Translations under genes and position numbers: made by a program
The notes under the pieces: generated by a model
Databases searched by the model: none
Told to the model about the DNA's origin: nothing
The model's input: only the letters and a program-made list of their open reading frames with translations
Part shown: positions 1-64,000 of the stretch, piece by piece
Layout: every line of letters begins with the position of its first letter
Position numbering within the stretch: position 1 is the first letter of the stretch
Assembly: GCA_002269645.1 (NCBI GenBank)
Contig: NIVC01000598.1
Coordinates: 272,010 to 336,009, forward strand
DNA from: Macrostomum lignano
Taxonomy: Eukaryota
Length of the DNA: 64,000 nucleotides
Reading direction: 5' to 3'

Positions 1-1324
1 TATTATTATTATTATTATTATTACAAATTCTAATTCTAAAAATTTTGCAATAAAATATATTTTCAAATATAATATTAATAAATTCTTTCTATACAAAATG
101 TTCTGTAGCAAATTTTCAAAAGCTATAATAAAGTTCCCAATTCTGCAATCAAATGATTACAACCTTAGTCTTAGACTCTATTGTCAATCAATATATAAGC
201 AGTGTTGGGCACTGTTAATGAAAATCATAACCTCTGTTAATGGCAAAAGTGTTAACATTGAAACACAAAAACTTTAACTTATAAACACTTAATTTTTTAT
301 GAGGAAGGGCACTTATAATACGTACAAATGTTTTAAATTTACTCATTTTGCCTATTATAGGCCTATTTTGAAGAAAACCATTTTTCAAATTTGCGCTAAA
401 ATACTAACCTTTGTTTAAATGTTGTGATTTGCAAAAATATTCTCACAATTAGTATTTGTTTTAAACTGCAATAAATATTGATATAAATAGAGGCCGTGAG
501 TGGGCCAAATGAAGCAACTTGTTTTGAGCTTCCAATTGCAAGCAAAGTTTAATAAGTCCTTACTAAATCTTAAAAAGCAGTTGTTCAAATTGACTTTTTC
601 ATTTTCTAGAGTTTAAGCCCCCTATTGGGAGAATTAGAGAACTGCTAAGGAGCGAGAATTGCCTCAGGGCAATAACCCTATAGAGTATATAACTGCCTCA
701 GGGCAGGAAAAGCACCTCAGGGCAAGGAAAATGCATAAGGCTATGACCCTCTGATCCAGGGAATGCCCAGGACTGAGAGAAAACTTATAGGAGTAAATAG
801 AGTACTTGTAGACAGTGCCATTAGACCACTCAGACCAAAGAGTACAGTATATGTACAGATGCTACTAATAAGATAAGTAGACGCTACCAATATAGAAGTA
901 GATAGAGGAATAGTCATACTACCAATAATTATAAGTACATTTGTGCAAAAATACATTAATTAAATTAAGTATAGGAATTAGCCCTGCAATAGCTTTGGTG
1001 GCATTGTGAGATTATTTATAAAGACAGAAGTAACCCCTACATCAGTTAAGTTAATTATTAATAAGCATTAATCTGTTAAAGTTAACATATAAAAACAGAA
1101 ATCTTGCACTTTTTTCCAAATCAGACTCCATAATGCAGTGTCTTCATCTTTTTAGCCAAATTCTTGTAAGAGAAAATAGTGATAATAATACATTCAAAGG
1201 GCTGTTAATACTAACATTTTACTAATACAAACAATCACTTCTATAAATATTCTATATTGTTGGCTATTGTCAACTCTGCTATATGCTAATGCTATGAACA
1301 CTGCATTAAGTATACATACTACTA

Positions 1325-2940
1325 CTATCTGATTGTAAGTGAAAGTTCTCAGATATTAAGTCATTTCACTTCAAACTATCATTATTATTATTAATTTATT
1401 AGTATTCAATATAATCTCTATCAGAAGCAATAATATTGTGCCAATGTGCATGCAGAGAATAGATACCCTAGAGCTGTCAAAATTAGAGATTTTATTTGAG
1501 ATGAGATTCGAGACAAGAAAGGCTTATAAGTCGAGAATTTTGAGACGAGACAAGACAAAGTAAATCTAAAAAATATATTTCAGAATTGCATCTTGTCTTG
1601 CTCTTATCTTGCCTTATCTTGTCTTAAATTTCTTGATAAGATACAATTCTAAAATTTATTTTTTAGATTTTCCAGAATACTTTCTTAATTCTAGTTTAAA
1701 TTCTTTGCTATTTATTTATAAGAATTTATGCTTGTAGCATATAGGCCCTTGGCCCTACTATGTCTATTACTAATTTGTCAAAAGACCTGTGTAGATTGTC
1801 TTCAAGTCTGCTATGATACACCTTGCTGCAGAACTGAAATGATAACTAAAAGAGCGCATATGCAATGCAAACTCGTATATAACGATGTTTGTTAAATAAT
1901 TGCTCGACATTGGCTAGATTTTATTTTACCATTTGAAAATTACCCTATCAAGCGTGTTACAACAAACAGTTGTATTTATATGAAAATTTGCTCCCCTTTT
2001 TATATCTTATCACTTAAAAGCTTTTGAAAAAAGGTATCAGAAAAATTCTTGAATCTTGTTGCGAATTTCTTGACAAAATTTGAGATTTCTCGAGACAAGA
2101 AAAAATGTTGAGATCTTGTTTCAAATCTTGTCTTGTCAAGATCTCGTGACAGCTCTAGGATACTTGGAGCTTTGGGAGTCAAAGAAGTCATGCAGATGCT
2201 CCTCGACCTCTAAGTCCTCATCCTTGAAGCTGTGATCAGCCATAGACTGGCTGAGCATAGCAAAAAGGTGGTAGTTGGTAAGTGCAATATCTGGGCTATA
2301 AGGTGGATGGAAAAGAACCTCCCAACCAAAGGCTAGCAGCAGAGAGAATGGGTAACTTCTATGCGGCTATCCAGGTCATGGGCTACCAGCTTGTGCAGCA
2401 CCCAACACCCAAGTTTAGCTTTCATCTATATCTGGCAGAGATGATTGACAATAGCCATCTAGTGCATATTCAGCTCATCAGCCAACTCACCTGTTGTCTG
2501 CTGATTGTTCTCCACAAGGAGGGCTTCTAGGGTATCATTATTGAGTTCAGGTAGATGCCCATTGCAAGGTCTGTCTTCAAGGCCCAGTTCTCCATTCTTG
2601 AAGCACTTGTACTTGTACCTATTGTACCCCAAAGAGGTCTTGATGGTAGACGAGCCGAATGCAATGTTGATGTCAGCAATGAAATTTGCCACTTTCTTGC
2701 CACAAAGGAAATCATTCAGCAACAGCATCAAGAGCCGAAGCTGATGTTTTGTCAAAGGGTTAGATTGCACCATATTAGTGCTGCGCAGCTGAAGCAAGGT
2801 TCAATCCATACAGTGTAGTTGCAGGGTACAATTGTTCACCCTATTTTTACCCATGAAAAAGTTCTAGAACATTCCAGATAAAAAGTTATACTCAAATGTT
2901 AAAAAAATTCTGAAAACTTTCCCTAAAATCAGATCTACTA
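1325..2940 (-). mobile_element. Decayed mariner (DD34D) transposon, interrupted by a nested TIR element
   Basis: Minus-strand fragments read KCFKNGELGLEDRPCNGH (HTH region, about 2600), GWEVLFHPPYSPDIALTNYHLF (about 2250-2320, YSPD motif) and C-terminal GIYSLHAHWHNIIASDRDYIEY* (1399-1467). Degenerate TIRs at about 1326-1352 and 2910-2935 match at about 22/26 positions. Confidence 0.85.
1467..2159. mobile_element. Non-autonomous TIR element (MITE/hAT-like) inserted in the mariner transposase
   Basis: 13-bp perfect TIR CCTAGAGCTGTCA / TGACAGCTCTAGG, with many subterminal GAGACAAGA/TCTTGTCT motifs. ATAC flanks both sides, so the TSD is either 4 bp or a degenerate 8 bp. It splits the mariner C-terminal coding region. 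Confidence 0.75.
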
Positions 2941-2975
2941 GTATTGATACGATACTTTGTTGGTAAATGGTAATA

Positions 2976-3399
2976 TACTCAGCAAAAGCCAAAACCCCCC
3001 ACCCAACTCACGCTGTCACTGTCACACGGCCCAAAAGTTTTGTATGCCATCGGTGACTCGGAAGCAGCTCAGCATTCGCACATTCAAATTGAACTGACCG
3101 TCAAAGTCTTCAGACATGAATCCCATCGAACATGTCTGGGACTTTGTAAAGCGAAGAGTTCAGCAGGATGCCCCACAGAATGCCGAACAGTTGCGACTGG
3201 CGGTGCTGAATGCCTGGCAGCAGCTGCCCCAAGAGTTCATCAACCTGCTGGTGATCAGGATGCCACGACGAGTCACGGCACTTTTGCATGCTCGTGGTTC
3301 CTACACACGATACTGAGACTAGAATTAAAGACATTGCTTAACTTTTGTGCCCGTGTGACAGCGTGAGTTGGGGGGGGGGGGTTCAGCTGTTGCTGAGTA
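2976..3399 (+). mobile_element. Internally deleted Tc1-family transposon
   Basis: Long TIRs (TACTCAGCAA...CAACTCACGCTGTCAC...AAAAGTT) flanked by TA. The internal ORF 3116-3316, MNPIEHVWDFVKRRV...ARGSYTRY, is a typical Tc1 transposase C-terminus. Confidence 0.85.
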
Positions 3400-3849
3400 T
3401 ACTGTATATCCAACAATAAACATACCCCCTGCCTCTTAAATTCAGCTGATTCTTATAAAGTAAGTCAATGCTGATCATTGGCATTTAATGATTACTTTAG
3501 CTCCGAGAAGTAGACTTGAACTAGGCTAGTATAGTAAGCTTGCAATAAGAATGCGAATATAAATTTCGCAGAAAATGAATATTTTAAAATGATGTTTTGA
3601 AAAAAGCAACCTACTCATTACAACAAATCTTATACTCAGTCTAATGTCTTATAATTAGATAACCGCTTATAATTTCTAAAATTGACAGTATTTCACATGT
3701 TTATTATAAGTTAAATTTTAATTTGCTTAGAAAATCTAACTATCTGCCGAATGCAATTTGCAGCAAAAACAGTCTGGACTGCAGTAATTCGTAACGGTTA
3801 CTTCTAGTGGTCCTTGTTCGTAAGATTTGCGAGTGTAACGCGGTTCTGG

Positions 3850-5990
3850 ATGTAATTAATTCTGCTTTCTTATATAGTAATTGATGGTCCGCGACCAGTC
3901 CTAAAAGAACTACATATGTACAATGATAGGGTCAAAGTATGCTGCTGGTAACATTTACTACACATGTACGGATCTAACCATCGAAAATTAAACTATCTAT
4001 TGCATAATAGGTACTGATGCGACAGCGTTCCGGCCAACAGGATTTGTAAGGTTATTTTCCACAATCTCTAATTCCCTTCCCCGCGATTACTCATCCACAT
4101 CCCGCCTACACTTCCGCGTTGTTGCGAAAGCACTGAAGCTCGTTGAACGCGCATACAAAAGCTTTTATTCCCGAAAGCTAGCTATTTCCTTCTCGATCAC
4201 GCGAGTTTCCATTTTTTCATCCCTAATGGAACTAAGACAATTGTAAGTCGTCGGCTCCAATGCTACGCTCGTAGATAATGGATTCATGATTTAGAGGATT
4301 GTAAAATTGTAAGTTGAAGTTTACTGGCTTTACTGGCTTTAGAGAAAACGACTCCATCTTTAAAAATGAGCGGCTGATGATAAAATGATGTTAATATACT
4401 GCAGATCTAGCTAAATGTTCATGCAGCACTTTCGAAAACTGCCCGCGATGTATTCATACGAATTACCAGGAACTTGGATGTGAAATCTATGTAGTTGCAA
4501 GCATTCGATCGTAATAAAAAACCACACAGAATTATTTCGTACGAAATCCACTGATTATATATACTCTTACTTGGATCCCCGGGCCCTGGCAATACGCTCC
4601 TACGGTTAGGTGAGCACCTTATGGCCAACAGCTTTGATCAGTTATTTTAACGCAAATGCCCAAATGCCGTAAAGACGGTCTCTGACTGTTTTTACCCTGG
4701 TTGCCTTCTGGCAGCTTGTCTAAGGGTTGTGCGCAATCCGATTGGCTATGCCAATTTCTAAGGGTCCGCCCCGGAGGGGCTGTGCCTGTTCTAAAAATAA
4801 ACCCTATCTTTCTTAGGTGTACATTCCAATTATTTGGCCCTCGGCCTTGGTTTAGGGGGGGTGGTGCCCGGAGTGAGTTGGTTCTCTGGACTGCAGTGTG
4901 GCTAGGACGGGACTGAGCCCCCCGGTCGTACCCGCCCTGCAGGAAAGAAAATGACCAATTCACAAAGGTGTACGGTAGACCCAGTAGCATGCCAGCCCTG
5001 AGGCTGAGCACCCGGGCTGCAGGTCGGCAAGCTGCCTGCTCTAGGGCTATGGTGCTCCTCCCTTCTGCCAATCTTTTTCTGGGCTGGCATCCCAGCGCTG
5101 TTTTATCCCTAGCTTTGTGCCTTTGTGGCTTTTTATTCTTTTAATCTTTTATCTGGCCAATAGAAGCCTTCCAATTCTCGGAGTTATGAGCTCTGCCCTT
5201 GCCCGGTCCATCTTGCCCTGTCCTCGGGTCCATCTCCTGGCTCCTGCTGAAGGTCCCTGCTTGCGTGTCTCTGGCTCTCATCCTGACAGTGGATTGGTGT
5301 CCTGGGAAGGATGTTCGTCCCGTACCGGGGACAACCGGCTGAGTCCGGAGTCCTCTTGCCCTGGGTGCCTCTTCTCCCGACCCCTTGGCCTGGCCCCCAA
5401 TAATGAGCTGGATAGGCGATGCCCTTGGGTTGGTAGCAATAGAGGTGTTGCCATGTCCGCCTAGAGTCTCCCCCTCGGATACAAGCCTTCCAGACTCACT
5501 CCAATATAGAGCTGGGTAGTGAAAAGCCTTGAGGCTCGAGACCTACAGGCCAAGCTGTATAGGATCGCTCTTGGTAAATAGCTGCCCAGACTCGCTCCAA
5601 TAGTTTAAGCCATTTCCGCAGGTTTAGGAGTAACTCCTCACTCGGACCGCTTTTTTCAAGTAGTATTTCAAGCATTTCGCTCTCCAATTTTTCTGCGCAC
5701 TCCCAAGGACTCGCTGGCTGGGGGGTGGCCTGGGTGGACTCGGTCCTAGCACCGTCCCTGATTCCACTGTTTGGGTTGGCGGTGTCTTGTACCGTAGGCT
5801 TGGGTCAACTCGCCCTTTCCCTAGCTTTAAGCTGGGCCCAATCCCAATGTATTCATGGGGTATCTCGGGCCCTGGACAGCTAATGCCTTGGCCCCTGGAA
5901 GTGCCCCTCGCGGCAGAGCCCACCCCAGGGCTGATCCGCGGGTCCCCCTAGGACCCTTTCGTTTAACAAAAACAACAACAACAAATCTAC
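3850..5990 (+). mobile_element. Highly decayed non-LTR retrotransposon remnant
   Basis: Stop-ridden + strand translation shows RT-like blocks in the right order: GFVRLFST, LMELRQL*VVG, ADDKMML (about 4370) and YIYSYLD (about 4560). A GC-rich tail ends in an (AAC)n tract at about 5965-5985. Judged by eye only. Confidence 0.4.
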
Positions 5991-7789
5991 GAGACATCCA
6001 GGGCTTTCACGTGGTAAATCTATGAACAATCCATGGTATTCCCGTGAAATTAAGAGCTCAAATTAATCTTGTAACAGTAGTCAACAGTTAGTACCGTGTG
6101 CAAAAAAAAGTAAATATGCCTAAACCAATTACAATATAAAACATACATTTTGAAAGAAGCAGCATATTTTTAAAATTAAGGATGCGTCATAATTGAAAAA
6201 AGTTGTTTATGTTTAAGTTAACGCTTTATTTAAATATGCTTAATCAATTCATTTTTTAGGCGCATGCATGCATCCAGGTATTTGCGCTATCGATCATGCG
6301 CATTGCGCAGCTAGTGAGCTACATTAGCCTTCGCAGCTATAAGCTAAATGAGTCATGGTAGTAGGATTAACATTGACCGACTGAGATACAAATAAATAGT
6401 TGCAACCTAATAATAAGGTGTATTTACCGAACTTTGTTGTAGATCTTTTTTAAAAACATTTATCAATTATCACTTATCAGGACTACTGAGTCTGTGTCTG
6501 AGTGTAGTTATGTTATTGTTCATGTTAGTTTTGTTTTTGGTCTGCTAATAATACTAAAATAGGATAGGGCTAAGCGCCTATGCCATTAAAAAAATATGTT
6601 TTAATTTTTTAAATATTTTCTAAGCCTAGGGTAGGCTACTAGGCCCATGCTGCCCATATCTTATTATTTTTGTAATTTTTGTCTAACCTTTGAATTTGTC
6701 TTTGACATACTTTTCAGGGGTTAAAATTTGCATTGTTGGATAAGTTCCTTGAAAAAAACTTATCTTTATCATGTTACTATAAGTTGTAACTTAACTTTTT
6801 AGTTCTTACCTAAGTTAGGGACCTAGGCCCTACCACTTTAAAAAATAATATTTAGCTTGTGTTATTGTTAACATTTCTATTACTGCTAACTTTTTACTCA
6901 CAAATTCTAATGTTCTTAATGTGATAGGACTATTTCTTATTCTTATTCTATATTTTTTTTAAAGCTACCATCAAAGTTGTTACAATGCTCCTTGTTTTCT
7001 TTATTCTTTATTAAAATCCTAATAATGACACTAAATTAAAATTGTAACTGTGATTTAAGTCTAGGCCCTACCTTTTGCAATGATCCTACTATTATTTTTA
7101 GGCAGTTGTTATTATTACGGTAACCATATAAATAGTGAAATGGTTATTTTTACAGTTAACATTTAAAACAAATCTAAAAATCCTAAATCTATATACTAAT
7201 TTTGCACTGTATTTGTGCGTGCATGCGTGTAATTGATTTTTTCAAGAATGGCTCAACCAATTCTCTTCAAACTTGCATTATTCAATCAGAAAATTTCCTG
7301 GGACAGTTCGTGCATCTTGGCTAAGAAATTGCTCAATATTAAAGGGATTAAATATTGAAAACATGATTTTTTGCAAAGTTCAAGCAGTTCTTTTGACCTG
7401 AAATGCATTGTAAGAATGCTAGAAAAAACCTGACTGACTGAATTTCAATTCTAATAAGATTGCATCACAACAAGTTGAAAACAGTGCCGAAGAAATGCAT
7501 ACACGACTTGATTTAAATTGTGTAACCATATTGCTAACTTAAATTGAGACTGATACTAGCTGACTAAGAAATTGATTATGTCATAACTTTTTGCTCTAAC
7601 TGACTTGCTGAAAGATTGAATTATAAGGGCCACAATTCATGTTCTCCAATCGACAAGAGATAGCCTAGATGCGAACAGACTAGACTGCTAATTCAGCAAC
7701 CTGGGTTTGAATCTTAGTAGTGCAAAATAATTTTTTATTAAAACATCTTAAAAACAAAATGCTAAACATAAAAGAAGCACAATGTCAAA

Positions 7790-8170
7790 CAAAAGTGGCA
7801 CCATTTCAAACATTAAAGGCCACCATGTCAAACATATATGTGACTCCATGTCTAACATTAAAGATTCACCATGTCAAACATTAAAGGGCCACCATGTCAA
7901 ACATTAAAGGGCCACTATGTCAAACATTAAAGAGCCATCATTATAGACATTAATTTGCCACCAGGTCAAACATTAAAGAGCCACCATGTCAAATACAAAA
8001 CAGCTACCATGTCAAACATAAAACTGGCACGATGTCTAACATTAAAGAGCCACCATATCAAACATTAAAGAGCCACCATATCAAACAATAAAGAGCCACC
8101 ATGTCAAACATAATAGAGACAATTACAAACGTAAAAAGAAGTGTCATGCCAATCATAAAGTAGCCACTAT
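7790..8170. repeat. About 23-bp minisatellite A inside Helitron L
   Basis: Degenerate tandem units of CACCATGTCAAACATTAAAGAGC. Confidence 0.85.
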
Positions 8171-8199
8171 AAAGCTAAGGAAATTATTGCACTAGATAC

Positions 8200-8550
8200 T
8201 TATTGTCTGGTGGATGCTTGCTATTTAAGATAGATACTTGCTATCAATTGGATGCTTGCTATCTGGAGGTGCTTGCTATTTGGGGATGCTTGCTTTCTAA
8301 GGGTGCTTGCTATTAGGTGGATGCTTGCTATCTTGGGGTGCTTACTATCTGGGGTGCCTACTATCTGGGGGTGCTTGCTATTTAGAGATGCTTGCTATCT
8401 GGGGATGCTTGCTATCTAGGGGTGCTTGCTATCTAAAGGTGCTTGCTATTAGATGGATGCTTGCTATCTGGGGTGCCTGCTATCTAGGGGTGCTTGCTAT
8501 CTGGAGATGCTTGCTATCTGGGGGTGCTTGCTATCTGGGGGGTTGCTTGC
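8200..8550. repeat. About 18-bp minisatellite B inside Helitron L
   Basis: Tandem units of GCTTGCTATCTGGGGG(A/G)T. Confidence 0.9.
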
Positions 8551-9899
8551 TGTCCTAGGATGTTTTATTTTTGCATTGCACTTTATTTGAGCAGTTTTTC
8601 TATTGTCTATGTGAAGGCTTTATTTGGCTGTCTTTTTGATACTTGTAGAAAGCCAAAGATTCTATCTAGATGCCCCCCTATTGGGGGGCAAAGATTGCTA
8701 GTACTACCTAAATAAAGTGATGAACTTGCGGTGCAAATACTACAATGGTTAAATTAAAAAAATAAAGAAATGTATCATTAATAAATACCATGATAACTTT
8801 TAGTGGATTCTGTCATGGTAGCTTACCTTAGGTAATTGTTAACTATACATTGTAATTTAACTGAAATTTCTTCCACACAACCATAAAAATAACTATTTTG
8901 CTTCCTACCTATGGTAACCATAAAAATAACAGTTTTGCTATTCATATGGTTACATAAATAAAAACCATAGGCCCAGATAGTGTCTTATGCATTAACCGTA
9001 AAAATAGCCATTTTGTTATTTATACAATCATTGTAATATTAACAACTGCCATTTTTTTTAATGTAAAGAAATAAACAAGTCTTTTTAACATTGTAGATAG
9101 CAATTTAATATGCAAACAACTTTATTAGTTTACTAGCTCATAACATAAGCAACAAGTCAATAAGTTAACAAGTCAAGTTATTCTTCTTGGCTTGCTCTAG
9201 GCTCCTATTTATATTCTTTCAGAGATTTGTTAAAAACATTTTATTTTATAAAAATGTTATCTGGTATCACAACAGTCTATTATTTACTATTCTATTTAGT
9301 ATATTTTAAAAAAATAAATCTTTGCTTTTTCATAATTATATTGCTATTAACTAATGCCAATGCTTAGTAGAGGAACAATATACAAAAATTCATAATTGCA
9401 AAAAGCCAAAAAGAAATACACCAAAAGAACATTTATTGGCTATCTTGTAGAATCATTTGTTAAACTCACTATATACACATTTTTTAGCTATTGACATTGA
9501 ACTTTTCTAAAATGAATATTTTTATTATGCCAATATTTTAGAAATGTTTTGGCATTAAAATTCCATTGTTAATCCTTAATTGAGATTAAGATTAATTGAA
9601 ATTGAATCCATATTAGGGTAGAAGGTTGTCTGCTAGCTATTTTTAAGTGGAAAGCACTTTATTTGCTATATTTGCAGCTTAGCATTTCTAACCTCAAAAC
9701 CCTCTTTAAAGCCCCAGGGTTTGTAACTAATTTTGGCACTGTTTTGCCAGTGAAATTAGTGCATAAACTAGCAATCTTCGCCCCCCATTGGGGGACATCT
9801 GTATAGAATCTCTGCTCTCTACAAGTAACAAAAAGATAGCCAAATAAAGCATTCACAAAGAGAACAGACAAAATACTTAAATGAAGTGCAATGCAAAAA

Positions 9900-10370
9900 G
9901 ACAGCAAGCATCCCCCAGATAGCAAGCATCCCCCAGATTGCAAGCATCCCCCGGATAGCAAGCATCCCCCGGATAGCAAGCATCCCCCAGATAGCAAGCA
10001 TCCCCCAGATAGCAAGCATCCCCATGATAGCAAGCATCCCCCAGATAGCAAGCATCCCCCAGATAGCAAGCATCCCCCAGATAGCTAGCATCCCCCAGAT
10101 AGCAAGCATCCCCAGATAGATAGCATCCCCCAAATAGCAAGCATCCCCCAGATAGCAAGCATCCCCAAGGTAGCAAGCACCCCCCAGATAGCAAGCATCC
10201 CCCAGATAGCAAGCACCCCCAGATAGCAAGGATCCCCCAGAAAGCAAGCATCCCCAAGATAGCAAGCTTCCCCCAGATAGCAAACATCCCCCAGATAGCA
10301 AGCATCTTCCAGAGAGCAAGCTCCCCCAGATAGATAGCATCCCCAAATAGCAAGCATCCACCAGACAATA
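9900..10370. repeat. 18-bp minisatellite B (inverted) inside Helitron R
   Basis: Tandem AGCAAGCATCCCCCAGAT; source of several spurious ORFs. Confidence 0.9.
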
Positions 10371-10454
10371 AGTAGCTAGTGCGACAATTTCCTTAGCATT
10401 ATAGTGGCTCCTTTAAAATTCGCTTACTTTTACGTTTGAAATTGTGTATCTTTT

Positions 10455-11180
10455 ATGTTTGGCATGGTGGCTCTTTAATGTTTGACATGGTGGCTCTTTT
10501 ATGTTGACATGGTGGCTCTTTTATACTTGACATGGTGGCTCTTTACTGTTCGAAATGGTGGCTCTTTTATGTTTGACATGGTGGCTCTTTTAGGTTTGAC
10601 ATGATGGCACTATTATGTTTTGACATAGTGGCTCTTTAATGTTTGACATGGTAGCTCTTAAATGTTTGACATGGTAGCTCTTAAATGTTTGACATGGTAG
10701 CTCTTTACTGTTTGAAATGGTGGCTCTTTAATGTTCTACATGGTAACTCTTTTATGTTCGACATGGTGGCTTTTTAATGTCTGACATGGTGGCTCCCAAA
10801 TGTTTGACACGGTGGCTCTTTAATGTTCTTCATGGTGGCTCTTTAATATTCTACATGGTGGCTCTTTTATGTTTGATACGGTGGCTTTTTAATGTCTGAC
10901 ATGGTGGCTATTTTATGTTTGACATGGTGGCTCTTCTATGTTTAACATGGTGGCTCTTTTATGTTTGACACGGTGGCTCTTTAATGTTCGACAAAGTGGC
11001 TATTTGATGTTTGATATGGTGACACTTAAATGTTTGACATAAAGTCACATAAATGTTAGACATGGTGGCTTTTTAATCGTTGACATGGAGTCACGTATAT
11101 GTTTGACATAGTGCTTATTTTATGTTTGGCATGGTGGCTCTTTTATGTTTGACATGGTGGCTCTTCTATGTTTGACATTC
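10455..11180. repeat. About 23-bp minisatellite A (inverted, expanded) inside Helitron R
   Basis: Tandem CATGGTGGCTCTTTAATGTTTGA, about 30 units. Confidence 0.9.
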
Positions 11181-12167
11181 CGCTTCTATTATGTTTAGCA
11201 GTTTTGTGTTTTTAAGGTGTTTTAATAAAAAAATCTTTTTGCACTACTAAGATTCAAACCCAGGTCGCTACATTAGCATTCCAGTCTGTTTGCATCTTGG
11301 CTATCTATTTTCAATTGGAGAACATGAATTGTGGCCCTTATAATTCAATTCTTACAGCAAGTCAATTGGAGTAAAAAGTTATGACATAATCAATTTCTCA
11401 GTCAGCCAGTATCAGTCTCAATTTGAGTTAGCAATATGGTTACACAATTTCATTCAAGTCGTGTGTGCATTTCTTCGGCACTGTTTTCAACTTGTTGTGA
11501 TGCAATCTTTATCACAATCGGAATTCAGCCAGTCAGTTTTTTCTCTAGCATTCTTACAATGAATTTTAGGTCGAAAGAGCTGCTTGACCTTTGCAAAAAA
11601 GCATGTTTTTCGAATATTTAATCCTTTTAACATTGAGAAATTTCTTAGCCAGGATGCATGTACCGTCCCAGGAAAATTTCCGATCAAATGGTGCAAGTCT
11701 GAAGAAAATTGGTTGAGCCATTTTTTCTGGAATCTATCTCACACATACACACAGACATTTCATTTTTAGTATATAGGATTAGAGATTTAGTATATTTAGA
11801 TTTAAAATTGCATAATTGTTAATTGCAATCAAAATGAGGAAAACCTAGAAATTGATGTAAAAGTGAGTTGCAACCTTCACAATAAAATTTAAATGCCAAA
11901 AATATTAACATAATGAAAATATTCATTTTTGAGAAGTTTAATATCAATAACTAAAAAAGTATATAAATAGTGAGTTTTACAAACAATTTTGCAAGATAGC
12001 CCATCCATTTAAATAATTGTATTAATATTATTAAATTTGAATTTTATATCCATATGATATAGCAAATTTTGATAAAAATAGATATAACTAAAGGGGGATT
12101 TAGAAAATGAAAATGATTAAAATTTTAGCAATATGAATAAAGGTGCCATGAATTTTATAAAGGCATA

Positions 12168-13468
12168 CAAGGGGCACTAGATAAGTTTTTAGCTGCAGTC
12201 AACATGTAACAGTTATAAAGATGAAACTTTTAGAGCTTTTCAAAGTACTCTCCATCAGCTTGGATGCACCGCCTCATCTGCTCAAACCAAGTTTCAAAGC
12301 AGTGGCGCCACTCTGAGTGGGATACCCCCTCAATGGCCGATCTATAGGCATCAACAGCCTCTTCGGCGGAGGAAAATCGGCACCCTCGCATGGAATTCTT
12401 GATGAATGGAAACAATTGATGACCATTGATGAATGGTCAGGTGAATATGGTGGATGACTGAGCTGTTGGAAGCCCACCGTCTGTAGAAACTCTCGAGTTC
12501 AATTTGCCAGTGTGCGCACTGGCGTTGTCCTGGTGCAGCCAGAGACCTCGAATGCCGCACTTTGGCCGCGCCTCTTTAAGGCTGCTGATGACACGCAGCA
12601 GGCAGATGGTGCAGTACCAATCTGCAGTCACTGTGCACTGGCTCTCGAGTGCTACAGTCGCAATGTGGCCAGTCTTTTGGAAGAAAGTTGCCACCATTTG
12701 CTTGCCAGTGCTCCGACCCCTGACAACCTTGGCGTTCTTCATCTTCAAAAGCCCACACATGCAACTGGCATTTTTGCTCGGGTTCGTAGCAATACACCCA
12801 CGTTTTGTCACATGTGACAATGTCTGTGACAGACTTCGACGTCCCTCCACCAAACCTGTCCAGCAGTTCCTGGCACCAGCTCATGCGGGCCTGCTTCTGC
12901 TCAGCAGTGAGCAAATGCGGCACCCAGTGACTGGTCAGCTTGCAGACTGCAAGGTGATCACAAAGGATAGAAGCGACTGTCAGTGATGAGATACCAAGAC
13001 ATGCCTTAATTGTTTGATATGTCACTTGCCGATCAGCCTCAATCATGTGCTGCACGTGGTCGATAGTTTCAGGTGTCATCACTGAAACAGGTCGGCCAGT
13101 TTGACCTTTGTCTTCCAAGCTGTCTCGGCCACGCTTGAACTTTTGGAACCAGGCGGTGACAGTGGCGATGGATGGCGCAAGGTTAGGAAAGGCAGCAGAC
13201 AGCCACTTGTGGCACTGGTGAAATGTCAAGCTGCTCTTAAAATCATAGAAAATCATGGCACAAGAGTGTTCACGATTGAGCTCCATTACAGTGCTGAAAG
13301 AGTCACAGACCTTGTTGAGATAAAATGCAACAGTGAGAGAATGGTGACAATTAGGTGCATGAAACTTTGGGGATCATGATAAAACTTCTTATTCAATATG
13401 CTCAGAAAATATGGCCTCATTTGAATAAACAGTTTGACCACAGCTAAAAACTTATCTAGTGCCCCTCG
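12168..13468 (-). mobile_element. Full-length (1301 bp) mariner with frameshifted transposase pseudogene, irritans-like termini
   Basis: TIRs C(A/G)AGGGGCACTAGATAAGTTTTTAGCTG flanked by TA. Transposase pieces 13286 to 12230 contain WVPHLL, TCDKTW, HQDNASAH, HPPYSPD and the ending DGEYFEKL, split across frames. Confidence 0.95.
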
Positions 13469-14132
13469 TAATATATATTAAAGCCTATAAAGGTACCATT
13501 ACCCATAAGCCTAAAGATCTAGGTAAACTTGTCAACTTTATTAGTTAACTTTGTTGTAACTAATTTGCTATATAACAAAATATATAGGAGTAAAAGATGC
13601 TGACAAAAATAAAAGCAATAAAGTTTACATTATAATTGTATATGTATTTATAATAAATTTATAAATTTATTTTGATCAATTGAAATTGATTTTTATTGTT
13701 GATTTTTATTGTTTATCTCATTCTCATTGTCAAGCCTGTTGTTGCCATCAAATATTCCTAATTTTGTTTTTATAGTTTTATCTTATCTTGTATTTTATCG
13801 CATTTGTATATGGCAAACTACTAGGTAGTATGTGCTACTGTCTAAAATCTAGTCAATCTAGTGAAAGATAATCTGGCTTACCAAACTCTTTTACCAAAAT
13901 GGGCATACAAAACACATTACAAAGAAGTAGCATATATTACCATTTGCAAGTTATTCAATCATATATGTGCAACCCCCTGATTTATACTGGTTATGCAACT
14001 TACTTTTTGACCAAAAATGCAATTTACCTATGAAAGAAACCCTAAAGCAAAATTAATGCAATTTTGAATAAATGGCAGGAATAACTATTATTGTCTTATA
14101 AAGTCTATGATGTCATAATGTCAATGCTTTAA

Positions 14133-14170
14133 GGTTAGGTTTAGGGTTAGGGTTAGGGTTAGGTTTAGAA
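14133..14170 (+). repeat. Short interstitial (TTAGGG)n tract
   Basis: Three perfect TTAGGG units at 14141-14158 with degenerate flanking units. Confidence 0.8.
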
Positions 14171-14360
14171 GGTTAACAGATTTTTTAAGATTTCAAGGCT
14201 TATGGGGGGAATTGCTAAGATGTCAAGGGGGAGTTGATATGCTAAGGCTTGTGGGGGGGGAGGAATTGCTGGCATGTCAAGGCTTACAAGGGGTTGCTGA
14301 GGTATAATGCAAAGAGACGCTTATATGTAGTTTATTAAAAAACTTGTGCTGTATTTTTTG

Positions 14361-14388
14361 GCTCCCCAACGGGGGCGCTGATTGCTAG
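14361..14388 (+). mobile_element. Helitron-like 3' terminus
   Basis: GC hairpin GCTCCCC-AAC-GGGGGC followed by GATTGCTAG|T. The last 10 nt are identical to the ends of Helitrons L and R; no 5' end was identified. Confidence 0.55.
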
Positions 14389-15350
14389 TACTATGTCTAT
14401 ATTCTTTTTTTGTGGGCATTTTTGCAACTTACCCTTGGTCTACTACAATTAATGGTAGCCAAATCAGCCAGATTGGTCAATAGTTGCGCATGTTTATATT
14501 CAATAATGGAGATATCTAACATTGAAAATTAGGCAATTCTTGTTATGATGACAACCATATAAATAATGATTTAGTTTTTTTGTAGTCAATACAATAAATA
14601 CTATCTAGGGTTAAATATAACTGTTTAACTAGGCTTAATTAAGAAAAATGCTTTTTTACAAAGGTCAAGTAAACTGTGATTTCAAAAAATGCTAGAAACA
14701 GTGCTAGAAAAAACTTATTGACTAAATTTTTATTCTGTTTGATAAAGATTATATAAGTTGAAAGCACAATGTAAAAATAAATCCAAAGACTTGATTATGA
14801 TTGCATAACTATATTGTTGAATTTAATAGACTGATTCTGTCCTAGAGCTTTTCTGTCTGTTATAGATATTTCCTATTTCTTACTAGTAGCATTCTTACTC
14901 TATATTAGTAGCATTCTATGTAGGCCTAGGCAATCCTAATACTAAAACTCACATGTTGTTTATCTATGTATTCGGTAACTCCTCTGAAAATACTGCCAAG
15001 TCAGCATTGAAACTTATATAGGCAAACTGCAAATTTTAATGTATATTACTATTACTGGTATACATATTGTGTGTATGTCTTCTAGCCTTGGGCATTCCTA
15101 GGATTAGAGAGTCATGGCCTTCAATATCTACATATGCTCTGAGATCTACTTTGTTTCTATCTGATTTCAGTATTCGAATTATTATTAAGTATATGCTCCT
15201 TCTATTTTACTCAGAAAATTAAACAGTTCAGATGCAATTCTCAATTTATTTGGAACTCACTTTCTTATTACCTAATAAATTCTTTTTCTTAGTCAAAGAG
15301 GTTGCAATGATTAGAAAACAGTTATTCCCTATTTAACCCAAAGTTTATAG

Positions 15351-16354
15351 CAAGGACGACTTAAGTAGAAGGACGGGAAACCTCGTTTCTTAGAAATTTT
15401 TTGAAGGCACTTTTTCCCGAAAAAATACACTACGGAGATAGGAAATTTTCATTTTTTCAGCACAAAAATTGCTATTACTTTTGATAGGAGGCAGATCCAG
15501 TGCTCATCTTTTGATATGTTGTGCCTTTTTTATTGCTCTATCGATATTTATAAAGCTTTCTGTTCAGAAAATTAGGATTCTATGTTAATTTTTTATTCTA
15601 CGTATATTTCCTGTATCTAAAAATCACAAAAATGCATGACACAGCTTCAATATTTGGTTTTATGAACCTATTTTATCATACATGCGCAACCTCCAAAATT
15701 CGGTCGGCCGTGCGACTTAGTTTTAACAAAAATGCGACGTAGTTTTTGGCCAAAAATGCGACTTACATGTAAAAAAACCCTAAAGCAAAATTAACGCAAC
15801 TTTGGGTAAACGGCAGGAGTAACTATGACTGTTTTATTAAGCCAAAATGCCTCGTCAGCTACTTAGTACTACTACTTGGGTATTTTTTTAGGTGGACATT
15901 TTTGCGACTTCCTTGGTTGGCTGCCAAATCAGTCGGCCGGATCGGCCGACTCGGCCGACTGTTGCGCACGTATGTATTTTATCATCTCTGTTACAAATAT
16001 TCGCTACACAGTCAGGTAAGAAGGATAAAATAGACTCATAAAATCAAAGAGCCAAGCCGTGGCATTCTAATGTATTTCAAGCACAAGACACATGAAAATA
16101 TACGTAGAATAAAAAATTAACATAGAATCCTAATTTTCTGAACAGAAAGCTTTATAAATATCGATAGAGCAATAAAAAAGGCACAACATATCAAAAGATC
16201 AACACTGGATCTGCCTCCTATCAAAAGTTATAGCAATTTTTGTGCTGAAAAAATGAAAATTTCCTATCTCCGCAGTGTATTTTTTCGGGAAAAAGTGCCT
16301 TCAAAAAATTTCTAAGAAACGAGGTTTCCCGTCCTTCTACTTAAGTCGTCCTTG
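15351..16354. mobile_element. Young non-autonomous DNA transposon with about 265-bp TIRs and 8-bp TSD (P-element-like termini)
   Basis: Termini CAAGGACGACTTAAG / CTTAAGTCGTCCTTG with a perfect TSD GTTTATAG (15343-15350, 16355-16362). The arms at about 15351-15615 and 16090-16354 are nearly identical. Confidence 0.9.
15677..15974. mobile_element. MITE (298 bp) in the centre of the P-like element
   Basis: 14-bp TIR CATAC(A/G)TGCGCAAC with one mismatch, flanked by TAT on both sides. Confidence 0.75.
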
Positions 16355-16589
16355 GTTTATAGATCTATTTTTACTAAAAAATTGGTTCTATTTAAAACAA
16401 AGAAAATATATACTTTGGAAAATATGCAAAGCAAAACAAATTAGCTTTCTAAAAAATCCATGCAGATTTAATTTGCAAAAAAGTTCTTATTTCATGCAAG
16501 AAGGCCTTAAACAATACTAACTGAGAAACTGTGTATATCATAACTGCTTTTTGTGACATTTACCTTTAACTACCCCTGTTTTCATGCCA

Positions 16590-17097
16590 ATGGGCGCCTT
16601 CCTAGACAAACCTGTTGTAAACAAAGTGTCCGGCAGCGGCCAGCTGCCCGACGGCATCGCCTACGGCCACTCCACCATGCAGGGCTGGCGCACCAGCCAG
16701 GAGGACGCGCACGCCTGCGCTCCCGGCTTCGACGCCAGCCAGCCAGACCGGCACCTGTTCGCCGTCTTTGATGGCCACGGCGGCGCCGAGGTGGCACTCT
16801 ACCTGGCCAAGCACCTCCCCCAGTACCTGCTGCAGACTGACACCTACCAGAGCGGCGACTTTGAACAAGCGCTCAAGGACGCCTTTCTTGGCCTCGATGC
16901 CAAGCTGCTCGAGCCCGAGGTGGCCGCCGTGCTGAAGAGCCTCGCCAAATCGGCCGAAGACGACTCCGAGTCCGACCAGGACGCCATGGCCGAGGAGGCC
17001 AGCGCCCTGCGCGAGGAGGCTGACATGCCGCTGGACCGCCTGCTGCGCACCATCAACGCGGCCGCAGCGGCCAGGCGTCAGCGTAGGGCAGAGGAAG
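16590..17097 (+). CDS. PPM1G: PPM1G-type protein phosphatase 2C, exon 1
   Basis: MGAFLDKP (myristoylation-type N-terminus), SMQGWR-like TMQGWRTSQEDAH and FAVFDGHGG motifs. Donor GAAG|GTGAG, phase 1. Confidence 0.9.
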
Positions 17098-17134
17098 GTG
17101 AGATTTTTCGGATCCAATCTCTTACCATCATTCA

Positions 17135-17975
17135 CTGACCATTTCTGACCAATTCTAAATATCACCCTCTCTGACCAATTCTGACCATCATCCTCTGACC
17201 AATTCTGACCATCATCCTCTGACCAATTCTGACCATCACCCTCTGACCAATTCTGACCATCATCCTCTGACCAATTCTGACCATCACCCTCTGACCAATT
17301 CTGACCATCACCCTCTGACCAATTCTGACCATCATCCTCTGACCAATTCTGACCATCACCCTCTGACCAATTCTGACCATCATCCTCTGACCAATTCTGA
17401 CCATCATCCTCTGACCAATTCTGACCATCATCCTCTGACCAATTCTGACCATCATCCTCTGACCAATTCTGACCATCATCCTCTGACCAATTCTGACCAT
17501 CATCCTCTGACCAATTCTGACCATCATCCTCTGACCAATTCTGACCATCACCCTCTCTGAGCAATTCTGACCATCATCCTCTGACCAATTCTGACCATCA
17601 CCCTCTGACCAATTCTGACCATCATCCTCTGACCAATTCTGACCATCATCCTCTGACCAATTCTGACCATCATCCTCTGACCAATTCTGACCATCATCCT
17701 CTGACCAATTCTGACCATCATCCTCTGACCAATTCTGACCATCATCCTCTGACCAATTCTGACCATCATCCTCTGACCAATTCTGACCATCATCCTCTGA
17801 CCAATTCTGACCATCATCCTCTGACCAATTCTGACCATCATCCTCTGACCAATTCTGACCATCATCCTCTGACCAATTCTGACCATCATCCTCTGACCAA
17901 TTCTGACCATCATCCTCTGACCAATTCTGACCATCATCCTCTGACCAATTCTGACCATCACCCTCTCTGAGCAAT
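17135..17975. repeat. 24-bp minisatellite filling the PPM1G intron
   Basis: About 35 units of CTGACCAATTCTGACCATCA(T/C)CCT. Confidence 0.95.
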
Positions 17976-18021
17976 TCTTCAGTTATTGCCTACAAACTTA
18001 TTTAATCTTCTCAATCGCCAG

Positions 18022-19124
18022 TTGAGTCAGCTGAAGCCGCTGTCGCTGAAAACGAGAACAACGAGAATACGGAGCGGGAGGCGGCCGCCCACACCGCCGA
18101 CTCTGCCGATAACGGCGTCAATGGTTCTGCCGCCGCCGCCACCGCTGCTGCTGCCACCAACGACGAGGGCGCCGGCAGTTCGTCGAATGCGGAGGCGAAG
18201 GCAGCGGCGGAGGAAGACGCCGAGGCAGAGGAAGACGACAAAGACTACGTGCCCGGCGAAGCGGATGAGGAAGAGGAGGAGGAAGAAGAGGAAGACGAGG
18301 AAAGCAAAGATGAGGGCGATGAAGATGAGGAGGATGGCGAGGAAGGTGAGGAAGGCGACGATGATGAAGAGGAGGACTCCGAATCCGAGGAATCGGACGA
18401 GTCAGAAGAGTACGAGGTCATCATGCCCACCGGTGACGACCCCGGCGTGGACTCCGGGACCACCGCCGTGGTGGCCCTGATGGTTGGCGACCGGCTGTTC
18501 GTGGCCAACGCTGGCGACTCGCGCGCTGTCCTGTCCGATGCCGGCGTCGCGGTCGACATGAGCGACGATCACAAGCCGGAGGATGAGCCAGAGCGGCAGC
18601 GCATCGAGACTGCTGGCGGTCACGTGACTAAGGAGGGCCGCGTGAACGGCGGCCTGAACTTGAGCCGAGCCATCGGAGACCACGCCTACAAGCAGAACTC
18701 CGAGCTGACGGCCGCCAAGCAGATCATCAGCCCGCTGCCCGACGTTCGCTCGGTCACCATCACAGACAGTCACCGGTTTCTTCTGTTGGCCTGCGACGGC
18801 ATCTGGAACTCGATGTCCTCCCAGGAGGCCGTGGACTTCTGCGAGAAGCGCCTGTCCGCCGGGCTTGGCCCCGAGCAGGTGTGCGAGGCCCTGTTCGACC
18901 ACTGCCTGGCCCCCAACACCGAGGACTCGGACGGGACCGGCTGCGACAACATGACGGCCGTGCTGGTCCGCTTCCACGGCGCCGACCAGCAGCAGGCGGC
19001 GGAAGGCGTCTCCCGCAAGCGCCAGCTGCCATCAGCCGGCCAGGAGGCCGAGGCCGCCGCCGGCGCTGAAGCTTCCGCCGCGGCCGCTGGGGAGAGTGAG
19101 AGCAAGAGAGCCAAGGAGGGCTAG
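18022..19124 (+). CDS. PPM1G: PPM1G-type PP2C, exon 2 (acidic insert and catalytic C-half)
   Basis: Acceptor CGCCAG|TT is phase-compatible with exon 1. Contains a poly-E/D acidic domain (PPM1G hallmark), [40 protein letters not shown] and a basic C-terminal tail; stop TAG at 19122-19124. Confidence 0.93.
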
Positions 19125-19244
19125 GATTGTGGCAACTGTTGACTGCTTTGCATGCGGCATTTGACCTTTGACCCCGCCCTGTCTGCTGTGTTGCTTTCTG
19201 TGTCAGCGAGCTGAGCTTATCGCCAATCATGTATGAAATTATCT

Positions 19245-19755
19245 TGGGTGATGCTGGTGATTATCATGGGTGATGCTGGTGATTATCATGGGTGATGCTG
19301 GTGATTATCATAGATGATGCTGGTGATTATCATGGGTGATGCTGGTGATTATCATAGATGATGCTGGTGATTATCATAGATGATGCTGGTGATTATCATG
19401 AGTGATGCTGGTGCTTATTATAGGTGATGCTGGTGATTATTATAGGTGATGCTGGTGATTATCATGAGTGATGCTGGTGATAATCATAGGTGATGCTGGT
19501 GATTATCATAGATGATGCTGGTGATTATCATGGGTGATGCTGGTGATTATCATAGATGATGCTGGTGATTATCATGGGTGATGCTGGTGATTATCATAGA
19601 TGATGCTGGTGATTATCATAGATGATGCTGGTGATTATCATAGCTGATGCTGGTGATTATCATGGGTGATGCTGGTGATTATCATGGGTGATGCTGGTGA
19701 TTATTTTAGGTGATGCTGGTGATTATCATGGGCGATTCTGGTGATTATTATGACT
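19245..19755. repeat. 21-bp minisatellite downstream of the PPM1G stop
   Basis: Tandem GTGATGCTGGTGATTATCAT(G/A)G-type units. Confidence 0.95.
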
Positions 19756-20469
19756 CCGATTAGTGTTTAAGTCCATAGCCAGCAATGATGATTATTACTG
19801 CAAGCCAGGTGATCATCTGCTCGAGTAAACAGGTTATGTTTATCATGAAAATTTGGATTTAATGAATGGCTCAGCTATCATTCCAGAATAGTTCATGAAT
19901 CAGGCCATTGGCTCCCTCACCGTGCTGGCAGATAAATGAACTGGCTGGCCTCCCCCGATTTGAATAATTTGTGCTTTTGTCCAGTTGTGTGTGCGTGTTG
20001 CCATGCAAAAAATGCATTTCAACGACCCAGTTGAACCCCCTTTCTGCAGTCCCTCGCTTTACTTTTCAAAAGTAAAACGTGTCGCTGTTTCCATTTTTTA
20101 CCGTTTCTCCCCGACCTGAATGAACTCGCCTCCCAGCGTTTGCGTTTCTTGTTGTCGCTTTTAAACTGCGCATCAAATTGTTAATCTCTGTGTGTTCCGG
20201 GTTGCGCACTGGTTACATTTTTCATAGCTGTTCTTTTCGCTTACTGAGCGAGTTTTAGCCTGGTCGGCCGATTCCGTACCTGAGGTGATGAAAATTAATT
20301 AATACTTGAATAATTAGGCCATACTAATAAACATATTGTCTATTTTTATTTGTTCGCGCAGCGGCGGGCAACAGTCCGGTCTGCCCGGCCCTGATTGAGG
20401 AAATGCCTGGCTGGGTCTGCCTTCGTTTATCGCTTTATTGTTTGATGTACTTCACAGCAGAGATCCGCC

Positions 20470-20718
20470 ATCTCAGATACTCGGGTCGGGTAGCCACTGA
20501 GTCCCAGATACTCGGGTCGGGTCGCCACTGAGTCCCAGATACTCGGGTCGGGTCGCCACTGAGTCCCAGATACTCGGGTCGGGTCGCCACTGAGTCCCAG
20601 ATACTCGGGTCGGGTCGCCACTGAGTCCCAGATACTCGGGTCGAGTCGCCACTGAGTCCCAGATACTCGGGTCGGGTCGCCACTGAGTCCCAGATACTCA
20701 GGTCGGGTAGCCACTGAG
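20470..20718. repeat. 31-bp minisatellite
   Basis: About 8 units of GTCGCCACTGAGTCCCAGATACTCGGGTCGG. Confidence 0.95.
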
Positions 20719-20795
20719 TCTCTATAATAAATCTAAGGCTAGAAAATACAGTTGTACTTTTATAGAAGCAATCAGTTAACTTGCACTTTAACTCT

Positions 20796-21143
20796 GTTTC
20801 AGCGGCAGCCGCGCGCTCAGCTCCCGCCCGCCAATGTCCGCCTGCCTGCCGCTTGCCGCCAACGCTCCCCTGCCAGCCGTAGACACCGTCGGCTGGTCGA
20901 CACCGCGCCGCGCCGTCTCAGTGAGCGCCACGCGAGCCCGTGCCGCTGATGGCGGCAGCGCCACGACGCGCCGCGCATTCTCGGCGAACTCTCGTCGATC
21001 TCGGCAACCGTGGCGCCGGCCGCCGCCCCAGCAGCGGCGGCAAGACTCGACTCGCCGCGTCGCCGCCTGGCGCAACTGGCGCGCCAGTTCTGCGCCACGC
21101 GCCATCCTACGCTTGGCGCCACTGGTGCAGAACGCTAGTTCAG
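20796..21143 (+). other. Candidate upstream exon of the EF-hand gene (GC-rich, low complexity)
   Basis: Acceptor TGTTTCAG| follows the 31-bp array; donor CAG|GTGTGG. ORF from ATG 20834 ends in phase 1 and could join an AG at 21557-21558 in frame with the EF-hand exon. No recognisable domain. Confidence 0.3.
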
Positions 21144-21608
21144 GTGTGGAGTCTATGGCCGAACCGCCCCAAAGCACTCTCGATGTCGTACATCTTAGAT
21201 AGTTTAAACTGTTGTCTCATCATTTTTCATTTTTCGCCGCGTCGCCGACGATGCTGGATTTTCGGTCAAGCTGACGTCTATTGAACCTCTGTGCCTCTCT
21301 GTCTCTCCGCCTATAGCTGTGATGCAGTGGAACTTTACATTCATTTCGATTGATTGCTAAATAAATAGTTAATAATCACTTTTTTAGTAATTTTTCAGCT
21401 TTTCTAATCACTATCATCACTCAAATTAGCGGCTTATTCAAAAACTTATTTCGAATAGTTTTTACGGTTGCATTCGTGCATTAGTTTATGGCAAAGTTGT
21501 CAAGCTGTGTTAGAAAAAGAGCTTGAAAAGCTTGCATCTTGCACACAACTGCGCGCAGTCCACCCGATTGCTTGTGCGGCTAACTGGGGCGTCAACTCGT
21601 CTAGAGAC

Positions 21609-21839
21609 ATGCGACGCAGTCTGAACATTCACGCGACCACCAGCCAGAATGTTACCCTGGACTCCCTGATGCTGAAGGTCTTCCAGAGCATGGCCAGGAA
21701 GAAGGACTCCGGCCTCACCTCGGACGACATCATTGTTGCCATGCGCCGCCAGAATCCCTACAAGTTCATCAGCAATGACGTGTACGACCTGATCCATTCC
21801 GCTCTGGGCACCGAGGGAGTCGACGTCACCAGCTTCCGG
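21609..21839 (+). CDS. Divergent calmodulin-like EF-hand protein, coding exon A
   Basis: MRRSLNIH...KVFQSMARKKDSGLTSDDIIVAM...GTEGVDVTSFR with GC3-rich codons; donor CGG|GTGAGA, phase 0. The start codon is uncertain. Confidence 0.7.
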
Positions 21840-22665
21840 GTGAGAGCTGGAAGACTTTAGGGTTGAGGAGGTCCAGATTCGAGTGTTCCAGATATTTGCA
21901 TGTGTGTACTAGTAGAACTCAAACTTTGCGGGTTTGCACTTACTCGCCGCCAGTTGTTGGCAATACGGTTACAAGTACCCGCTACAAGAAATTTGAACGA
22001 AGTTTCCCCGCCTGACCTTATTGTATGTAGTAGCCATAGACCTGTTGGTGATGTTTGAACAAGTTTTAAGCCATGATAGAAAGGTCTCGCAAACACAACG
22101 GACCCAAGGGCACATTTATTTTGGTGCTTGTGCACGAAAATTGGCCGGAGGTTGTCGTACGATTCACACCTACGAGGGCCAAGCTCCAAGGTACACGTCT
22201 GGCAGTTACAAACTTAGGGCCGCTGTACACCCTGGGCCTTTTCATATTGCTTGTTCTGGTACCAGAACCAATTTGTGAAGTATAACTTTTTGTCTCCATA
22301 ACTAGAGGGAGATACGTGCCATAAAGTTTTTATTATTGAATGACAATCGCCAAGAAGAAAGTGAAAAATTGTGCTAAGTGAGGTTGTTAAAGGCAGTCAA
22401 ATATTAACAGAGTTAAATAGTTATACTGCTGTTTTTCTTGGAATTCCGAACCGATTCTGGAATTGGTAATATGAAAAGGCCCCCTGCTGTGTGAGCACTG
22501 TTTATGAGTGCGTGCTTGCGTACGACATTTTCGTATAGTCTGCGAAATGGGCAGAATTGCCTCACTAATATTTAGGGAACGGCATAAAGTGACCACAGCT
22601 CTCGCGCAAATGCTTGTTCACTTCATTTCTATCAACCTCGCGCTCACCGCCGCCGCCCCTCAAAG

Positions 22666-23043
22666 AACTTCGCCGCCCGCATCATCAGCGAGAACGTTGA
22701 GAATTACCTAAACGAGTACATGGAGGCGCTGCAGGTGGGCAACGAGGGCTGCCTCACCCGCTACCGCCTGGAGATGCTCTTCTGCCAGGAGATCGGCGCC
22801 AAGATCAGCCACACCGATGAGGCCTTCGATTCGCTCGAAGATGACTCCGTCATCACCGTGGAGACGCTCTGGCGGCTGCTAGAGGACAGGCGGCGCCTGC
22901 TTAGCTCTTTGGTGAGGCACATCTTCCGGACGGAGATTAATGCAGACTGCGGTGACGACATCCTCGACAGGTTCACCTCGACCACCGCCGACATGCTCAG
23001 CAAGAGGAGAAGCCGCCGGTGCAGCTGCTGCAACCTGCTGTGA
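22666..23043 (+). CDS. Divergent calmodulin-like EF-hand protein, coding exon B ending in RRSRRCSCCNLL (CaaX)
   Basis: CTCAAAG| acceptor in phase 0. NFAARII...ALQVGNEGCLTRYRLEMLF...GAKISHTDEAFDSLEDDSVITVETLWRLL fits EF3/EF4 spacing; stop TGA at 23041-23043. Confidence 0.7.
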   Translation, partial: NFAARIISENVENYLNEYMEALQVGNEGCLTRYRLEMLFCQEIGAKISHTDEAFDSLEDDSVITVETLWRLLEDRRRLLSSLVRHIFRTEINADCGDDILDRFTSTTADMLSKRRSRRCSCCNLL

Positions 23044-23469
23044 CTGAATTAACAATTGATTACTTGTTTAGACTGCTTGATTCGGCTATGCCATTGTTTG
23101 AAATTTAATAGAATTTGGCCGCTATTAAAAACATGCATGTCGTCTTGGTGCTCCTGTTTTGCTAATTTTTTAAATAACGGGAACAACATGGAAATGTATT
23201 GACGTCGCTTAAATTGACAAACTGTAATACTGTAAAATGAAGTGTCAACAAATGCTAGTCCAAGTCCCCATCCTAGTGGTATTAAATTTAAACCCAAGAC
23301 TTGTCCGAGCAAATGTCTATAATTAAAGTTTTATGATGCTCTCGATCGCATCGATGATACATAGAAAAGGTAAATTCTACTTCCCGTCATCCCTAACAAT
23401 TCAGAATTTTTGGAATCGACACGCATAACATAAAAGTATCTTTGAATAATCTCCCACTTTTCAATTTTT

Positions 23470-24370
23470 GTTTTCATCTGTCCCGACATCAGGATTCGGG
23501 ACAGGATCACACTGTCTCCCCATCTCAACCTCAGGATTCGGTACAGGATCACTGTCTCTCCATCTCAACCTCAAGATTCGGTACAGGATCACTGTCTCCC
23601 CATCTCAATCTCAGGATTCGATACAGGATCACCGTCTCCCCATCTCAACCTCAAGATTCTGTACAGGATCACTGTCTCCCCATCTCAACCTCGGGATTCT
23701 GTACAGGATCACTGTCTCCCCATCTCAACCTCGGGATTCTGTACAGGATCACTGTCTCCCCATCTCAAACTCGGGATTCTGTACAGGATCACCGTCTCCC
23801 CATCTCAATCTCAGGATTCGATACAGGATCACTGTCTCCCCATCTCAACCTCAAGATTCTGTACAGGATCACTGTCTCCCCATCTCAACCTCGGGATTCG
23901 GTACAGGATCACTGTCTCCCCATCTCAATCTCAGGATTCGATACAGGATCACTGTCTCCCCATTTCAACCTCAAGATTCGGTACAGGATCACTGTCTCCC
24001 CATCTCAACCTCAAGATTCGGTACAGGATCACCGTCTCCCCATCTCAACCTCAAGATTCGGGACAGGATCACTGTCTCCCCATCTCAACCTCAAGATTCG
24101 GTACAGGATCACTGTCTCCCCATCTCAACCTCGGGATTCGGTACAGGATCACTGTCTCCCCATCTCAACCTCAAGATTCGGTACAGGATCACTGTCTCCC
24201 CATCTCAACCTCAAGATTCTGTACAGGATCACTGTCTCCCCATCTCAACCTCAAGATTCTGTACAGGATCGCTGTCTCCCCATCTCAACCTCAAGATTCG
24301 GTACAGGATCACTGTCTCCCCATCTCAATCTCAGGATTCGGTACAGCATCACTGTCTCCCCATCTCAATC
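23470..24370. repeat. 40-bp minisatellite
   Basis: About 22 units of CAGGATCACTGTCTCCCCATCTCAACCTCAAGATTCGGTA. Confidence 0.95.
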
Positions 24371-24406
24371 TCTACCAGTGCGAGTCCTCCCCTTCCTCTC
24401 ACCCAG

Positions 24407-24457
24407 ATAAAGAAGCTGACACTGGAACAACACCTCAGTGTTAATCAGCGCTGGTAA
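24407..24457 (+). CDS. Candidate alternative terminal exon (IKKLTLEQHLSVNQRW*)
   Basis: Strong acceptor TCCTCCCCTTCCTCTCACCCAG| right after the 40-bp array; in phase with an internal donor TTG|GTGAGG at 22911/22912. Confidence 0.45.
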   Translation: MKKLTLEQHLSVNQRW

Positions 24458-25529
24458 TGAAGCAGTATAATGTATATTATTGCATCTGTCTGTATATTGC
24501 TGCTCAGTCCAATAGCTCACGGTCGAAGTGACCGAGCCGCGGTATAATTTTGATAAAAAACGGAGACATGATTATAACAAATCATAAAAGTTTGGTCTGT
24601 CTGCTCAATCAAATCCGAGACTGTCTGAGTTCGGCTTGAACAAGCCAGAAGTGGCCAGCCTGTGCGCATTGTATAGGTCCTCAAAAAGTGTACAGGTGTC
24701 AATAAACTGGTGCGAACTTGCTGCTACACGTGTATAGTTTGAATAATTGAGATAGAACAATACAAAAATAGTACACAGCAATGGTAGGACTATATAGATT
24801 GCGCACAGTAGTACATTGTGCTGACGATGAGAGTTCTTGATAATAAATAATACAGACATGACTGGGACAGGAAATATAAAATATATCTGACTAGAAATTG
24901 GTTCAGGCAGCTTGGGAGAATGGCAGCTTATGAACAAAAATAGAAAAGCATGATGGTGATAAAAGTAGTCAGGATAGAGTATTGCTGAGTAAAGTACAAG
25001 CGGGAAGAGACTCCAATGGGTTGCCGTGCTGACAGCATTACAGAATTGCCACCCCAGGCCATCGGGCTGAATGAGGATGCGCAAGATCGCACAGCCGCTT
25101 GAAGTTGCCGCAACAGCAGGTAGCGAAGCAGGTAATACGGTAGGTAATAAAGCCGGTAAGAATACGGAACAGGTATCGCAGGCGCAAAACGAAGGCTTGG
25201 TCTCGGCGCATTAGATCGTACTCAGACAAGCAAAATTTCTTTTTTTCAGTCTTTTTTCGTAACAAGACGCTGCACAAAAATAGGTTTACGTGGCTACTGC
25301 AAGTAATAATATAAAGGCCGTGTACTTTTCTTAACCTATTTTCTAAGAATCTTAAAATATTCCGGTGTCAAAAAGTGAGATGGCGATGAGGGCAGGCAGG
25401 CCCGCGGAGGACTTCACTGCGGCAGGGTGAAGCTGATCGGGGGTGATGAAGCAATTCCGCATAGTAATATCGTGAATACGAGTCGGTGCAGTGGGAACAG
25501 GAATGTGTCAGTCAGCCGGCTGCGCTTGT

Positions 25530-25598
25530 TCACACCGCCGCCACAGGTTTGGCGGCCAGACTGCTCTCCCGGTAGGTCAACTCCAGCAGGCTGATTTC
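25530..25598 (-). CDS. PLCB4: PLC-beta exon 21 (terminal)
   Basis: CTGCAG|[22 protein letters not shown]; the hydrophobic C-terminus is comparable to the PLCB4 PATVV PDZ-binding end. Confidence 0.8.
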   Translation of the reverse strand, partial: EISLLELTYRESSLAAKPVAAV

Positions 25599-28500
25599 CT
25601 GCAGGTGATTTCAGAGCGAAAAAGTAGCGAGTTGAAGCTCTGTGCCCCGGCTAGCTTTTCCCGCTATACAAGCTTTTCGCGCCACACTCCATACTTTCTA
25701 CTCATCAGTAGTTAAACTCGCATCCCTAGCATATAGGCCGCTGATTGGCTGGCAATCTCTCTCTACCCCTGCCGCCCTCTCGCCCCCGCGTTATCAGTTG
25801 AAGCTGCCGGCCTCTCTGATTGGCTGGAATCAGCAGACCCACCCTCTTTCCTTGCGCGCCCTCTTGCGGCGCGGGGAATGTTGCCATAAAATATGCTGTT
25901 CATGTTAGTGAGATTTACGATTACAGGGGCCAAACCCCACCACACTGCGTACACTGCCTGATGATAAGAAATTTTAGGGCACGCGTACAAGCGTTCACCC
26001 TTTGAGAGCTAGAAGGCCATCGCCAGAAGAAGCGCCCAACCCATTCCTCTCTGAACGGCAACCAACCTCGTCTAGCGACTTGCCAACCCGGGCCGCCTGC
26101 TCGTCGTGCTCCTTCTTGAGATTTTCCCTGTGGTTGCCCTGCCTGTTGAGCAGCCGCTTCCGCTCTTCGATGAATCGCTTGGTGTTGTTCTCATTGACCT
26201 CGCGAACCCGACGGTCGCGCTCCGCCTTGTTGCGGATGGTCTTGTCGTTCTGCACGGCTTTGCTGGACTCCATGCTGTGCTTGGCCTGCTGCGCCTTCAA
26301 GTCTTTGTTCTCGCGCTCGTGCTGCGCCGTCATCTCCTTCTCCTGGCTGGCCTGGATCTCCAGGGCCACCCTGGTTGCGAGCTCCCGGTGCGCCTCAAGC
26401 TGAGCGCGGCGCAGCTCGTAGACCTCCTTGGAGTGCTGGCGAATCAGGGCCGTCCACTGCTCAGTGTGCTGCGCCACCACGCGGGACATCTGCGGCGTGT
26501 TGGTGGGGGGGGGGGCGTTTGGCAGCATGCCAGGCGCTGTCGAATAACTATAGCCGGAAATGAGGCGCCATCAATCAATCTAACCGGAAATGAGGCGACA
26601 TCAATCAATCTAACCGAAATTGATGCGCCTTCATTCAGTCTAACCGGAAATGAGGCGCCATTAATAAATCTAACTGGAAATGAGGCGCCTTCAACCAATC
26701 TAACCGGAAATGAGGCGCCTTCAATCTAACCGGAAATGAGGCGCCTTCAATCTAACCGGAAATGAGGCGCCTTCAATCTAACCGGAAATGAGGCACCTTC
26801 AACCAATCTAACCGGAAATGATGCGCCTTCAATCAATCTAACCGGAAATGATGCGCCTTTATTCAGTCTAACCGGAAATAAGGCGCCTTCAATCAATCTA
26901 ACCGGAGATGAGGCGCCATCAATCAATCTAACCGGAAATGATGCGCCATCAACCAATCTAACCAGAAATGATGCGCCATCAATCAATCTAAGCGGAAATG
27001 AGGCGCCATCGATCAATCTAACCGGAAATGAGGCGCCATCAATCAATCTAACCGGAAATGAGGCGCCATCAATCAATCTAACCGGAAATGATGCACCATC
27101 AATCAATCTAACCGGAAATGAGGCGCCATCAATCAATCTAACCGGAAATGATGCGCCATCAACCAATCTAACCAGAAATGATGCGCAATCAATCAATCTA
27201 ACCGGAAATGATGCGCCATCAACCAATCTAACCAGAAATGATGCGCCATCAATCAATCTAAGCGGAAATGAGGCGCCATCGATCAATCTAACCGGAAATG
27301 AGGCGCCATCAATCAATCTAACCGGAAATGAGGCGCCATCAATCAATCTAACCGGAAATGATGCGCCATCAATCAGTCAAACACGAGCCAAGCTCACCTC
27401 TTCACCCTGGCTGTCCCGCAGCTCTTTCGTCTGTCCATCCGAGGCGCCGTTCTCTCTGCAAGGTAAAAATTGCGAGAAAAGTGTTTCGAGAGCGGACCAG
27501 CATTGCTCTACGGGAAAATTATCCGCTTACACCTAAAAAGTCAATTTAAAAGCTTAAAGCAAAGCTTAGCTAGGAATGAGTTTATTAGTAGTGAGTAACG
27601 CGAATGAAACTCCAAAATTAAAGACAAATAAAGCAGGAAAGAATCTGGAACCCGACGAGGCGAGTTCCCGCCGTCCGAGGATGGCTAAATTTCTTGAGAA
27701 ATCAGAAATCAGAATTATAAATAAAACAGTCTAATGTGACTACTTAGCAATGTGAGTAGGTAGCGCAGAGCCCGAGCAGCCTAGCAAGCCAATCACACGT
27801 TCAAAACCGGGTTATTAAGAAGCATCCAACTACGATAGTTGGCAAATTTCAATCCGTGACAAAATCTAAGAAATGAAATCGATAAAAATTTCGGAGAGAA
27901 ATATTGGCTAGGATTGGTGAGGCTCAAGCGGCTCAGTGCCAGCCAAAACCAAGACCTGTTGTCTATGGCCAATCCTGGCGGCTCCGGCTGGTCTCCAGTC
28001 GACCGCTGCTGAGGCCGGGAGGCGCAGCAGAGATAAGCGAGCCGGTCACCCCTGCCGCCGCCGCCGTCGCCGCCGCAGGCTGATACGGTTTCTGGGCTAG
28101 AAAGCACAGAAATACAACACAGATAGAAGCTACACAGTGCAACCTGATTGTCTGCCTCTCCTCTACCCTGCCCGGCAGCGCAATGTTTACAACACAATTA
28201 GTCATATTCCATAGGCAGACAACACAGAAACAACAGCGGAGCCAGGAGGCAACTCAGCTACTCACGATCCGCCACCCTTGTTGGTTTTCTTCGCCAACGA
28301 TGCCAGAGCCTTGCCCTGCTGAGCGGCCAGTCGCTCGCATTCGCTTGTGTGCGTCTTCAGCATTGCCTGCTGCTCTTTGTCCTGCCGCTTCAGCACCTGG
28401 TCCAGGTCTTTTGTCTGCGCGTAGGAAAGTGCGAGTGCCAGAAGACGTCACTTTTATTTTTAGAATCAAAACACAGTGAACTATGACGTCACTTCTATTT

Positions 28501-31500
28501 TTAGAATCAAAACACAGTGAGCTGTGATGTCACTTCTATTTTTAGAATCAAAACACAGTGAGCTGTGATGTCACTTTTAGAATCAGAACTCGATGAAAGG
28601 TAAAACAAAAAATACTTGAAATCGATAAAAATTACTCCATAAAACTCACCTGCTTTTTCAGCAGCTTCTGAAATAGCCGATCCTGCCTGACGAGCTCCAG
28701 CGTCACCGGCTCGAGCCGCAGCTCCTGTCTGACTTCTGCGCCACCGCCGCCACCACCACCGCCGCCTCCTCCGCCACCGCCGCCTCCGCCACCGCCACCA
28801 CCGCCACCGCCGCCGCCGCCGGCCTTCGACTGGCTGGGCTTGTCGTCAGCAGAGGCGGCAGCGGCCGCTCCGCCAGCCTTCTTGTTGTTATTGTTGTTGT
28901 TGTTGTTGTTCCTGCCGCGGTTGGCGGTTGTTGGGACGTCGGCGATTTCCGATGTCTCTGCAAGCATTTAAATGACAAAATGAACATGGGGAAAGTAAAA
29001 GGTCAGGAACAAAAAGGCCAGTGCAACATACAGAGTAGATTGACACTGACTGTCTGACTGTCACTCTTACTGTCACTCATGCTGTCACTCTTGCTGTCAC
29101 TCATGCTGTCACTCTTGCTGTCACTCTTACTGTCGCTCATGTCACTCTGGCTGTCACTCTTACTGTCGCTCATGCTGTCCTTCATTCTGTCACTCTCACC
29201 GTCGCTCATACTGTCACTCTTGCTGTCACTCTTACTTTCGCTCATACTGTCGCTCATACTGTCACTCTGGCTGTCACTCTTACTGTCACAGTGCCAATCT
29301 TCAGAAACACTTGAAAAATGCTAAATTTAAGATGATTGAAGAAAAAATCTAAAACGGAAACTCTTAATGCTTTAACTCTTGAAACTGGCTGTGAAGCCTG
29401 GGAAATGCCACCAGCCGCGCTTACCAATGCCCATGTCCTTCATCTGCTGCTCCCGCTTCTCAGCCTTGGACAGAAACGCCCTCGGGTCGCTCAGCGCATC
29501 AACAAAATCTGCCAGGCCCTCGGGCACGTAGGTTTTCAGATCGATGCGGCAGAAGATGGTGGGCAGGGCCAGTGGGAAGTTGCCCTCCGTGCGCAGGCTG
29601 ATGTGCCGGTAGCCGGCGCACAGGCCGTCAAGCGGCAGGATCCGCTGGCCGATCAGCTTGCCAGTCTCCTCAAACACCCCGATGCGGATCACGGCCAGGT
29701 CGGGCAGCACGATCTTGCGGAACACGAACGGCTCCTCGTTGTAGACCGGGTTGAGCCCGTTGCCAGGCACGATGCGAGTTCGGAACTCGCGCCTGATTGT
29801 ATCCGTGGGCAGGCCGTACATGTCCACCTCCACGTAGGTGCCCACTTTCCTGTCCGAGAGGAACTGGCCGGACAGGATCTGGATGGAGCAGCTGGCGGCG
29901 ATCACGCCGTCTACGGGGCTCTCGGAGAACGGGTCGAAATGCCGGTCGCCGCGGCGCATGAAGTCCGGCTTCAGCAGATAGCTGGCGCGGATGGCGGGTG
30001 GCGGCTCAGGCTGAGAGGTGACTGAGGTGACTGTAGCTGAGGCTATGGAAGAGGTGGTTGAGGCTATGGGAGAGGTGGCTGAGGCTATGAGAGAGGTGGC
30101 TGAGGCTATGAGAGAGGTGGCTGAGGCTATGAGAGGTGCCGGAGGCTATGAGAAAGGTAGCTGAGACTATGAGAAAGGTAGTTGAGACTATGAGAAAGGT
30201 GGCTGAGGCTATGAGAAAGGTGGCTAAGACTATGAGAGGTGGCTGAGGCTATGAGAGGTGGCTGAGGCAATGAAAAAGGTAGCTGAGGCTATGGAAGAGG
30301 TGGTTGAGGCTATGGGAGAGGTGGCTGAGGCTATGAGAGAGGTGGCTGAGGCTATGGAAAAGGTGGCTGAGGCTATGAGAGAGGTGGCTGAGGCTATGGA
30401 AGAGGTGACTGAGGCTATGGAAAAGGTGGCTGAGGCTATGAGAGAGGTGGCTAAGACTATGAGAGAGGTGGCCGAGGCTATGGGAGAGGTGGCTAAGACT
30501 ATGAGAGAGGTGGCTGAGGCTATATGGTTTAAGCGATTGAAATTAATGTATCTGAATGTACATCAGAACTACAGGTCAGATAGCTAAGAGTAACTTCGGT
30601 TCCTCAGTAACTTGTCAAAAAAGCTACTGCGTACTGCAAGTAGGCAAGTAAGTGAATTTGGCACGTGTCAAGCAAGCTGTATTTTGAAGTGTTGAAAAAG
30701 AACTGTTAATGCGCATAGTGTCTACTGTAAGTAGGAAGCAGCGAATTAAGCAAAAATGCAAAGCTATTGAGCTGACTGTTGTAGACGGGCTCCGCTGGTT
30801 ACAAATTAATTAATTTATTATTAATGAACTTTTTATACTATTATGGAAATTAAGATAAAAGTGCAACACGGATAAGTGGCCGAGTTAGTCTAGGGCAGAA
30901 ACGTTAATGGAGTTGCGAGGGTTAAAATTCCTAGAAAAATCAATTATTAAAGGCTGTACCAGCGACTGGGGAGACTTTTAGTCCGCAGTGCTTCCTGGAA
31001 AATTTGGTTTGCAAGTCTTCGTGGAACAGAATCAACTGGGGACATTTTCAGAGGGAGCAGACTTTTTGGGATGAGAATCCTTGGATGGAATCTTCAGGGA
31101 CTTTCAGGACTATTAGCTTATGGGAGGAGAAACCCACCAAGATGATTCCCGAAGAATGCCAAGTAAGGCGGGCTGAAAAGCGACTCTCCCCGCGTCGCCC
31201 CGAGGCTCACCCGCAGTTCCCGTTGTACTCGAACTTGCCCTGGTTGAGCTGCATGGCCAGGTCGGGAGTCTGGAAGTTCAGCGCCACCATCTGGCAGCCG
31301 GCGTTCCAGAAGATCTGCGGCATGAAGTTGCTGGAGTCCACGCGGTTGCCGCGCGGGTAAATTCGGCTCATCTGGCGCTTGTTGTAGCTGGGTGCGCGTT
31401 GCCATGGCGACTCGGGTTAAGGAAAATTTTCGGCGTACACTCGCCGGCTTTTATTGTACGCGTGTGCCCGCTCGCACTGTACACTTACCCTCTCTCACGG

Positions 31501-34500
31501 TACACTTACCCTCTCTCACTGTACACTTACCCTCTCTCACTGTACACTTACCCTCTTTCACTGTACAATTACCCTCTCTCACGGTACAATTACCCTCTCT
31601 CACGGTACACTTATCCTCTCTCACTGTACACTTACCCTCTCTCACGGTACACTTACCCTCTCTCACGGTACACTTACCCTCTCTCACGGTACACTTACCC
31701 TCTCTCACTGTACACTTACCCTCTCTCACGGTACACTTACTCCCTTTTTCACTGTACACCTACCCTCTCTCTACACTTACCATCTCTCACTGTACACCTA
31801 CCCTCTCTCACTGTACACTTACCCTCTCTTTGTACACTTATCTCTCTCACAGTACACTTAACCTCTCTTACGGTACACTTACCCTCTCTTACGGTACACT
31901 TACCCTCTCTCACGGTACACTCCCCCTTTCACTGTACATTCCCTCTTTCACTACCATCACATAAATCCGCTCAAAAAGGATACTTGACAAACTCGATGGC
32001 TTCGTTCCTCAGGTAGCCCAGCGCCATAGTCTCGGAGAAGGACGACATGTGATGGTGCACGTTGTCCTCTGCAGGCCAGTTGTGGGATGAGTCTTATAAG
32101 CCACAAGCGGGATTTTACTACTCTACTTTTATTAAATTAATCTGAGAATCTGAGAAGATCTGAGACCTTCGGCCACAGCGAAGCCCTGGAATTTGACCGG
32201 CTGGGCGTAGTTGACCATGGCCGACAGCACCGGGTGGATGGTGGTGGTGGCGCCCGTGTACTGGTAGTGCTCCAGCATCGCCTGCTCCTCCTCCGCGCTC
32301 AGCACCTCCTGCGGGATGGTGCGGGGATCTGAGCTGAGCAAACTGTCCCCAATGCAGTCGGTCCCAATCTGGGAAAATATCCCTAATGCAGTCGGTCCCA
32401 ATATGGGAAAATATTCCCAATGCAATTGGTCCCAATCTGGGAAAATATCCCCAATGCAATCGGTCCCAATATGGGAAAATATCCCCAATGCAATCGGGCC
32501 CAAACCTAACCGGCATTTAGGAAATATATCCCTAAATCCCACATGACCCGCCATACCTTCGCTTTGGCCGCTTCATCCTCCTCGGCAGATGCGGCGGCGG
32601 CAGCGCCAGCCCCCAGGGTCGCCTGAGAGGCCGCCCTGACCACCGGGGCCACCGGCGGAACCACCGGCTTTTCGCCGCTGTCGCCGCCCTCCGGATGAGG
32701 GTCCGTGTCCACAATGGGCGGGGTCGGATCCAGGTCGTTCAACGGCCCGGCCTCGCCGTCCAATATCACCTGGGGATCCTCGGCCACCTCAACCTCGTCT
32801 GGCGGGGTCTGGCCCTTCATGAATAGCTCGAGCTGGTCTGCAGAGGGTCACAGGGTCCGCGTTTGATTAGGAGTGCTATAATCTCCCAGTCCGGACAACC
32901 AATCCCAACCAGGCCCCTCCATGCAACCTTCTTGGATTTCTTGCATCCAGGCAAATGCATTCCATCCAGACTCCTCTAACCGATCTAGGCACCTTCATCC
33001 CATCTAGGCACATTCATCCCATCTAGGCACCTTCATCCCATCTAGGCACCTTCATCCCATCTAGGCACCTTCATCCCATCTAGGCACCTTCATCCCATCT
33101 AGGCACCTTCATCCCATCTAGGCACCTTCATCCCATCTAGGCACCTTCATCCCATCTAGGCACCTCCAACCTATCCAGGCACCTTCATCCCATCCAGACA
33201 CCTTCATCCCATCCAGGCACATTCATCCCATCAAGACACCATCCCATCCAGGCACCTCACTCCCGTCCAGACACCTTCATCCCATCTAGGTACCTTTATC
33301 CCATCTAGGTACCTTTATCCCATCAAGGCAACTCTATCCCATCAAGATACCTTCATCCCATCCAGGCACCTCCATCCCATCTGGACACCTTCATTCCATC
33401 AAGGCACCTCCAACCCATCCAGGCACCTTCATCCCATCCAGGCACCTTCATCCCATCCAGGCACCTTCATCCCATCCAGGCACCTCCATCCCATCTGGAC
33501 ACCTTTATCCCATCAAGGCAACTCTATCCCATCAAGATACCTTCATCCCATCCAGGCACCTCCATCCCATATGGACACCTTCATTCCATCAAGGCACCTC
33601 CAACCCATCCAGGCACCTTCATCCCATCCAGGCACCTCCATCCCATCTGAACACCTTTATCCCATCAAGGCACCTCCATCCCATCAAGATACCTTCATCC
33701 CATCCAGGCCCCTCCATCCCATCAAAGCACCTTCATCCCATCAAAGCACCTTCATCCCACCCAGGCACCTCCATCCCATCTGGACACCTTCATTCCATCA
33801 AGGTACCTCCAACCCATCCAGGCACCTTCATCCCATCAAAGCACCTTCATCCCATCCAGGCACCTCCATCCCATTATGGCACCTTCATCCCATTCGACCA
33901 GTCCACCCAGTCGCCCCGAGTTCGGAGACCCAATCAGCCCAACTCTACAACTCGTACTCTTCAGGCACTCCGAGGCACGCCCGTCTGACAATGAGAAATC
34001 CAAGGCAGGTGTACTCTAGTGAGGCAGCATTCGTGTGCGCGTGCGCTCAGGGATCAGCGGGTGGGGTGGCTGGCCTGGCCTAATTGCCTCTTCGCTGGTC
34101 GCGGGTCGACCGTCGCTAGAGGTCACAGCCGCTGCAAACCAAAAAGCAAGCAAATCACCAAGGCGAGGCTGGGTATGGGCCGTTATTCTAAAATCTGCCA
34201 ATATACCATTTTCCCCAAAGCAGGATCATTGTGCATCAGTCCGACTCTGCGCTACTCACGCTTCTCAACCTCCGGCTTGAGCCGCTTGTTCTTGATGAGG
34301 ATTTTATACTTGAGCTTCTCGGGCGGCGGCAGGGGAACTCCGGGCTCAAGCTGGCAAAGAGGATGAAGGGGTGAAGGGATTTGAGATAAATCTCTGACAG
34401 GCTGACATAAAACTGGCAAAAGAGGAAGGCCAGCAAATTGCAACGGCTTACTGGGTACTTGTCAATCGGCTTATTGAGCAGGTAGTCGCCGAAAATATCC

Positions 34501-37500
34501 TCGCAATACTTGGCCAGCTTGTACTGCTGCAGCTTGCTGGGGGGGGGGCGATGGGTGAGTCATGAATAACAACTGACAGAAGCGACAGCCGTATTCCTCA
34601 GCTCTCCCTCTCACCTGCAATGGTTCTCAAATGACAGAATCACAGGCCAGGCCGAGGTGACAAAAGCTGTGTCGCGAATGGCGTTGACAACATCCTGCAA
34701 TGCGGAGCGCCGGCTCGCCTAAATTCACTAATTATTGCTTACAGTTATACTAATCTATATAACTAAATGATTAATTCACTAACGCAGCTTCCCCTGACTC
34801 CTAAGACTGGGTTATTCCGAAGGTAGTTACGCCCCCCCTGAAGGAGATGCCAGCGGCCCAGGCTCGATTCCAAGTGCAGTCACATTTATTTGAGGCTAAA
34901 TTGGAATCTCGGCTTGGCTCTGCTCGTGCAATTAACGTATTTGAGGACCAACCCCAAGGCACATTGAAGTTTACATGCCTAACGATAAATAAAGTTTGGG
35001 CCGCTGTACACTCCTGTGTGAGTGAGTGCCTGTCGCTTAAAATGCGCCAGGGTGCACCCAGCCTCCTGTCTCTAACCCAGGGATAGTGGTGGCCTCCTGA
35101 AGAACCAAATGGTAGTGGCGGTCCAATAAAGTGTTCAGCACCGGAAAAGTCACCAGATGTTGACCAACTGAGAGCCAGCAAAAACCCGGATGCCTCACCT
35201 TGAACAGGATGTCCGTGCACATGGCCTTGCCGTGGGTGATGATGGGCTCCTGGTCGTTGTCCTTGCCATCCCAGCAGTCCAGCTCGATGCACCGGCAGCC
35301 GGCGAGCAGCACCTGACGGTACATCTCCACCGAGCTCTTGCCGCCGAACTGCCTACCGCTCAGGTAGGTGTTGTGCGAACTGTTAATGTAATAGTGCGAC
35401 AGCGGCTGGTCCATGTCGTGGTGCAGCTCCAGCTTGTCCAGGAACACGGGGGCATTGTCGTCCGACATCAGGTAGCGATAGAAGCAGTCGATGCTGATCT
35501 TGCCTTGAAGAGATTAAGAATTTGCTGCTCTAATTTGTTCAGAAGCGGCTAAAAGTACAAAATCCGCTTATCACATCCGGGATGCAGAACCTGCATTGAA
35601 TCATTTTAATCCCCTGCTCAAGCGGATATTCCAATCGTTATCTGTTAGCCACCTTTAAAGACCACTCAATAACGAAATTTTTTAATAAACGAAAATGCAT
35701 TGGAAAGATGAACAGTTTTCATCCCACTCAATAGATGAGTGTTTACCTTTGTTCACCCACTCCATCCACAATATCTTGTAACAGAAATATCAGAACTCCC
35801 TTGGCTCAAAAACATTAAAAACGATTCTTGCACCGATGGCACTCTCGGACACGCCCAGCCCGCGGCTCCGGCCCCGCCCAAATCTTGCCCGGCCGCCTCA
35901 ATTATTTGACGATTTGGCGATTCGAGCTGCTCAGCGCGCGGGTCTCCGGGCGCGGAGGAAAGGAGGGGAGGCCCCTTTGAGAGTCCGAACGCGCACTCAG
36001 CTGGACAGCCCCGCCCAGATTTTTCGGCGAACTATGCGCTCCGCCAGACTGGCCAGCAAATAGCGAGGAAGAAGAGGGGAGCTCAAAGTTGTTACGTTCG
36101 GCTAATGGCATTTATTGCCATAGTTCCATACACAGCCACGGGACCGGGCATGTCCTAGCCAGGCCAGCTGGCTAACCACAGCAGGGCTGGGAGGGGGCAT
36201 TGCCTAGCCAGGCCAGCTGGCTAACCACAGCAGGGCTGGGAGGGGGCATTGCCTAGCCAGGCCAGCTGGCTAACCACAGCAGGGCTGGGAGGGGGCATTG
36301 CCTAGCCAGGCCAGCTGGCTAACCACAGCAGGGCTGGGAGGGGGCATTGCCTAGCCAGGCCAGCTGGCTAACCACAGCAGGGCTGGGAGGGGGCATTGCC
36401 TAGCCAGGCCAGCTGGCTAACCTCAGCAGGGCTGGGAGGGGGCATTGCCTAGCCAGGCCAGCTGCATGGCTAACCACAGCAGTGCTGGGAGGGGGCATTG
36501 CCTAGCCAGGCCAGCTGGCTAACCACAGCAGGGCTGGGAGGGGGCATGTCCTAGCCAGGCCAGCTGGCTAACCACCTGCTGCGCCCTCGTTGTTTGAGCA
36601 CCTTGAGCAGCATAGTAACTCACGATTCTCCTGGTTCTCCTTATTTGGCTCGTAGCACTTAAGAATGTTCTCAATGGTCAGCTTGTTGGCAAAGGGGTAC
36701 AGAATCTCGTTGAGCCGGGGATCTCGCTGGGTGACGTTGAGAAACTCCATCATCTTGTCCTGAGAGACGACGCTGCCACCAGCGCCGCCGCACAGCTCGT
36801 TGAAGAGGTCTTCGATGTCCTGGCGCGGGCAGATGCGGTGGTACAGCTCGTAGAACTTCTCGAAGGTGAAGTCCGCCTTTACGATTTCGTCGTTCTGTTA
36901 GGGAGAAAAACAGGCAAAGCAAAGTCTGAGTTCGCTTGCTCGTCGACAAAGCCCTACCGATTGCTCAGCTGTAAATCTTTCATTGAATATGCTGAGACCT
37001 TCAAGTCGTCCTGCGATCTACCACTTCACAATGAAAACACACCTAGTCCCAAAGCTGCATGAACTTTTGGTACACATCTCCGCTCAGATCTAATCCCCAC
37101 TCTTCCCAGCTCTCCTCTTGCATTGTCTCTCCTCTCTTGCATTGTCTCTCCTCTCTTGCATTGTCTCTCCTCTCTTGTATTGTCTCTCCTCTCTTGCATT
37201 GTCTCTCCTCTCTTGTATTGTCTCTCCTCTCTTGCATTGTCTCTCCTCTCTTGTATTGTCTCTCCTCTCTTGCATTGTCTCTCCTCTCTTGCATTGTCTC
37301 TCCTCTCTTGTATTGTCTCTCCTCTCTTGTATTGTCTCTCCTCTCTTGCATTGTCTCTCCTCTCTTGTATTGTCTCTCCTCTCTTGCATTGTCTCTCCTC
37401 TCTTGTATTGTCTCTCCTCTCTTGCATTGTCTCTCCTCTCTTGCATTGTCTCTCCTCTCTTGCATTGTCTCTCCTCTCTTGTATTGTCTCTCCTCTCTTG

Positions 37501-40500
37501 TATTGTCTCTCCTCTCTTGCATTGTCTCTCCTCTCTTGCATTGTCTCTCCTCTCTTGCATTGTCTCTCCTCTCTTGTATTGTCTCTCCTCTCTTGCATTG
37601 TCTCTCCTCTCTTGTATTGTCTCTCCTCTCTTGTATTGTCTCTCCTCTCTTGCATTGTCTCTCCTCTCTTGCATTGTCTCTCCTCTCTTGCATTGTCTCT
37701 CCTCTCTTGCATTGTCTCTCCTCTCTTGTATTGTCTCTCCTCTCTTGCATTGTTTCTCCTCTCTTGCATTGTCTCTCCTCTCTTGCATTGTCTCTCCTCT
37801 CTTGTATTGTCTCTCCTCTCTTGTATTGTCTCTCCTCTCTTGCATTGTCTCTCCTCTCTTGCATTGTCTCTCCTCTCTTGCATTGTCTCTCCTCTCTTGT
37901 ATTGTCTCTCCTCTCTTGTATTGTCTCTCCTCTCTTGCATTGTTTCTCCTCTCTTGCATTGTCTCTCCTCTCTTGCATTGTCTCTCCTCTCTTGTATTTT
38001 CTCTCCTCTCTGTTTTATTCTCTCCCCCACCTTGGCAGACGGCAGACCGAGATCCTTCAGCGTCTGAAAGATGATTTTTTCCGTCTTGCCGGAGGCGAAG
38101 GTCTTGCTGATTGCGCGCACCGGGATGCAGTTGTTAGCGTTCACTGAGACGCACAGCTTCATCCAGCTGCGGGTGCGGCAGGTGGGTCAGGCTTGGATTG
38201 TGTTGGTCGGCTTTGGATCGGGTGGGTTGGGCTTGGATCGGGTGGGTTGGGCTTGGATCGGGTGGGTTGGGCTTGGATCGGGTGGGTTGGGCTTGGATCG
38301 GGTGGGTTGGGCTTGGATCGGGTGGGTTGGGCTTGGATCGGGTGGGTTGGGCTTGGATCGGGTGGGTTGGGCTTGGATCGGGTGGGTTGGGCTTGGATCG
38401 GGTGGGTTGGACTTGAATCGGGTGGGTTGGGCTTGGATCGGGTGTACAGCTGCCCTGACTTTCTAATCGTCAGACATGTACACTCTCTGTGCATCGGGTG
38501 CTGCCAACCCTTATGGTTTTGAATCGCACTACACCCCGGCCAATTTTCGTGCGCAAGCCCCAAATCAATGTGCTTGCGCCCGGAATGGAACCAGGGGTCG
38601 CGGCGCGAGAGTCGGGCGCGTTTACCCCCGCTCTGCCCCCCCCCCCCCTGGGCTTGAGTGAGTGAGTGGGAAATTATTCACAAGTAAAAATTACTGATAT
38701 AACAAACGATGGGAACCGTGCGCACAAGACTGTACGAGGCTGCAGAGTTGCATTATGTACCAACACACAGGCCCATATTTACCAGCCGTGACGAAACCCC
38801 ATGCAACCATTTTCCTTTCCACTGCTGCTCTTCTTCAAATCGCTCTGGCTCGGCCTCTCAACTCTGAGACGGTAAAACAAGCGCTGAGGCAGAGAGGATC
38901 CCTCATTCCGGGAATCCCCGACCCGCGGCAGACATTAGCAAACATACTCGGGGAGAACTAAGGGGAGCTGCTGGTAAGGACCTGCACTTTAACCACGGAA
39001 TAGGACAGGTAAGGTGCTGGCTTGAAGAAAACTTCAACTGGACAAGAGAAGGAAAAGAGCAAAACGAAAAAGGAACTCCGACTCTCACTGTTTGCGCAGC
39101 TGCGTCATTGGACACACATTGCTGGCCTTTGTGTTGTGAGTCAGCGGTCTCAGGTCCTGGATCCAAGCCTGCGGGTTCAGGAAGCGATCGCTTTTGTATG
39201 CAATTGTGCCTGTGTGAGCAGATCAACTGAGGGACAGGGATGCTGCAGCCTCAAGTTTAACTGAGGGACAGGGATGCTGCAGCCTCAAGCACAACTGAGG
39301 GACAGGGATGCTGCAGCCTCAAGCACAACTGAGGGACAGGGATGCTGCAGCCTCAAGCACAACTGAGGGACAGGGATGCTGCAGCCTCAAGCACAACTGA
39401 GGGACAGGGATGCTGCAGCCTCAAGCACAACCGAGGGACAGGGATGCTGCAGCCTCAAGCACAACTGAGGGACAGGGATGCTGCAGCCTCAAGCACAACT
39501 GAGGGACAGGGATGCTGCAGCCTCAAGCACAACTGAGGGACAGGGATGCTGCAGCCTCAAGCACAACTGAGGGACAGGGATGCTGCAGCCTCAAGCACAA
39601 CTGAGGGACAGGGATGCTGCAGCCTCAAGCACAACTGAGGGACAGGGATGCTGTAGCCTCAAGCACAACTGAGGGACAGGGATGCTGCAGCCTCAAGCAC
39701 AACCGAGGGACAGGGATGCTGTAGCCTCAAGCACAACTGAGGGACAGGGATGCTGCAGCCTCAAGCACAACTGAGGGACAGGGATGCTGCAGCCTCAAGC
39801 ACAACTGAGGGACAGGGATGCTGCAGCCTCAAGCACAACTGAGGGACAGGGATGCTGTAGCCTCAAGCACAACTGAGGGACAGGGATGCTGCAGCCTCAA
39901 GCACAACTGAGGGACAGGGATGCTGCAGCCTCAAGCACAACTGAGGGACAGGGATGCTGCAGCCTCAAGCACAACCGAGGGACAGGGATGCTGTAGCCTC
40001 AAGCACAACTGAGGGACAGGGATGCTGCAGCCTCAAGCACAACTGAGGGACAGGGATGCTGCAGCCTCAAGCACAACTGAGGGACAGGGATGCTGCAGCC
40101 TCAAGCACAACCGAGGGACAGGGATGCTGTAGCCTCAAGCACAACTGAGGGACAGGGATGCTGCAGCCTCAAGCACAACTGAGGGACAGGGATGCTGCAG
40201 CCTCAAGCACAACTGAGGGACAGGGATGCTGCAGCCTCAAGCACAACTGAGGGACACGGATGCTGCAGCCTCAAGCACAACCGAGGGACAGGGATGCTGT
40301 AGCCTCAAGCACAACTGAGGGACAGGGATGCTGCAGCCTCAAGCACAACTGAGGGACAGGGATGCTGCAGCCTCAAGCACAACCGAGGGACAGGGATGCT
40401 GCAGCCTCAAGCACAACTGAGGGACAGGGATGCTGTAGCCTCAAGCACAACCGAGGGACAGGGATGCTGCAGCCTCAAGCACAACTGAGGGACAGGGATG

Positions 40501-43500
40501 CTGTAGCCTCAAGCACAACTGAGGGACAGGGATGCTGTAGCCTCAAGCACAACCGAGGGACAGGGATGCTGCAGCCTCAAGCACAACTGAGGGACAGGGA
40601 TGCTGCAGCCTCAAGCACAACTGAGGGACAGGGATGCTGCAGCCTCAAGCACAACTGAGGGACAGGGATGCTGCAGCCTCAAGCACAACTGAGGGACAGG
40701 GATGCTGCAGCCTCAAGCACGACTGAGGGACAGGATACTGCAGCATTTCTAAAACAACAAAATCAGCTCACCAAAGAAGAGCACAGGCGCTCACAAACTT
40801 ACATTTGCGGTTTTGCTGTCCTGCGCAATCATATGCGTGTACACCACGTTCACGAGGTCAGTGCCGGAGCAGATGGACACCACCCGGCCCTCGATTGGGC
40901 CGCCGCGTTCAACCAGCGCGTTGGCCAGCTTGTCTTCCTGCGGATGGGTGAATTCAACAATTCAGTCATTAAATAGTGCTGGAATCCGCTAAGCACTACT
41001 CACAAAGAGTCGGCAATAGAATACTATGGACAGGTTAGGGATCGATCGCTAAAATCATCCCAACGCACTCCGCTGTTATCTTCTAAGCTGCTCAATTTTT
41101 AAAAAAATCATCCCTACCAAAGTTGAGCCACAGGCTGCCGGGCAGAGAATAAAAAACGAGGCGAAAATCCTTAGGGATTTTTCGATTTTTCCCGCCCAAC
41201 CACACGGCCGATCAGCGTGTTGGGGTGCAAGCGGGAAAATGGGGAAGTTAATGACTGCGGAAGAGAAGAGAGGCGAGCATCCGAATTCCATGGATTCGAA
41301 CTGAATTATTCTCTTATGGAAGCTGTTCCAGCGCTGGAGCTCAAAAATGTGTAATTAGCATGCTATGCATGCTGCTCCGCTGTTACATTGAAAGTTCTCC
41401 AACTCAGCCTACATAAATATTAGCAGTCCAATGCAATAACAGCACAATGACTATTGTAGTGGGCGTTGAAAACCTTGCTGGAACTCGAAATCAAGCGATC
41501 GAAACTCTCAACCGAGTGGAAATCAAGTGATCGAAACTCTCAACCGACTGGAAATCAAGCGATCGGAACTCTCATCCTAGCGGAAATCAAGCGATCGGAA
41601 CTCTAAACTGACTGGAAATCAAGCGATCGGAACTCTCATCCGACTGGAAATCAAGCGATCGGAACTCTCAACCGACTGGAAATCAAGCGATCGGAACTTT
41701 CAACTGACTGGAAATCAAGCGATCGGAACTTTCAACTGACTGGAAATCAAGCGATCGGAACTCTCATCCGACTGGAAATCAAGCGATCGGAACTCTCAAC
41801 CGACTGAAACAGTCTCTCTCAGCTTCAGATTCACCTCCTAACCGATTCGCACTCCAGTGAGTCGCTTCGCTCTACGAGCTCCGGAGATCGGAAAATTGAC
41901 TTTGGCCTCTTCAGATGCAGCGGCAGCCAATTTACGGTTTCCCATCGGGCTTGAGACCATGACGAACAGAGAACGGAGGTTGCCAAGCCTTCACTTGCCA
42001 GCTAGGGGCTGTGCAGCTATGAGTTTTAAGCTTCAAGGAAAATCGACATTCTTGAAGAGTAAAATTTGTACTAAGTAGTAAGTCTTCAGCAGTTGGCAAT
42101 ATGAGCAAGGCCCATTGAGCATTTGACCATCTGAACTTACTCGTGCTTTGACGATTGTATATTGCCGATATGTAGCGAAAACCAGATTGTGTTACTTATC
42201 CTAGATAAAAAATGAACATTAGATAAAATCTGTAACACTATACTCGATCGAACATAGATCAGGAAAGAATGAAAAAGGGCCGTTAGAGAAGCCGCCTGGG
42301 AAGAAGAGTGAAATCTGATTTAAAGAATCCCCGATATTCCAAATCGAGCCCGTGCTTCAGCTCGTATTCTACGAGTAATCTGGGGAACAATGTGAGCGAA
42401 AGAAAGCCGCAAGGAAAGCCAGGCGGCTGCACGACCTGTCAATAGAGCGGAACTGCAGGAAATAAAGCGGCCAAGCTCATCAAATGCCAGATTTATGCGC
42501 TTCCGCTGCCCGGGCCGAGCCATTAGGTCGCCAACGAGGCTCAGCGGCACGATTAGCGGGGGCTGGCAGCGGAAGCAAAGTGAGCAGGCGCTAATTGATT
42601 GCGCTAATTGATTCTGGAATCGACCGGGCCGGCTGGGAATGCGTTGAGACAGTCGCTGGGGGAAGGGAGCGGCACCCATTGCAGCAAATTGAGTCCCTGT
42701 CTCGCCTCCCTAGCAGCCTTTCGCTATTAGCAATCAATCAACAGGTTGTTGCGGTCGCTTAGAAAGCACTTTCCTTGCTTTACAAGAGGCAGGGCAGGTA
42801 AGGACCTGCTAGACAGTGAGATATGAAACTCTTCCCAGCAAGTTTTTCTGTCTCTTGCCCTATCAGAGAGGAAATTCAGACAAAAACGAAGGAAGTACAG
42901 CGACTCGAACCAAGGTCTGCTTGCTTAAGACCAACATCTGGCTTTTGTGAGGTTTCGCAAAAAAACCGGTAGAACAGGCTAACCTATTGGCTCTCATCGC
43001 ACGGAGGCTGAGCAATAAGAATTGTGACAACAGTTCCATTTCTCTTGCCAAGCCCTCATTGCCTTCAGCAGCTCTGCTGGTGGCGCGGGCGGCTGTTGAC
43101 AATATGGGGGGGAAGGGGTGGCTCCGCACTCCAGCGCCAGAGGAAGGTCAGCGGCTGGCTGGGCAAACAGAGGCCAAATGGCTCGTCAGCGTATGCTGCT
43201 GGGCGGATGCAGAGCAGCTCTCAACGCGACTCTTCGGTGAGTGGCAAAACACTTCAGGGATTCGGCGCGCGGCTATATTAATTTGGCTGGCTGTGCCATT
43301 CACGCCTATGAGAACCAGACTCAAAGGCGCATAGCTAAACTGCCTGACGCTGAGAAAGCCGGAGCCGCTCTACACCTTGTGCGTGCGCTTCTGTGCGAGA
43401 GACTGCCCAGGGGTCAGCGAAATCGGCACGGCTTCACCTTGGTGAGCAGGGGAGGGGAGCGCGACTGTCGCCTGCATTTGCGGCAGTGCTCAGAAACTCC

Positions 43501-44301
43501 CCCTTGCGAGAACGCTAACTAAGAAGGACGATAAAAGACAACAAGCTCACCTTCGGCCGAGTCCCATTCCTGACGTCGCTGACCTGAGACAGCTCCAGCA
43601 CCTGGCCCTCCTGCGGGTGGGGACGGAGCTTTACAACTCACTGCCATTCAACAATTAGCAACGAGCTTTCAATAATCTTTACATTCCGATAACTTTTCGA
43701 CTTTTACATATTCGTGCACAGTCAAACTAAATGATAACTGCGGCATCCATCCCGCGGCAGATTCATAAAACTGCGGTATAATGGGAAAAAAGCTGCGTTG
43801 CACTTCAGCGCGACACGAGCCGCCATCGATTGTCCGCCCGGCCGAAATCGATGCCTGGCAGCCACGGCCCGCCAGCTCGCATAAGATGAAGATGGGGAGC
43901 GCTTCTTCCCTAATTTGATCCCACTGAGAAGCTCCCCTGGCAGCTCGGCTCCGGCTGAGGTTCTGAGAGCTCCGAGGGAAATACCGGAGTGAGGGGGGGG
44001 GGCTGTTCACGCCGAGTCACGACCGCGGCCTCCCGGCGGTCTGCGCCTTCCGCTCCAGCACTTGGGCATTGATTTATGCAGGAGCGCTTTGTTCTGCATG
44101 AAATTTCCTCAACGAAAGAGCGCGTCTCCTCGTTAACAACTCGATGGCTGCTGCTGCAGTCCATCGCCCGGCCTGCGACTCAGCTTTGTCTAAGACTGGC
44201 TTTGCAAGGAGAAACCTGATACTCCTAACACTGGCTACTGGCTGGCTACTCCCGGCTAGACCGATGGCTACTAAGACAGACAGACAGACAGACAGACACT
44301 A

Positions 44302-44385
<84 letters not shown>

Positions 44386-44401
44386 GGACAGACCGACACT
44401 A

Positions 44402-44432
<31 letters not shown>

Positions 44433-45171
44433 TAGACAGACAGACACTAAGACAGACAGAAGACAGACAGACACTAGGACAAACAGGCAGACACAAAGAC
44501 ACTAAGACAAACAGGCAGGCAGACAGACACTAAGACAAACAGGCAGGCAGACAGACACTAAGACAAACAGGCAGGCAGACAGACACTAAGACAAACAGGC
44601 AGACAGACAGATAGACAGACAGACACTAAGACAGACAGACACTAGGACACTAGGACAAACAGGCAGACACAAAGACACTAAGACAAACAGGCAGGCAGAC
44701 AGACACTAAGACAAACAGGCAGACAGACAGACACTAAGACAGACAGACAGACACTAAGACACTAAGACAAACAGGCAGACAGCCAGACAGACACTAAGAA
44801 GAACAGGAAGACAGACAGACAGACTAAGAAGAACAGGCAGACAGACAGACAGACTAAGAAGAACAGGCAGACAGCTCACCCCATTCTCGCTTTTCCAGTA
44901 GATGAAGAACCCGAACTCGTCCACTTTCACCTCGCAACCGAGTTCGAGTGAGCCATTGTACTGAAACGGTGTGTGGAGGCGTTGTTAACACTGGCACGAG
45001 TCACCAGGACTCATAGAGAAAACTGCTCCCAGCATCCGAGCTACAAACCTCATCATAGCGGTCAAACACCGCCCCGGTCATGAGGTGTGCCGCCACAGGC
45101 AGCCGCCAGTTGAACTCGTAGGCCTTGGCGGAGGGCACCGTCCGCTGCCGCTTGGCAATGTCCGACGTCAT
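25530..45171 (-). CDS. PLCB4: Phospholipase C-beta4/NorpA-like gene, 21 coding exons, 1231 aa
   Basis: All junctions are GT-AG and phase-consistent, totalling 3696 nt. Domains are PH, EF, X box (SSHNTYL, ELDCWDG, THG), Y box ([18 protein letters not shown]), C2 and a coiled-coil CTD. Closely follows PLCB4 sequence ([26 protein letters not shown]). Confidence 0.93.
26067..26489 (-). CDS. PLCB4: PLC-beta exon 20 (coiled-coil CTD)
   Basis: [12 protein letters not shown]...[27 protein letters not shown]...KSLDE. Confidence 0.92.
26550..27375. repeat. 30-bp minisatellite, PLC intron 19
   Basis: About 27 units of ACCGGAAATGAGGCGCCATCAATCAATCTA. Confidence 0.95.
27398..27455 (-). CDS. PLCB4: PLC-beta exon 19
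   Basis: [19 protein letters not shown]; phase 2 in, phase 0 out. Confidence 0.8.
28266..28414 (-). CDS. PLCB4: PLC-beta exon 18 (distal CTD)
   Basis: [22 protein letters not shown]...KKTNKGGGS. Confidence 0.88.
28444..28585. repeat. 41-bp repeat (about 3.5 copies), PLC intron 17
   Basis: GA(C/T)GTCACTTCTATTTTTAGAATCAAAACACAGTGAGCTGT. Confidence 0.85.
28650..28957 (-). CDS. PLCB4: PLC-beta exon 17 (poly-Asn and poly-Gly linker)
   Basis: ETSEIADVP...N8...about G27...FQKLLKKQ. Confidence 0.88.
29045..29290. repeat. 12-bp degenerate repeat, PLC intron 16
   Basis: CTGTCACTCTTG / CTGTCGCTCATA units. Confidence 0.85.
29425..29981 (-). CDS. PLCB4: PLC-beta exon 16 (C2 domain)
   Basis: [10 protein letters not shown]...[22 protein letters not shown]...AGYRHISLR...DMGI. 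Confidence 0.95.
30030..30525. repeat. 21-bp minisatellite, PLC intron 15
   Basis: GAGGCTATGAGAGAGGTGGCT units. Confidence 0.95.
31211..31387 (-). CDS. PLCB4: PLC-beta exon 15 (Y box)
   Basis: [42 protein letters not shown]...EYNGNCG. Confidence 0.95.
31475..31950. repeat. 21-bp minisatellite, PLC intron 14
   Basis: CTGTACACTTACCCTCTCTCA units. Confidence 0.95.
31984..32068 (-). CDS. PLCB4: PLC-beta exon 14
   Basis: [28 protein letters not shown]; donor GTATCC. Confidence 0.9.
32167..32308 (-). CDS. PLCB4: PLC-beta exon 13
   Basis: EVLSAEEE...[31 protein letters not shown]; weak donor GTCTCA. Confidence 0.9.
32345..32500. repeat. 35-bp repeat (about 4.5 copies), PLC intron 12
   Basis: CCCAATGCAGTCGGTCCCAATCTGGGAAAATATCC-type units. 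Confidence 0.9.
32557..32837 (-). CDS. PLCB4: PLC-beta exon 12 (X-Y linker)
   Basis: HQLELFMKG...EEDEAAKAK; acidic/Ala-Pro linker, phase-consistent. Confidence 0.88.
32985..33895. repeat. 19-bp minisatellite, PLC intron 11
   Basis: CATCCCATC(T/C)AGGCACCTT units; homogeneous at the left, diverged with higher-order blocks at the right. Confidence 0.95.
34260..34350 (-). CDS. PLCB4: PLC-beta exon 11
   Basis: [30 protein letters not shown]. Confidence 0.92.
34452..34536 (-). CDS. PLCB4: PLC-beta exon 10
   Basis: [28 protein letters not shown]. Confidence 0.92.
34615..34694 (-). CDS. PLCB4: PLC-beta exon 9
   Basis: [26 protein letters not shown]. Confidence 0.92.
35199..35503 (-). CDS. PLCB4: PLC-beta exon 8 (catalytic X box)
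   Basis: [18 protein letters not shown]...CIELDCWDG...[14 protein letters not shown]. Confidence 0.95.
36150..36575. repeat. 49-bp minisatellite, PLC intron 7
   Basis: CCTAGCCAGGCCAGCTGGCTAACCACAGCAGGGCTGGGAGGGGGCATTG, about 8.5 copies. Confidence 0.95.
36624..36894 (-). CDS. PLCB4: PLC-beta exon 7 (EF-hand region)
   Basis: [18 protein letters not shown]...[13 protein letters not shown]...[10 protein letters not shown]. Confidence 0.92.
37090..38012. repeat. 19-bp minisatellite, PLC intron 6
   Basis: (C/T)ATTGTCTCTCCTCTCTTG, about 48 copies. Confidence 0.97.
38031..38166 (-). CDS. PLCB4: PLC-beta exon 6
   Basis: WMKLCVSVN...[24 protein letters not shown]. Confidence 0.92.
38190..38445. 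repeat. 20-bp G-rich minisatellite, PLC intron 5
   Basis: GGCTTGGATCGGGTGGGTTG, about 12 copies. Confidence 0.97.
39089..39168 (-). CDS. PLCB4: PLC-beta exon 5
   Basis: [27 protein letters not shown]. Confidence 0.9.
39225..40742. repeat. 34-bp minisatellite, PLC intron 4
   Basis: AACTGAGGGACAGGGATGCTGCAGCCTCAAGCAC, about 44 copies. Confidence 0.97.
40803..40937 (-). CDS. PLCB4: PLC-beta exon 4
   Basis: EDKLANAL...[15 protein letters not shown]...SKTAN. Confidence 0.9.
41490..41810. repeat. 32-bp minisatellite, PLC intron 3
   Basis: GGAAATCAAGCGATCGGAACTCTCAACCGACT, about 10 copies. Confidence 0.95.
43551..43610 (-). CDS. PLCB4: PLC-beta exon 3
   Basis: [20 protein letters not shown]. 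Confidence 0.9.
44270..44875. repeat. Compound (GACA)n microsatellite, PLC intron 2
   Basis: GACA runs interspersed with CACTAAGACAAACAGGCA units, ending directly at the exon 2 donor. Confidence 0.95.
44880..44960 (-). CDS. PLCB4: PLC-beta exon 2
   Basis: [27 protein letters not shown]. Confidence 0.9.
45049..45171 (-). CDS. PLCB4: PLC-beta exon 1
   Basis: MTSDIAK...KAYEFNW...GAVFDRYDE; in-frame TGA upstream; donor GAG|GTTTGT. Confidence 0.85.
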
Positions 45172-45789
45172 CGCTGACTCGGCGGCTCGCTGAGTTGCTA
45201 CTGCGGTGGCTGCGGCTGCTCAGGCGAGTGGCGGGCGCGGGCTGAAAGATGCAAATTGAGCTCTATCAGCTCCAGGAGCAGCGGCGAACTGCTTTGCTGG
45301 AACAGAAGTCCTCCTACAACTTCTCTCTCCCCCTTGTCCCTCTGCTTTGCCTCCCCAAGGGCCCGGTTGGTCAGCCTAGAGGGCCAATGAAGGCCTTGCC
45401 AGAGACCAGCCTGCCTTCGCGCCAGGGGACTACGCCCTGATGCCCTGATAAAGATCGCATTGGCAGGGAGCTGCTGTACCGGGTATTTGGATGCTGCCAT
45501 GCAGGTGGCGACTTAAAAAACATAAGCAGAGAAAGAAATTATTGGGCATGCAGAATGGAATGCTTGACGGCGCAATTTCGGACGCAATTTTTCTTATGGC
45601 GCAAATATTGCAAAATAGGGGTGTAAAACTTGAAGCAAAATATTGAAACATGAAGTTTTCGCACAGTTCCTGTAGTGCATAGTAAACTAGATCTGCCTTG
45701 CTGTCTACTGCTTCAGTGGGGTGTTAACGTGTTAAAATCCTGTCCTGTGATGGCGCCAATGTTTCAACCATGGCGCGCCTGCTTTGTGA

Positions 45790-46210
45790 CGGCGCCTCTA
45801 TCTTAACTATGGCGCCTCTGTCTTAACTATGGCGCCTCTATCTTAACTATGGCGCCTCTATCTTAACTATGGCGCCTCTGTCTTAACTATGGCGCCTCTA
45901 TCTTAACTATGGCGCCTCTATCTTAACTATGGCCCCTCTGTCTTAACTATGGCGCCTCTATCCTAACTATGGCGCCTCTATCTTAACTATGGCGCCTCTA
46001 TCTTAACTATGGCGCCTCTATCTTAACTATGGCGCCTCTATCTTAACTATGGCGCCTCTGTCTTAACTATGGCGCCTCTGTCTTAACTATGGCGCCTCTA
46101 TCTTAACTATGGCGCCTCTATCTTAACTATGGCGCCTCTGTCTTAACTATGGCGCCTTTATCCTAACTATGGCGCCTCTATCCTAACTATGGCGCCTCTA
46201 TCTGAACTTT
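45790..46210. repeat. 20-bp minisatellite upstream of the PLC start codon
   Basis: TATGGCGCCTCT(A/G)TCTTAAC, about 21 copies. Confidence 0.95.
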
Positions 46211-49200
46211 GGAGCTTTTATCCCAATGAGGACGCATTTAATGATGGCGCCTCTATATTAACTCTGGCGCCTCGCCTTGTGATGGCGCCCCTGTCTTGTG
46301 CTGGCGCGTTTGTCTTCATTGCCCCGATAATCAATGAAAAGGGGCTCACGCAGTGAAGAGAGATATGGAGTGCCTTACAACGTGAGGAGCAGAGCTACGA
46401 GACGCAGCTACTGCCTTGAAAAGCACTTACACTGAGGCGGCACTTTTAAAAAAGACAGGAAAGCTCAAAGACGATATCAGACGGAACAGCTTTGCCTTTT
46501 CCAATCTTTTCGACGCGATGCACGCACACCGGGTGGCGCAGTCCCGCCGGGACCGCCGCCAAGCAATTATTCAAAGTGTCCGCCCGCCCTGCTCCCCTGA
46601 CTCCCTCCGCTGCGCTGCCCGCCGCCGCCTGACCGAATCCCATTGATGCCCCTTAATCCCGAATTCGGGGAGGGGGGGGGGGGGTCGGGAAGAAGGGGAG
46701 AATAAAACTGCGGAAAGAAGCCAGGCTGAAATCGGGGCTTGCCCGAGTAAAAGGAAAAAGCGGCTTCTGTTGCCGGGCAGGGGCCGACCCGGATAGCGGA
46801 CTGGAAAATTGCCGGCGCCGTTCGACTGGACTCGGCAACTCGAATAGTTTGGCTCCGAGCCTCTAGACTGGAATATGAGCCGAATAAACAGAAGCAGGTA
46901 CATCTGGGGAAATTCGTTTTTCCAGTTTCTCAGCTTTCACAATTTTGCTTTTTAGCCTTTTCGCTCTCTTCTTAGATTTCGCTCTCAAAAACTCCTCAGC
47001 CCGTCTCGCAGCTGCCCGTAGTAGCTCAGACCCCCCCCCCCAAAAAAAAACATCAATATTTTAAGTAACAGTAGAACGCATCAGAAAACCGCCATCCCTT
47101 AGACGTATTGCAATTTTTTCTCTATACAAAGTTTAGATCTTCAAAAACGCAAATCCTGGAGCTCAGGTGCCCCAGAGTATTCCTCAATTCTATTGATTTC
47201 AAAACCCAATCAATGCAATTTTCCCATCCAGAACAATCCCAGATACAATCAATTTTGCATCCTCCGCAATTCCCTGTCCTGTGGCAGCAGAAACAGGCCC
47301 AGATCAGCCTCAACTGCTGCGCATTCTACTCTTTAATCCCCCGGTTATCCCAGTTGACGAGTGAATCTCTCTGGGTGGTCTTGAGCTCGAATCGCAAAGA
47401 AAAACGAATGAGAGAGCCGCAGGTGGAGCGGCCGGATCAACAGGGCGTGGCTCGGCGGGGATCAGGGGGGGGGGGGGTGAAAGGCAGGGCAGCAGAGAGG
47501 AAGAGTCCCGATCACTGCATCAGAGCAATCTGCTCCCAGCTGGCTCGCCACTCTGGGCCGCGAGTATAAAATATCCCATTTTTCCCCATCAGACACTGTA
47601 CCGTCACGCCCAGTCTCCCCGATCCCCATCTCATCAACCTTTTCTCCGCTCTCTCTCTCCTCTCACTCATCCCCTCACTGCTGGAAGGCTATCGGCGATC
47701 TCGCTAATAGAAACGAGCGCGCCAGAGCCGCAGCCGCCGCTCCCGCTTCATCCAAATTTGAGCGAGTGAAAATGGACTCGCTTGGTCAGCAGCGGGGGAA
47801 ACCAATACAATATTGGTGTCGAACTCTCCCCCCGCCAGCTGGGCTGCTCTTCCCAGGGGAGAAAATGGGAAGCTGGGATAGACAATCTCGGTCGGGCTTG
47901 ACGGCTCAATGCCGCAGATTGATCCCCCTTCATCCAGCACCAGCGTGGACTTTTTCGTTCGCGAGATCGCGTGCCACCTGCCGCCGGCCCGATCGACAGG
48001 ATTTTGGTCATATTTCACTGAGCCGGGGTCTCTGAGCTCGCTGCTGCGATATTGGAGGTTCAGTAACAATTGATGAGACTCGCGGCAACAGGAATTTTGC
48101 GACAGAAAATTCGCAACCTAAAAACATTGGAGCTTGAGAAGTAAGGCCACACCTGTAAGACTCTGCAAAGCTGGAGAGTTCTCATGCATCTGGAAACTCT
48201 CTCAAGCCTCATCATCTAAACACTCCAAGCTTCAAAAGCTTGAGATTAATCAGCTTATTTATTGTTCTCTTCAGTATCTAGATATCTTTTGCACGGAATC
48301 CTTTACACATCTCAATAAGACTTCTCAAAACATCTTTTATAGAGAAAAAGTGCAGACCTAGCAATACATTCACACTGGTAAAAATTTCACCAACCAAAGC
48401 TGCAAAGCGCGCTCGCCAAGACTGCTGGAAGCTGGGCGCTGAAACCTGTCAATGCTTTATGCTTCGATGAGCAGAACACACGGAACTCTGTGAGAAACGG
48501 GCGGGCCAGCCCTGCGCCAGCCCCCCCCCCCTGCACTCGCCACGCCCAAAACCAGCAGGGAGGACGGACTAAGCTGAGCCATTTTTTTCTGCTCAGCCGG
48601 TTCGGGCTAATTCCGCCATCCTCCTTTGAGATGCGGGCTATACTGGATGCCCGTTACGTGCACTGCAGACTAATTCAGGTGAGCAAAGGTGAGAAGAGAG
48701 AAGAGAAGCAGTGCTGCAAATGGACTAAGAATTCCTGTACAATGAGTTGAATCAGTGAAAACAAATCAATCAGTCATTGGTCACTATGTAGTGGTATAAA
48801 TATACGTTCAAAATTGACATTAAAATTTTTTCTGGCCTGCACTTAAAGAAATCTTGTAAATTCTACAAACTCTAAAGATAAAAAACCCTATTGGGTGCAA
48901 GTCATTTTAGTTCAACAAAAAGTACTATTTCCCCAAGAGCACTGTGCATTTTATTCTCCTTTGAATGTAAAGGAGATAAGCAATCTATTTATAAAATGTT
49001 CAAAGCTACAAAAATCTTATAGCATAGCATGTAACAACCTAAATGAGTTTTCAATCATAGTAAAGAATCATAGTAGATCATAGCAAATAGAACTTATGAC
49101 TGAAAGATATACCACAAAATGAACATTTGAATATCTAGTCTATTGTTGTTATTTATGCCTATGTCTATGACATTAAATTAATAGTTAATATAGGCTATAT

Positions 49201-50381
49201 TAGAAGAAAAAAATTGCTTAATATTTAAGTTTAATTAAACCTTTTTATAACTGTCAATTCATGAAGTGTACTTATAAAACACAATTGAATACTGTCTAAA
49301 TCATTTTTATCAATTTTTCACTTTTTTAGAAAAACTTGAACTTGAACTAATTTTTAAATAAAGTGCATCAAAATAATATTTTAGCTGAAAATATTTTGAA
49401 AATAATGACACATTTTAAATTAAAAATAATTTAAAAGTTATTAAATTTCAATTTTAATGATATATATATCCTTTGAACAAAAAGCAACCATTTTTTAAAA
49501 ATGATTCATCAACAAATAATGAAACAAAAATTCACTTGGTCTTAGCTTTGATTAGAGAATTTTCAATAGCTGGAAATCATTGAAATGCAATAGTACTAGT
49601 AGCTCAGTTAATATCACTAGCCTTAGTGTTCATCTTGTAAGCAAGACTGTAATTAATAGTAACAAAATATGAAAAAATCAGAACCAGTTATCTGACTTAA
49701 ATAATTGGCTTCAAGTTTTATAATTTTACTATTTACCACAAATAATGGTACAACAGATAAGTGCTGGCCTAGATTAGGAAAACACAAGGAAAATAGGAAA
49801 ATTCGTCTCTAAACAAAATTCACTAAATCTCTAAGTTATCTGTCTGTCTGTCTTTTTGTAACATTCTAGTATATTTTACTGAAGCGAAAATAAGTTTTGT
49901 CGTGTGTTTTGAAGTATGCCGATAAGAATTAAAAAAAGATAGTAGTAGTAGTAGTAGTAGTAAGTTGGCTCAGGCAAGAAGCCTGTTTGGCCAATATATT
50001 TCTATGTATTTAAGATTGCTTCAGGAATAGGAGACAATATTTTAGCACTAGTTATTTAATTATGATTAGTACGAGTTTTGCAAAATGGTATTTGAAAGAA
50101 CGCGGAAAAGTTATTAACGATACTTGGACGACTAACGAAGCGAAAGAAAAAGCAAGGAGTTAAAAAAAAGTATTGCAGTTAATAAAAGTAAAAACGAAAG
50201 AAAAATGAACAAAAACGAACTTCGAAGGGACTTTACGTTAAGCGAATGACGACGATTTAAATAGGTATTAGATAGGAAACTAATTAAATACTAATTAAGT
50301 GCTAATTTAGTAGGAAATTAAAAATGGGAAAGGCGGATTTATTTCACTGCTGATATGTCTGTTTCAGTTTGCATAACTGTT

Positions 50382-53300
50382 TTAGCTATTCATGACTTCA
50401 TATATTTTAGCTACACCAGTGAGCTCTTTTCTGACTCTTTTTTCATTTGTAGCATATCCTAACTTGTGTACTTGCTTGTCATTTAGGAGGTACTGACAGA
50501 AGTATTTTTTTCTGAACTTTTCGGTTTGTGGACATTCGGTCAAGTAGTGTAGGATATCGGAACCATTTCTCGCTCCACACAGTCTACATGGTTCATGAGA
50601 GAAAATGTTGGGTGTAATTTCGCATTTCAGTTTTAGGAGGGTTGTTAGGAATTTTTTGTTTCTAAAAGTGCATGGAAAGTAATCTGAAAGGTCAGGCCTG
50701 CAGATTTTTTTGTAGAGATAGGCGTTTTTATAGAGTTTAATATGTTGCTGATTCTCTAGCTTTTGGCTAAGTTCTCTTTCTCTGTGTATCTTGAGGTGCT
50801 TTTTCACTAGGTATTTCTCGTTATTAAAGCTTTGGGAAAGTTTATCTTCAGTTAGTGCTTTTAAGTCTATACTTTCCAGTTTCTTTAGTATATTTGTTTT
50901 CCATGGATTTTTTTGGCTGGTGTTTGAGTAGAAAATTTCTAGTGTCGTTTGGCAAAGTTTTTGATGTCTAATCTTCAGCCAGTAGGTAAGATAGGTTTTA
51001 GCAATTCGTTGGGAGATTGGAGTAAGCTCAAGTTCTGATGATATCACACTGTTGCTAGCAAATTTTGGTAGATTGAGGAGATATTTGTAGAATTTCAGCT
51101 GAATGTTATCAATAGCTTTTGTTTCAGAAATGGTAGCCAGAGGGCCCCAGAGCTCACAGCCGTACGTGATAACGGGGGTGACAAGCGCGTCGAATAGTCT
51201 GCGAATGAGTGTGATGTCCAGGGACGTATTTTTTACCTTGTGGAGTAGGGAAAACATAGCTGAATAACCCTGCTTAGTTTGATGTTCAATACATTTTTTA
51301 AAGCTGTTTTTTGGTTCAAAAATAATTCCCAGGTATTTAAATTCATTTACTTCCTCTATTTCTTGGTTGTCGTAGATTATTTTTGTAGCAAAACTTTCTG
51401 TGTCATTTTTTTGTCTGGTACTGCCCTGCATAAACTTTGTTTTGCTTGCATTAACTTTCAAGTAGTTTTGCTTGCAGTAATTTTCCATAGTTGTAAATGT
51501 GTCTTGAAGTTCATCTTTGTTTTTAGCTAGAATGGCTTGATCGTCCGCAAAGAGCAGGATGAGTGGGAAAGCAGATCTCGTAAGAGAGCGCCTAGCGCTA
51601 GAGAGTTCAAGATATTCAACAATGTCGTCAATATATAGTTCAAAAAGGATGGTAGAGAGAGGGTTACCTTGAAGAACACCTTTAGATATTGGGATTGGCT
51701 GGGTTTCATCATCATCATCATCTTTCTTTAGAATGAAACAGGCATTTTTATGCATGTTCTTGATAAGTTCTGTCATTTGACCTTTAATACCTTGGTTATC
51801 CGTTTTGTGCCAAAGGGTCGGTTGATTTAAGCTATCGAAGGCTTTTTCATAGTCAACAAAACCGATAAAGAGTTCATTTTTGTTGTAGATGGACTGGTTT
51901 ATAATGTTGTAAAGATTAAAACATTGGTCGATTGTGCTGTGATTGGGCTTGAAACCGTATTGGTATTTTGATATAAGATTGTTAGCGTATGCTAGGTTTT
52001 CAAGTCTGGATTTAATAATTTGGCAAAAGAGCTTGCCAAAAATTGGTTGAATGCAGATTCCTCTGTAATTGTTGGGGTCGGCACTGCTGCCTTTGTTTTT
52101 ATAAATCGGATGAAGAGTATTTGTAATCCAACTAGTTGGAAAGGTTCCTTGTTTGAGTGCTTCGTTGAAAAGTGAGCATAGGAGGTCAGTAAGTTCGTTT
52201 TCAAGGTATTTGAGTGTTTCTACATATACTTTATCATGCCCAGGTGCTTTGTCGGTTTTGAGCTTTTTAATATGTTTTATAACTTCTTCTTTGGTGAATG
52301 GGGCATTGAAATCCTCTAAATTAGTCAGAATAGGGTTGTCAAGGTGAAGATTGTATGCTAGTCTAATGCTGCTGTCTTGTTCAGTTACAAGATTTTGAAA
52401 GTGTATGACAAATTTTTCGTCAATTGCTGCATTGTTATTGGGGCGGTTATGTGGTTTCAGTAATTGCCAAAGCTGTCTTGTATCATTTTGAATATAAGCC
52501 TGGTTGATCATGTTTTCTGCACACAGTATTGATTCATGTTTCCAAGAAATCAAGCTTTTTTCATATGTTTTTTTAAGCTGTATTTTGGATGCGAGGTTGC
52601 TACTTGTGGGGAACATCTTATATCTTCTGCTGGCATGCCTGGTGGCATTTCTCAGGTCTTTAAGAAATTGTGGCAATGCTGAACAGAGAGGGTTTTTTGT
52701 TTCTACTGTGATTTTACTTTGGATTTGCTGAACTTTCTTGCTTAAATTATGGATGAAAGCTGGGTTTTGCATGTCGAGATTTGGGATTTTATTCTCCAGA
52801 TCCTTTAGATCATCTGAGAAGCAATTGATATGTTTTTCTTGTTGTGGGGTGGGTTTATCTAGTTTTCTTAATATCCGGAATTTTGTTCTTTGGTTATTGG
52901 TTGCTTGTTTTGTTTCTGTAATCTCTGCTGTGAATTTACATGATAATGAGAGTATAATTTGATTGTGGTCACTAAGGTAAGTATGGTTTCTTACTTTAAA
53001 GTCTTCAAAGTGCTCAAGTAAGTTGCTAGAGACAAAACAGAGGTCAATTACAGATGAACCAGTTTTGGAGATAAAGGTAAGTGTTCCAGTTGCATCAGAT
53101 AGGGATCTACCATTGATTATATGCAAGTTATATGAGTTTGTGATTTGGTTTAATAATCTACCACTTTTACAGGTTTTTTTGTCTTGGCTTTGCCTATAGA
53201 GTGAGATATTTTTTGCCTTTAAAGTGCTTATTCTATGCAAATCTATATGATCAGTATTGTAAGTATGTGCATTAAAATCTCCCACCAGGATTATGTTTTC

Positions 53301-53966
53301 TTCAGAATGATGTGCATCAAGTATTAGTGCTAACTGTTCCCAAGACTCTTCTTCATAGTATTTTGAAGATGTTGGTGGTATGTAAGAGTTGATAACAGTG
53401 AAATTTTTGCTTTTGTCCTTTTTGTTTTTAAAGTTTAATGTCAAAAAATTGTTGTAATTATTGAATGACTCAGTCACATTGAAATGTGTTTCTAGTGATT
53501 TTTTATAAGCAGTCAGTAGGCCGCCAGATGCCCTACCAGTAGAACTGCTTCCTTTTTTGTTTGCAGACTTTTGGAAAATTGTGTAGTTGTCACGCAATTT
53601 GTCAGTGCTGAGAAGCCTATCATTGCTTTTTGTGTCAATTATCCAAGTTTCTTGAAGGCAGAAAATATCATGCTTAAAAATTGGTTCAGCTTCTAACAAT
53701 TCAAGCTTGGGAATCATCACTGAGTCTTTTATAGTATAAAGTCCTGTAATATTCCAACTGCTAATTGTGAAATTTTGTTTAATCTTTTTAATATTGAGTT
53801 CAGAGAGTTTTGATTTAGTATTTTGAGATATTTTTATGTTCCTATGAGTGATACTATTATTAATCAAGATAAGATAATCTCTAGTGTACTGAATCCGCTT
53901 CTTTTTAGTCCTATTAGCATCAGTAGATTTATTAATACATCTAGTATCAAAAAGGTCGGAAGTCAA
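50382..53966 (-). CDS. LINE ORF2: APE endonuclease, reverse transcriptase and CCHC knuckle (1194 aa)
   Basis: SWNITGL, FCLQETW, LVGDFNAH, SVIDL, LSDH (APE); KAPGHD, NYRGICI, QYGFK, VDYEKAFDS, VLQGNPLS, LLFADD, FKYLG (RT); CRLC-x9-H-x4-C. The ORF opens with TTG rather than ATG. Confidence 0.95.
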   Translation of the reverse strand: MTSDLFDTRCINKSTDANRTKKKRIQYTRDYLILINNSITHRNIKISQNTKSKLSELNIKKIKQNFTISSWNITGLYTIKDSVMIPKLELLEAEPIFKHDIFCLQETWIIDTKSNDRLLSTDKLRDNYTIFQKSANKKGSSSTGRASGGLLTAYKKSLETHFNVTESFNNYNNFLTLNFKNKKDKSKNFTVINSYIPPTSSKYYEEESWEQLALILDAHHSEENIILVGDFNAHTYNTDHIDLHRISTLKAKNISLYRQSQDKKTCKSGRLLNQITNSYNLHIINGRSLSDATGTLTFISKTGSSVIDLCFVSSNLLEHFEDFKVRNHTYLSDHNQIILSLSCKFTAEITETKQATNNQRTKFRILRKLDKPTPQQEKHINCFSDDLKDLENKIPNLDMQNPAFIHNLSKKVQQIQSKITVETKNPLCSALPQFLKDLRNATRHASRRYKMFPTSSNLASKIQLKKTYEKSLISWKHESILCAENMINQAYIQNDTRQLWQLLKPHNRPNNNAAIDEKFVIHFQNLVTEQDSSIRLAYNLHLDNPILTNLEDFNAPFTKEEVIKHIKKLKTDKAPGHDKVYVETLKYLENELTDLLCSLFNEALKQGTFPTSWITNTLHPIYKNKGSSADPNNYRGICIQPIFGKLFCQIIKSRLENLAYANNLISKYQYGFKPNHSTIDQCFNLYNIINQSIYNKNELFIGFVDYEKAFDSLNQPTLWHKTDNQGIKGQMTELIKNMHKNACFILKKDDDDDETQPIPISKGVLQGNPLSTILFELYIDDIVEYLELSSARRSLTRSAFPLILLFADDQAILAKNKDELQDTFTTMENYCKQNYLKVNASKTKFMQGSTRQKNDTESFATKIIYDNQEIEEVNEFKYLGIIFEPKNSFKKCIEHQTKQGYSAMFSLLHKVKNTSLDITLIRRLFDALVTPVITYGCELWGPLATISETKAIDNIQLKFYKYLLNLPKFASNSVISSELELTPISQRIAKTYLTYWLKIRHQKLCQTTLEIFYSNTSQKNPWKTNILKKLESIDLKALTEDKLSQSFNNEKYLVKKHLKIHRERELSQKLENQQHIKLYKNAYLYKKICRPDLSDYFPCTFRNKKFLTTLLKLKCEITPNIFSHEPCRLCGARNGSDILHYLTECPQTEKFRKKYFCQYLLNDKQVHKLGYATNEKRVRKELTGVAKIYEVMNS

Positions 53967-53972
53967 TGAAGT

Positions 53973-54629
53973 TCAAAAAGCTTTGATGAAGGGGACTCCC
54001 TTCTTATATGCAATTCGAATGTTTTTCTCACCATCTTCTTTCCGTTTTTTCAGCTCTTTGATGACCTTCTGCTTGTACGTACGTTCCTTCTCTGTTAGGT
54101 CGTTCTCTATTCTGACTCTTTGATAGGCAGAACCAGTTTCCCGCAGGTTTTTTAGGTTGCCGAAGAAAGCTGCTTTGTCACTTTCGTTTGCAAGGCGAAC
54201 AACCAGGGGCCTCGGCCGGTTGCTAAAAGGTTGCTCACGGCCAAGTCGTTTGGTGGCGATAATTGGCACTGTTGATGGGGTGATCTTCAGTCCATCTCGT
54301 AGCAAGTTCTCAAGCTCCTCCGTCTCTTGCAATCCGAAAATTATTATATTATTTTTTTTAACATTTCGCAGATTCACTTCTTCTACAATCTCATCGAAGC
54401 TTATGTCGTACGTTATTGTTTGTTTGCCATTTTCGATTGACTCGAGCTCGGCGATGCGTTCCTCCAGGGCGTCCAGTTTAGTATTGATGGCTTTTAATTG
54501 CTCTATGTTGTTGATGAGCGCACGCGCGTGCACCTTACAGTCGCACGATAGTTCGATCGATTCCTTTTTTGTCAAAATCAGAAAAATGATAAATATTGCA
54601 TAATTTTCTGGAAAATTACTTGAATTCAT
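53973..54629 (-). CDS. LINE ORF1 (coiled coil plus L1-type RRM-like domain, 218 aa)
   Basis: Coiled coil (LDALEERIAELE), KNNIIIFGLQE, RLG...RPRPLVV and IENDLTEKER motifs, typical of ORF1 in CR1/L2/RTE-X-type LINEs. Confidence 0.85.
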   Translation of the reverse strand: MNSSNFPENYAIFIIFLILTKKESIELSCDCKVHARALINNIEQLKAINTKLDALEERIAELESIENGKQTITYDISFDEIVEEVNLRNVKKNNIIIFGLQETEELENLLRDGLKITPSTVPIIATKRLGREQPFSNRPRPLVVRLANESDKAAFFGNLKNLRETGSAYQRVRIENDLTEKERTYKQKVIKELKKRKEDGEKNIRIAYKKGVPFIKAF

Positions 54630-54822
54630 TTAATTACCATATTATTTAAATTACATCATACACAATACTGAAAACTAACCTTTATCTTAACAGAAAAATA
54701 TTTAAAACGTTTGTTTTACTTTAACTACTAACTCCGTAAAGTTCTTTAATTAATATTTTAACTTCCGGGAATATTTAAACTTCGAAGCATCGGCAAAAAT
54801 CTATTTCTGCACTATATCTGCA

Positions 54823-57800
54823 GCACCAGATATCCACCAGATATCTGCTCCACCAGAAATTATGAGCTGCTTGTGGCAGGCGATATCAACGCCCACCATA
54901 CCCAGTTCTGGGGCAGTTCTGATATTAACGAGAGAGGTGAAGACTTCCTGGCTTATATTGCTACTACAACCCTTCAGTTCTGTAACTCGGGTAGTACCCC
55001 TACCTTCAATAACGGACGCCGATCGGAGGTGCTGGATGCCACCCTCGCCAGGCTCTTCCATAGCACTAGGGAGTGGCGGGTGCTTCCTGAGGCGTCCCTC
55101 TCCGATCACAAGTTCATCTCTTTCACGCTGGCCAGCGCCCGAAACGCAGGCCAGCTTTACTGGAAACGGAATGCCAGGAATACCGACTGGACCGCCTTCA
55201 GACTTGCCCTGGAGGAGACCTATCGTTGCACTAGCGCTCCAGTCTCCATCAACACCTGCGAGGAAGCAGATGAATTTGCGGCCGCACTTACTCGCTCACT
55301 GCTGCCTTCGAAGCCTCATGCCCACTAAAGGCATATAAAGGCAAACAGTCGGCCCCATGGTGGAACCCGCAGATTGGCGACCTCCGTCGCAGAGCCAAAA
55401 GGCTTCACCGTAGGGCCCAAAAAAATTAAAAACCCGGCCGACCAAACCGCCTACCTGAACTCTATCCACGAGTTCAAGAGGCAGGTTAGGAACGCCAAAA
55501 CCAACAAGTGGCGCGAATACTGTGAGGAACTTGAGGGCTCCAGCCCCACCTCCAGAATCGTTAAAGCCCTCACCCTGGACAAAATGTCCAAACTCTCCTC
55601 AGTCAAGAGAGCCGACGGCTCGCTCACTGAGAACCCAGGAGAAACACTGGAAGCGATGCTAACAGCGTTTTTCCCGAACGAGCCAGCCAGGCCCGACCCC
55701 CTGACCACTCAGTGGGCGGTCACGTACTGGCTGACTCAATCATCACGGAGGACCGCGTTACTAAAGCAGTCTCCTCCTTCAAACCCTTCAAATCCCCAGG
55801 ACCGGACGGCGTGCCAGCCTTCCTGCGAGAGGCGGTGAAATGCACCGGTTTCCTGCGGAACCTTTGCCGGCTTCTGAAAGCTTGCATTGTTCTCGGCTTT
55901 GTTATGAAACCCTGGACCGAGGCCATTATCCCCAAGCCCGGCCGACCGGACTACCGGTCCATTAAATCCTTCAGACCAATTAGCCTCACCTACTCACTGG
56001 TGAAGCTGTTAGAGAGACTGGTGCTCTGGCGCCTCCTCTCTGTGGAACTGAAGAACAAGCCGCTCAGTGAGAACCAGCACGCCTTTCGGGCAGGCAGGTC
56101 CACGGAGAGCGCGCTTCATGTCTTGGTCGACATGTTGGAGAAAGCCGTTCTTGGTAATGGCTACGCTCTCGCTGTCTTCCTCGACATTGTTGGAGCCTTC
56201 GACAATGTCCTCTTTGAGGCTTTTGACAGAGCTCTACGTGCTAGAGGAACCCACTCGCACCTCACCCGGTGGATCATGCATATGATCTGCCACCGTACTG
56301 CCACCGCACACCTGTTGGGCCACCAACGGACGGTAACCGTCTGCAAAGGCAGCCCCCAGGGCGGTGTCCTCTCTCCAGTTCTCTGGAACATTGTCATCGA
56401 TGAGCTCCTCCAGGACAGCCATCGTGACCCCATCCTTAAGGTCGTTACGCCGATGATGTCACAGCCGTGGCATCCGGACCGTCACCTGAAACCCTTAGGG
56501 ACCTTCTGCAAAACTTTATTCGCTCTGCTGAACAATGGGCGGACAGGTGCGGCCTTAGGCTCTCTGAGACCAAAAATGTCGCGATCATGTTCACCAGCAG
56601 GGTTAACTGGCGTATTCGCCCAATAAAGCTTTACGGGGTGGAAATCCCATCCTGCAAGCAAGCCAAGTGTCTCGGCGTTACGCTGGACCACCGGCTGAGC
56701 TGGTCCACTCACGTCCAGGCCAAAACCAAAAAAGCCCTCGCGATTCTTGCGCAGCTGCGCAGAGCCGTCGACACCACCTGGGGCCTCACCCCGAAACGGC
56801 TCTGGTGGATCTACACCGCAATGGTCCGACCGGCCGTTGCTTACGCCAGCCTGGTCTGGACCAGCGCCTAGCAGATTAAAACCTGCCACGAAGCCCTCAA
56901 AAAGGTGCAGGGACGTGCGTGCCGCATGATCCTGAATGCCTCGCTCTCTGCTCCCTTTGACGGCCTCAACGCCTTTCTTTGCCTCCCGCCTCTGGACATC
57001 TATGTCCGTCGCGAGGCTGCTAAAACCACCCGCCGGCTCATCGAGGCTGGCATTAGCTTCAAACCACAAAGAGTGATGGCGAAGCGCAAGCTCCTGCCGC
57101 ACTCTGACCTGTGCCTTAAAGTTCTGGAGGAGAGTAACAATGCGGAAGCATGCGCTCCCTCAATCTCTACTAACGCTTCAAGGTCACTATCCCCTCTAGG
57201 GAGAACGCTAACGACAGCTGGGCCCCTCAGGAGGTTGGACTGCTTCACTGGATCCTCCAAAGACGGTTTATCCGGCTTTGGAGTCTGCATCCTTATCAAC
57301 GGCCGCGTGATCGCTACTCACGCCCAACACACTGGCAGACTCTCTAGCGTCTTCCAGAACGAAGTCCTTGCCATCAGCTCCTGTGCAGCCGAGCGCCACT
57401 GCAGGGACTTCAAGGACAGAAGAATTTTCTTCCATTCTGACAGCCAGGCCGCTTTGCTGGCCCTGTGTCACACCACTACGAACTCCCGAACAGTCCGCGA
57501 CTGTATCGGGCAGCTCAACAAACTGACTCGGAGGAACACCGTCCGGCTTACGTGGATCCCAGGACACGCCGGCTTCAAAGGTAACGAGCTCGCCGACTCC
57601 CTCGCTAAGGCGGGCTGTTCCGGCTCGCCCCTTGGCCCCGTGCCCCTGGCCCCCAGATTAACGACTGGGCGGACGTCCTGCACTTGCGCAGATGGGATGG
57701 TATCTCCAACTGCCGCCAATCTCGTGCGGCAGTGCCCAATCCGTCCCTGGACGACATTTGCCGGCCCAAGAACATCCCACGGCTCATCCGGTTCCTCCGA

Positions 57801-57980
57801 GCCACCAAGCGAGCCTCCGTCTTCCCCACCGAAGACAACGCTGCAGACAGGACCGGCAGACCTCCCTGACTGGCCCCGCGCCCTAGCCTATGCGGGTCTT
57901 TCAGGGATTAGCGGAATGGGCGACGCTCGCCTCCCCGCTGCGTCTTCGGACCGCCCTGCAGCTAAGTCAAGTCAAGTAAG
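54823..57980 (+). mobile_element. 5'-truncated, frameshifted LOA/R1-type LINE with RNase H
   Basis: APE C-half (AGDINAHH..WGS, LSDH), RT (GPDG, FRPISL, QHAFRAGRSTE, LDIVGAFD, SPQGGVLSP, frameshifted YADD) and RNase H (FTGSSK, SDSQAAL, WIPGHAGFKGNELAD). Tail GCTAAGTCAAGTCAAGTAAG; 10-bp TSD TATATCTGCA at 54813-54822 and 57981-57990. Confidence 0.92.
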
Positions 57981-58554
57981 TATATCTGCACTGAATAACC
58001 CATGGGTAACGAATGTTCAAAAGAAACTGAAAAGTATAGACCTCGATTATACTACTACTAAATATATTTCTGCACTATAAGTACGTATTACGAATAACAG
58101 CTAATTATATCGATAGGGTATGCCTTTTTATTGCCATTGAGAAAATGTTTCTTAGAACCAAGACAAGCTTGATATCACATGTTCAGAATGTGCTCTATTC
58201 AATTTTTATTGAATTGAGACTAAAGCCTGCCCTTGTCCGACCTGCCTAGCTTGCTAAGACGACCCAGACTAGCTATAGCTATGCTGTACATTAAGCCGGA
58301 TGGGATTACGGGATATATGAAAGCGAGGTTTAGGGGTTCTCGCTGACCTTTCCATGCATATATGTAACGCGCCATTAATTCTACTTAACTACACCTTCTC
58401 AATCATGCAATCACATTCTATGTACGCGATCAGCAACGTCAGAAAAGTTGCCACATGGATCTTTACATGTAAGAGTGCAAGTTAATTCTATCAATTTAGT
58501 GCGGTGATGCGGATGGAATATCAGCACTGATGTGATAGTCAATAGTGTATATGT

Positions 58555-59280
58555 CCCTGCTATCAGCTCCTGCGCTGCACAGAGCTGAATGCCAAGGGTA
58601 CGAGAGGAGAGAATATTTCATCCACTCTGACAGTCAAGAGGCCTTAAAGGCCCTTTGCCACACCACACTCCCGAACAGTCGCTGACTGCGCCGGCAGCTC
58701 AACCTCCTGGCCAGTTGCAATTCTGTCAGGCTGAAGGATCCCAGGGCACGCAGGGTTTTTGGGGAACGAGCTGGCAGACACCCTCGCCAAGAGGAGCGGC
58801 TCTGGCTCCTTCTCTGGCCCTGTTCCCCTGGTTCCCATCCCTTCTATGATCATCAATCATCAGATCAATGACTGGGCTGATTCCCTTCACACGGACAGAT
58901 GGGCAGGCGTCCAGAACTGCCGGCAATCTCGTGCTGCGGTTCCGTGCCCCTCTCACAAGCTCAGGAACTTCCTTCTGAACCAAAACCGGAAGGATATTCA
59001 AGCCCTTGTCATGACCCTTACAGGCCATGGTTACCTCGCCAGACACTGCTTCCTCCGAGGAGACCTCGAGAGTGAACTTTGCTTTTTTGCGAATACGATA
59101 ATGAAGATGCTCAGCACTTTGTCTGTCACTGCCCTTTCTTTACCAGAAACCGGCTACGCTACATCGGGCCGAACCCGTCCATCGACGAGGTCTGCCAGCC
59201 CGACAGCATCACACGGCTCATCCAGTTCCTTCGGGCGACAAGATGAGCCAGTTTCTTCCCAACGGTATGTGGCCTGTCCG
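58555..59280 (+). mobile_element. Second fragment of the LOA-type LINE family (RNase H end and CCHC region)
   Basis: GNELADTLAKRSG, INDWADSLH..RW, MTLTGHGYLARH and a frameshifted C-x2-C...H...C; colinear with 57370-57830. Confidence 0.85.
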
Positions 59281-59399
59281 CAATTTTTGCGTACCTGTGT
59301 GTGAACAGGTGCCTCGACTGGCTATGGGTCCAAAGTAAAAGGTACGTGCAGGATACCAAAGCAGGATACGAAGCTAGACTGAGCGACGTGACATCTAGC

Positions 59400-59740
59400 C
59401 TCTAGTGTCTAAGGGTTTTTGACCTTGCCGATGAGCTGGAAGGTCGGGGAGTAGTCCGGTCACTACTCCTGGTGTCGGGCAGCCTTGGGGGCTCTTTTGG
59501 CCGGTTAGGTGGAGCGACTGGGAGGGTACCGCGCGCCCCATTCGTGGGTAGCCTAAGAAACTTTATTATGGCCTTCGAGCCGACTATGGATAAGCTGCTG
59601 GCGACACTGATGGGATCTCCCTGCAGGGCGGCGCCAACCCTTCGTCCATAGCGACGCGTCGGCTGTTCAGGGATTAGAGGAATGGGCGTCCGCGCCTTAC
59701 CGCTGTGTCCCTCCCTGTACTGCCCTGCAGCTAAGTCAAG
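59400..59740 (+). mobile_element. 3'-end fragment of a related LINE subfamily
   Basis: Shares TCAGGGATTAG.GGAATGGGCG...CCGCTG.GTC...CCCTGCAGCTAAGTCAAG with the 3' end of the 54823-57980 element. The left boundary is approximate. Confidence 0.7.
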
Positions 59741-61602
59741 ATTTGATAGGCCGTAAATACTCATTACTCATTTTGACATGCCATCAATCACACGAGACTT
59801 CGGCCTGTTGTTCGGATTTGACCGCTGTGACCTTTACCGCTAAAAGTATAGTCCTTTTTTCCTAAACTCATCGCGGATCATCCGATTGTACATAATTCTC
59901 TTCATCCCTGATCTAAACTATATTTTCATGTTGATTTTAGATTTGGCATTGCTGAAGCTCGTACATGTTAATTGTTTTGTATCAAAACTCTGGACTGATT
60001 TATGGCCGCACCTGTCACTTTCTGGGGGTTCCTCAGGGCCTGACATGATCTGGCTTTTCGGGTTTGGTTGGCAACAAGCTCAGCCAATCAGAATCGACAG
60101 GTCCCACTATAACAAACCGCGGACCACTCGGTTCCTATTCAAACCGCAGATTTTTCGAAAACCTTCCACTTTCCGATTGTGTCATCATACCCCCATTGAG
60201 CGACATCAAGTCAGAAGATACCATCTACTACGGCGTCAACTGCCTAAAGCTTTATTTTGCTAAACTTTTCGAGGCATAGATCCTGTTTAGTAGCCTGAAA
60301 GTAGCCTGTTCGCTCTGAATCAGTTTAAGTACCTTAGTACTGTAGCTCAGTGAGAAGGCGATCAGATGATGTAGTTTGCTTTCATTCTTTGATCGGCAAT
60401 GTGAGCTCAGATGAGCATGCAGCTATATGCTGAAGGTGATGTTGGACCGAATGGCCAAAAAGTTCTCTATCAATCACTTGAAATCGGAATTCACGCCAGT
60501 CATGTACTTTAATGCTGATTCAGGCACCAAAGTGGCATATGTAAGAATACACCTGCGAGCTTCTGAGAGGGCCACGACTGCTCTGCATTATTAGCGCTAT
60601 TGGAGAGTTTGTTGTCACATTTATGGCCAGAAGCTTGCATATATGAATTCAATTATGTAGTAGTACATTCCCCGAACCTAGCTATAAAGTCTCGCCTTGC
60701 AAGATCCCTCTTTAAAAGGCCTCTTTGTCCTGCATGATCAATGCAATCCAGACTCAGCAGCGCGTCCCTTTTATCGGCTATGACTTCGAGACTGATGGGA
60801 TTGACAAGATTGACAGATTGACTAGTTGGCAGGTTGGTCCAGATCTGGCAGGTTAATCTCCGGATTAGCCAGATCCATGAACCACACGTGGTAGGCGCTT
60901 AAGTGCAGCTGTAAGAGGTGTTGGCGCACAAAACGCTATCCCGACACTATCAAACTGGTCCTTTGCAATTGAAGTGGCGAATTAATTAAAAGTACGAGTA
61001 GGTTGAAGGCAGCAGTGCCAAAATTGCGGATCTGGATTAATTCAATATGTATGCTTCAGCCCAAACTATTCGGGGCACTGCATGCGTGTAAATTCTGCAC
61101 AGCAGTGCGAGCAAAACTTACCTTGTCTAATAAAGTTCTCTGTGAAACAACTTCAAATTTTAAATTACAAGGTAGAAACATACGTAGAAAAATGAACCAA
61201 GGTGAGTCATGTGATCATGGGGTTGTCTGGTAATTTTCCATTGAATCTGCCATTGTACATTAAATGAGTGCGCCGCATTCACACTGGCATACGAAGTACA
61301 GAAAAGTTTCAAACTCTCCTCTCCCTGCAGGCACGCGCGGCTCAGCTGGCACGGCCTCGGCACTCGCATTTCTCTGCACCCTCCGCTCTCCCTCGGGGTG
61401 CCTGCGCTGCCCGCACTAAGGCAAACAATGCGGCATAATAAGCACACACACAGCGCAGCCATTTCCACACGGTGTCTTTGAGCCTGCGTTGCAAGGCTGC
61501 AGTTCGTATACAGACTGAGAAGCGGAAAGCGCTCCAGAAGAAAGCACAGGATTAATATTTGGAAGCTTTGATCGCACACTCGCTCGTCTAGCTGAGTCTG
61601 CA

Positions 61603-62028
61603 ATGTCCTTGTCATCATCTGGTGAGTCCCTCTGCGCTCGGCTGCGCCGCCGTTGTTGCCCCGGCCAGTCGTCGGCTGACGATCCGCAGACTCCGGCCGA
61701 GGCGCACAAGGAGATTCGGCGACTGCGGCACCGCCTGTTCGCCTTCATCTACAACAAACAGAAGCCGATGAACTACACGCTGATGATTCGCTACCTGCTG
61801 CACTGGAAGGTCAGCGTCTACAGTCTCGTGTGGCCAGACGTGCTGCTTTGGGCTACTCTGTACACAATTGTGAACCTGCTGTACCGGCACGCGCTGCCCG
61901 AAGTTCATCAGCAAAGATTTGCTCGACTGGTGCACTCTGTGGCTGACCTGCAGTCAAGTCTTCCGGTAACCTTCCTGCTGGGATTCTATGTTAGCACTGT
62001 GGTGGACCGCTGGTGGAAGTCATACTTG
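61603..62028 (+). CDS. Bestrophin-family chloride channel, exon 1
   Basis: LLHWKVSVYSL and LPVTFLLGFYVSTVVDRWW bestrophin signatures; donor TTG|GTGAGT. Confidence 0.9.
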
Positions 62029-62103
62029 GTGAGTGGCCTGACGCCTTAGGAAAGGAGTGGTAGAAGCACTGGCAAAGAGGATAAAACTAGTTAAGGAGAG
62101 CGA

Positions 62104-62415
62104 ACTTACTTTCACTTAGCTGAAGGGTGGTCCGTAGACACAGCGGGGAGGCGAGGGTCGCCCATTCCGCTAGCCCCTGAAGGCCTGCAGACAGGCAAAG
62201 GCGTGGGGCCGGTCAGGGTGGTCGCGGTCCGTCCTGCAGCGTGATCTTCCGTAAGCAAGAACGCGGCTTGTCTTGTCGCCTGAAGGAACTGGATGAGCCG
62301 TGGGATGCTGTCGGGCTCGCAGACCTCGTCAATAGACGGGTTCGGTCCGAGGTAGCGTAGCCGGTCTATGGTAAAGAAAGGGCAGTGACAGACAAAGTGC
62401 TGAGCATCTTCATTG
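62104..62415 (-). mobile_element. Antisense 3' fragment of the LOA-type LINE in bestrophin intron 1
   Basis: Reverse complement matches 59090-59240 (GAAGATGCTCAGCACTTTGTCTGTCACTGCCC..., GGCTCATCCAGTTCCTTC) and the family tail CAGCTAAGTGAAAGTAAG. Confidence 0.85.
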
Positions 62416-62462
62416 AGCGAATGAGTGGGAATCGATTATATTGAAGACCCGGCCAACCGCAG

Positions 62463-62679
62463 GATATTCCAACCATGGGAACCACGGCGCTGCGCATCGA
62501 GGCCATTGTGTTCAACAACGGGCAGCCGCGAAGGGCGGAAAAAATCAGGCTTACAATGTCGCGCTACCTCAATCTGGCCTGGCTGCTGTACATGTGGAAG
62601 GTGAGCGAAAAGATTAAGCAGCGATTCCGGATGCTCCGCAACCTCATCAGCGAGACCAACCGCTTCACGGTGACGCACT
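62463..62679 (+). CDS. Bestrophin exon 2
   Basis: CCGCAG|DIPTMG...TMSRYLNLAWLLYMWKVSEKIKQRF. The 3' boundary is uncertain (62669 or 62679). Confidence 0.8.
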
Positions 62680-62841
62680 GTGAGTACGGCTTCAAGGCTG
62701 AATTGGGGGAGAAGATTCTTAAAAAGTTGAATATGCTCTGTGTCCCCTCCTTTTATTACTTATCCAGTCCTTTCCCTTTTAGCTTATCTTCTCCATCCTA
62801 CTGTTCCATCCTACTCTTTGCCATTTCCCACCTGTCCTCAG

Positions 62842-63291
62842 TGCCGGGTAAGCCGCGACCACCTGGAGAACTCCAGCAACTTTGACATGCGCCACTTCCG
62901 CGTGGACGGCGGTCAGCGCCTCTACCCGGCTCTGCAGCGGATCGTCTCCGAGCGCGAGGACATCCGGGAGCAGCAGATCGAGCTGCTGATTCAAGATCTG
63001 GTGCTGCTCAACCAGGACCCAGTCATTCAGGAGAACTACGGCGAGATCATCACACCCAGCGAGATTGCCGTGTTCGAGGAACGCGCCAGACAGGCCCGTG
63101 GGCCCTACTCGATTGAGTATGAGCTGCCCATGCACTGGGCAGTGGCTGTAGCACAGCAGGCCCTGGCCGAGGGCTTCATCTGCACATATGAAGCCTACAG
63201 GTTCTTGCTCGGAACATTCTCCGATTGGTCCTCCCTGCTCAGCACCGTCAACAAATACGCCAACAAGAACCTGCCTCTGGTGTACACTCAG
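62842..63291 (+). CDS. Bestrophin exon 3
   Basis: ...GEIITPSE...ELPMHWA...KNLPLVYTQ|GTAAGA, matching the bestrophin PLVYTQV signature. Confidence 0.85.
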
Positions 63292-63502
63292 GTAAGAGCC
63301 AGTTGCTACATTTCTAGCGGTTTTGCATGTAGATATTTCTCAATTCTAGTTATATTAACCTTGCTCAGTGCTCACATTCAGGAGTTCTTGATATTGCCAA
63401 AGACATCTAAAGTCGCCCTTGAGAAGGAGCGAAAAAACCAGACCCTGTTATCTTCCTAAATGAAGTGAGGTGAAACTGATTGGCAAATCTTTCCAACTGC
63501 AG

Positions 63503-64000
63503 GTAGTGATAATCGCTGTCTACACCTGGTTCTTTATCGAAGTGGTTGCCGCGCAGACTCTTCTGGAGCGGCACGGGCCGCTGAACGCCACCACACCGGA
63601 TGGCGGAGTACCGGACGGCCAGATCCCGTACGTCCGGCAGTACTGGACGGACCTCTACGTGCCGGTGTTCGCCCTCGTGAAACTGCTGTTCGTCCTCGGC
63701 TGGTTTAAAGTTGCCTTCATCCTCATGGACCCGTACGCGGCTGACGTTGACGACCTGCCCTTCAGCGACATCCTCAACTCCAACTTGCGCAAAGGCCGCA
63801 ACCTGGCTGGCTTCCCGGTCGAATTCTACCCTAAGAAGCTGCGTCGAGCAATGGAAGGAGACGGTCCGCCTGGAAACTACCTGCACAGTGACGAAGAGCT
63901 GACACAGGAACTTAAGGAAGAGCAGCTCGGGCCGTGGCGCGAGCCAGAGCCGGTACAGCCTGAAGACCTACCCGGCACCACGGAGGCGGTGGGCGCTACG
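63503..64000 (+). CDS. Bestrophin exon 4 (runs off the window)
   Basis: VVIIAVYTWFF...DLYVPVFALVKLLFVLGWFKVAFILMDPYAADVDDL; open to position 64000. Confidence 0.88.

Follow-up and report, generated by a model that had tools for sequence, protein, structure and literature searches.

An orphan two-exon gene of Macrostomum lignano predicted to encode a helical protein with a probable geranylgeranyl-type membrane anchor

The window analysed here is a stretch of 64,000 nucleotides from contig NIVC01000598.1 of the Macrostomum lignano assembly GCA_002269645.1, with which it agreed at 100% identity over the 5 kb compared. It contains a two-exon gene on the forward strand whose product has 202 amino acids and the C-terminal end SKRRSRRCSCCNLL; the features of the gene are collected in Table 1. 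A PPM1G-like PP2C phosphatase gene lies 2.5 kb upstream on the same strand (Pfam PP2C, E 4e-58), and a large C2-domain gene is located downstream on the opposite strand. In a supplement to PMC5816591, the phosphatase gene appears as Mlig028515.g13, which shares its transcriptional-unit identifier with the orphan gene. A tblastn search of the product against the window recovered these two exons only, with no second copy.

Table 1. Positions of the gene and of the sequence elements assigned to it, numbered from the first nucleotide of the window
Feature	Position	Strand	Description
Exon 1, coding part	21609..21839	+	Residues 1-77; ATG at 21609; 231 nt
Intron	21840..22665	+	826 nt, GTGAGA...AAAG, phase 0; 3' end ...CCGCCCCTCAAAG
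Exon 2, coding part	22666..23043	+	Residues 78-202 and TGA stop (23041-23043); 378 nt
Optional in-frame GT..AG interval in exon 2	22735..22935	+	201 nt, residues 101-167
Basic patch K190 R191 R192 S193 R194 R195	23002..23019	+	From sequence; R194H in paralogue P0001
C196-S197-C198, candidate S-palmitoylation cysteines	23020..23028	+	Putative, from sequence and analogy with paralemmin
CaaX box C199-N-L-L, CaaL (geranylgeranyltransferase-I) type	23029..23040	+	From sequence; X = Leu rule
Candidate polyadenylation signal ATTAAA	23124..23129	+	81 nt past the stop; motif match only

The donor reads CGG/GTGAGA, cut after position 21839, and the acceptor ...CCCCTCAAAG ends directly before 22666. The acceptor triplet of this 826-nt intron is AAG, YAG being commoner. 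No in-frame ATG is found further upstream in the open frame at 21609, and read-through past the donor leads to a stop after 84 amino acids. The spliced product of about 202 residues proposed in the initial annotation was thus recovered with its exact coordinates, phase 0 join and stop. It is identical to the GenBank M. lignano entries “hypothetical protein BOX15_Mlig028515g3/g4” (PAA78137.1/PAA80068.1; P0003), and the gene called in the assembly spans exactly 1435 nt, as it does here; the gene is therefore already known in GenBank as a hypothetical protein. The GenBank annotation of GCA_002269645.1 was built solely on RNA-seq evidence, by way of transcriptome assemblies of two kinds, genome-guided and de novo, and its transcript ends were experimentally defined (PMC5730564). 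Because the identical deposited product is transcript-derived, the junction between 21839 and 22666 is supported by RNA, indirectly. One further interval in exon 2, from which residues 101-167 are read, is absent from a 135-aa UniProt entry (P0002), and represents either a candidate isoform or a prediction artefact. In the expression literature, Mlig028515 was not found in the main texts searched, and only the phosphatase gene of the same unit (g13) was found in the supplements searched.

The composition of the gene is that of a coding sequence. GC3 reaches 0.86 in the proposed frame compared with 0.52 and 0.40 in the other two frames, and the GC content falls from 0.59 in the coding sequence to 0.45 in the intron. 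The upstream phosphatase gene has a GC3 of 0.81-0.82. Such phased GC3, like that of translated genes in the same genome, speaks against an open reading frame that arose by chance and against a gene of very recent de novo origin. Taken together with the transcript-derived annotation, the evidence argues for a genuine, expressed, protein-coding gene.

The gene is repeated elsewhere in the genome. At least four full-length copies, in two sequence variants, are distributed over three contigs, and another contig carries part of a fifth (P0004). The copies are 97.6-99% identical across approximately 3.8 kb, introns and flanks included, and contig NIVC01000704.1 carries two of them in inverted orientation, approximately 7.5 kb apart. 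Between the two copy types, the exons differ by three substitutions, which are too few for constraint to be measured: two are synonymous (22710 and 22818) and one is non-synonymous (R194H, G>A at 23015), the latter being the single residue by which paralogue P0001 (g2/g5) differs from P0003. The introns differ by one or two substitutions and an indel of 13-14 nt.

Outside M. lignano, no homologue was obtained from 5.8 billion clusters in word-indexed searches at E<=0.01 and at E<=10. An exhaustive phmmer scan of 1.84 billion representative proteins, for which no word index was used, likewise returned the M. lignano copies only. It should be noted that orphan here denotes a gene with no detectable homologue outside the genus, and not necessarily a species-specific one, since other Macrostomum species appear to have no proteins in the collections searched. 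As judged from these searches, the gene is most likely confined to Macrostomum, or else shared only with flatworm relatives for which sampling is poor.

The body of the protein is most likely soluble, acidic and predominantly alpha-helical, as far as the structural models indicate. Maximal Kyte-Doolittle hydropathy in a 19-residue window is only 0.55, so that the protein has neither a transmembrane segment nor a signal peptide. Two single-sequence AlphaFold2 models were obtained, both of low confidence (pLDDT 42.0 for the full length and 50.7 for residues 14-170). They agree on helices at residues 17-30, 38-47, 56-66, 73-100, 109-132, 142-167 and 170-187. Searches of Pfam, NCBIfam and the PDB by sequence gave matches at chance level only, among them a Kae1-type tRNA threonylcarbamoyltransferase (E 0.014), ParM (0.18) and the ABC-F protein Uup (0.002-1.1).

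The C-terminal tail is of a quite different character. The C-terminus is KRRSRRCSCCNLL, and its last 14 residues are S-K-R-R-S-R-R-C-S-C-C-N-L-L. The basic patch, upstream cysteines and terminal CNLL noted in the initial annotation are all present. Net charge changes from -9 over residues 1-188 to +5 over residues 189-202. C199 is located at position -4, Leu occupies both a2 and X, and the stop follows immediately, in accordance with the geranylgeranyltransferase-I type. The a1 residue is Asn, which is not aliphatic; a1 is the tolerant position of the CaaX box. A second membrane signal accompanies the CaaX box in both of its kinds, namely the KRRSRR patch and the cysteines C196 and C198, and S197 lies in an RRxS context. 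According to the published rule, Leu, Ile or Phe at X favours geranylgeranylation, and prenylation alone is usually insufficient without a polybasic domain or acylated cysteine further upstream (PMC12197051). The joint chance of a CaaL end preceded by two or more Cys within three residues, with five or more K/R among the seven residues ahead of these, was calculated under an independence model as 2e-10 to 5e-9 per protein, corresponding to an expectation of <=4e-4 chance occurrences of the tripartite tail in 72,846 genes. By its composition, the tail motif is not accidental. The authors of PrePS regard conservation across homologues as the main way to tell functional from accidental CaaX boxes (PMC1847700). 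The four distinct M. lignano sequences all keep CSCCNLL, a result that is uninformative given paralogues of approximately 99% identity. Judged by sequence, the tail is a probable lipid membrane anchor of the geranylgeranylation type with a second signal.

An animal precedent for this arrangement exists in paralemmin, which is not a GTPase and in which a basic cluster and two cysteines precede a CaaX box, prenylation and palmitoylation having been demonstrated (PMC2148134). These two modifications attach paralemmin, which is otherwise hydrophilic and acidic, to the plasma membrane, an association that depends on the motif, and its two upstream cysteines are palmitoylated (PMC2148134). The orphan protein displays the same three-element order in its tail, and differs in that paralemmin ends in Met, is predicted to be farnesylated, has a mass of approximately 42 kDa and contains conserved cassettes. 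The Pfam Paralemmin family gave no match in the orphan protein, so that the anchor architecture alone is common to the two and the bodies are without sequence similarity. Among the small GTPases, tails are built either as polybasic-CaaX (K-Ras4B, Rac1) or as Cys-CaaX (H-Ras, RhoB), and CaaL is typical of the Rho and Rap substrates of GGTase-I. The likeness of the orphan tail to the Ras/Rho hypervariable region resides in the combination of a CaaX box with a second signal, formed by a basic patch and/or palmitoylatable cysteines (rule in PMC12197051). A GTPase domain, by contrast, is missing, with no Ras-family match in Pfam or the PDB, and the predicted body is all-helical. Petunia CaM53 and rice CaM61 offer a third comparison, being small proteins whose C-terminus combines a basic domain with a CaaL box. 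Prenylation of these plant proteins switches their location between the plasma membrane and the nucleus (PMC12197051; PMC3886798). They possess a true Ca-binding calmodulin domain, whereas the orphan protein matches no EF-hand model and carries the additional cysteines that could be palmitoylated. In animals, an EF-hand domain is paired with a conserved prenylation motif in USP32 (PMC1847700), a large ubiquitin hydrolase of unrelated size and architecture. The earlier statement that no comparable animal family is known was consequently too strong, given the shared anchor of paralemmin and the joint presence of an EF-hand and a prenylation motif in USP32.

Based on these observations, the reading we prefer, with a probability of approximately 0.58, is that of a lineage-restricted, acidic, helical protein of 202 residues held at the inner plasma membrane by a geranylgeranyl/palmitoyl/polybasic tail. 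The geranylgeranyl-type CaaX anchor proposed at the outset is borne out to the extent that sequence allows, given the Cys at -4, Leu at a2 and X, second signals of both kinds and the paralemmin precedent. In the putative delivery process, cytosolic geranylgeranyltransferase-I would modify C199 of CNLL with a C20 prenyl group, after which -NLL would be cleaved off and the new C-terminus methylated at the ER. S-palmitoylation of C196 and/or C198 may follow, and the KRRSRR patch would act jointly with both lipids, prenyl and acyl, to keep the helical body at the plasma membrane on its cytosolic side. Phosphorylation of the serines in and beside the patch (S193, and S197 in its RRxS context) could then release the protein through a charge switch. 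All of these lipidation steps, the localisation and the charge switch are what we infer from the letters of the tail only.

Several other explanations have to be weighed against this one. The tail may not act as a lipid anchor in vivo: KRRSRR might be a nuclear localisation signal or a patch for binding nucleic acid or acidic lipids, the cysteines might be unmodified or metal-binding, and the protein would then be nuclear or cytosolic. Unprenylated CaM53 does gather in the nucleus via its basic domain, and tails of this kind are possible dual signals (PMC12197051); the patch could equally serve as a nuclear localisation signal here. The motif has no cross-species conservation to lean on, only M. 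lignano sequences having been found, and the sole amino-acid difference between the copies, R194H, is located within the basic patch, a hint that this part may be weakly constrained. A Cys at exactly -4, Leu at a2 and X and two more Cys within three residues would nevertheless be very improbable by chance, and the tail matches a proven anchor architecture (paralemmin, PMC2148134); we therefore regard this alternative, its cysteine part included, as unlikely. A different concern is that the gene is an annotation artefact or a non-functional open reading frame, for example a duplicate that is transcribed and untranslated, since its product is an orphan and it sits in a duplicated module with minisatellites at its borders. 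Against this stand a gene model derived from transcripts, a strongly phased GC3 that equals that of the conserved neighbouring gene, and a frame that is intact in all copies, with two synonymous changes and one non-synonymous change; the probability left to such an artefact is very small. The smallest of all is assigned to a cullin-related fragment, as suggested by the automatic UniProt name “CULLIN_2 domain-containing protein”. This name is attached to P0002 and P0003 in UniRef, presumably from a PROSITE profile match, whereas P0001, although nearly identical, bears the name “Uncharacterized protein”. Pfam Cullin and Cullin_Nedd8 gave no match at E<=10, and no cullin occurred among the PDB matches at E<=10 despite the many cullins that the PDB holds. 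Compared directly with human CUL1 (a sequence verified by a match of 1737 bits to 1u6g_A), the product gave a best BLASTP E of 0.64 and a phmmer --max score of -2.3 bits, with P = 0.19 against shuffles. A cullin identity is thereby effectively refuted at the sequence level, and the name is treated as a borderline automatic match.

The remaining alternative concerns the body, which the initial annotation described as calmodulin-like and as made up of four helix-loop-helix units at the spacing known from calmodulin and centrin. Under this explanation, the body would be a highly diverged, Ca-insensitive four-EF-hand domain of the calmodulin/centrin kind, and the protein a prenylated adaptor corresponding in animals to plant CaM53. 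A profile was constructed from eight four-EF-hand proteins of the calmodulin family, and was validated by its recovery of 771 EF-hand chains from the PDB with calmodulin on top. Some resemblance can be observed. Residues 23-124 align to EF1-EF3 in a collinear register in both hhalign and hmmsearch, placing AMR--RQNP opposite VMRSLGQNP, and the hmmsearch score with filters off exceeds that of 98.8% of shuffles (98-99%), with P 0.014-0.02 for block shuffles. The native segment order scored above all 3000 of 3000 order permutations and above 99.7% of those in which reversal was permitted. The spacing of the first five helical elements in the low-confidence models also approximates that of calmodulin, and we take the predicted helices to run roughly parallel to those of calmodulin, including a central helix of 28 residues (73-100). 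The absolute score, however, is only 2.7 bits compared with 1.8 bits for the reversed sequence, and the hhalign probability is 0.35% (E 0.17). At the level of single lobes, the EF-hand-pair profile gave -0.5 bits (P 0.19), less than the reversed sequence, and the single-hand profile gave no score, both amounting to noise. No EF-hand family was matched in Pfam even at E<=10, none in the PDB sequence search, and the 12-residue Ca-binding loop of PROSITE PS00018 was not matched; the best partial matches agree at 8/11 constrained positions, and matches just as good occur in 2000 shuffles (P 0.92-1.0). That the loops lack acidic Ca ligands, as had been noted, agrees well with this result. Between the N-terminal and C-terminal halves, Smith-Waterman comparison detected no internal repeat of the kind expected from two lobes (z = -0.37, P 0.65), calmodulin as control giving z = 29.8. 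Of the four proposed units, the spacing is weakly confirmed by AlphaFold2 at pLDDT 42-51, and the separation of the third and fourth is not, since 109-132, where the hands of the C-lobe would fall, is modelled as one unbroken helix. Foldseek with both models returned noise only (best E 0.75 and 1.1) and no EF-hand protein; no EF-hand fold is thus predicted, which is formally the outcome named at the outset as refuting the reading, although in models of low confidence. It should also be noted that the P of approximately 0.01 is not independent evidence, because the EF-hand hypothesis came from looking at the same sequence. In our reading, the idea may still hold at the level of structure, but what lies behind it is no more than a noise-level collinear resemblance, the same that generated the hypothesis. 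With the Pfam, PDB, hhalign, profile, repeat and Foldseek tests all against it, a calmodulin or EF-hand identity of the body is not supported, and we consider it slightly less probable than the non-anchor explanation of the tail. Still more doubtful is the combined form, in which a calmodulin fold has diverged past recognition, lost Ca binding and come to be held permanently at the plasma membrane by a geranylgeranyl group, palmitoylation and the polybasic patch.

What the gene may mean depends on which of these explanations is correct. No long-standing question is opened or settled by it, and the claim of a prenylated calmodulin in animals is unsupported; if the calmodulin fold were real, the gene would represent the first small prenylated calmodulin-like family in animals, independent of plant CaM53. 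Without detectable relatives and yet with a strong codon bias, the body exemplifies a gene that is old or evolves fast, and more macrostomid sequences would be needed to read its fold. Should the preferred reading of an anchored helical protein hold, a lineage-restricted client that is not a GTPase would join the peripheral membrane proteins of the prenyl-palmitoyl-polybasic class. M. lignano is a flatworm model with working transgenesis, in which the short tail could provide a native plasma-membrane targeting tag for reporters.

Residues 16-98 of the 202-aa product (21654-21839 joined to 22666-22728) displayed a weak, recurring likeness to the N-terminal part of Uup, a bacterial ABC-F ATPase, with an NCBIfam match at E 0.002, whose 16 bits compare with a cut-off of 900, and a match to PDB 9nlj_U at E 1.1. 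This resemblance most likely arises by chance. Regarding the second exon, it can be observed that P0002, a 135-aa UniProt entry from M. lignano, omits the in-frame GT..AG interval 22735-22935, corresponding to residues 101-167, so that the N-terminal 100 residues are fused to the tail. P0002 may represent either a second splice form or an artefact of gene prediction on an older assembly.

The gene is contained in a module bounded by two tandem arrays. Contig NIVC01000704.1 carries two copies of this module, inverted relative to each other and separated by about 7.5 kb, with a 265-aa gene call between them and arms 97.7-99% identical to the window. Directly 5' of the gene, a GC-rich stretch carries overlapping Ala/Arg/Gly-rich ORFs of 100-130 aa on both strands, and is probably a non-coding, promoter-proximal GC island rather than genes.

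The upstream PP2C gene bears the transcriptional-unit identifier Mlig028515.g13, the unit of the studied gene, and this shared identifier makes co-transcription and trans-splicing of the two possible. The minisatellite at 17144-17966 must lie within an intron of the PP2C gene. For the annotated product of the convergent downstream gene, no Pfam entry is on record; one exon-sized ORF matches a C2 domain.

Features in and around the duplicated module
Feature	Coordinates	Strand	Remarks
PPM1G-like PP2C phosphatase gene	16584-19124	+	Pfam PP2C, E 4e-58; 537 aa in annotation
Minisatellite	17144-17966		TRF; 24 bp x 34
Module	20474-24372		about 3.8 kb
Module boundary array	20474-20720		TRF; 31-bp minisatellite
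GC-rich stretch	20788-21284
Module boundary array	23489-24372		TRF; 40-bp minisatellite
Convergent gene	about 25530-33050	-	annotated product 1231 aa
C2-matching ORF of convergent gene	29372-29959	-	E 5.6e-06
Minisatellite	37115-38011		TRF
Minisatellite	39224-40744		TRF

No tRNA genes were found in the window (1-64000), which is crowded with minisatellites: 27 TRF rows represent about 22 distinct arrays. Their periods range from 8 to 119 bp, most falling at 17-49 bp, and copy numbers reach 72. The long “ORFs” at 23442-24457 amount to no more than an in-frame reading of the 40-bp array.
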